DNA of 56,162 nucleotides, counting the filler, from Sluysia triapertura (taxonomy: Eukaryota): the NCBI GenBank assembly GCA_046118255.1. It is 4 parts of 4 records of this genome, joined end to end, with 100 filler letters (N's around TTAATTAATTAA, not from the genome) between each part and the next. Parts side by side here need not be neighbours in the genome. Positions count along the whole stretch, not along the records: positions 44,659 to 56,162 come from JBJNIA010184001.1; 3 more parts are not named here. One strand, written 5' to 3'. The notes under the pieces are model-generated. The model was not told the origin of the DNA. It saw only the letters and a list, made by a program, of their open reading frames with translations, and ran no database searches. The position numbers and the translations under genes were made by a program. The stretch's first letter is position 1; every line of letters starts with the position of its first letter. Positions 1-56,162 of this stretch are shown piece by piece.

Positions 1-19
1 GATTTTAAAGCAAGCTTAC

Positions 20-330
20 ACTATTGAGAAACGGATTAGGCTTTGATTTCAAATGGTATACAAATCATTTGCTTTATAAAAGCGTTTTAATTTCCGCCTG
101 TTGCATTTCTGTAATTTAATTAGGCCGAAGGCTTTACCAATTGTGGTTTAGTTGATACTCACGGAACAATCATTAGAATGACTTACGGATAAATGGTTCT
201 GAACAAAATAGCTAATGCAGATTGTTTAAATTTACCCCTATTGAATAATTTGCAAACCTTGATCAGAGTACACTGTAGAAGACAGGAAGGTTATGCAAGG
301 ACATGAAGATACATAATATTTATGAATTGA
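20..330 (-). mobile_element. possible decayed Merlin/IS1595-like transposase remnant
   Basis: Minus-strand translation with stops: SSTVYSDQG...HLSVSHSND, resembling the Merlin motif GSTIxSD...HxTVNHS. No TIRs found. Confidence 0.25.
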
Positions 331-2355
331 TTTGAGGCATGTAGAACAAATGCTGCATTCTATTATCTAAGTAATTAAAGAAATGAAAATTACATCAAAC
401 AAATCGTAAAATTCGAAAGGTTTAGATCTTATCTTATAACTTTTAACGTGCACGGAATTTGTCTTATTTATTGTGGTGCCACTGTCATCTATGATAATTT
501 TGTTACCATCAACATTCATAAAACTGTACATTTAAATATTCTATTCATTGTTACCTTACTACATTTAATACAAATCACAAATAATACCCTCACACTAAAA
601 TCAATTATATTAATATTATAATAGTTGAGTAAGCTATATATTCCAACATCATAGTCCCTTTTCCTTCTATCGCTATTCGCATCATTACTGCCATTATTTT
701 TTATTATTTTATCAATTTTGCTACTTTATTATTACTATTTGTATTATTTTACTATTTTTATTTTTGTTTAATGTTAATTTGATGCTTGATATTTATTTTT
801 GTGATATTTTTTGTTTAATATTATATACGACAAGTAAATAAAAATTAATAAAGTAGATAGTATAATTTTTGCGCACTATAAATCGAAACATTTTCAGTGG
901 ACGAAATCGATGCAAGAAGTGCTTCAAGAACCTTTTACCGAAGGTATTGGCGAATGTGATTTAAAATTAAGAATTGCCTCCATTACATTTGTTAGTGAAA
1001 TGAAGGAATTAATAATTAAATTGCACGATTTGGATTTCGAATTACGAGTTTAATATAAATCTTAAATATCATTATTACAANNNNNNNNNNNNNNNNNNNN
1101 NNNNNNNNNNNNNNNNNNNNNNNNNNNNNNNNNNNNNNNNNNNNNNNNNNNNNNNNNNNNNNNNNNNNNNNNNNNNNNNNNNNNNNNNNNNNNNNNNNNN
1201 NNNNNNNNNNNNNNNNNNNNNNNNNNNNNNNNNNNNNNNNNNNNNNNNNNNNNNNNNNNNNNNNNNNNCATTTTATTGAAGGATAGCTGCATCTTAAGAC
1301 TATAAATAAAACAGTCACGTAGAGAATTTGACTGGCCAAGTTACACTAAAAGACACGATAGTTATTACGTTACCTTACTTGTAGTCATTTTTTCCTTAGA
1401 TATCTTTTCATTTTTATACTCAATAATGCTCAACATAATACAATAAGCTGTGTAGTTTTAATACTATAATTGCATTTAAAATTAGTTTGTTTATATTCAT
1501 AAATCATAAATTAAATCATGAATTAAAAGCTGCACTTGTTTATTGTATTTCAATTATTCATTATGTTGTAGTTTAAGATTAATATATTTATTTTGTTGCA
1601 ATCTTTATTTTAAAATATTTATTTTAAATCTTCAAATTATTGCAACAATTAGAGATGAGAAACAAATAGATTCAAATACTATCTGAAAACAATGTAAATC
1701 AGTCTTTGATGTGCGTTCCTTATGCGAGTTTGATATTATTTCGTTATTCAAGCCTTCACTGCCAACACTTCTCTTTTATTCTTCGTAGTGAAATGAGTTT
1801 GTATGCACAAAAAACAAAAATTATTCAAAATTTCTTTTTCTCTTTTAAATTGATCTATTGTTTGAAAGTGAACACGTGAAAAGTTTCTAATATTTAAATT
1901 TGATTAAATAAAATTATAAAGTTGTGATGATGCTACATAAAACGTAAGCCGTAATAAGTCTTACAATTCGTAGATATATAATTTTTGTATGTTTTTTAAA
2001 CTTAAAGGTAATAAATAAAATATAATCGCATAACGAATCATTAATTTCGTGTGAGGTTTATGTAAAAATGATCGTTACAATTTAATTACCTTTAATCATC
2101 AATAATTAGTAGTTTCATTAAAATGTCATAAACATTTGAAAGTGTCACAAAAGTATGATCAAAAATAGTATAAAATAGTACAAATATAATATAAAATAAT
2201 TTAATGTAATAATGTAATATATAACATATAACCAATTTAAATTAGAAACTTACTCAAACATCTGAAGTAAAAAAGCAAAAACTCCTTGTGTTTGTGTAAA
2301 AGGCTTAAAGTGCCATGATGGTATACTGACTATAATAAAATAAAATTGTTAGAAG

Positions 2356-2427
2356 GGGCTGATAGCTCAGTGGTAGAGCATTCGAACTGCGCAGCGAAGG
2401 TCCCGGGTTCGATCCCCGGTCAGTTCA
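2356..2427 (+). ncRNA. tRNA-like element (probably tRNA-Cys derived) with a non-canonical anticodon arm; possible SINE or element head
   Basis: Acceptor stem GGGCTGA/TCAGTTC, D arm GCTC-AGTGGTA-GAGC (A box), T arm CCGGG-TTCGATC-CCCGG (B box), followed by TTTT. The anticodon region TTCGAACTGCGCAGCGAA does not form a 5-bp stem with a 7-nt loop. Confidence 0.8.
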
Positions 2428-4443
2428 TTTTATGAAGTCTAACACATATCGAATACCCTTCCGATGTTGAATTAATTGATTTATAATATGTTTGAGGACA
2501 AACATAATTGAATAGAAAAATAGAAAAGGCTCTGAATTAAACTGAAGCATCATAAAATATAAATAAAAACCTAACGTAAAGAAATAAATGTAAACCAGCA
2601 TAACTTTCCTAGGTATAAAAAATAGTTTGTCGAGAGTAGTGTTACAATGTCTACAATTATAGTTTAACTGAAATTTGATTTTTATCAATAGATAATATTT
2701 CATATATGTATCATAATTTTTGAAACACACTAAAAATTATATTTTTATTTTCATTGGAAAGGTTTAAAAGGTTATAATTTTGCCTGTGTTTGTAAAATTA
2801 GTTTATACCTAATTTCGTGAGTTAGCTTTTTTAAATCACACAGTACTACTTTTTATTGTAATCTAATTGACTGGCTTCTACTGATTAAATTATTATCTGG
2901 TACTTTTTGAAACTTGATATAAAGTGAAATTGCAATTTTTTACTGTCGACTTTAACTTTTTCATGTCTAAATTACTTTTGATAATAAAAGTTAATATTAC
3001 TTTTTAAAATAATGGTGCATTTTAAATTATAAGAAAATGTTACACTAAATATTAACATGAACTTATAATTTGTTTTTCTTCTGTTATTTTTTATCAATTT
3101 ATGTATTACAATTTGATAAATTATAAATTCATAAAAACCAAAATAAAAACCATGTTAATTATAATTTGCCGATCAAACACACGTGACCTAAATTTTATAT
3201 TAATATGTGTAAGCGATTCATTTACATTAATTAATTTGAAAATTAAAATAAATATTTAAATCAAAATAGTTTGTAAATGATATTTTTAAAATTACGAAAA
3301 AAACTGTGATCTTTTTTATTTAAATAAATTAAACACAAATGTAAACCAAACCACAAAGTTCAGTTTATAAAACGTACAAAATAATTTATAAAATAATTTA
3401 TAAACATCTTAATAGTTTCATTGCATTGTAAAAAGTAAATAAAGAAATAAATAATAAATCACATAAATATTTAAAATACTTACTCGAACATGTGAATATA
3501 TCTCAAACGAAAATAGAATTATAAACCCTATGAAAGAAAAATTGATGAAAGTCAGTCTTATAATTCTATGTATCTAGAAGGTTACCAAACAGATACCAAA
3601 GAGGATTTCTCCAAGATATATAACTCGAAGAGAACATTCCAATGTCTCATCAGAAATCTCTTGATATGATGATATACAACCAATGAAATAAAAAAATAAA
3701 TATAATTACCAATTAACATCAAAAATAAAGCAAATATAAATGAACCTCACTAAAATTATGAATAATTATAACATTCTGATGTATTTTAATAATTATAAAA
3801 AAATAGATACATCATGGAAGAATATGCCGTGGATATAACTCAAAAGAAGCTATATTTATGTGATTGGAAATGGTAAAGGTAATGATTATAATTTAAATTT
3901 TGAAAAAATGTATCATGAATAATATATAAATATAATGTAACAAATAAATTATTAATAATTGTTCCAGAATCACACAATACAATCATGGAAAACTAGGAGG
4001 CCAACTGTCAGATGTAACAATAAAATTTTCCAAACAGAAAGAATCAGATTGATAGAATTGAATGTTTAGATAAAACTATTATTATGTGTAATCAACAGAA
4101 AATTAAATATAATGTAGAACAAATTACCAACAATATATGTGATTGTTCAGAAGATTTAATAATTTAAATGGATACTTTAAAGCAATTCCCGAAATTAAAA
4201 ATTATTAAAAATTAAATTGTGTACTCCAAAAGAAATAATCAAAAGCAAATATTTGTAAAAAAACAAATTTAAAACATTATAATTTTGAATTCAAACAAAT
4301 ATTTAATAAAATAAATAATTTTTAAATACATTAATCAGGAACTTATAACTTTATTAAACTTAAAATAGGAATGAAATCTTTCAAAAATACGCTCAAAAGA
4401 AAATAAAAGAAAAATAAGGAAAAATGCAGCTTAACACATTTAA

Positions 4444-4514
4444 TTAACTCCTTAAGTCGAATTAACTTAACTGCGTTTAAATTTTTTCAAAAACAGTGCG
4501 CGTTAAAGGGTTAA
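4444..4514. mobile_element. short piggyBac-type terminus or mini-MITE remnant
   Basis: Ends ...CGTTAAAGGG-TTAA; weak partner TTAA-CTCCTTAAG at 4444. Confidence 0.3.
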
Positions 4515-6475
4515 GAAGCTGCAACATATGAAGAATATCAAAAAAGTTCAAAAAAATCAATACTAAGACGAATATAATATAAGTTGTATTATAGACTAAA
4601 ATTAAGACGAATGTAAATATAATATAGGATACATAACCACAATATAGAACATACGGACAGTTAGAATTATATAATAAAATGTTATTAACTATTATACGGA
4701 CAAAATTGGCCATGTAGAGGTAAAAATGTAGGGGAATACGATTAAAATGTATATTTTATTATAAAGTAAAATTTTCCAGAGAAAAATTGATTATAAAAAA
4801 TTATTATAGACTTGAAGTGAGAAGGTTTTGGGATATAATGTAAAGTCTGAAAAATGCTATTACGGAAGTGGTTTTCATTATAAATCACAGAAATAATTTG
4901 AAATAATGTAGAGGGTACAAAAATAATTAAGAAGATATTCACTAATATTTGATTGTGAAATTGAAAGTTATTGAGAAAAATAATGAAATAGCATATCTTA
5001 AAATTAAAATTCTGACTAAATTACTAAAATAAAAATGCAAAGTTCGTTTAAATTAGGGTGGTATTTTTATTTTTATCATTATTGAAAATAAACTGTAATA
5101 CATTTAAGCCAGAATAAGTTTAAAATGATTAAAAACAGGAGTTATAAAACTCATAATTGTCTAAATTTATAAATACTCTTAAAGTAAGAGTAAGTAAAAA
5201 TAAGTTTAAATTTTGTAAGTTTAATTTTAAACCAAAGTAATAATTCATAGTCTCTTTATTATATATAAATACTATGAAAAACTGAAGAAGCTCTTAAAAC
5301 CCCGATAGATGCAAATGAACTTAGACACTACCATTAATAATATTTTAAATCCTAGAAGTACATTACACAAGTATTTTTATTTGAAACATAAATTAAACGA
5401 AATTGCACAACCATAGCCAAAGAATCGTAGAAGTAAAATGTACCAGTTACTTCGTGTTGGAGGATATTAAAAATATATTTTTAGATGAAGGATTATTAAA
5501 GTTAAAATAAGAATATAAGAAATATGAAGAAAATATGTTATCAGTCTAAATCTAAGTTCCTTAAAACATGTGGAATTTCGTGTGAACATTACAAGCATAT
5601 TACAAAACGGAATAAAATATTAGATGAAACATATTTACTAACTTAATTGTTTATTTCAAATAGATTTCACTAATTAGGAAGTCGAAATACTGTAATAATA
5701 AAAATACCGAAAATCATGACACATATAGATGATTTAAAAAGAAAGTGAAATATAAAATCAAAAAGAGATTAATACCAACAAAAGAAAAATATTTAATGGA
5801 GCAGGAAAAGTGGATCGAAAAATGCTTTCCTTACAACCACAAAATCTTATAGCAAAATATGCGGTTTTAGTATGTACGGTTGCGACACATTCTATAATAA
5901 GTAGAAATTTTAAATGAAGAACATAGAGAATAATAATAATGATAATAAACAAAGTGTACTATATGTACAAATATTAAAGTTTAAAAAAAGTAAATACTAA
6001 TGCGTCATAAATCTTGCATGATAAAATTGACACTAAAAAAATAAGTTAGAAAAAAAGACACACCGGGATTTATTACAATTAAACAAAGAAAATATAAAAC
6101 CTACAATAGAAAATCTTCTATTATTTATATATTTTATTTCATTTAATTTTGATAATATATATATATATATATATATATTCATATATGATTTAGTATTTAT
6201 CTTGTCTAAATGTTTTTTTCTATTTGTACAAAATAAACGATTTTAAATAATAAAACTATTTAAAAATTAAATTCGTTTACAGTTTAATTATGTAAGCTTA
6301 TTATCAATTTGATAGGTGAAATGAAAATATTTACAATTTTTAAAAGTTACCATGTTTATATATAAATTTCGTTAAATTTTGAATACAAATTGTAACAAAA
6401 TTATTTTATACACTAATATAAATTACTATAAATTTAAAACCGAATTTTTCATTATTTAAAATATTACAAACTTAC

Positions 6476-6761
6476 CTAAAATATAAGCTGCAGCACCACC
6501 ATTTAATCTAATATCCAAATAGGGAAAATCTAAATAGTTCATTTTTTGGCGCAAAGTTATCAGAAAATCTTTTATTGTAATAGACAACGTTGGTTGACCG
6601 CATTCACCGCATATCATAAGAGTAACATTTAATATGTCATCTAATCGACATATTTGATCATAATTTAATATCGATTGATTGCATTCTTTTAATTTAGTAA
6701 CGAACTTAATTGGATTTTCTACAATTATCGAATTTTGAATGGCATTACCACAATTGGTCAT
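6476..6761 (-). CDS. TENT5: terminal nucleotidyltransferase TENT5/FAM46 family, first coding exon
   Basis: ILNYDQICRLDDILN...PTLSI...DIRLNGGAAAYILG matches the FAM46 N-terminal signature (VRLNGxAASxVL). GTAAG donor after 6476. Downstream exons not recognised. Confidence 0.8.
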
Positions 6762-8712
6762 ATTTTTTTGTCAAACAGCAGTAAAATTACTAACCACAAT
6801 TTGTATTTTTAAGGTTATACATTATTAGTAAAAATTCGATTTAATTAATCTGATTGGTTGATATTTAGTGACGTCAGATTTTTAATTATGTATTATATTG
6901 CATACCTAGTTCTTAGTTTGTATATATAGGTAAATTTATGATCTATGTACATTATATTAGTAAAAATAATTGGTATGCGTACTTAAAATATTCTACAATT
7001 ACAACAATATAATTTCCTTTTATAGATGACAGTTCTTTGAAAATACAGTACATATAAACAAAATTAGGAAGGAAGGTCACATTATCTTGTTTAGTTATAT
7101 ATTTGTATTGTAATCACTAAAATAATTCAAATCAATTTATTGAGATTTCATTTATTAAATGACAAAATAGGTATGCCTTTTGTTTATCATTTGTTTAGTA
7201 ATTACCTTAGAAACTGTTTATTTATAAGTATTTCGTTAGTTTATTATGCTATTTTTAGGTACTCTTAATACTTTCTTTAACTAAATTTAGAATTTATAAC
7301 ATTGAAAATGTTTAACTATTGACATTTTACTTTAAAATTTTATTAACATACGTTATATTTTGAAAAGAAGTTTTATATAGTTAGAAATATATTCATTTAC
7401 TTAGTAGAAATTTGGGTAATATCATAAGAATAGATTATTTTAGTTTCTGCTACTGCTAATTTTTAATAATTTAGGATTTTAAATTTAATGGGGAGAAATG
7501 CATACATAAAAATATATTTTAATTTTATTTTACTACTTTTATTAATACATTTTTAAATAAAGTTAAAATATTGAAAGTATTGTTATGATATTTAATTGAT
7601 TCAGATTTTGTTTGAGAGAGATTTACATTTAGTATTTCTTACTGAAATATTGCTTAGTAAAATTGTTNNNNNNNNNNNNNNNNNNNNNNNNNNNNNNNNN
7701 NNNNNNNNNNNNNNNNNNNNNNNNNNNNNNNNNNNNNNNNNNNNNNNNNNNNNNNNNNNNNNNNNNNNNNNNNNNNNNNNNNNNNNNNNNNNNNNNNNNN
7801 NNNNNNNNNNNNNNNNNNNNNNNNNGTTAGAGAGTCAATTTATTAAGGGATTTATAAAGAATTTAAAAAACTCGATTAAAACAAGTCTTTTTAGAAATAT
7901 GGCAGAACAAATTTAGTATATAACTATGAGTTTATACTTGAGAAACATTAAAAACTAAACTCCATTATAATAGGTAATTCTATATTTTAATAAATCATAT
8001 TTTTAGTTTATTTATAAAAAAAAATTTAAATTTTAAATCAATACGAATCGAGATTAAAATGTGATACCTCTAGTGGAAATTATTAAATTTAATAATGGAA
8101 AGATTTATAACCAAAATATACATTTTTATTACTTAAATGTATAGTTGCTCATTTTTCGAAAAAATAAAACGATTATAAATATTAATGATCCTTTTTAACT
8201 GCGATAACGGAAAATCCAGCGGTCAATAAAATATTGCAAAAGAAACACAAAACCAGATAAAGTTTTAACTTATCAAGAATAATCAATTTAATAAAAATCA
8301 AAGTTCAAAATACAATGGTTCGTTTATTTTAAGTGACAATATTTGATTGTCATTTTTATTTTATTCAAATTGTCAATATGCATAATGATTTATTAAATTT
8401 GTGTATTGAACTTGATATTGGTTTATTTTGTATAATTGTTCAATTGCAGTTTTTGTATTTAGGGTTGTTTTAAATTAAAATAGTAAAAACAATTTTTATT
8501 ATTAATTTTAAATTACGTAAAAAATAATTAAATAGTTATGTTACTTAAAGAATAATAATAATTATTATAATAATATATTCGTAAACATTTTTTAATGATT
8601 GAAATATGATATTTCGAATAAACTCTGTTAACGTAGAATAATATTTCATGATTTCGTCGTCTGCATAATAATAATATATAAAATAACCAATTCGGTGTAT
8701 TATTTTCAAATA

Positions 8713-9536
8713 CACTAGAACTCCCAATGTTCCAGTTTTGGGAGTGTTGTCCAATTTCAGAAAGAAGTTAGTTTTAGTTAAAATAAAAGATTTGAAAAAT
8801 CAAACAAGTGTATTTTGTTAACTGTTCGTACATAACTATAGATAGTTACTGAAAATTAGATAATAAATGCATTTCATGCAAACTTAAATAAAGAAACATT
8901 CTCTAAACTGAATAACTAGCGATTTTGTATGCTTTTAAATATTGACTGCTTAACTAAATTTCATTAATATTTAATTTTGCAGTTGGTTGGTGTTTAAACA
9001 AAATAAAATCTTTATTCATATGTTGTGCTGGCTTTTTCTCCTTCCAGTTCATCAGTAACTAACTCATTTGTTGGATACTCGGTTGCCTTTAAAGTGCCTT
9101 TAACAAGATTACGAAGTTACGGCTTTGAAACTTCTGCTTAGCTATTTTTCTTTGCTACACATGTGCTTGCATAAGGCAGTTTTCTGTAAAACAAGGATTA
9201 TTCTCTGACTTTGAGCACAGTCTCAATTGACTTCTCTGATTCATCTGTTCACAATTTTCATTTTGAGCATTTGAACAAGAATCATCTGATTTATTTTCGG
9301 AATCATTAGTTTCTGTTTCAATTCTTTCATCATAATTTAACCATGCTTCAACATCATCAAGCGGATTCATAAATGAGCTATTTTCTGTGAGCTGGCTAAT
9401 TGTTAATGATTTTTCGGTTTATTACTATTTATTACTATCTGTTCTCCAAAAATTATAGTAAAAATATAAGCTACAAGTATGTTCCTGTTTGAGAAAGTCC
9501 CAGTTTGAAAATGTTCCAGTTTTGGGAGTTGTAGTG
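8713..9536 (-). mobile_element. non-autonomous pogo/Tigger-like (Tc1/mariner superfamily) DNA transposon
   Basis: TA target duplication and TIRs CACTAGAACTCCCAA / TTGGGAGTTGTAGTG; subterminal repeat AATGTTCCAGTTTTGGGAGT at both ends. Internal ORF 9155-9370 (DDVEAWLNYD plus acidic tract) resembles a pogo transposase C-terminus. Confidence 0.75.
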
Positions 9537-12002
9537 TATTCACTCTCAATGTGATTTATTTGATATTAAAAGAAATGATAAAATTTACTACTAATAAATT
9601 TAGATTACAAATAATAAATTTGTGATAATCAAATCACCATATTTTTGAATTTAGACTTTATAGTCTTTCCGTCAATAATTGTTTAATTGATCCAACGTCA
9701 TCGATCGAAATTGATAAATGCAGTGTTGATGACTGCAAACTTGATAATTCACTCTATGTATACTCAAGTTTTTTACTTTGTTATTTTTAGTCGATAAAGC
9801 TTATTCTTTATTTTGTTATTATTATCCGTAAGTGTATCATTGTATTTCTCTTCTTCTCTAGTGTGTCACTTATAAATAGGTCTTTGTCATGATGTTTGTC
9901 GGATTTATCCTTAATTATATCTTCATGAAGTTTCAATTCAATTAAAAATTCAATTCATTCAAAATGACACTACGTTCTAATGACGTAGCGCGTTTTTTAA
10001 TTCGTATCTCTTCAAGGTGTATTTACTTATGGATAACAAACAAAAATAATATTTTAACTTACATTTATTACAAAACTTTTACTCAAATTATAGCACGTCA
10101 CGAATAAACAATCACAAATGAATAAAAAGTGAATAAATTATAAATCAAAGAATCACATACCAAAAATATACGTTGTAACTTACCGGATATATTTTTGAAG
10201 TTGTGTCGAAAAGGCGATGACACTGACCTAGAATTTTGTAAATCAACTATTTTTATAATACTTTCTAAATTTAAACTTTTCTGACAGGAAAAGTATAGTG
10301 GATTTCATAGTTAATTTTATATTAGACAATAAATGATTGAAACTAAACATTCGGATAGCTGTAATAACTTAGCTAAATTTAAGTTTAATTCTGTAATTTC
10401 AAAATAACTACTAAATATAAGATCAAATTAATGATTTTCTTATTTTTAACTGGAACTGAATCAATAACTTTAACTAAGATATCTCTTTTAAGCACTGTTC
10501 GATGACCCATGACAAAATTGCCACGATGTAATACATTTATTTGTAGATGTCTTGTTGAAGGTATGATTTAATTAATTTCTCTTATATTTTTATTAACTTT
10601 AGATGTAATTTTTAAATTCTTTGTACTGCCGCACATAAATGAATGATACAGCACGTAATGTGTTAGCATTACTCGAAAGAATAAGTGTCCCTAAAAAATG
10701 TTTTAATAAAGTTTTTGCTAAGGCAAACCAAAATAGTGAACCTCCTTTTAATAAGCTTCAATATAACTTTAAATTCGTTTTATAGATGTTTACAATGAAT
10801 TTTAGCTTATACTATATTTATTTGAGCAGAGGTTCTGCTCTTATTTATGAACATTCAAATCAGGAATTTTAATTAAATCAATAAATTAACTGTTCTTTAC
10901 GGTGGTTTATTAGCACTACTTGAGACCTGTCCTATTATTTAACCTTATGTAGATTACTTCGTTAATTTATTAAATTTAGCTTGTTTTAGATTTAAATCTT
11001 ATCAAAACTAACACTATAAATAACGCTATCAAAATTATACACTATAAAATTATAAATTTACACACTATAATAATAGCAGATAGTAATAGAGAACAAGATA
11101 TACAAATAAATACAGCTTTTATTTCGTTGCGATATCTTCTCACGAAAATAAATAATATGGAAAATAAAAAACCTTATTGTAACTCTTTCAATTCAAAATT
11201 TTAAATTTCGTTGTTTTTATATTTAATAATATAGGTCATTCATAGATATTATCACACAAACAAAAAGAAATATTCTTTTTAGTTACATTAATTTAATTCG
11301 AAAATAAATCAGTATCGACCTAATCATCTGAATAATTACACATTCAGCTAGTGTAACACGACGACCAGCAAATCAAAATCTAAAAAATGAACTAAGCACT
11401 ACAGGAATAAGAAACAGATCAGTAGTGTTTAATTTCACAATAATCTTTTATCACATAAATTCCTTTCATTGTAATTCAAATACTATTCATCAATATTAAG
11501 ATACTATTAGTATGTAAATGATTAGTAAATAATTTTTCATCTGTTAATTCCTTGTTTAACTATTATGCAAATTTTATTGAACTATTTTGTAAATTTTGTA
11601 AAAATATTCATTTCTATTGAATAACAAAAATGTGTAAGCTGCATATGATAATCCAATTTCTAAACTTGCTAATTTCAATTCTATTAATGATGATGAATCA
11701 TGAGAAATAATAATTAATACTAATTGAATTTGAATCGAGACAAAATCTAATTCACTACCAAACATAACTACATCTCACTTTGATATTTATGGTGAATTTT
11801 CTTTAGGCAGTCATATTAATTTCATTTATTTAAACAAAAACAAATATTAAATATTTTAAATTTTACAAAAATTTTATTAATATTTAATACAAAAATATTT
11901 ATTTACAAAATTAGAATTTTGAATTTAATGTTTTTTTTAAATTTATTAAAAAATTAATATTTTAAATATTTTATTTTATTGCAAGATTTTTTGTTGTCTT
12001 AC

Positions 12003-12080
12003 GAATAAAAAATGAATGAATATGGTGAATTCACCAACGTACCTAGTCTTTCCGGTTAGGATTAGCCGTTGGGTTTCTAA
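12003..12080. repeat. dispersed structured repeat, copy 1 (copy 2 at ~14673)
   Basis: AATAT.GTGA.TTCACCAAC...AGCCGTTGG shared with 14673-14750. Confidence 0.7.
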
Positions 12081-13652
12081 AAGTAAACAAATGTTGGAGG
12101 TCAACTCGTAATAGATGCAATTAAATTTTTAAAAGTTTGTGATATCTTCCTTAAGATTTAAATAATATTATAATCGTATTACTTAGAATTGTACAAATGC
12201 CGGAGGAATATAATATTATTTATAATTCTTAGTAACAAAATTAATTAAACAGTAAAGACTCGATTATGAATGTATATTAGGTATCACAGTACAAAATTAC
12301 AATACAAAATATAAAATAATATAATAATTTACAATATAAACTTAAATGGGTTAATATCCAAAAATGATTTTGGTAGTTACTTTTCGTAAAAACCTTCTAA
12401 ATGGTTCTATAAATATATGTAATAATGATTTTAAGTAAATTTTACGGTGTACCTTAGTATAATACTAATAAAATAAACTAACGACAGATTAAAACTTTGA
12501 TTAATTATCGAAGGATCAGTTCCACCGAAATTATGCCAAATTAGAAGTCATATATTGAAATTGTTGTAAAAATATATTAAAATTCAATTGCTATTTATAC
12601 AAATTTGTAGAGCTGACCTTGACTTTATTTTAACAAATTAATTTATTTAGAACAAATTAATAATATTTTTTAACAAAAATGATATTAAGATCAAAATAAT
12701 TACATTAAATTAAATTCAATAATAATTCAAGATAATCAGATGTAAAAACTTTTAATAAATAATGATTACTTACATTAAAAATATTTCCAAAGTTTTGATT
12801 AAAATTGACTAAATATTATACTAAATATCAATGCAAAAAATTCTAAATATTAATCCAATATTACAAGTAACACACAATACGCAAGATCAATCAATAATAT
12901 TCATTTATAACATATATAATTATGAATATTTTGTAACAATTAACAAGAAAATTATTTTTATTTTAATGGAAATTTAGTATTAGTTAACGCTGTACATTCG
13001 GATTTTTGGTAATATTTAAAAAGTTTTAAGAAGCTAAAATTTATTTAACAATTTAATATTGTGTGAAGATAATTATTCAGCTAAATTAAATTATATTCAA
13101 ATTAAAATAGTAAAATCCTTAAATAAAATCATAATAATCACGACCAGTCTTATTATTTATGTCGCATTTATATTTCATATTAAATATAATCTATAGTACT
13201 AAAAGGCATTAGATTTAGACTCTGTAAATCCAAACTCCATATTTGAAGATGTTCTTTAATTGTTATAATCGTCGTGTAAGCCATTAACATTTAATTAATA
13301 TTTTAATAATTTATATCATTATTATTATTTAATAATAATTATTATAAAAAATAAAATTGGAGCTGTAGGCCTAACAAATGCAACTAAAAGTTGTTTAAAT
13401 GATTACCATGAAAATAAATTATTAGATTTGGCTGATACCTCAAATGATTAGAACATCGAACTGTGTTAAAAGTCCAACATAGCAGTATAAGTGAAGCATA
13501 AAAATATAATTAATTAATATCTGTTAAATGTAGTAAGTTTCAAGGGATTTTATAACTTGTCAAAATTAGTATCATAATCCCAGGTAAAGTATGTTTATTT
13601 TTTAATTCTAATATAAAATAATACCAAAACTAATTTTTAATTTTTAATATAG

Positions 13653-14449
13653 CCAAAAATGATTGTGAGTACAAATGTCGGTATAGAACCAGGTAGAATG
13701 ATTGATTATAAGAAATACTTGGATAATGCTCTTGCATTAAGTAACATCAAACCTAAATGTCTGATTTACAACAGGCCCGGTCATCGTAAAGTTGACTTAA
13801 CCAATGGCGTACTGGACTGGGATCATGAAATGCATAATGTAAACCCATCTCCTGCTGTTCCAGTAGATAGCAACGATCCACTTTATATCTTATATACATC
13901 AGGAACAACAGGTTAATATAACTAGATATATATAATAAATAATACTTTAATATAATAAATATTAAGAAATTTCTTACTTAAAATTGTTTAGTAGCTTTCG
14001 GGAGATAGTTAGAAATATTAATATCGATTAATTTATGTAACTTATTTTAATACATTTTTAAATCGTTTTGTTATATTTATGATAGTAGTATACAATTTTT
14101 TAATTTTTAGTTTTTTGTTTACTATATTTTATTGATTTGTTTAAATTACATGTTGATGCAATTTTGATATTGATTATCAAATGAAAAATATTCAAGTACA
14201 TTAAACATCATTCATAAACATTTTAAAAAATAAAATGTTTTATATTAATTACGATATGTAGGATCTCCAAAAGGTGTTGTGAGACCAACTGGAGGTTATG
14301 CTGTTGCTCTGAAATGGTCAATGGAATATCTATATGGATTAAAGTCTGGAGAAACTTGGTGGGCTGCCAGCGACCTTGGATGGGTTGTTGGACATTCATA
14401 TATATGCTATGCGCCTTTATTACATAGGTGCACTTCAATTGTATATGAG
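13653..14449 (+). CDS. ACSS3: acyl-CoA synthetase short-chain family member 3 (propionyl-CoA synthetase-like), two internal exons (13653-13911, 14262-14449)
   Basis: Spliced AMP-binding motif PLYILYTSGTTG|SPKGVVR, plus GIEPGR and WWAASDLGWVVGHSYICYAPL; canonical AG/GT boundaries in matching phase. Other exons not seen. Confidence 0.85.
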
Positions 14450-14672
14450 GTTAAAAAGAAATCATATTTAGATAAGAAATTAATAAAGATGTTCTTTAAT
14501 TTATATATTTTTCGTTTTGCTACAATTTTATTAATTCGATTATGAAACGTAATATATAATTAATTTCAAAATATGAATGACAACTAGCTTTTGTAATAAC
14601 ATTCCTATTTAAGAATAAATGACAATGGTAACAAATATTTTGTACCTAATTATTATTATTATTGTGAAATGA

Positions 14673-14750
14673 GAATAAAGCAAATGAAAATATCGTGAGT
14701 TCACCAACCTACTGGACTTACCAGCGAGGGCCAGCCGTTGGATTTTAACG
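14673..14750. repeat. dispersed structured repeat, copy 2
   Basis: Homologous to 12003-12080, same orientation. Confidence 0.7.
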
Positions 14751-17700
14751 TGAAGAAAAGATGCTTTAATAAAGTCTCAAAACTAGAAATCTGGAAGTAA
14801 TTTAATACTATTTTAATTTTTCCTATTAACTTAAAAATGATTTTGCATGAATCCTATAATAAGGATTCTTTAATTTTTAATTAAGAATTATCTTTAAATT
14901 ATATAAGTCAAGTCGTTTACTTCAGGAAAGTTTATTATACAAAATGTAATAATAAAAATACAAATTTTGCACAAATTACCAACGTAATTTTTTAATATCG
15001 ATATAAATTTTAAAAAAGGATTTTAATCTAAGATCATAAATATTAGATTAGTAAATTTTCCTGGATTATACACTGATATTAAATAATATCAACCTTAATA
15101 AAAAATAATCTAACGTTGACAGATAAAAAATCGTCTTCTCTAAAAAATGTGAACTAAATCTTCTTAAATTTCCAAAAAATGATTTGCCAAAATTTATTCA
15201 CCGAAGTTTAAGTTATTCATTTAAAATTTTATTGTTACCAAAACCGATTTACCAAAAATTTAAAATGTTGAGACTTCAATTTAAAATTTTTATTGTTCTC
15301 TTTTTTTGAAAATTGCGGTTCCTTATATAGTTTTTTAACTGTCAACCTTGACATAGTTTAAAATTTAGAAAAGTAAAACAAAATTTTAAAATATTAATTA
15401 AAAATGAAATATTACTTTAAAATTAAAATATAACTTACTATAAATTAATTAAATTTCATAAATATCTATCCAATTAATCAAAATTTAAAAAGGACAAAAT
15501 TTCAATAATTATAAAATCACTCATAAATTGATCATTGATTCAAATACATCAANNNNNNNNNNNNNNNNNNNNNNNNNNNNNNNNNNNNNNNNNNNNNNNN
15601 NNNNNNNNNNNNNNNNNNNNNNNNNNNNNNNNNNNNNNNNNNNNNNNNNNNNNNNNNNNNNNNNNNNNNNNNNNNNNNNNNNNNNNNNNAATAAGATTTT
15701 ATTACTAAATATTCATATTTAACGTTGCTCCTATTCGGAGAAAGCAGAAGAAATAAATCATAAAACTACCTTTCAGAGACAATCAATATTATTTATTTCA
15801 ATATATGCGATCTTGTTTTAAAGTTGTTTTATTTTCATTAAACATTCATAGCTAGATATTCCTTTAATAAGTTGTTATTAAGTTATTAAATGGTAACAAT
15901 TTTTTATTAAAATTCTACAAATTTAATATATTCATTAATTATACAAGTGTGATGCTTTTGCAAAGAATATTCTAAAGTAAATAAAACATAATTCCAAATA
16001 AGAACGTTAAGAATGTGTTTAATTTTAGAATACTATTGAAATGTGCAAGTATGTAATGCTAGGGTTTACGACGTATCCGTAGGCTTTATAAAAAAATTTA
16101 AAAGTGATGGTCTACGTTACCCTTACTTTTCTTTCTTAGTTTAATTTCTATAACTCATTCCTCATGTCTCTTAAATCCTCTTATAAATACTTTATAAATT
16201 TACTTTATTCTTAGATAATTAACACATTATGAGCGGGGCGGGTATTAGTACCCGTTTTATGTACTGTCACTTAAGAATACCTGCTCCTTTTATAGCTGAA
16301 CTTAGAAAACAAATTACAGCTCTTTTACATTAAGGATTATAGACTATAACAATCTAGATGAATTTTTATAATTTTTACTTCAATTTAATTATTATACGAC
16401 AGTTTAAATGTTTAATATTTATAATTACCTTTTAATTACAACTCGTTTCTTTTAATTCAATTACTTTCAATTATCATTAGGTAATTTTTTGCAATCTTTT
16501 CTTTTCAAAATGAATATACAAATTATATTTTCAATAGTAATATATCCAAAATTATAATAAAACAATAGATTTTCACTAGAAATATTTTTTCTAGAATAGT
16601 TTTTAAAGATTTTAAACAATATGTTTTATCTAGCTAAAACTTTATAATAAATTAGTGATTTTTAGTGTATTTTATGTCTCCGTAACAGAGACAGATTCTA
16701 ATACAAATTGCAAAGCCAATAATTTCTTCAATCAATATTTTTCAAATGTGGAAAATGCTAGTAAAATTAATGTGGTGGCCAACCCAATATTTTAAATTTT
16801 TATTTCAATAACACACAATAAAATCACTAGTCAAAATATTTTGTAACTCCTAATACTCCTAAACATAAAATTACATAACATCAAATTCACATTCAATATC
16901 GAAAATCATCAAAGATTTACTTTAAAACTTAATTCATAACAGTAAAAACTTAATTCAACACATTTCACATAAAATCACATTCCATGACATTTCAACAAGT
17001 CTAACATCTAAACTTTTCCTTATTTTATTTTCTCTACTTCCACTAAACCTTGTTCTAATCTTTTCAAAACATTCCTATTTTATAACCTAATAATATTAAA
17101 ATTACAGTTACTATCAGATTAATAATAGACATTTAAAAAATTCATTTAAAACATTTTACTCACTGCTCCATAAACAGCATAACAATAATCACATCTGTTA
17201 ACATCTTACAACTACCTCGTAGAATCAATCAAAACCGTTGATATATTTCATTTCAACTAAAATTAGTCTCCTTTCAAAATGTCAACAGCAAATATACTAT
17301 TCAAAACCATTCATGCACGTTAGATTTTACAAAACATTTTATTCATGTATATTTAAACTTAAGAATTTTAAATATGTCAAGAAAAAAGTTTCAATAACAG
17401 AAAGATCATGTTTATTATACTGAAAAGAATTTATGTTTTTACTTTATTGTATTATTATTTTTTAAAAAAGAAGTTAACTATCTCATCATTATCATATAAC
17501 TATTATTATTGTAGTGACCATTTTTATTGTCATTTTATTTACAGTCATTGTTATTGCTTTCCTTACTATTAAATTTGGCTACCTACCACTGCAATCTGTA
17601 ATCATTTGACGGATTTATTAATTTAATTTTTCTATATGTGATTTGGTGTAATTGTATTGATGACGTGTGCTGGTCACATTGTTTAGTTGTTACATACTGT

Positions 17701-18000
17701 ATCAAATCTCTTCTAATTGGACATCCAATCATGGATAGATTTATTTTCGTTGCTTATCAATTACTTATTGATGTACAGATTGGCCAATCCCTGCTAATCA
17801 TCATAGTGATCGCGATTTTACAGATAGCTTTTTGATTACACTGAAACGGAACAAATCGTTTTATTAAAAAACTTAATTTATGTTAAAAAATCGAGAATAT
17901 AAAAGATTTCATTTACAAAAAGATAATCAGAAAACAAATTGAGAATTTTCACTGTTAAAAATTTAAAAGACTGATAAAAGTGTAATACACTATTTCAACA

Positions 18001-19227
18001 ATGACAACACTCGTAACTAAAATATCTGAACTCTTAGATAATATTTCTAAATTAAAATGGTCAACACCAGCTCAAATTCAACAACATGCTATACCATTAT
18101 TACTGAAACATAAAGATGTTATTGGCTTACCTGAAACCGGCAGTGGAAAATCTGGTTCCTACTGTATTCCAGTTATTCAACAATGTTTAGATAACGGTCA
18201 ACCATTAATATTTGATTCCCGCAGTTGAATCAAGAGTATGGTGAATTAATAAAAATGAGTGAAGGATTAAATCTGAAAATAATGCGTTTAACTGGAGATA
18301 TAGATATGACTGATCAATTAACAGACTTAGTATTTCTGGTGTTCACATTATAGTAGCAACTTATAGTGTAATTTTAATGATGATTGATCACACTAATCAA
18401 AATAAAAAAACGTTTTATTCTTTTCAACATTTTGTAATTGACGGGGCAGATAAAATGATCAGTTATCAATTAGATGAAGACATTTAGAAAGTTTTACGAA
18501 TTATATCACCCAAATCAAGCAATAAAATCAAGAAAAAAAATAAAAATATTTTCAGACAAACACAAATTTATTCAGCAACATGTTATGGTGAAGTGGAAAA
18601 GAAGTACGGATTTTTGTTACATGATCCACAATTTGTTAATGTCGCATCAGTAAATAATTTTCCAACACAGTTGAAACATTATGATTGTGTTATACCAAAT
18701 GATGATAGAGAAAAAGATAATTTTAGAGTAATATGCGAAACATTAATGTATTGCACTGATAATACCTACCTATCTAAAGTTTTAGTCTTTGTTAAAGATT
18801 ATCCGGATACTTGGTATTATGAATCCATTATAAATAAAATGAATATTAATGTCATTTCAGCAGTGTGTTCGAATTCCAGAACGCTTCCCCAAAAACGAGA
18901 AGAAAATATGAATATTTTCAAATCGAGTGATGCACATGTTATGTTTGCTACTGAATTTGACAGTGTAGGATTAGACGTTGAAGATATTGATTTGTTTGTC
19001 AATCTGAATGATCCAGAAAATGTTAATGCTTAACGTCACAGAGTTTATCGATTTCCTGAAAGTGAAAAGTATTTCGTTGCGATGGGAAAGAAATTTTTTT
19101 CACTTACTGTAAAAGACATTGATTTGTTAATCATTATTAATAATCTCAATAATCTACGATCTAAAAAATCCAAACAAGAATTCCAAACCCGGACATCAGA
19201 AATCATTCTCTGTTTTAAATCTCAATA
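18001..19227 (+). pseudogene. intronless decayed DEAD-box helicase, DDX47/RRP3-like
   Basis: Q motif and motif I (LKWSTPAQIQQHAIP...DVIGLPETGSGKS); DEAD changed to DGAD near 18440; QIYSAT motif III; VMFATEFDSVGLDV motif V; TAA at 19031 just before RHRVYR (motif VI); several frameshifts and stops. Confidence 0.8.
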
Positions 19228-20498
19228 AACATTATAAGACAGTGTTATGTCCGTATATGATTACTCAATCTGGTAAATGTCAATGATACACTACAAAATT
19301 TAATTACTTTCATTCCGTTAGTGAGCTTGATCATCGTGACAGAATAAATGACTTATTGGCAACTCTAGATACGTCTTCTCCAATACAGTATCAATCTACA
19401 AAAGAACTCAAAGCGTCCACCAACAATTCCACAAATATACAATTAGACGAAGTTTTACCTGATAACATAAAAATAATTTTTAAATATCACTTTATTGATC
19501 TTAAATTAACCTCTTTATTTTATTTATTTCGTAAAAATTGTGTTTTATCCAAGTGGCGTATTCGGAAATCAATCAATGTCAAACTTATAGTTTTTAGTTT
19601 TATTAATATAAATAAATCATTTTTCGTTGTTTTTTTTGAATAAATTGAAAACATTGTATTTATTGAAGATAAATATAGACTTAATTTTTTATTTTGTAAG
19701 ATAAAGGTAAATTTTAATAAAGTAGATAAATTTTTAATAGTTTTTATTGTGATTAATAAGATAATCAACTTCAAACCATCACAGTTAACAATTAACAATA
19801 TTGTACTCTTTAATTAATCAAACTAAACGATGATAGTGAAATTAATCTTCAAAAGTAATACTGAATTCTTAGTCACTCAGAACTAGAAAATTCTTTGACG
19901 ATGTATATAAAAATCTTTTAAAAGAATATAATTTTAAAACTTTTAATCAGTTTTTCTTGTTATCGATGGAAGCATCGATAACATTCCATCGATTTTCATT
20001 GGCTGATGAATAGTATATAAACTAGCATCAGTTTAATGAAAATCGCCATTTTAATTAGTTTAACAAAATTCAGCGTCGTTTGCAAATAGTCAGTGTACAT
20101 CACCGCCATTTTGAATTTATTAGTCAATTCATTCAGTATTCTATCAGATCAGTTTCAAGCCGAATTGGAGTTTTTAATCGATTTCCATGCAAGGAGATTT
20201 TGACTTTCATATAAGTCAAAATCATAAAATACAGGCAAAATCAAATTTAAACATTATTATTGTAAAGATCCCGATATATTGATGGAGAATCATCTACTTA
20301 ACTTTAAATAGAAAACAAAGCAAATATTCCAAGAAAGGATTTTGATTTTGAAATCTAAGTTTTGTTTTTGATTTCTACTGTTTTTATTGTGCAACATCTT
20401 AAAATTTTGTTAATTTTTTATTGTTATAATTTTCTTAAATGAAATATTTTATAACAATTATAAAATTTAAACGGGTTCGTCTGTAGTCTACGATTTAG

Positions 20499-20598
20499 NN
20501 NNNNNNNNNNNNNNNNNNNNNNNNNNNNNNNNNNNNNNNNNNTTAATTAATTAANNNNNNNNNNNNNNNNNNNNNNNNNNNNNNNNNNNNNNNNNNNN
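20499..20598. other. artificial contig spacer N44-TTAATTAATTAA-N44
   Basis: Identical 100-nt construct at three places; the 12-mer has stop codons in all six frames. Confidence 0.9.

Positions 20599-20661
<63 letters not shown>
20599..20661. repeat. (AAT)n microsatellite
   Basis: Perfect AAT run at the contig end. Confidence 0.95.
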
Positions 20662-21387
20662 GATATTCATTGCCTACTATGTTTTATTAAATACTATTTC
20701 AATTTTAATTTAATTTTTTACTTTAAAAATATTTTATTATATTAACTCTCTTAAATCTTATTTGAAAATGATTTTAATTTTACTTTAAAACGATTTTCTT
20801 TTAAATGGAATTTACAATCTTTTATTAAATATTATGTTAAATTATGTATTAAATATATGTTAATTATTATGTTACATATTAAAATTTTTTAATGAATTTT
20901 TGAACAAATTGTAAAAATCTGGGCTTTTATTTTTGGTTAAATATAGATCTATTTCTTGAAAGAACGATTTGTAGTAATTTATTACAGTATTCTGGTTGGA
21001 TACTGTATTACATATAGTTAACCCAACAATAAATTAGTATTAGGGATGGATCTATGCCATGCCTGGTCTTAACAATTCAGTACAATCCTTTCCACCTGAT
21101 GCTAAGCCAATCTATTCAATGCATTAAATATAAAATGCACAATATTTCCGTTTGTTTAAAGCAAGTGTTAAACTCTTATTCAAATTCATTTCTTAATATT
21201 GTTTGGTATTTTATTGATACTGCAAATTGCATATTTAAAATAATATTGCTAACAAATATTTCATAATAATTTTATTATATTTTGTTATTATTATATTATA
21301 TTTTGTTATCATTTTGTATAAATTGTTGTATTTACTGTAAAATTTGCATTATTATAAAAATATTAATTTAGGCTCAAGTTATTTTAA

Positions 21388-21553
21388 CATGTTCGCTACT
21401 AGCGTCATATATGTGCGACACGTCAGTATTATTTATTAACAATAGTACAACACCTTATCGAAAACTGATAAGGTAGACACGCCACACATTTGCGACGCTG
21501 GGCTCAAAAGAAAAAACTGATAGGTTGCATGTATGTGACGCTGCTAGCGCATG
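21388..21553. mobile_element. MITE with imperfect ~30-bp TIRs, possibly piggyBac-type
   Basis: TTAA-CATGTTCGCTACTAGCGTCATATATGTGCGAC versus reverse complement of the right end, CATGCGCTAGCAGCGTCACATACATGCAAC; an internal third copy of the motif lies near 21490. Confidence 0.55.
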
Positions 21554-22902
21554 TATTATTATTTAAAATATGGATATTCATGAAAAGTTTTTTGGTGTGA
21601 CTTAAGGTTAAAATCATGAAAGAAAGTTTTGTTCATATGTCAAACAAAGAACTAATTTCAGTAACCTTAATTCGAATTAATATTTGAAGTTTCATGAACT
21701 TCAAGAATGTCAGCTTTCAATTCTATGAGATCTTTTTTATCAATCAACTTGATACATAATTCACCTTCTATTAACTTTATAATAGTATAGTTTAACTTAG
21801 AGTTGGTTAAGATTTATTACAGTCTCGAAGCCGAAAAGAGAAAATTGTAAAGAATTTAATTTCTTACTGGTTGCATTTAATATTTGTCCCTTTATTAATA
21901 AAATGTGCAGAGACATACTTTTGGTATTAATGGGGGCACAATCTTTCCCAATAACTAAATCAAAATAACAAATGTGATGAATTATAATACAATGACAAAA
22001 AATAACATGATAAAAATATAAAATTAAATGCTTACTCCCAAAAAGTATCTAGCATTAAAAATATCCAATCACTTAACATTAAATAATATGATTCGCTGAT
22101 GACATATAACCAAATAGTTTAACTACTTAACATCCTTTAATATTTTATCAAGGCAACTTAACTTGAACTTGACGGGTACTTGATGTTTTGCAAATGTTTG
22201 TTGATGCATTTGGACGAGTAATACTATCAAGTAATTGTAGATCAAAAGCCATCATTAATACTAGAATGTGATTTTCATTCAGCAACACGTTCTTTACGCA
22301 CTTGTAAAACATTACTGACAAATTTTCTTTGCCCAGTATTTTTGACAAACCTAACTTTAATTTATCTAATATTGCGATTTTTGTATAGATTTACGGTCAA
22401 GATTACGCGAAATTGTGTGACACGTTTATAATGTAAATGATCATTTTTCATACTGTTTGAATATTTTACATATCATCTAGATGTGCAAACACACGACCAA
22501 CACTAAATAAACATAAGCCTTTAATAAAATCATCACTTTTTATTTCTTGACATAATGTTTGTACTTATTCGAGCCAGTAGCCTAAATATTGAATGAGACT
22601 GATACTTCATCTTTAATTGTACTATTAATGTGAATATTACATTTAGCATGATTAATACACCACGTCATTACTTATACAACACACATCTGTAAAGCGTTTA
22701 TTTAGGTAACAATTCAACATATCCATTATTATGTTATTTATATGAACAATGAATCATTTTATTATTCTTTTCTATAAGATTAACTCTTGTAAACAAAATT
22801 CTGTTTTAAATTGTGAATTATAAAATTTGACAAAATTTTTATTAGGTTTTTTGTAATTATTATAATTTTTCCAACTATAATAAATAATGATTTTTACTTT
22901 AA

Positions 22903-23110
22903 CCCATTAGCAACCATGGTTATCAAATGACGACTTTACGGTTTATATTTTTTATATATTGCAATATATTTTTAATATTTTACGCATTGGTATGTGTTGC
23001 GTAACAAAAATGTTTTATAAGATATGAGCTTGTATGTAAGGTGATATACCAAGATAACTAAATGCATGTCATGATTTTTAAATTTTGAAAAAAATTTGGT
23101 CCTTAATGGG
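22903..23110. mobile_element. piggyBac-type MITE (~208 bp)
   Basis: TTAA|CCCATTAGCAACCA ... TGGTCCTTAATGGG|TTAA: TTAA TSD with CCC/GGG termini. Confidence 0.75.
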
Positions 23111-23196
23111 TTAATAAAATCAATTTCAATAATATTTAATTTTAATTTTGACACAAGCGGCTAGATGGCCTTGTTTTAGGAAATTTAATTTTCAGC

Positions 23197-23230
<34 letters not shown>

Positions 23231-23653
23231 ATACAGTTACTGTTATAAAAAGCTTTTGGAGTTTTGACCCATTAAGCTGCCTTTTTTGACTGTGCTAAAA
23301 TTCAGTTTCAATTTTGATTTCTTGGAAATTGTTTTTAATTCTTACGATATAATTAATTTATGTTTAGATTAACATCTCATTTTATTTTTAAATTTGCATC
23401 AGTTTTACGGGTACTTTATGCATATGTAGAAGTTCCACTTTACAAATGCAAACATTGAGGTCGGATATTGTTTTGAAAAAGTGTGACCATATATTGCCTT
23501 AATATAGATCTACTCGACGCCCGAATAAATTTATTTTGCAGCGTTTTTATTTTAACGTTTTTGTTTATTAATATTTATTATTTAATATTAATATTTAATT
23601 TTATATTGTGTTCCCATGTTTCATCTTTACAAATATATAATTATGTTGTTTAG

Positions 23654-25629
23654 GCGTCGAATACTAGATGAACGTGGTTTATCTCAAATAGAACATTACA
23701 TGTTTGAGGATCATCCAGAGTTGAGAAGAGCAGCTGTTCAGTGCATTTGTAATTTAGTACTTAGTGAACAAGTCCGAAACAAATATCTTGATGGTAACAC
23801 GGATCATGTGAAGGCGTTGTTATTGTATTGTCTCGATTTGGAAGATCCAGAATTGATAATTGCAGCCAGTGGAGCTTTGGCAATATTATCTGAAAACCCA
23901 AAAAAATTAATGAATAAAATAACAAATGTTTGTGTTCTTTTTGTGCGCATTATTAATAAATTTAGAAAAATCAAAATATCTGTTTCACATTTAACCTTTA
24001 TAATTTTTTAATGTAAAAAGCAATTTCTTTTCAATAACTATACGTGAAAATCAAATTTCTATAAAATAAGAGATTAACATTAAATAAATTACTTTTATTT
24101 GAACTTTGAAATTGTCAATGTAGTTGTTGTTTTCGATACTTAATTTTAATACTGTACATAAGAAAGTAAAGGTATTACACGCTCTATTATTCTTTTAAAT
24201 TCGTTAGTTTTCATTTGTTTCAGAAAGTAATAGGTGGTTCTGACTCTTACTCCTGATGAGTATATATTGTTTACATGTAATATTTAAGCACAATGATATT
24301 TTGCGCTTTTGAGAAAAATTCACTCTACTCAATTATAAATTACAAGAACATTGAAAAGACACCATTTCATCTTTGGACTTAATACAGGTCTATAGTTTTT
24401 GTGTGTTTCGATTAATTTTAATGACTTTGAAGCACAGTTAATTATAAGTATAAACTGTTTAATTTATTTCTTATATATATACTGAGACTAATATTCGTAT
24501 ACCATACACTTGTCCACATATGTTTGCATAATAGTATTTATTTTTTTTAATATATAATTTAACAAAAATTTTATTCTGATTATTTTTGGCTAATTTCACT
24601 CTAATATTTTGCCGCATTGTTCATATATAATCTATATCAGATAAATTTTAAGTTATTTAAAATTCCATCATTATTTTTGGAGCTGTTTTCAACCTTCAGG
24701 TTGTTTTAAATTTCCTTTTAATAATAAGCTCAGTAACCTTGGGAATTACCGTGACTACAAAAGGTTTCATTCAGATTTTAGGTTACATGATGGCAAAGAA
24801 AATTTCACTCACAATTTAAAGAAACTCTATCGTGAAGACTGATAACGCAATTGAAATGAATAAAAGTCCCTGTGACATTAAAAACTTGAACAAATTACTT
24901 ATCAGTAGAGTAAAATAAGTTTTAAATTTCTGTCGTCGAATTCTAATTTTTCAATTGTAAATTTTGCAAACTGACCAACTGGGAAAAATAATCATGATTG
25001 ATGAAGTTTATGTTCATCAAATTTTTTTGTTACTAGGCTTTTTTGAAATCCAGTTTCAAATGACATTTACCGACAAATGCTAGAGTGTTATTCGAAATGT
25101 AGTAAAATGCATAAAAAAGCTCATAATAGATCTCTCACCTTTTTATGTAGCCAGACATGAAAACTGTCTAAAATGTATCATTGTTGCAGCAACACTGAGT
25201 TTTAAAATGTCACCACAAAAAAGAAAAATTTGACATTACTCTGGCTGATTTTATTTATTTTAAAATATCCAATGAAAACATTTACATTTTATAGTTTAAA
25301 TATTATGGTTATATTTGTATTTCTAATAGGCAAATAATTGGTTTGAAATACTACAAACAATAATAGCTTCAGAGAACCAACAAATACGACAGCGTGGAGT
25401 ATACGTCATAAGAAATTTAATAATGGATGGCACGGAAGAATTTTGTCGATTCGTTGTCAATAGTAATATGTTAGAAATATTGATGGCAATTGAGAAGGAA
25501 AACCAACAATTAGACAAATCTACAATTGATACAATTAGTGAAAATATTAGCATCTGGTTAAAAAATTGCTTGAAACGTTTAGTTAAATTGCAATTAATTA
25601 TGCCGATACCTGGAATAGATCAAGAATAG
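23654..25629 (+). CDS. UNC45: UNC-45 myosin chaperone, last two exons (23654-23927, 25330-25629)
   Basis: IEHYMFEDHPELRRAAVQCICNL, AASGALAIL and WFEILQ...QRGVYVIRNL match the UCS-domain C-terminus; the splice is in phase; stop at 25627-25629. Confidence 0.85.
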
Positions 25630-25917
25630 ATGGTACCGAGCAAATACCTCAATATTTTTGCATTTTTACTTGTTAATAAGTGCCAAGTCTAAAACTATTT
25701 AAACATTGATCGGTTATTTTGTATTAAAATAATCTTGAACTGTACTTATTAAACGACATTAGCTTATTCACATTATTAAATTCAACTATAAACCATGTAT
25801 TTATAATTTATAGCATGTTTTTTATGCTTAACCCCGTTATCTTTCAAATGTATCGCACGTTATTTTATAATAAATTTTTGTTTTTTATTAATGAAACTTA
25901 AAACTCAAAAGAATTTA

Positions 25918-26739
25918 TTAGTTTTTCGATTTTTTAGCTTTTGACTTCACTGATTCTTCATTCAGTTTTCTTTTAAGGTTTCTTTTTTTACCATTTGAAT
26001 TAGATTTCCCATTCTAAACAGTAAAAACATTAATACAAAAGTAATACTTCAAGATTTTTAATTTTATCTACTGAACTACTAGTTTCTACTAGTTGCAGTT
26101 TACTTTCGTTTTCAATTAATTTCATTTCTGATTCGATTGATTTAGCATATTTCTAAATTCGTAAATTACAAAATAATTAAATTAAACTTGAGATCCTTTC
26201 TTAAGTGCAAAATTTAACTCAACTTTTACTCCATTTAATTTAATTCTATTTTCTAAAAATGATTTCTTCGCTTCCTTTTCGCTGTGAAACAATAGATAAA
26301 AGTATCCTTTGGATGACTTATCGGAATTTTTAGGAAATTTTAATTTTGCATTTGAAAATAAATTCAATATGTGTATTTCTTTAGTATCAGGATGAAGTCC
26401 AGAATAATAAAGAGTACATAGATCAAATGCTTTAAGATCTGTGTAACTGGGTGTTTTTTTTACTGGAGAAATTTGGATGTTTTTACCGCATAACTTCATG
26501 TTATTAAGCTTTTCGATATTCTTGTTAAGTGACATTTCATCTTTAAACTGTACAAATGCGTAATCACAATTCTTCTTGGGGATCCGGCAAATGTGCATAT
26601 CAGGTATTAATTCTCTAATTGTTTGTTCGGTTATTCCTTTAGGTAATCTTTTTATAATTACAGTATTTTCATTTATTAACTTTAATCGACGATTAATTTC
26701 ATCAAGTAATTCACCCTCTGAAACATTATTAACATCCAT
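25918..26739 (-). CDS. two-RRM RNA-binding protein with Lys-rich tail (nucleolin-like); exons 26739-26188, 26152-26048, 26013-25918
   Basis: RNP1-like DYAFVQF and KGYFYLLF, RNP2-like VIIKRL and LYYSGL. Introns of 35 and 34 nt (GT-AG) keep the frame open to TAA. Confidence 0.8.
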
Positions 26740-27165
26740 TGGTAAAATTTTAATTATAAATATTTAAACAAGTAATTAAATAAAACGTGATAGTTAAAAT
26801 TATTATACCAAATTTTATATTAAAATTATAGTACTGTTAGATTTTCAGGCTCATATTTTTGTTTGTTAATTAATTTTGTCTTTAAATACAATTTACTTCA
26901 CTAGTGTATATTTGATTACTTAAGTTGTATTTAATAATTATATTTCAATTTTTTAAGAAACTTTTAAATATTAAATAAATAAATAAATATTATCAAAATT
27001 TCCATATTCAGAAAGTTAATATTTTGATAATAAGTTGATATTTTCAGTAATTCATTAAGTTTTGATAAAAATTAATTTACCGCAAAATACATTCATTTTT
27101 ATGATGTGTAACATATTAAAACTAAATAATATATTTAATAATTATTTCATATTAATAAATCAATT

Positions 27166-27462
27166 ATGTCAAAAAATCATGAAGTAAAGAATTTAAAAAT
27201 AGAAAACACATCAAAATCGAAAAAATTTGATTATTCTAATAATGAACCGAAAAGTTATAAGAGTTGTAATAATGAATATACTCCATTTATTCTTTATGAT
27301 TATATCTTTAGACCAAATAATATGGATAACTCTTCAGTTTCTAATTTTTCCATTTATAATTCAAAAAGTGATGAATATGAGCCAAGTAAACTACCTGAAC
27401 TTGAATATTTAAATGAAAATGAAAGTGGCGAATATCAACAATGTCAATCAACTAAACCATAA
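27166..27462 (+). CDS. hypothetical 98-aa polar protein
   Basis: ATG-initiated open frame divergent from the RRM gene; no recognisable motif. Confidence 0.3.
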   Translation: MSKNHEVKNLKIENTSKSKKFDYSNNEPKSYKSCNNEYTPFILYDYIFRPNNMDNSSVSNFSIYNSKSDEYEPSKLPELEYLNENESGEYQQCQSTKP

Positions 27463-28339
27463 ATTTAAATGCTTCTCTGTTTAAATTTAATAAAATTTAA
27501 TACTATCATGTATATTAATTGTGAAAAATTAATTTTACCACTTTTTTAACGGTTGAATTTTCGATGAATAGGAAAATTATAATTCTAATAAAAATGTGCA
27601 TCTAATGAAAGCGTAATTTTTACTTAAAGTATGTTCTTGCACTTCGTTTAAATAAATATTCTTGCATAAAATAGCGAAATGGATTTGAATCATTTTTAAA
27701 TAAACAAAATATACATTTTCGTAAGCTGTAATTTAAGAATATACTTAAAGTATAATATACTTTCAGTAGGAATTGTACTTTACCTGAGCTTAAATTTTAT
27801 TTTTTGTATTCGTACACAACTTCAAAAAATTTACCCTTAGGGATTTTACCTTTAATTAAAAAAATTACCCTTAAATTTTTTCTAAATTACCTATTAAATA
27901 AATTAAAAATAAAAATAACTTCAATAAATTCAAATAAAATTAATTTGTACAAATGTTCATTATTGAAATATTGTAATTGTAATAATTATTTAGATTTCTC
28001 TTTATTACTTTCATAAGTGATGTTTTAACCTTAAATTTTACCCTCATGTTACAAAAATTATTAAACTAACTTTATTAGATTTGTAATATTTTACTAGAGC
28101 GCAATCACTCGATTTAGGACCGTCATTTAGCTTTAAAAATAATTTTGGTAAGTTTTACTTTTTATAAATTCTATCAATCTTATCGCTTCATGATTAATCA
28201 CACTATAATGGAGGTTAATTCAGAAATTGCTTCTGATCGTAGAGATAGAAGCACAAATTTTAGTAGTTAAATCAAAACAAATTAACATTTAATCCACTAC
28301 GGTATACTTATTAATAAAATAAAATTCAATTTGTAATTG

Positions 28340-29030
28340 CTATGCTAGTATTTTCCTATACTCAAGCAAATTATCTGAAGAGTCGATCCGCCTAATATAT
28401 ACGTTTTACACCAAGATTGGAGACGTATTATTAGGATTTACTATAATTTCTTATATTTAGTACTTACCTAACACTTTAACTTACAGAAAATTAATTAATT
28501 AAATTGATTTGAATTTTATTTATATCTTACGCAAACCTTTTTATAGTGTTGCTTATGAAAACTGTTTTTATGAATTTAGAATTTGCGCAACCCTTTTTAT
28601 GGTGTTGCTTTCAAAAAAAAGATTTTAGATTAATAACAAAAACTTGACAAAAATTCCTTAAAATGTATTATAATACAAAGTTTAGAACTTACAAAAAATA
28701 ACTTATAATAATAATAAAATTTTATTATAATTGGTAGTTCTTTATTTTAAATGAATGTTTCGCAACCCTTATTAAGGTGTTGCATTAAAATGAGTTTGAG
28801 TGGATTTTAGGTTTCCTTTCTTAAAGTGAAACCGTATAAACCTATAACAATAATAAGTACTTGTTTATCATGGAAGTGAAAATTTTTTATTGAATTTGCT
28901 TCTGAAACTTTATTGAGTTAAATCTGAAAACTTTATTGTCCTTTATTATTAAAAAACTCACCTATTTATACTTGATTTTAATTCCAAAATGTCTTCCTAT
29001 TATTTAAATTAGTTTATTCAAACAAATTTT
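28340..29030 (-). repeat. conserved non-coding module with three bulged hairpins (28531-28552, 28587-28608, 28762-28783); homolog at 54490-55160
   Basis: Minus-strand GCAAC-A-CC-WTAAWAA-GG-GTTGC x3 (one copy degenerate); collinear shared blocks with the 54.5-55.2 kb region. Confidence 0.75.
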
Positions 29031-29402
29031 AATAATTTCTTTATTATTAATTTTCTTTATTTTTAAGATTTATTAATTTCATTAATTTAATTTTTCTTCA
29101 ATTTAAATTAATTTCAATTCCATTTATTATTTTGAAATTATTTTATATTTTAAACATATTTACTTTAATTTATTTAATATAATAATAATAAATATTTAAT
29201 AAAAATAAAAATATATAATTAAACACAAATTGCATAAATTAAATAAATAAACACAAATTGCACAGATTAAAATTAAAACCTGACAAATACTTCCTTTTTC
29301 GGGAAGATTCGTCCACGAATCATTAAATCAAAGTTATCAATATAATATTATCAATAATCAAAGCTATTTATTATGATAATCACATTATTATAGATGTCTA
29401 GT

Positions 29403-30900
29403 CTAAATCGACTGGTCATCATCGTCTAATAGGTAGTCATAGCGGTACAGCACGTGGGTTTTCTTGTCGTCGTGGAACTTCTGGATCGACAATGGCCGTA
29501 ATTTTTCTGTAGTAACGGTCCGGAGACTCGAATTAGATGGTACTGGTATTGTTGATGTCGTTTGATGATTCAATTTTGATGGCGTTGTTACTGGCGGTGT
29601 GTTGGCTGATGGATTAGTAGTAATAGACTTTGTTAAAGAAGAGATCGAAAAAGAGGAAGAAGTAAAATAAGGATGAGTGACCTTTATTTTTTTAAGAGGA
29701 GGAGAAATACATCGTTGATGACTAGTAGGTTGTGGTTTACAAAGAGCGGAGGGTTGTTTTTCAACACGATATAAATTGTACGTCGCGTTCCCTTATATAA
29801 TCAAGTAAGGTCACCAATTTCGTGGCCATTTGTTTACAAGTCATTACTGGACAAATAGGAAATATTAATCGCAGCGTTTGACGCGCTTTAGGAAAAAGAT
29901 CGTCATCAGAGAATGGAATTAAATTGTGGTTGGATAGGTTAATAATTCCCCTTAGTAGTCCGAAAGGAATACTCAAGGAATCGATAAGAAATTTTGGATT
30001 CAAAGCTACTAGAATCTTATTACATAGAATCCCTATCAACTGGGTACGGACGTCATTGATATCTTTGGCCAACCTAAGGTCGGCGTCCGTAACAGTCTGA
30101 ATATTTCTACGGAAATTCTGGATCCGACAACGGGGTTTTACCCGAGCCTCGGTACGAAACTGGCGGCTGTACGGAGTACAGGTCACACAGATCAATTGTG
30201 GTCTGTTGAGGCAATCCACAGCATATTGAAATGCTACAAACATGAGTCGGTCCTCATCATATGTGGACAAAGGCGGGACGTGTGTATATGATGAACCGCT
30301 CTTCCATCGACTCATTTTGTCTAGATCCCCGCGAAAGGAAGGAAAGAAGGAGAAAAGAGTGGTTTTAGAGGCAAAACAAAAAGAAGGGAAATGTACGTTG
30401 GAAATTCCATCGCCTCAACCGTAACATTACAATCCTTAGACAACTCCGAAAGATGAAGAGTTGAGAAGCCCTCTAAACGCATTACTAAAGGGGTATTTTT
30501 TATTGTCAACGTTATTTTAACTGTGCCTCGCGTGGATGCTGTATACAGGGTGTTGAAATTCTCCGGTGCGCTGGCCATATCGTGTAGTGACACACTTGGT
30601 GCTTTTGCCGACAAAGGAAAGATATGGGTTGCCACATTGTCCGTTATTTCAGATTTCAATTTACAATCTGTGGCGAAAGAATTGGGAAAGAATTGGGAAA
30701 GAATTGGGAAAGAAAATAGGAGAGGAAAGTTCAGCACAGAATTTATCTAAGGAATTATAGAACGATTTAATTTGATGAATTGTCTTAACTTTGACTAGAG
30801 ATTGATGTGGGATTGGTGTTGGAGTTCTAATAAAGAGAATTACAAGTATATAAAAAATGCATAAAAATATAACAAAACACACAAGTAATTATTATTTCAT
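29403..30900 (-). pseudogene. frameshifted ~490-codon intronless ORF chain; N-terminal hydrophobic anchor or signal, Cys-containing middle, S/T/P-rich C-terminus; family unknown
   Basis: Four overlapping same-strand frames: 30882-30661, 30737-30321, ~30414-29761, ~29791-29403. Visibly GC-richer than the flanks. Confidence 0.55.
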
Positions 30901-30938
30901 ATATATATATTCAATTTTGATATAATACATGATGATAT

Positions 30939-31421
30939 TTAGGAGATAGTTAATGTTGTTTGAGAAAAGGATTTTTTTCTTAACCACTCATTTTTCTTAA
31001 AAAACTTTTTAAGTTGGCGTCGTCTATAATTACGCCTTTGTGATTTTGTCAATCCTCTATGGTAGTCAGGTTTCGGAACCTCAAACCCATTATATAGAAC
31101 GTTAGCTTCAAAAAAATTGCTTGGTTGATAAATATCAACAGTAGCATTCTCCTGGAGCCCATGGTAAGCTGCAACAGGAGATGAGTTAGGTTTAATATAT
31201 TTGACAGAAAATTCGTAAGACGTACGAAATGATTTTTTAAAGAAAATATCACATTCTGTGATCGTGGCGCGGCACAAAGGACAAGAGGGTAAAGGAGTGG
31301 GAGCAGAATCAAACAAAAAGTATAGACATCGAAAATGAAAGCGATGTCTACAAGGTATTGCAATAGAGTAATATCTATGTATTGATCTTTGACATATGGA
31401 GCATAAAGTGAAACGTAATTG
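30939..31421 (-). CDS. RING-H2 zinc-finger protein with basic C-terminal tail (open frame lacks an ATG before the RING)
   Basis: Extending the listed ORF upstream gives CSIC-x13-CRHRFHFRC-x14-CPLC, a complete C3H2C3 RING-H2; tail SQRRNYRRRQLKKFFKK. Confidence 0.75.
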   Translation of the reverse strand, partial: QLRFTLCSICQRSIHRYYSIAIPCRHRFHFRCLYFLFDSAPTPLPSCPLCRATITECDIFFKKSFRTSYEFSVKYIKPNSSPVAAYHGLQENATVDIYQPSNFFEANVLYNGFEVPKPDYHRGLTKSQRRNYRRRQLKKFFKKNEWLRKKSFSQTTLTIS

Positions 31422-31436
31422 TTAGACTTCGTAAAA

Positions 31437-31496
31437 TGGACTGACCGGGGATCGAACCCGGGACCATCGTCTGCGCAGTCGATATGCTCTACCACT
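31437..31496 (-). ncRNA. second tRNA-like element, 5'-truncated by the contig end
   Basis: Reverse complement AGTGGTAGAGCATATCGACTGCGCAGACGATGGTCCCGGGTTCGATCCCCGGTCAGTCCA-TTTT, near-identical to 2356-2427 outside the anticodon arm. Confidence 0.8.
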
Positions 31497-31596
31497 NNNN
31501 NNNNNNNNNNNNNNNNNNNNNNNNNNNNNNNNNNNNNNNNTTAATTAATTAANNNNNNNNNNNNNNNNNNNNNNNNNNNNNNNNNNNNNNNNNNNN
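31497..31596. other. artificial contig spacer
   Basis: N44-TTAATTAATTAA-N44. Confidence 0.9.
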
Positions 31597-33102
31597 TGAA
31601 GACGAATGAATGTAAGTCTTATATAATTAGAACTGTTTGTCTTTTAAATGTGTCACCAATTTTTGTAAAATTCATCTTATGTGTATAATAAAAATTTGTC
31701 GTGTTATTTTTATTTAAAAGTTTTCTTTCATAAAGAAAGTTTCGAGTGCCTTAAGCACTAATTTTGTCATAACTTTAGTTTTCACATAAATAAAATTCCT
31801 CGTAATAATATGAATAAAAAAGAAATAATAGTAATATTAATTCTGCTAAATATAAAAATAAATCCACAATAGTAATATTTCGTTATTGTGAGTAATGATC
31901 AAATTTCAAGTAAAATGTTGAACCACACCATTCATTATTAAAGCATTTTAAATGGGTTAAAAACTGTGGGACTCATCTGAAAAGTCAAAAGGAATTATAC
32001 AGCTTTAATAGTACTAAAACCTTTCGAATTATTATTTTGAAGAGTTAATTTAAAGAAACCCACAAACTAAAACTTAACACGTTTGCTTAATTATCATCGA
32101 TTAGGTACCTTAAATGATTAAATTAAATGATTTACCTTAAATTGATTCAACCTAAACCAATCCTAATATAAATTAATATTTTAAATTAACCCATTTGTGA
32201 TTGTAAGTTAATAACATTTAATTGTTTTAAAACCGCGTCAATCTTAAATTGTCTAATTCTTATAGGATTTTCAAGTGCTATATATCTTTATATCACTAAT
32301 GTTTTATATTTTGGTTATTAATAAATGTTAAGTCTTTATGGTATGCTTAATTCTTCGTATATATTACTTCTTTTATATCTAACATTTGGGCACCTGCAAC
32401 AAAATAAAAATCAAAAAATTCTGCTACATATATTCGAATACGTTTAAGTACGAAAGTTTGCTGTTCTAACATCTTTTTATCTAGTTATATAGATTATATA
32501 GATTTATTGAGTATTATACTCAAATGAAACTTCACAAGAATTGTGGAAAGAGATTCAACCTATTAAAAGAGTTTCTTAAATCTAACATAGAATTAGAAGG
32601 AATGTTTTTTAATATTTGTAATAAAAATTGAGTGAATACTCCAAAATTTTCAAGTAAATGGACACTTCTTACACATAGATACAAAAATGTGTTTTTATTT
32701 ATTTCCAATTTGAATTTAAATTATATTTTACGCGAAATGGAAATATATTGTTCCAAGTTATTTATTATGTAATTGTTTTATATTGTTTAAAATACAATAC
32801 TAGATAAAAAGTTAACATTTCAATTTATATAATAATTAGTATTACAATTTAGGATTCAATTAAATTTTAAGCATAATTTAATAAAATATTAATAGAATTT
32901 ATTAAATAAATTTTCATTTATATTTTAATTTTGTTTAAACGTATAAATGCGCATTTTACTTTATTTCAAACTTTAAATTAATTTTAACTTTATATGAGAT
33001 TTTATTATTCTACAATTTTCTGTCAAATTTTTGATTAAATTCATTCCTTTGTAATTTGTTGTATTGTTTTATTTTTACTTCGTTAGCTGGATTAAATGAA
33101 CA

Positions 33103-42829
<9,727 letters not shown>

Positions 42830-43109
42830 GGTTTTGTGTGCAAGTGCTTTTATAAATGTGTGTGCGTGTCTCTGTGTGTGTGTGTGTGTGTCTCAAAAAT
42901 CATTCAATACTGTTGAGATATATTTGTCTAACAGAAAGTAAAGATGAATGTCGCATTTGTGTCAGCTGGATGTGTGAGTGTGCCTATTTGTGTTTACTCA
43001 AATATTTATGAGAATATTCAATAATGTGAGACACTGGAATTTATTGGTTTTCATTTCATAATTTAATAAGGGCTCTTTGATTTAAAACTCGATAAATTAA
43101 ATTCACTTA

Positions 43110-44430
43110 CCGAATTTGTTAGTGACCCCTCATTTTACAATTCAAAATTTATTAAACCCGGAATATTTTGCAAAATTCACTGCTTTTTCTAACATAGAAT
43201 CACTGAAAATCCAAGTTCGATTAGAAGTTGATCTGAACTTCAAATTCTAAGGATAAAAATTATATTTAAAATCACAAATTTAATAATCAATAATTAACTG
43301 TGCGAGTGCTAAGGAATCTTCTAAAGGTGCGGAATGAAATGCGTGGTCATTTTTTGGAAAATAAAAAAGATAGTTATAATTATTGTCCAAGTAATTTTGA
43401 TCAACAAATTGCATGGATTCCTTTTTTACATACAGCGTAAACAGCAGCGTCTCTGCATTCTCGATACGAACAAGAGAAGCACCTCGCCGCACTCAAACGG
43501 GTAAGAAAAGTAATTATTCATCAATTTAATTATAATTTCATTATTTTTAGAAATGAGTTTAAAAATAGGTTTTCCAGTTAGTAAATGAAGATTAATGTAG
43601 TTTTTATTAATCTCATTAGAAATGACTTGATCAGACATGTTTTTTAAACATTATAATCTCGTTTTAAGGCTACAACTTTATGATAACCAAAAAAAGAATT
43701 TAAGGAATATGAATTTATTAATTGTTATTACAAATATAAATTTAATCCTTAATGTTATATGATTATGCTCTTCATTTAACCTTGACCTTGATTGATTATC
43801 TAAAATAAAAGTGACACTTAGACAATGGTTAAATCAACAAATAAAATAATTACATTACCATGTTTCGCCAACGGATAGGTAACGGTCTTACTAGGATGTG
43901 CATACGTGTCAAAAAAAACTTTGAACAGTGTAAAATGGTTGAATCATTGTCAATAATTATCATCGCTTCGAAGATACTGTACGATTTGTAAAATTGGCGC
44001 CGTTATTTTTAGATCTTGGAACAATACACAATCCGTCCATTCGGTTTCATCTAGATGAAATCTAATATTGCTTCTAAAAACATTAATTGGAAATAATCTA
44101 AAAACAACTAATAATTTGGACTTGAATACTCTTCGCATTATTTCTTCAAACATACTATATAATACAAGCTTTGTGAAATGATAATCTTTATTAATACTTA
44201 TTTGAATTAAAATGTCACCACTTCTCTTCTCTCTAAACGTATGTTCTACAGTTAATCTTGAATCGAAAAATATATAATACCTCGTTAGGATGATTGTTTT
44301 TGATAAATAATTGTCATATATATCAATTAGATAAAATGATTCAGAGCCACTAAATTGAAACCATTTACTTGTACATTCTGAAGTTGGAACTACATAGTTT
44401 CTAAACTTGGGGTGTTTGAATTGTTGCGTC
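43110..44430 (-). CDS. unidentified spliced gene fragments or pseudogene
   Basis: Several same-strand open segments (43950-44153, 43280-43492, ~44280-44430) with intron-like boundaries; a consistent phase could not be built. Confidence 0.3.
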
Positions 44431-44558
44431 TTTAAAATGTTTTAGTTATTACAACTCAATATTATTATCTTGATCAGCTTAAACCTTAATAATTTCAATA
44501 GTCAGTATATCAAGTATAATTTTACCGTAATCTTCTTTTATAATATTAATAACTATTA

Positions 44559-44658
44559 NNNNNNNNNNNNNNNNNNNNNNNNNNNNNNNNNNNNNNNNNN
44601 NNTTAATTAATTAANNNNNNNNNNNNNNNNNNNNNNNNNNNNNNNNNNNNNNNNNNNN
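44559..44658. other. artificial contig spacer
   Basis: N44-TTAATTAATTAA-N44. Confidence 0.9.
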
Positions 44659-45189
44659 CTAAATAAATCAGCAATTATCCATATTGACATAACTAATCAC
44701 TGTGTACAAATGAATGTCAACATGGATGGTGGCTCTTCCCTCATGTAATTTGTATTAAACATTATACTGTTCGTCCTACCAGATTTGTTAACACCACTAC
44801 TTTAAATTTTTCTGGTTGGACGACAAATCAGATTGTAATTTAAAAATAACGGTTCAAAAAATTTGGTTACGTTATTCACAATTAATTAAAAAACTTATGT
44901 AAAGGTATTTTTGGTGATCACAATTTATAAAGCGAATATTAAAAAGGTTTTGTGGCGCAAAAATTTTAGATAACAATAATCAATAATGTCACAAAAGTGT
45001 TATTGCGTATTACATTAACATCATTTGGACATTTAGTTTCATTGAACATTTATTTTAAAATTCATAATTAAATACAATGAACATAACATTTTGATATTCA
45101 GTAATTATTTAGGAAACACTTGTAGATCTTCGGAAGCCTGATTTAATTAATTTTAAAATAATTACAAAATTAATAATTTGTAATTAGAC

Positions 45190-47087
45190 CCAAAAACTAT
45201 TTAAATCATAACTAACACTTTTGCGTTTTCGGCTACTAAGCCATTGACCAGAAGTATCTGGTTCTTTTTCAGAACTAAAAGGTTGACCTTCTTCGATTAC
45301 AAAACGAAAATCTTTCAAATAATCACCACCGTTACTTGTTGATCCCAATATCCATTGTAAAATCATCCAAAATCTTTCAATTTCTGTCAAAATTAATGCA
45401 TTAAATTTTAAAGGCTTTTCGGAGTTTTCCAAATTATCATTTTCATCGTCCAAAGAAATTATATTTTTATTCAAGGTTTCTCCTTTTCTTTCTAAAACAG
45501 CATCTATATCATGCTAAATAAGTAATTATAAATTTTATATTTTATAAATATTCGCAGTTTGAAAAACATTTAATGAAAAAATAAGCTCACTTATCATAAA
45601 ATAAAATGTGTTACCTGAGTAATATTAACTTAATATTTTATTTTAATGTGACTTATTGTCCCTGTCCAATTTATCGAAGGTAATAATTATCGTAACATAA
45701 TTTAACTTTGTTGCGTCATTTACAGACAACATTAGGTATTATCAAATATCGCAATAGATTAAAATATACATGTCCTTCAAAACAATAAATCTAGATAACG
45801 TAACTATAAACGCGATGATTTACATTAAAGATGATCACATATAAATACACATAATATAGTATTTGCCATACGATCAGACTACCCAGAGAGAGATCATATG
45901 TTCTAAGTCAGTCCATATTATGACTTCTAACATTTGGTAAACCCACATATCGAATAATCCTTCTAATGTGAAATTAATGAATTAAATCTTGTTTGGGCTC
46001 AATAATAATTGAAATGGGAAAATGTCTTCAGATATAAGTTTGAAAATTGAAATTAAAAATGTATAAGTGAGAAAAATGCTAGTAAATTATAAAAATGGGC
46101 TGAATTTTTGTTGGAAATATATGAATATAAATATTTATTTCGATAGAGAAATAGCAGATATTAAATTCTAATAATGATAATAAAAATTGTAATAAGTACA
46201 ATAATCAATAATAATGGTAATATAATAATAAAAATAACAATAATACTGCAAATTTATCATTTATATTGCATGTTTTTATTTTAATACTGCCTTTACTCAG
46301 AATTTTATCATTTATTATATTTTATGATCTTCTAAGTGCTTAATAAACTATGTCGATTTTAATTTTCAATCTTCAACTTTATTTTGATTTACCCCTGGTA
46401 GTGACAGCTAAATACGTCTTTTGTATTAAAGATAGAAGTACAAATCTGAATCGTCAATCTATAATTAGAACTCTCATTAAAAAATAAAGACGAATTGACA
46501 TTTATTACGAAATAACAAAAATAATAAACTACAATGAAAACGCCACACGGAATTAGTTTTTTAATCTAATATTTTAATTTCATATTATTTATTTAATTTT
46601 AAATAGTGTACTAAAGCATTTATCAAATACTAAAACATTTACCGATTTCATGGTTCAAATAATCAAAAGATGTCTTCGGCAAATCGAAGTTAGAATAAAT
46701 CAAAATCAGATGCTTTTCCAACATACATCCTCTCCAAATCAATCAAATGTTTCTTCAGATATTATTTCGTTATTAAACTTATTATGGTGAATCACATCCT
46801 CATTTAGTGATTTATCTAACTCTTTTATTTGGCCAATTACCCATTCCATAATAATTTCCCTATTCGTTAATTTCATAATTAATTTTCTTTTTAACCAATT
46901 TCTATGTATTTTCTTAACCTGTCTTACTTTTTCTATAATTTAGTTCTGTATATAACACAGATTTATATTGTTTTTACAATACTAACAAAATAGTTAAAAA
47001 ATAATTATAATTAATAATAATAATAAATAATAATAATTTTAATAATCTATTATAAATAGAAAATTTTAATTAAAAAAACTTATTATT

Positions 47088-47139
<52 letters not shown>

Positions 47140-50100
47140 GAAAATGTTTTCTCAAAAATTGGTTGAAAGTTTTACAATTCAACTTTTACTAATTAATAAG
47201 AGAAATTAGTAATGGATTTTGAGAAAGATCAAAAGGCAAACATTGTTACGCCATATTAAAAATTTTATTCGTATCGATATCATTCAATCGAAACAATTAT
47301 AAGACAGATATCAAGTTGACATCATTTAAAACAAACCAATTACTAAATACGTTTATGCTCTTTTAAATTCTTTATGTACCATTTTGACGAATATTGTAAT
47401 TTCAAGTTGTATTAATTAAGTTACGTTGTGAATAAGTTTACAAGTAAAATGACACCAGAAAGAGTCTAGAAAGATACGTTTGAAAAGTAACACGACTAAC
47501 CTCGTCCAATTACAGTTCTAATTTGATGCATACACATTTGCCTTCGATAAGACAAAATAGAATACATCAATTGCCGAACACATTATGCTTGAAAATGAAT
47601 ATCTTGTTTAAAATACAGCTTGTGAATAATGCATGATTGTGCCCAGTGGTAATTATCGAATTTGTATGAGCTATATGTATATTAAAGGATGGTTTCGTGA
47701 ACAGGCTGGCATATGCTTGTTCAAGTAACTATCAAGATATTTAATTCTTATGGCACTGTCAATATGCCTTAAGTTGAAATTACAAAAGAAACCTTTTTAA
47801 TCTTTAAGTTCCATTCCTAAACGTGTCTTACGAAAATGCTGTCATTAATAGACGTGATAAACGACACTATTTGAAGAGTACCCTATTTACTCTTACTTTA
47901 TTACTTAGCTTGTTGATTATAATCTTCTTTATCTCAATATTAAATGCTATCTTCTAGCTCGGATTTATTTAAATCTGAATACCAGGTATTTCATATTTGA
48001 AATGAATGTGAACAAACTTTATTTCTTTAAGGTTTTATATCTTTATTATCATTTATACTTCTGGGTGCAGTAGTTTAGAATTTACATTATGAGGGACAGA
48101 CTTACTCTGAAGCAAAAATAAGTTAAAATAACATTTAATATATAAAAATCGAAATTACTAAAACATTTGAAAAATTTATAAATATTTTTACTTGATGATG
48201 ATAATGATGAAAGTTTATTAGCTTGTAGGAAATTTACATTAACATGTTTATTATTATTAAGAAAACCAAATTAGGTGCATTTTACTGAAGCATGGCAACT
48301 TCCAGTCGTTTAAAATCTAAAATGTAATGACATGGTAGTACGATAAAGGTCAGATTCATCTATTTCACGAAAATCTAAGGAATTTGCATTTGGTGTAGCC
48401 ATTATAATTGGTACAACGAATGTATGTATCGATTGAGAAAATTTTTCTACATTTACTGCTTCAGGAACCCTTGACAAATTGATACACTGAAAGTACTGTT
48501 GGTATAATTTGATTTAAAACTTTCATATATAAAACATCATTAGAAAATGGTAATTAAATTAACAACCGTTGGATTCGATACATTATTACATATGGTCCAT
48601 TTGATTTCTTTAAAAACTGTTTAACATGCACATAAGTTTCAAGCATTCGTTCATTAAATGGCATTCAGCCCATAGGTTCAGAAATGAGAACATCTAAATT
48701 ATTTAATTCTGCTGAATGTTAATTAGAAGTAGTAACATAATCTTGCATCAAATTTTGTAAATAAGAATATAATATAACCGATTTTGTGTAAGATAATCAA
48801 AGACAATATTCGGCGCCTCAAGCTGATCTCTAGACAGCTGACTTTTGTTTAATATAGTTTCACACACTGAAATACTTGAATTGACTTTTAAGACATCATT
48901 AACTTTCTTAAATTCTAAAAAATGAGTTTAATTCGATGTAATTAAATATATTTAGATTTGATTCAATGAGTAATTGTTTTTCGCTTGATTTGCATAAATT
49001 CGATTTTACGAAATTTATTTGTAACTTTATTTTTTCATTTGAAATCTTATTTAATTTTTATAAAATTAACTCGTTTTGATTAACAAACAATACCTTACAG
49101 GCATCAATCACTAATAACTGTAAAGGTCTGTTCAAATAATCGTATGAATATAATTTAATATTTTCACTAGATACATTCATTGTTGACCTCACTTTTAGCC
49201 AAATTTCACTTGTATTTATCAATTTTTCAACTGCAAAATAATATATGACCAATCGATGTAATCTTTATTAAAGAGCCTATTAGGCCCTAATACATAAATA
49301 ATTAAACACCAAATGTAATAATAATGTTTAGATTTAGTTTCTTTAAATAAAGAAATTTGCCAAATAGTTTTAATTTGTGCCAAATGTTTTTATGACTTTT
49401 ATCATAAATATTAATCATGAAAAAATAAAATACAATACTCTTGGTCATGTTATTCTCCAATTGGCACTGGTGTAGCCAATTCACATTTAAGTAATTCATG
49501 ATTCTGATTATTTTTATTTAGATTATTTTCTTTTTAAATATTTCCTTTCTGAACATCTTTCTCAAACGCGATCTTACATAAACAAACATATAATAAAATG
49601 GTTAAAGTGTAAAGTACAACATGTATAAGGAATTATGTGATTATCTTTGAAAGTTATTAAGAATGTGAATTTTTCTGAGTTAAATGTTTAATTGTTGAAT
49701 CTTCAAAATATAAAAAATTTGGATTTGAAGTATACTCTTTGTATCTATTCTTTAATTTCTAACTTCACGAATAAACATATTATTTGATATTTTCGTATCA
49801 GATATGAATGTTTGGAGTTGTGAATTTGTTAAATGAGTTGCATTTTGTAAGATATGTATTTCCTTCTATGAAATGTTATTCGGTGTTCTAGAAACGTGTG
49901 GATCTGAGGTAAATTCAATGGATCATGGAATAACATTACTTTATATTGTATGCATATAAATTGCTTGAATTTGTAGATTATTTGTGGAGTAAATTTGTCT
50001 CTAATGTGACTTTATTGTTGAATGGTTTAAAGTTAAAATGTTTATCTGAATAATGTTGTGAATGGCTTGATTGTAAAAGTTGTTTGATATATAATATGTG

Positions 50101-52836
50101 AAAGACTATTAAATAATCTAGGAATGCGCTAATTCTTCAATAAAATCAGATGGCATGAGTTGATCCACCATACACATGAGTCTCGATACATGCCTACTGT
50201 GCGTTTTAAATTGTGGATTGTAGCCGAACAAGTTAAATTAATGCATTTTGCTTTAGTACTAAGTATAAGAAAACACCAACAAAATAAAATTATTTTTGAG
50301 AAAATAAAATCTATTTATGACACTACGTCCATGTATAAAATTTTCATAAAAGTGCTGAAAACACTTATTAAATACAAATTTATTTATTTGAAAGTTAATA
50401 AGAATTTGGTTGCTAAAGTAAATAGTAAATTAGTAAACAAATATTTAAATTAAAGTGCGATTTACAGATCCTTGGTTGTAACAAGTAATTTAGACAAAAA
50501 CAAAACTACAATAAACATTTTGCATTAAATAAACATAGATATACATATAGGATCCATCAAATCAAGTTCCTAAAATTATATATCTGACACTTAGTTTAAT
50601 TTAATGGCAATGATAACGTCATACATCAGAAATACGAAAATCTAAAGGTTTTCTTACTTGAATATCATCAAAAGTATTCACTTTTACAGTTTAACTTAGT
50701 ATTAACATTAATAAAATTCTATAAGTGGCCCACTATTTTGCGTAAGTGTAGAAGTTATTTAAGAAAAACCACTCGCAAAAAGGGCATTAAATTTTCGAAA
50801 ATAGATATAATTAATTTCAAAAATAAATATTAATGGAAAGATACGTTTTCAAATGATAATTTTGTCATACTTCTTTAACTGAAGAAAATGTTCAAAGCCC
50901 AATCGTCAATGTTCTTATAACTCTCAGCACTTTGTCAGGTTCTAGGCTTTTCCAGACTCAGAATAATAAAATAATAATGTTAGAAATTTTTTCTAAAAGA
51001 AAACTATTTACGTTAAGTTTTTACATATACATTGAAATGATTCCATGCGTAACTACCTGTTTATAAATAATCAGTTCATTTTCAGCAATTTTAGAGCATT
51101 TTATTAACAACCTTTTGGATATTAATAATTTAGCAAAGTCAGTTTTATAAATACTTTTATAAATAATTTTACCTCACAATATAATATCTTCAATTAATGA
51201 TTGTTCACATAATATTGTAATAATACTTTAACATTCTTTCGTTCAATTAATCTTCTCTACGAAATTTATCGGGCCAAAATTCTATTCTACAATGTTCTAT
51301 TAATTTTTCTTTTATAGTTAATTCTTGTTGTTTAGTCAATTTATCTACTATATTATTCTCTATAAATAACAAATTATAAATAGCAACCCAACCACAAAAA
51401 TAAAAATACTAATCAAGAGAAATTTCTACGCACTAGTTACAATAAAGGATTGAATAAAGTAATACTGCTTGAAAAATCTAACCGCAAAATTCGCAATCAA
51501 AATCAAAATTTTTGTTTGTTCATTTAAAGCGAAATCTAAATGCATTAAAAATTACTTTCCAGTTATTAAATACTTCCATCCTTATTATACAAGGCAATTT
51601 TTAAATACATAACTAACTTTAGCATTATTCAAAAATTCAACGGTAAAACCAGAATCTAAAAGTAGCGTAAATAATTCTGCGGAATCCCAAGAATTTTCAA
51701 CAACATCACTATATTCAAAATATAGTTTTGAGGAAAGAACTTGAATTAAATTATTCATTTTTTTAACCTAATTAAATAATTATATATAAATACAATTACC
51801 ATTTCTGTCAGATTGTTAAAGTGTTTTTCTTTCTTTTCTTAAGTAAACATATATATATAAATGGATAAAAATACCAGCTTCAATTAATTGGAATTTTAGT
51901 TCTGTTAATTGTTCCTGGCTTATTCTAACTGAAGCAGAATCGCGACAAATATCTTCAATATTATGTGCTTCGTCTAACACAACTACTGCATTTGTTATAC
52001 TCAAAGGCAACTAAATTTATATATTGATATGAAAAAAATACTAACTGCTTTTCTAATAGAAGGATCGATAACATAATTATAAGGACATATAATTAATTCT
52101 GAATCATTAATCCAATCACGAGCTTGAAAGTGTGGACAGATTTTGTTCTAAACTTATTTACAAAATTTATAAAATGAACTTTTATGAAGTCATTTCTTTT
52201 GGTTTCAAATGTCCATGGCTGGGAGGGAATTGGATTATTTTTCTTAGATACATTGTTTCTAAAAATACATAAATTTTCCTGTCAATTATAAATTATTATT
52301 TGAAACATACATCACAGAGATCCTTGCACATTTGATCAATATTATTTGAGTTAAGCGCCTTAGTATTTACGCAACTGTAACGACGACTCCCAATCACCAC
52401 CATTCTAATTAAAAAATAAAAAACAAATTATTACTTCGTATTATGATATGGGCTTCGCCCTAATTCACGAACAACTTGAGAAACCTGTTTGTGAGTTCTA
52501 GTTGCATAAATAATTCGTATAGTCTTCATTCTAGAATTTATTATTTCTACTAAATAAATTACTTCGTGTTTTTATTAGCATAGGTTGAAATTTCATTATA
52601 ATTTCTAAGCCATTCCAAAGTTGTACACAATATTACCATGGTTTTCCCAGTACCAGTTGGTGATTCCAAAAGACAATTGTTTCTAGAATTAAGCCCATTA
52701 ACTATCTAATTCTAGCTAATTAATATAAAATCTGTACTCTATTCATCATTGACAACTGTGAAGGATATGGCTTATATGGAAATTTTATTATCATGTCATC
52801 GACAGGTACTTCATTATATTGCTGGGATGAAGACAT
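45190..52836 (-). CDS. BRIP1: FANCJ/BRIP1 Fe-S DNA helicase, N-terminal half (many mini-introns; 6.1-kb intron 45514-51617)
   Basis: ATG 52836; FPYKPYPSQLSMMN, LLESPTGTGKT, YATRTHKQ, Fe-S cysteines, CPYNYVIDP, LDEAHNIEDICRDSAS. Exon 45513-45190 (HDIDAVLE...DYLKDFRFVIEE...SFW) continues the Arch region. RTHKQ favours FANCJ over RTEL1. Confidence 0.85.
47090..47139. repeat. (AAT)n microsatellite
   Basis: Perfect run. Confidence 0.95.
47450..47900 (-). mobile_element. possible decayed CR1/L2 reverse transcriptase remnant
   Basis: Minus-strand AIDVFYFVLSKA resembles the RT motif VDVIYLDFSKAFD; otherwise degenerate. Confidence 0.3.
48275..48694 (-). pseudogene. CARM1: CARM1/PRMT4 gene fragment (pseudogene) nested in the FANCJ intron
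   Basis: [28 protein letters not shown] matches CARM1 [29 protein letters not shown]; the next segment YQQYFQCINLSRV...FSQSIHTF...IMA...DFREIDESDLYR...F*TTGSCHA is collinear with CARM1; two in-frame stops. Confidence 0.8.
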
Positions 52837-53369
52837 TATATCTCTTTGTTTAATAATATTTTATGAAATTAAAAACATATTTCACAAGGTTACTTATATT
52901 TAATTAAACTAATACTCCCTCAAATTATGGTAATGAATTTATAATAGTAAACAAAATTTTAATTAAAAAAATTATTTAAAATATGAAGTATTCTAATAGA
53001 CTATTAATTTATACTATATATAAACAAAAAATGCTAGAAAATAAATTAAATAATTTTAAATACCTTTAAACAGATGCATTTTTATTACTTCATGTGAACG
53101 TGAATGTATTTTATCTGCTATTTTTTCAAGTTTCTTAGAATATAGTTAAGTGTATTGATACATAAATGTATGATTTGGCTTAGTATTTCAAAATTTGAAT
53201 TTTATTAATTTAGTAAATATTAAGTTTTGACAGCTTATTCCTTAATATACTTAAGATTTCAAAAAATTCATTATTTTAAAATTAATGCAATTCGATTAAT
53301 TAATCAATCATACTATTGATGTAATTTACTAATAAGAAGTTATTGAGTTAAATGGAACTTTCATTTAAG

Positions 53370-53480
53370 CATAATAATAATAATATATTAATTTATATTG
53401 TGCTCATATTTACTACGTAAGTACTCAAGATTCATAATGATTCATAATATTTCTGAAACAGAAAGAACTTTGCCTTTTTC
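53370..53480 (-). mobile_element. short 3' LINE fragment, same family as 38555-38800
   Basis: Shared ~100 bp including the AAT tail. Confidence 0.6.
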
Positions 53481-54217
53481 TTACATATTTATTTTATAAG
53501 AAATAAATTAAATGCTAATTATATAAAAATAAAAATTTGTAATTGAAGCTTAATATTTAGAATATTTGATACACAAATAAGTGATTATATTCGTGAGTTA
53601 ATTCGTTTATAAACTGAAAGAGATATTAAAATAAATAGAATTTATATTTCGATTTTGATTTGGTCAACAAAATAAATTTTTTTATTTACAAATTCAAAAT
53701 ATAAAAGTGTTAATACGAACCAAAAATTAATACATTAATTATGATTTTAAAAATCATAATGTTCGGTTTACTGAATTACCCTATACGTGCAATGTTGTTG
53801 CTAGTTAGTAATGCACGAGAAAGCGAAAATCATATGGACAAAAACTTAAAAGTAAGAATACTTTTTAATTATTTATGAAACAGTTTAATGAGCTATGTGA
53901 CTAGATATTAGTATTATAAAAATAAAAAAATACAAATTACTATGATGAATTATATTTCTTAATCAGTTATGTTTATGAAATATTTAAAAAACAATAAAAA
54001 ATTAAGATGCGAAGAGAAAACCATATATTAGGTCTTACTTCTGAAAATATTAATATGCATTTGTTTATTAATTTAATTAAAAATTGTTATTATTTGGTTG
54101 CTTTTTAAATTGAGACTTGTTTTTAAAGGCATTAATCCTGTTTTACTTCTTAATTTGTTATGTTGGAGTAGCGATAACATATTAACAATCATTATTTATT
54201 GACAAACATTTTAATAA

Positions 54218-54365
54218 ATCGATATTTTATTCATTAACTATTTCGATATTTTATTTATTCATTAACTATTTATTTATTTTATTCATCAATTATCTATTTA
54301 AAGTATTTATTTATTTTATTCATCAATTATCTATTTAAAGTATTTATTTATTTTATTCATTAATT
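54218..54365. repeat. local AT-rich tandem duplications (~28-40 bp units)
   Basis: TTATTCATCAATTATCTATTTAAAGTATTTATTTAT x2 and TCGATATTTT...ATTCATTAACTATT x2. Confidence 0.7.
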
Positions 54366-54489
54366 GTCTAATTACAAAAAACTATTTCATTTTTATTTTT
54401 ATTATTTATATTTTATTATTTTATTATTTATTATCTAAATAATATTATTATTATAAATCAAAATCTTTCTGTTTATAAAAATTACAAAT

Positions 54490-55160
54490 TGTTTAAATAA
54501 AGCAAATTGTTTAAATAAATCAATAAACAATATGGAAGACAGGTAAAAAAATAATATAAATAACCACAAAAAATTCAGAAAAACACACACAGAACGACGA
54601 CAGCAGTGACAACAACGACAACAACAGAGGAAAAGAAAACTTGAAAAATCAATTAACAGTATTCCATGAAAAAGTACTTATTTATTAAATAAGTTTTACG
54701 TTCTAATTGTAAAGAATAGAACTAAAATATTACTTAAAATCTTTATATATATGTCAGACCGTAAAAAGGCTGACTTAAAATCTTAATAAAATTATTTCAA
54801 TCTAAGCAAATAGGCTTAAGATTTAAATTGAATATTTTTATTATTCTAAATATTGTCATTGAATATTTTTTGATTTAGTAATAAAGTTTTGATTAGTTAT
54901 TTTAAGTATTTGTTTAAAATCTTTATATTTTGGCCAGACCGTAAAAAGGCTGGTTTAACTGAGTAAGTTAAGTTTTTTCTTTTTACTTATTTATCGTTCT
55001 ATAATTTATAAGGAAATAGTTGGTCTAAGTCACTTATATTAATCCTTTTAAATCTATTTTTTTATAAATCTAATTGGGACGTCATCTTTTGATATAAATC
55101 GTGCCTAATTAGTCGGATGGACTCCAGATCCATTTTGCATATAGGGAAATATCTTGCAAT
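54490..55160 (+). repeat. conserved non-coding module with two bulged hairpins (54753-54774, 54933-54954); diverged homolog of 28340-29030
   Basis: GTCAG-A-CC-GTAAAAA-GG-CTGAC and GCCAG-A-CC-GTAAAAA-GG-CTGGT, each preceded by TAAAATCTTTATAT. Confidence 0.75.
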
Positions 55161-55375
55161 AATTATTGTGTTATTACTTGTAAATTGTTTAGTATTATTA
55201 TTAACAATTTCAGACAAAAAGTAATAATTATTATGTGTATTATTATTAGTTTCTACTTGTAAATTTTTGATTATTATTACTAAATTTATTATTTATATAC
55301 TTGGAATTTAATAAATTTTCGTCATATGTAAAAATAGTATAAATAGACAATTTGATTTTCAACCCACACAATATT

Positions 55376-55536
55376 ACACAGAATTTCGGATTTTACAGAA
55401 TTTGACAGAGTATTAACAGTATTATTAGTATTTGTCATAGTATTTGGCACAGTATTTGATACAGAATTTGATGCAGTATTAAACAGTAGTTAACACATAA
55501 TTTGGCACAGTACTTCAAACAAATTTTGGACAGTAC
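55376..55536 (+). repeat. degenerate ~11-12 bp minisatellite (ACAGWATTTGNN)
   Basis: Repeated CAGTATTTG/CAGAATTTG units. Confidence 0.75.
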
Positions 55537-56162
55537 AAATTATTATGTTTAGTGGAATTCGTTCGATTATTCCGGACTTCGTTGTACAATTCAAGAAATA
55601 TTTAATCACAAACTATATAAAACAATGAACGTAACGGTAGTTATTATTGTTTTTTTATCTGAAAAAATTAAATATAGTTTTTCATTAACATTAAAATTTA
55701 TCATTATTAAACTGTTTGTCATTTTATATTTTGTTATTAAGTGTTTAAATATTTGTTGAATAAAATTTCTTGCGAATTTATTGCCTTATTAATTAATTGT
55801 TAAGTAGAAAGAGAGAGCCCCAAAGGAGGGATAAAACAAAATAGAATAAAATAAAATAAAATGATAAAAAATAATATTTATTCATATAACAATCAAAGTC
55901 AAAGTCGAGTATCCTCGCAAATAAAACAAAACTTACTTGCGTTTCCATTCCCGGACATCGGAAGGAGTATCCGAATAAACAAACATTAATTTAATAGCAA
56001 AACGATAAAAAGTTTAAGTTGTTGTTGACGAACAATAATTTATAAAAGTGAAGATATTTAAAGTATTATTAAGGACTAAAGTGTATATTGACTAAAGTTG
56101 AGAATCTATTATAAAGTAACTTAAAGATATTGAGGAATAGTAACGTTTTACAGAATTTGTAT

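Follow-up and report, generated by a model that had tools for sequence, protein, structure and literature searches.

The window, a 56,162-nt stretch of Sluysia triapertura DNA (assembly GCA_046118255.1), is AT-rich animal nuclear DNA with about 17–38% GC per kb. It holds intron-containing genes for a USP-type protease, an UNC-45-like protein (best matches 55% and 53%, in a nemertean and a beetle), an AMP-binding enzyme and a DEAD_2 helicase, together with two opposite-orientation copies, A and B, of one element of about 950 nt that carries an array of small bulged-A hairpins (Table 1). An intronless two-RRM ORF (26182–26739, minus strand) sits between the UNC-45-like gene and copy A, and a DEAD-box helicase at 17986–19228(+), which is spread over several frames and lacks obvious introns, is likely a processed pseudogene. 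The N runs at 20499–20598, 31497–31596 and 44559–44658 have an artificial 12-nt linker mid-run, which gives rise to false inverted repeats.

Upstream of copy A, the GC-richer ORF cluster includes a RING finger (Pfam E 6e-08) and a 184-aa ORF that a protein atlas links to RNase_T exonucleases (DEDD-like; score 0.93), with a catalytic motif that appears degenerate when read by eye. The 184-aa ORF has no homologue at E 1e-3 and no PHROG or PDB sequence match, and its single-sequence model (pLDDT 36) is unusable; the 141-aa ORF has no usable protein-atlas match. An 11-nt tandem repeat at 30675–30714 shifts the frame within the cluster, which is either candidate element cargo or a spliced host gene. 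The ORFs adjoining copy B are without a Pfam match, as is an open frame on the minus strand at 55427–55536, where the plus strand carries seven copies of a 12-nt-period tandem repeat 270 nt past copy B. Other repeats occur at a distance from the element. A tRNA-headed, SINE-like repeat with a shared 3′ extension is present at 2356–2523(+), 31420–31496(-) and 45877–46024(+), its 31.4-kb copy abutting the start of the RING ORF and the gap in the window. A second small family at 12003–12096(+) and 14673–14763(+) (57 bits) has a CCAAC..GTTGG stem with a changed inner stem; it is unrelated to the end block of the element, and its fold z-scores are not significant. Two copies of a repeat of about 105 nt, each preceded by (TAA)n (38592–38700(+) and 53371–53475(+); 82 bits), are possibly the tail of a minus-strand retroposon.

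The hairpins follow one design, N5-A-CC-N7-GG-N5′, in which a 5-bp stem with a bulged A is continued by two C-G pairs and closed by a 7-nt A-rich loop. All five that the original prediction had named, on the minus strand in 28531–28783 and on the plus strand in 54753–54954, are present where and as it gave them; the spacing of 175 versus 180 nt is borne out, and the TAAAATCTTT motif it had placed upstream of three copies lies 8–9 nt upstream of three of the five. Minimum-free-energy (MFE) folding predicts the same design for each of the four intact copies, whether RNA or DNA, with z-scores of -2.2 to -4.3; the fold of 28762–28783 adds two predicted loop pairs to it. As had been anticipated, the motif exceeds its shuffled expectation within the window, with three matches under strict Watson-Crick pairing and four when G·T is allowed, whereas 300 local dinucleotide shuffles average 0.05 and 0.15 and none exceeds two; this significance is overstated, since the search pattern was drawn post hoc from these same sequences. 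A covariance model of the five hairpins finds no further convincing copy in the window. Its next match (21.7 bits, E 0.034), at 14847–14866(+) and about 100 nt past the 14.7-kb repeat, is a perfect hairpin with CC/GG closure, an 8-nt A-rich loop and no bulge. Just upstream of copy A, at 29290–29322(-), there are two adjoining perfect hairpins, one with CC-N7-GG closure and an A-rich loop and without a bulge, which have no counterpart upstream of B.

Table 1. Features of the two element copies and the adjoining ORF cluster (positions along the window).
Feature	Position	Strand	Remarks
Element copy A	28342..29285	(-)	about 944 nt; end at 28342 sharp, end at 29285 a candidate
End block of A	28342..28440	(-)	long interrupted stem at 28391-28435, then conserved GC-rich motif and small terminal hairpin
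Hairpin A3, degenerate	28531..28552	(-)	one T·G pair and one mismatch; 34 nt past A2
Hairpin A2	28587..28608	(-)	hairpin form with the deepest coverage (120,014 at 28585)
TAAAATCTTT motif at locus A	28618..28627	(-)	9 nt ahead of A2
Hairpin A1	28762..28783	(-)	5-bp stem, bulged A, CC/GG, 7-nt loop; pattern search and predicted fold
Conserved block upstream of A1	28784..28875	(-)	TTCCATGA..AAGTACTTATT; 26.3 bits
AT-rich tandem repeat near upstream end of A	29208..29271	(-)	28-nt period; segment homology to B 26.5 bits
ORF cluster upstream of A	29403..31421	(-)	GC-richer, overlapping, co-oriented; RING finger, exonuclease-like ORF, two orphan ORFs
Element copy B	54200..55158	(+)	about 959 nt; end at 55158 sharp, end at 54200 a candidate
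AT-rich tandem repeats near upstream end of B	54226..54374	(+)	28- and 37-nt periods
Conserved block upstream of B1	54662..54752	(+)	homology to copy A
TAAAATCTTT motif at locus B	54735..54744	(+)	8 nt ahead of B1; second copy at 54915-54924 before B2
Hairpin B1	54753..54774	(+)	pattern search and predicted fold
Hairpin B2	54933..54954	(+)	outer pair G·T
End block of B	55065..55158	(+)	long interrupted stem at 55070-55112

Copies A and B have the same order of blocks at near-equal distances. With composition-aware scoring, their end blocks align over 95 nt at 40.2 bits against a background maximum of 19.7 (0/668 pieces as high), and this score is the same after the hairpins are removed; the homology is therefore independent of the hairpins. 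The block before the first hairpin and the AT-rich upstream part (scores in Table 1) are likewise matched by no background piece (0/654 and 0/520). The two linkers stand at background similarity (78/662 and 138/664 pieces score as high), as does the far-upstream sequence (121/342), and no alignment continues past 28342 and 55158 (531/564). The candidate 5′ ends of the two copies are not alike, 1435 of 2202 random pieces scoring as well. The homology rests on composition-aware scoring and blastn; the link is not significant by nhmmer (E 0.23–0.25), and a plain-score alignment reaches 60 against 63 for AT-rich background. The hairpin is shared by the two loci through descent, not convergence.

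The original prediction described the stems at the two loci as completely different, which overstates the exchange: three of the seven pairs are changed on both sides, two are invariant and two vary on one side only, through G·T. Pairing is kept in 34 of the 35 cells in the alignment of the five copies, and the bulge, the CC/GG pairs and the loop length are kept in 5/5. Only two of 500 shuffles score as high in covariation, a figure that is not a probability, as the copies are related and related sequences can beat such shuffles. The five copies represent only two lineages, so that they amount to about three independent double changes. Among 40 of the 45 variants in contigs aligned to locus A, 33 fall in 28342–28900, and none of these lies within the 66 hairpin bases (3.9 expected, p ~0.016), which is weak evidence because a contig whose hairpin is altered has a lower chance of aligning. 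These limits lend something to a reading without structural selection, in which template switching at replication restores pairing in the palindromes of an amplified repeat, and the bulge is passed down from a common ancestor; two lineages with so few double changes would suit it, and the missing variants are partly a matter of ascertainment. Template switching, however, tends to erase a bulge, yet here the bulge persists in every copy with its C-G pairs and loop length, a second stem in the same element covaries, and the modules persist while the linkers decay. We consider this reading very improbable. The predicted selection for a single-strand structure in repeated elements is supported: stem pairs are swapped while the bulge, two C-G pairs and A-rich loop persist, and compensatory changes in the second stem add further support. 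The packaging or localisation role proposed with it has no support, and recognition during transposition fits better.

That second stem is the long interrupted stem of the end block, which forms in the predicted folds of both copies (z -2.8 in A, only -1.6 in B). Beside an ACG/CGT core common to both copies, B has G-C in place of two A-T pairs of A and G·T in place of a third. Three more double changes appear among the outer pairs in one register, yet those pairs are identical when aligned by sequence, and only two double changes are therefore counted. A variant at 28404 (55% of depth) turns an end-stem A-T pair into G·T on the minus strand, and G·T pairs are found on the minus strand of A and the plus strand of B in A3, B2 and the end stem of B; such pairs cannot tell RNA from single-stranded DNA. 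Upstream of A, the ORFs are encoded on the same minus strand as its hairpins. The strand carrying the described hairpins (minus in A, plus in B) is likely the folded strand. On the opposite, plus strand, however, the end stem of A is more stable (-15.7 against -13.1 kcal/mol), and a degenerate hairpin among the contig joints would also pair better on the strand opposite to the described hairpins. A six-codon likeness (ESIRLI) on the opposite strand of the end block was dropped; the frames are short and the commonest variant changes the likeness.

Contigs of one public run, aligned to locus A only, give a picture of abundance, with the proviso that summed contig depth is not copy number. The flank of locus A has a median depth of 22, most bins lying at 20–50 and a few AT-rich bins reaching up to 591. 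Beyond the sharp end of the copy, depth falls to about 100 in 28222–28300, and one contig is identical to the flank up to 28382 at depth 14.9. Within the element, mean depth is 178,114 in 28380–28458 (end-block peak 226,356), 8,159 in the linker, 66,098 over hairpins A2 and A3 (28538–28616), about 5,500 around A1 (28696–28853) and 500–1,600 in the upstream part (28854–29150). Hairpin and end-block depth over the flank median thus comes to 5,400–10,300, or 176–331 after an up to 31-fold overlap correction; contigs with the main variants average 75–115x flank depth, and the run has about 500 loose-end groups. The hairpin and end block are present hundreds to thousands of times, the upstream part of A itself in 1–70 copies, and the linkers are family-specific and 10–100x less deeply covered than the modules. 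The sequence is very probably a high-copy dispersed repeat, and probably a mobile element. Of 12 contig-joint rows out of 26, eight imply tandem hairpins with differing spacers of 17–35 nt, and one joint leads from 28789 back to 28352, which fits a head-to-tail arrangement. A T run on the plus strand (an A run past the core) lies 20–30 nt outside the core in two loose-end groups, whose agreement is low (0.52–0.57). A mitochondrial minicircle or NUMT was rejected on two grounds: no ORF looks mitochondrial (table 5), and many hairpin joints lie near single-copy depth.

The ends of the element carry no clear marks of any class tried. The homologous ends of A and B, the 5′ ends being uncertain, have no target-site duplication (TSD), and neither sharp end is followed by a clear poly(A) or tandem tail. 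End-to-end inverted alignment is at background (471/994 in B, 466/994 in A), showing no terminal inverted repeats (TIRs), and a 9-mer scan with alignment finds no subterminal inverted repeat of at least 11 bp pairing the two ends, again with uncertain 5′ ends. The hammerhead core CUGANGA..GAAA is absent from either strand, with no Rfam match. ARAGORN and Rfam find no tRNA-like head in copy A or B; neither copy has an A/B box pair, and A alone has one isolated B-box-like match. In Rfam the best match of locus A (E 0.69) is below gathering, locus B has none at E 10 and the window yields only the tRNA at 2356–2427, which agrees with the prediction that the hairpin is not an IRE or histone stem-loop and extends to SECIS, snRNA and ribozyme families. 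Likenesses to U2, U5, the histone stem-loop, twister and HDV seen by eye have no Rfam support. Pfam detects no RT, endonuclease, Rep/helicase, integrase, GIY-YIG or other transposon domain in 17 + 6 + 88 ORFs, drawn from 159 of at least 55 aa with gap-spanning and most 55–59-aa ORFs excluded, and a six-frame motif scan of the window finds no RT or other transposon domain.

A non-autonomous rolling-circle element, Helitron-like and of the HINE/DINE-1 type, would make the hairpins single-stranded DNA signals for a Rep/helicase, repeated through read-through and nested ends. The lack of a TSD, the internal tandem repeats, the structure kept under sequence change, the possible head-to-tail joint, the captured-looking neighbouring ORFs and the T run at two loose-end groups are consistent with it. 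HINEs, as portrayed in part of PMC4067079, have tandem repeats, a T-rich target preference and no TSD, and outnumber their partners; HINE/DINE-1 Helentrons and HLE1 Helitrons, in the sections of PMC4067079 and PMC11417382 drawn on here, are like the repeat gene-less, abundant and free of TSDs, with internal tandem repeats and hairpin signals. In contrast to the elements of those sections, the repeat has no 12–15 bp subTIR pair and no hairpin-CTRR end, and its hairpins are internal, repeated and all in direct orientation. CTRR followed by T within 24 nt occurs at none of the five hairpins on either strand (the end of A has CTAG but then C, that of B CTTG), no inverted repeat of the length sought joins the ends, and no Rep/helicase was found in the window. 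A rolling-circle origin appears rather unlikely.

The same unit could be drawn as an LTR: B would be a solo copy, A would be the 3′ LTR following a set of accessory ORFs, and the hairpins would be repeated U3 motifs that precede a conserved promoter/terminator block. Both copies can be bounded by TG and CA at similar lengths (TG at 29285 and 54200, CA at 28342 and 55158; 944 and 959 nt), which is not statistically special. A purine tract stands 4 nt before TG in A, and TATAAA lies within the end block of B and, through the commonest variant, that of A. In the portion of PMC5408684 used here, rotifer LTR elements carry DEDD exonuclease ORFs after pol. In Sirevirus LTRs a conserved TATA box is preceded by multiple palindromes, with structure kept and sequence not (parts of PMC2829016 and PMC4728375); as in the repeat, a series of short palindromes that differ in number and sequence from family to family precedes a TATA-like block in a unit of about 1 kb. 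As those parts describe them, the Sirevirus motifs are symmetric CGG-CCG palindromes of plant copia LTRs, whereas the hairpins here are asymmetric with a fixed bulge and the LTR boundaries are only candidates. The TG..CA ends have no TSD, the 5′ ends are no more alike than random pieces, six similar purine tracts precede TG in the window and no TIR rises above background. Only about 65 nt follow the TATA-like motif, and the search of the window gave neither gag nor pol nor a PBS, the part holding A ending at the gap at 31497. We hold the LTR assignment to be unlikely.

The failure of the element at the end tests of every transposon class tried, and the lack of an Rfam family, would also suit a signal of the host, chromosomal or regulatory, or else a novel class of mobile element. 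Selection would then be maintaining structured modules by the thousand in unrelated flanks, perhaps after an old element was domesticated to provide signals for replication, rearrangement or the fate of mRNAs. The modules alone are conserved, with linkers at background similarity and 10–100x lower depth. However, a collinear unit of about 950 nt in opposite orientations, with a variable number of hairpins and a sharp end, has the look of a dispersed transposon; there is no gene-position pattern, and no gene can be recognised upstream of B on the strand of its hairpins. Such a host signal or new class is improbable. So too, in its fuller form, is a new animal element class or domesticated chromosome-wide signal with bulged-A hairpin arrays, an end stem and stem-swapping subfamilies, for which the upstream RING and exonuclease-like ORFs would be cargo.

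Our preferred explanation, held tentatively and at somewhat less than even probability, is that the hairpins serve, in RNA form, as recognition signals at the 3′ end of a family of non-autonomous retroposons, which would be copied by an RT encoded elsewhere in the genome. We infer such a trans-mobilised 3′ end from the sharp, structured and most abundant end, the fading other end, the lack of terminal repeats and the strand polarity. The strand of the described hairpins would be the transcript, and the long stem in its last ~95 nt would mark the start of reverse transcription. One to several bulged-A hairpins upstream would bind an element-encoded protein by shape, that is by the bulge and A-rich loop, which would let the stem sequence drift between subfamilies with pairing kept; that a protein binds the hairpin is itself an inferred step. 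Copies would be truncated on the 5′ side or have diverged there, and the likeliest partner would be a non-LTR or Penelope-like element.

In favour of a retroposon 3′ end, abundance climbs toward the 3′ end of the strand carrying the described hairpins, a sharp structured 3′ end with 5′ fading is observed (divergence could mimic truncation), and contigs contain tandem hairpins and the one joint fitting a head-to-tail pair. Against it, no RT or endonuclease was found in the window and no clear tail or TSD at the copies, the depth gradient is equally explained by faster divergence of the upstream parts, and the end stem of A and one degenerate joint hairpin favour the opposite strand.

Known retroposons offer partial parallels. 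A bulged 3′-tail hairpin is needed for retrotransposition of the UnaL2 LINE, as reported in part of PMC1636434, and the conserved 3′ tail of UnaL2 and UnaSINE shown there is, like the hairpins here, a bulged stem-loop near the presumed 3′ end that is kept across related elements. The LINE tails in the cited extracts have one hairpin at the very end; here there are several, 150–420 nt upstream of the end. In contrast to UnaL2 and UnaSINE as those extracts present them, one to several identical small hairpins lie that far upstream of a separate long end stem, with a 7-nt A-rich loop and not GGAUA, no terminal tandem repeat and no RT ORF seen. Naiad Penelope-like elements, according to portions of PMC8557442, are 5′-truncated, form partial tandems, lack hammerheads and often have no discernible TSD, and in invertebrates their copies can number tens of thousands. 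Together with the non-autonomous Chlamys of the same portions they share with the repeat a 3′-biased copy number, a very high copy number and, going by one contig joint, possibly partial tandems, and Naiads resemble it in having no hammerhead and often no discernible TSD. Unlike the Penelope-like elements of these accounts, the repeat shows no RT or GIY-YIG ORF and no telomeric repeat at its end, and the sections of PMC8557442 and PMC6431247 cited here do not mention repeated bulged hairpins. Accessory DEDD exonuclease ORFs are carried by Terminons too, in a section of PMC6431247.

The coat-protein operator hairpins of MS2 and PP7 have a short stem with a bulged A, topped by a small loop. The hairpins here may be likened to these operators in the bulged A, a likeness that is one of form; they differ in their 7-nt A-rich loop and their place in an animal nuclear repeat. 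Viral, metagenome and phage collections yield no phage or viral relative of the repeat. The hairpin pattern occurs at at least 120 viral loci and the end-block motif at four; none of these 124 has the A-rich loop context or flanking homology, and the best BLAST match among them is the 19-nt motif itself. Two metagenome matches lie within bacterial-looking coding sequence, and five short phage BLAST matches have E 0.05. The viral, metagenome and phage matches are all taken as chance. Four exact 22-nt strings and descriptions of the repeat have no match in the literature searched; supplement libraries or Repbase/Dfam could hold the family. The repeat is uncatalogued and assigned to no family. 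Hairpin signals in transposon ends are already well known; what is new is a shape-conserved array of bulged-A hairpins with a separate end stem and without clear end marks of any class tested.

As it stands, the finding is of interest mainly to specialists in transposons and RNA structure. If the retroposon reading is true, the repeat would be an unclassified, very abundant mobile element whose subfamilies show which features of a cis-signal are read (the bulge, two C-G pairs and A-rich loop) and which are free (the stem sequence). Its thousands of natural variants would form a test set for the recognition of template shape by transposon proteins, and the end block would serve as a probe for the autonomous partner. 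Should there be no partner and the copies prove fixed, the evidence would instead point towards a signal of the host or an element class not yet described, a result of much greater weight.

Follow-up and report, generated by a model that had tools for sequence, protein, structure and literature searches.

The window, i.e., the whole 56,162-nucleotide stretch of DNA that was analysed, was AT-rich (17–38% GC per kb) and eukaryotic, with intron-split genes for a ubiquitin hydrolase, a DEAD_2 helicase (approximately FANCJ/RTEL1-like by our own reading), an RRM protein and a nucleotidyltransferase. Introns of 30–37 nt were numerous in the host genes, and we infer that the source is a compact animal genome. 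Two intron size classes lay side by side, 30–37 nt in the helicase gene (52833–50400, minus strand) and 60–80 nt in the ubiquitin hydrolase gene (39300–42900, plus strand), with 10 introns read in all over both genes. Two copies of a noncoding module of ~690 nt were found in intergenic gaps of this window, one downstream of a small gene cluster, termed the cargo (copy A), and one free of it (copy B) (Table 1). A coding role was considered and rejected, as no ATG was common to the copies and there was no frame of 80 aa.

Table 1. Positions of the module copies, their parts and the cargo along the window
Feature	Positions	Strand	Remarks
Module, copy B	54486..55160	+	no cargo; 24% GC
First block	54486..54519	+	near-palindromic word (start: TGTTT) duplicated in tandem, 18 nt
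H0, in first block	54486..54519	+	candidate hairpin with G.U pairs, or pair of DNA sites
GGAAGACA	54534..54541	+	unchanged between the copies; possible pairing of its GGAA with TTCC at 54662
TATAAATA	54555..54562	+	candidate TATA box, weak evidence
TTCCATGA, AAGTACTTATT, hairpin H0.5	54662..54694	+	ACTTAT/ATAAGT; U.G wobble in copy A
Hairpin H1	54700..54722	+	both sides changed in 3 of 6 pairs relative to copy A
Bulged-A hairpin H2a	54753..54774	+	5 bp, A, CC/GG, loop GUAAAAA
AATAAA	54785..54790	+	11 nt past H2a (copy A: 16 nt), then T-rich stretch
Bulged-A hairpin H2b	54933..54954	+	
Long hairpin H3	55070..55112	+	with internal loop; both copies retain CTAAT/ATTAG and ACG/CGT
CGGAT.GACTC	55114..55124	+	best conserved run of letters
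Terminal hairpin H4	55135..55159	+	AGGRAA loop; homology stops at GCAAT
Direct repeat of first block, AAATTGTTTA	55182..55191	+	10 nt; candidate target duplication or terminal repeat
Module, copy A	about 29030..28337	-	same motifs as copy B
Copy A bulged-A hairpins	28833-28810 (H1), 28783-28762, 28608-28587, 28552-28531	-	
Copy A H3	28434-28392	-	
Copy A H4	28369-28337	-	
Copy A repeat of first block	28283-28275	-	9 nt
Ser/Thr/Pro-rich frame (cargo)	29403..29792	-	no family; about 370 nt from its end to copy A
Broken gene (cargo)	29761..30746	-	homologue of the unnamed 365-aa protein P0002, split over frames
RING-finger frame (cargo)	30939..31421	-	zf-RING_2, E = 6e-8; no in-frame ATG before the RING
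tRNA-like repeat fragment	31420..31496	-	directly before the RING frame; cut by the assembly gap 31497-31596

The comparison rests on these two copies, whose identity was just 57% over 638 columns and whose lengths (682 vs 698 nt) agreed to within about 2%. Eight motifs were common to both copies and collinear, with similar spacings between them (27/28, 128/122, 35/36 and 26/30 nt). Four of the words, namely GGAAGACA, AAGTACTTATT, CGGAT.GACTC and TATAGG.AAATA, occurred exactly twice each in the 56 kb when both strands were counted, once per copy. The original prediction had described collinear shared blocks, and all of them were recovered in both copies, except that exact AAATTGTTTRAATAAA was present in copy B only (twice, as the 18-nt tandem duplication), where copy A reads AATTTGTTTGAATAAA. 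The local alignment score of the copies was 60, compared with maxima of 45 among 200 dinucleotide shuffles and 49 among 270 genomic windows; it was not decisive alone because an AT-rich flank, used as the query, reached up to 66 against unrelated windows. The case for homology therefore rests on the global score, the motif order and the pairing. The global score (−60) exceeded every one of the 200 shuffles (maximum −207) and 270 genomic controls (maximum −175), so that the proposed alignment against shuffled controls favoured homology, and AT composition as the sole explanation was ruled out by this score together with the GC-containing motifs occurring in order. Among the segments (300 shuffles each), the 5′ block, the middle and the core scored above every shuffle, the variable 5′ stretch was at background (20 vs a shuffle mean of 20.5), and the long linker was not above it (43 vs a shuffle maximum of 44). 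The flanks of the two copies resembled genomic controls (upstream, 54 vs a control maximum of 66; downstream, 50 vs 52), and a similarity between them was rejected as apparent only. Homology of copies A and B was thus confirmed.

Pairing was also conserved. Among 59 hand-matched pair positions, 43 were unchanged, 10 had double-sided changes, 4 had one-sided changes and 2 were broken, i.e., pairing was retained at 14 of the 16 changed positions, 10 of them via double changes, although these counts overstate the significance because the helices were picked with both sequences in view. Both broken pairs were flanking positions added around GGAA:TTCC. One bulged-A hairpin with the loop NUAAWAA was reiterated in each copy, two or three times (2 vs 3), and the resulting five hairpins (5 bp, bulged A, CC/GG and NUAAWAA) were paired in 97% of 35 cells, a level reached by 5 of 500 shuffles, with slid controls at 17–43%. 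RNAalifold, applied to a sequence-only alignment of the middle part, returned 17 pairs, 5 with double changes and none broken, and the alignment fold of this part had a z-score of −5.4 (0 of 200 column shuffles). A generic bulged-A scan of the window yielded 5 sites, all of them in the modules and on the module strand, vs 0.67 in a shuffled window. Besides its 5 training copies, a covariance model of the hairpin found H1 of copy A (E = 0.004) and a lone match at 14838–14879 (E = 0.005) that lacked the other module motifs. Since the generic scan and the covariance model both picked copy A H1, it is a hairpin of the same type, to which copy B H1 was assigned by eye. The 3′ core was less clear: automatic folding of its alignment gave no significant result (z = −1.35, 16 of 200 shuffles), its folds as single sequences were weak (z = −0.5 and −1.6), and CGGAT.GACTC may, judged by eye, form a pseudoknot with the GTC of H3. 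The hairpins of both copies were intact despite saturated linkers, and a natural hairpin that covaries over five copies lends itself to a direct test of protein binding. Copy B carried an additional hairpin at 54798–54823, with an unpaired A on its 3′ side and a six-base A-rich loop, that was unmatched in copy A.

A promoter-like start at TATAAATA had also been proposed and is plausible from the sequence. The word alone is weak, with 43 matches in the window and occurrences in 109 of 1899 AT-rich 120-nt windows, which corresponds to a chance of ~0.06 per copy (0.057 per window). It was present in both copies, at a distance from GGAAGACA of 21 nt in B and 27 nt in A, a drift of 6 nt. All double-sided pair changes were located 3′ of TATAAATA, and the motifs kept letter for letter were located 5′ of it, as were the tandem near-palindromic word and the possible GGAA:TTCC pairing, which had no double-sided changes. 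The view that the TATA word lies inside the RNA, suggested by H0 and GGAA:TTCC, was weakened accordingly, because neither had a double-sided change and H0 follows from the tandem near-palindrome; the first block of copy B could instead be a DNA site. A GT..AG stretch of 36 nt in B, which spans TATAAATA, and one of 38 nt in A would fit the 30–37-nt introns of the host, with intron scores of 10.9 and 9.1, respectively, against a null 90th percentile of 11.1 under a profile built on 10 introns. The order TATA, AATAAA and GT/T-rich was observed in both copies (chance of 0.057 and 0.085 per window). Each copy contained five internal runs of 5 or more T, which excludes a single Pol III transcript.

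The region upstream of copy B contained neither a 100-aa ORF nor any remnant of a cargo protein, in agreement with the claim that no RING or ORF lies there. The nearest gene upstream was the DEAD_2 helicase gene, on the opposite strand and starting near 52833, so that the two are arranged head-to-head and copy B does not represent the 3′ UTR of a host gene. The view of the module as an independent unit that can occur without the cargo was likewise borne out, copy B being cargo-free and the flanks not being shared.

The cargo beside copy A was a broken orphan cluster. Two of its frames matched P0002 (E = 6e-15 and 1e-6), and because both match one protein they represent one broken gene. Its C-terminal part was DEDDh exonuclease-like, with a feature score of 0.93 to RNase_T clusters and, for a three-sequence cargo profile, a match to the PolC exonuclease domain (E = 5e-4). 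In both the window protein and P0002, the acidic residues expected at the catalytic positions seem, by eye, to have been replaced, and the DEDDh-like protein looks catalytically inactive; the predicted structures were poor (pLDDT of 33 and 39). Searching 1.84 billion representatives returned only 2 relatives, a search of a word-indexed protein database with P0002 returned only itself, and neither the viral nor the metagenome contigs contained a relative, the cargo profile also giving no match in the metagenome contigs. The GC content of the cargo (38%) equalled that of host exons (39%), so composition gives no sign of foreign origin. An 11-nt unit, three in tandem, was present at 30700–30670 (minus strand), where the homology to P0002 shifts frame, and a Cys-rich exon-like frame at 363–295 (minus strand) weakly matched the start of the cargo RING (E = 0.006). 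The tRNA-like fragment at 31496–31420 was 92% identical to 2369–2444, 3′ flank included, within a tRNA-like sequence at 2356–2560 (plus strand) that has an abnormal anticodon loop and to which ARAGORN gives no amino acid; the sequence after the tRNA-like unit recurred at 45944–46023 (plus strand, 75%). These sequences are probably a tRNA-derived SINE family.

The resemblance to LTRs was assessed at the module boundaries. Animal LTRs are described as sharing TGTTRNR...YNYAACA termini together with a weak TATA, an AATAAA and a stretch rich in GT (PMC3601003). The homology edges coincided with TG at 54490/54508 and 29024 and with CA at 55158 and 28338, which is weak evidence because the same letters belong to the stems of H0 and H4. 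A terminal inverted repeat of the type TGTTRNR/YNYAACA was not formed (5′ TGTTT; homologous 3′ end TTGCA/TAGCA). None of the 12 TG..CA pairs tested at copy B had a 4–6 bp target duplication, and the only one among 6 pairs at copy A (AATT, 4 bp) lay at an end without homology to that of B. No polypurine tract preceded copy A, the preceding 36 nt consisting of A/T with many T, and no TGG-type primer site followed the candidate ends of either copy. No reverse transcriptase or integrase was found among the 20 of 22 window ORFs of at least 100 aa that were scanned. Given no inverted repeat, no target duplication at B, no polypurine tract and no primer site, the module was not filed as an LTR; of the earlier term ‘LTR-like’, the resemblance stands, and the tests for target duplication, terminal inverted repeat, polypurine tract and primer site failed. 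The first block recurred past H4 in both copies, 22 nt on in B (10 nt) and 55 nt on in A (9 nt), at null rates of 0.027 and 0.055, respectively, among 292 control pairs with zones chosen after seeing the repeats. This recurrence is a candidate target duplication or terminal repeat, or chance. If the direct repeats are target duplications, each copy inserted independently at a similar site, and since they bracket copy A without its cargo, the module would, if they are real, be uncoupled from the cargo.

An nhmmer search of the window, with a profile made from the two copies, detected no third copy (next best E = 0.69), and the metagenome contigs gave 0 matches to the core pattern. The Rfam covariance models, run over the whole window at E up to 5, returned 4 matches, none of them in copy A or B, and the literature searched did not describe the module. 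The module is real and uncatalogued in the libraries searched.

Our preferred reading, to which we give a probability of about 0.45, is that the module is an LTR-like terminal unit of an uncatalogued retroelement, solo at copy B. The order TG, TATA, AATAAA, T-rich, CA, as in animal LTRs (PMC3601003), points to it, as do the location of copy A on the same strand as, and after, the RING and DEDD-fold genes and the state of the orphan cargo, broken and bordered by an assembly gap in which the remainder could be hidden. The conserved pairing, the location of all double-sided changes 3′ of TATAAATA and the direct repeats bracketing both copies also count for it. Against it are the failed boundary tests, the lack of a reverse transcriptase or integrase among the ORFs scanned and of a hammerhead core, a cargo GC content equal to that of host exons, the non-significant alignment fold of the 3′ core and, if real, the bracketing of A to the exclusion of its cargo. 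The intact hairpins in B count against it as well, being unexpected for a decaying solo LTR without target duplication. The module would work as an LTR or pseudo-LTR, i.e., as the terminal control unit of a mobile, retroelement-like family. Its short 5′ part (the tandem TTTRAATAA word, GGAAGACA and TATAAATA) would serve as the promoter, from which transcription would start, and the remaining ~570 nt would act as single-stranded RNA. The array of bulged-A hairpins may bind one element-encoded protein several times, for packaging or RNP assembly as with MS2 operators or totivirus binding sites, and the 3′ structure (H3, CGGAU.GACUC and H4) may set or protect an end or start copying. Copy A would still be attached to the broken accessory genes of the element, the cargo and module thus belonging together, and copy B would be a solo or 5′-truncated copy of a long-diverged sister family. 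If the module is a retroelement terminus, a packaging-type hairpin array has been kept across families whose other letters are saturated, and a candidate reader protein is named.

The closest comparison for this retroelement reading is with the LTRs of Metaviridae (Ty3/Gypsy), including bdelloid Juno/Vesta, with a DEDDy ORF3, and Burro. The module is like them in its length of a few hundred bases, in its TG/CA edges and TATA, AATAAA, T-rich order, and in occurring with and without internal genes, and the DEDD-fold and RING genes upstream of copy A recall their accessory genes. It differs from them in that no terminal inverted repeat, target duplication, polypurine tract, primer site or gag/pol was found. 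Bdelloid LTR elements and Terminons carry accessory genes for DEDDy exonucleases (PMC5408684), and RING motifs are present in planarian Burro (PMC6431247); the bdelloid exonucleases have intact catalytic residues (PMC5408684), whereas the protein of the cargo resembles DEDDh enzymes and looks inactive. The conserved features of animal LTRs given in the cited part of PMC3601003 do not include a covarying hairpin array. Penelope-like pseudo-LTRs and Terminons share with the module a terminal repeat thought to hold the promoter and AT-rich targets (PMC5408684, PMC11167929), and Terminons also have DEDD accessory ORFs (PMC5408684). No hammerhead core was found on either strand of either copy, nor any Rfam hit: the single exact CTGANGA, on the opposite strand of A, had no GAAA within 45 nt, and the single relaxed match, in B, lay in an unstructured A-rich run and was absent from A. 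The module is thus not a typical Penelope pseudo-LTR (PMC11167929), and no reverse transcriptase/GIY-YIG frame in tandem arrangement was present among the ORFs scanned.

The main rival, possible though on balance unlikely, is that the copies are paralogous host Pol II lncRNA genes of ~570–600 nt, starting near 54585, whose product would be a protein scaffold or decoy through the bulged-A hairpins, with the cargo an unrelated neighbour and with promoter and scaffold arranged as in the preferred reading. Hairpins kept intact beside saturated linkers in both copies, a length held within about 2%, the intergenic position of both copies, the failure of all LTR boundary tests and the intact hairpins of B without a classical target duplication are all in its favour. 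The number of hairpins differs between the copies (2 vs 3), and it is variable in roX too (PMC4719309). On the other hand, no AATAAA was present within 50 nt of the module 3′ end, Rfam gave no match, and it would have to be a coincidence that copy A follows, in register, a tRNA-derived repeat and an orphan cluster of broken genes. The analogy is with the Drosophila paralogues roX1/roX2, where overall identity is near-random and a short repeated motif is kept in stem-loops; roX2 is 0.6 kb long, and roX function scales with the stem-loop number (PMC4719309). In the module, by contrast, what is repeated is a hairpin with a bulged A and an A-rich loop. The word GTTNTACG, which we take to be the roX box, occurred once in B and in A only with an inserted base, and the resemblance is one of design only. 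An lncRNA of this kind would also recall animal telomerase RNA, which is noncoding, made by Pol II, several hundred bases long and equipped with hairpins towards its 3′ end. No template (~1.5 repeats) was shared between the copies for the seven repeat units tested, a set that an unusual repeat would escape, and the longest match in B was 4–6 nt; no box H/ACA common to the copies was seen by eye, ANANNA and ACA around H4 being present in A only (PMC8480181). If the module is a host lncRNA, a roX-like scaffold has been found from sequence alone in a compact genome, and either this or the retroelement reading implies a structured RNA family without an Rfam model.

Considerably less probable is a free-standing, promoter-bearing structured RNA, i.e., a non-autonomous RNA satellite or decoy copied on its own around an animal-like genome, as the 9- and 10-nt direct repeats bracketing each copy might suggest, with hairpins like the MS2 operator for its own binding protein, the catalytically dead DEDDh protein encoded beside A, and without LTR chemistry or ribozyme. 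The MS2 operator (TR) and the binding site of the totivirus L-A/M are likewise short hairpins with a single unpaired A read by a protein. The MS2 TR has a geometry of 5 bp, A and 2 bp. The module differs from both in its 7-nt loop NUAAWAA, in its other stem letters and in being chromosomal in a eukaryote. In MS2 and totiviruses, several degenerate hairpin copies cooperate in packaging (PMC4569859, 10.1101/2021.08.10.455819). The likeness is one of mechanism and shape, not of kinship.

A viral origin of the module is comparably doubtful. On this view, two integrations, from different strains or segments, would each have left the 3′ noncoding region of an RNA virus or satellite, with the hairpins as encapsidation signals and the dead exonuclease as a nucleocapsid-like protein. 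The arrangement of ORFs, AT-rich spacer and 3′ stem-loops with a protruding A does recall yeast M satellites (PMC4569859), and the feature search gave leads, below or at threshold, to arenavirus nucleoprotein for the exonuclease frame (0.89) and to viral RING clusters for the RING (0.88–0.90). However, the viral contigs contained no protein relative, and the searches of them revealed no sequence kinship of module or cargo to a dsRNA virus or its proteins. The 16-letter core word had 22 matches there, with unrelated flanks, and the hairpin words had 0 and 4, the 4 lacking five other motifs and lying in DNA of 38–46% GC; thus, none of the 26 motif matches had the other motifs in the flanks examined, the hairpin model having also been run on 18 of the 26 loci. 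An RNA virus would have no need of a TATA-like word or of the motifs upstream, and neither a polymerase nor a capsid gene was found in the window.

Very unlikely is an action of the hairpins in single-stranded DNA, as rolling-circle or Helitron-like ends or as protein-bound inverted repeats. The middle hairpins did fold about equally on either strand (z = −5.4 vs −4.0 and −6.9 vs −8.9), and H3 of copy A was more stable on the opposite strand. Against this, the 5′ part favoured the module strand (z = −2.5 vs +1.6), as did the wobbles, all 4 one-sided changes being to or from G.U on that strand. The consensus of Helitron-like 3′ ends is CTRR before T. The module 3′ end lacks it, and no Rep or helicase-nuclease family was present among the ORFs scanned. 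Finally, the chance alignment of AT-rich DNA is close to negligible: an identity of 57%, background scores in 2 of the 5 segments and the local scores of AT-rich flanks speak for it, but the global score far above all controls, the GC-containing motifs limited to the two copies and in order, and the restriction of bulged-A sites to the modules do not fit it.

Several minor repeats were also observed. A 115-nt repeat of 84% identity was located at 38592–38704 and 53371–53479, the latter between the helicase start and copy B, and a degenerate 12-nt tandem array of 7 copies lay at 55427–55536, 270 nt downstream of copy B. A GC-richer repeat of 75 nt (76% identity), apparently intronic, was present at 12003–12076 and 14673–14745.
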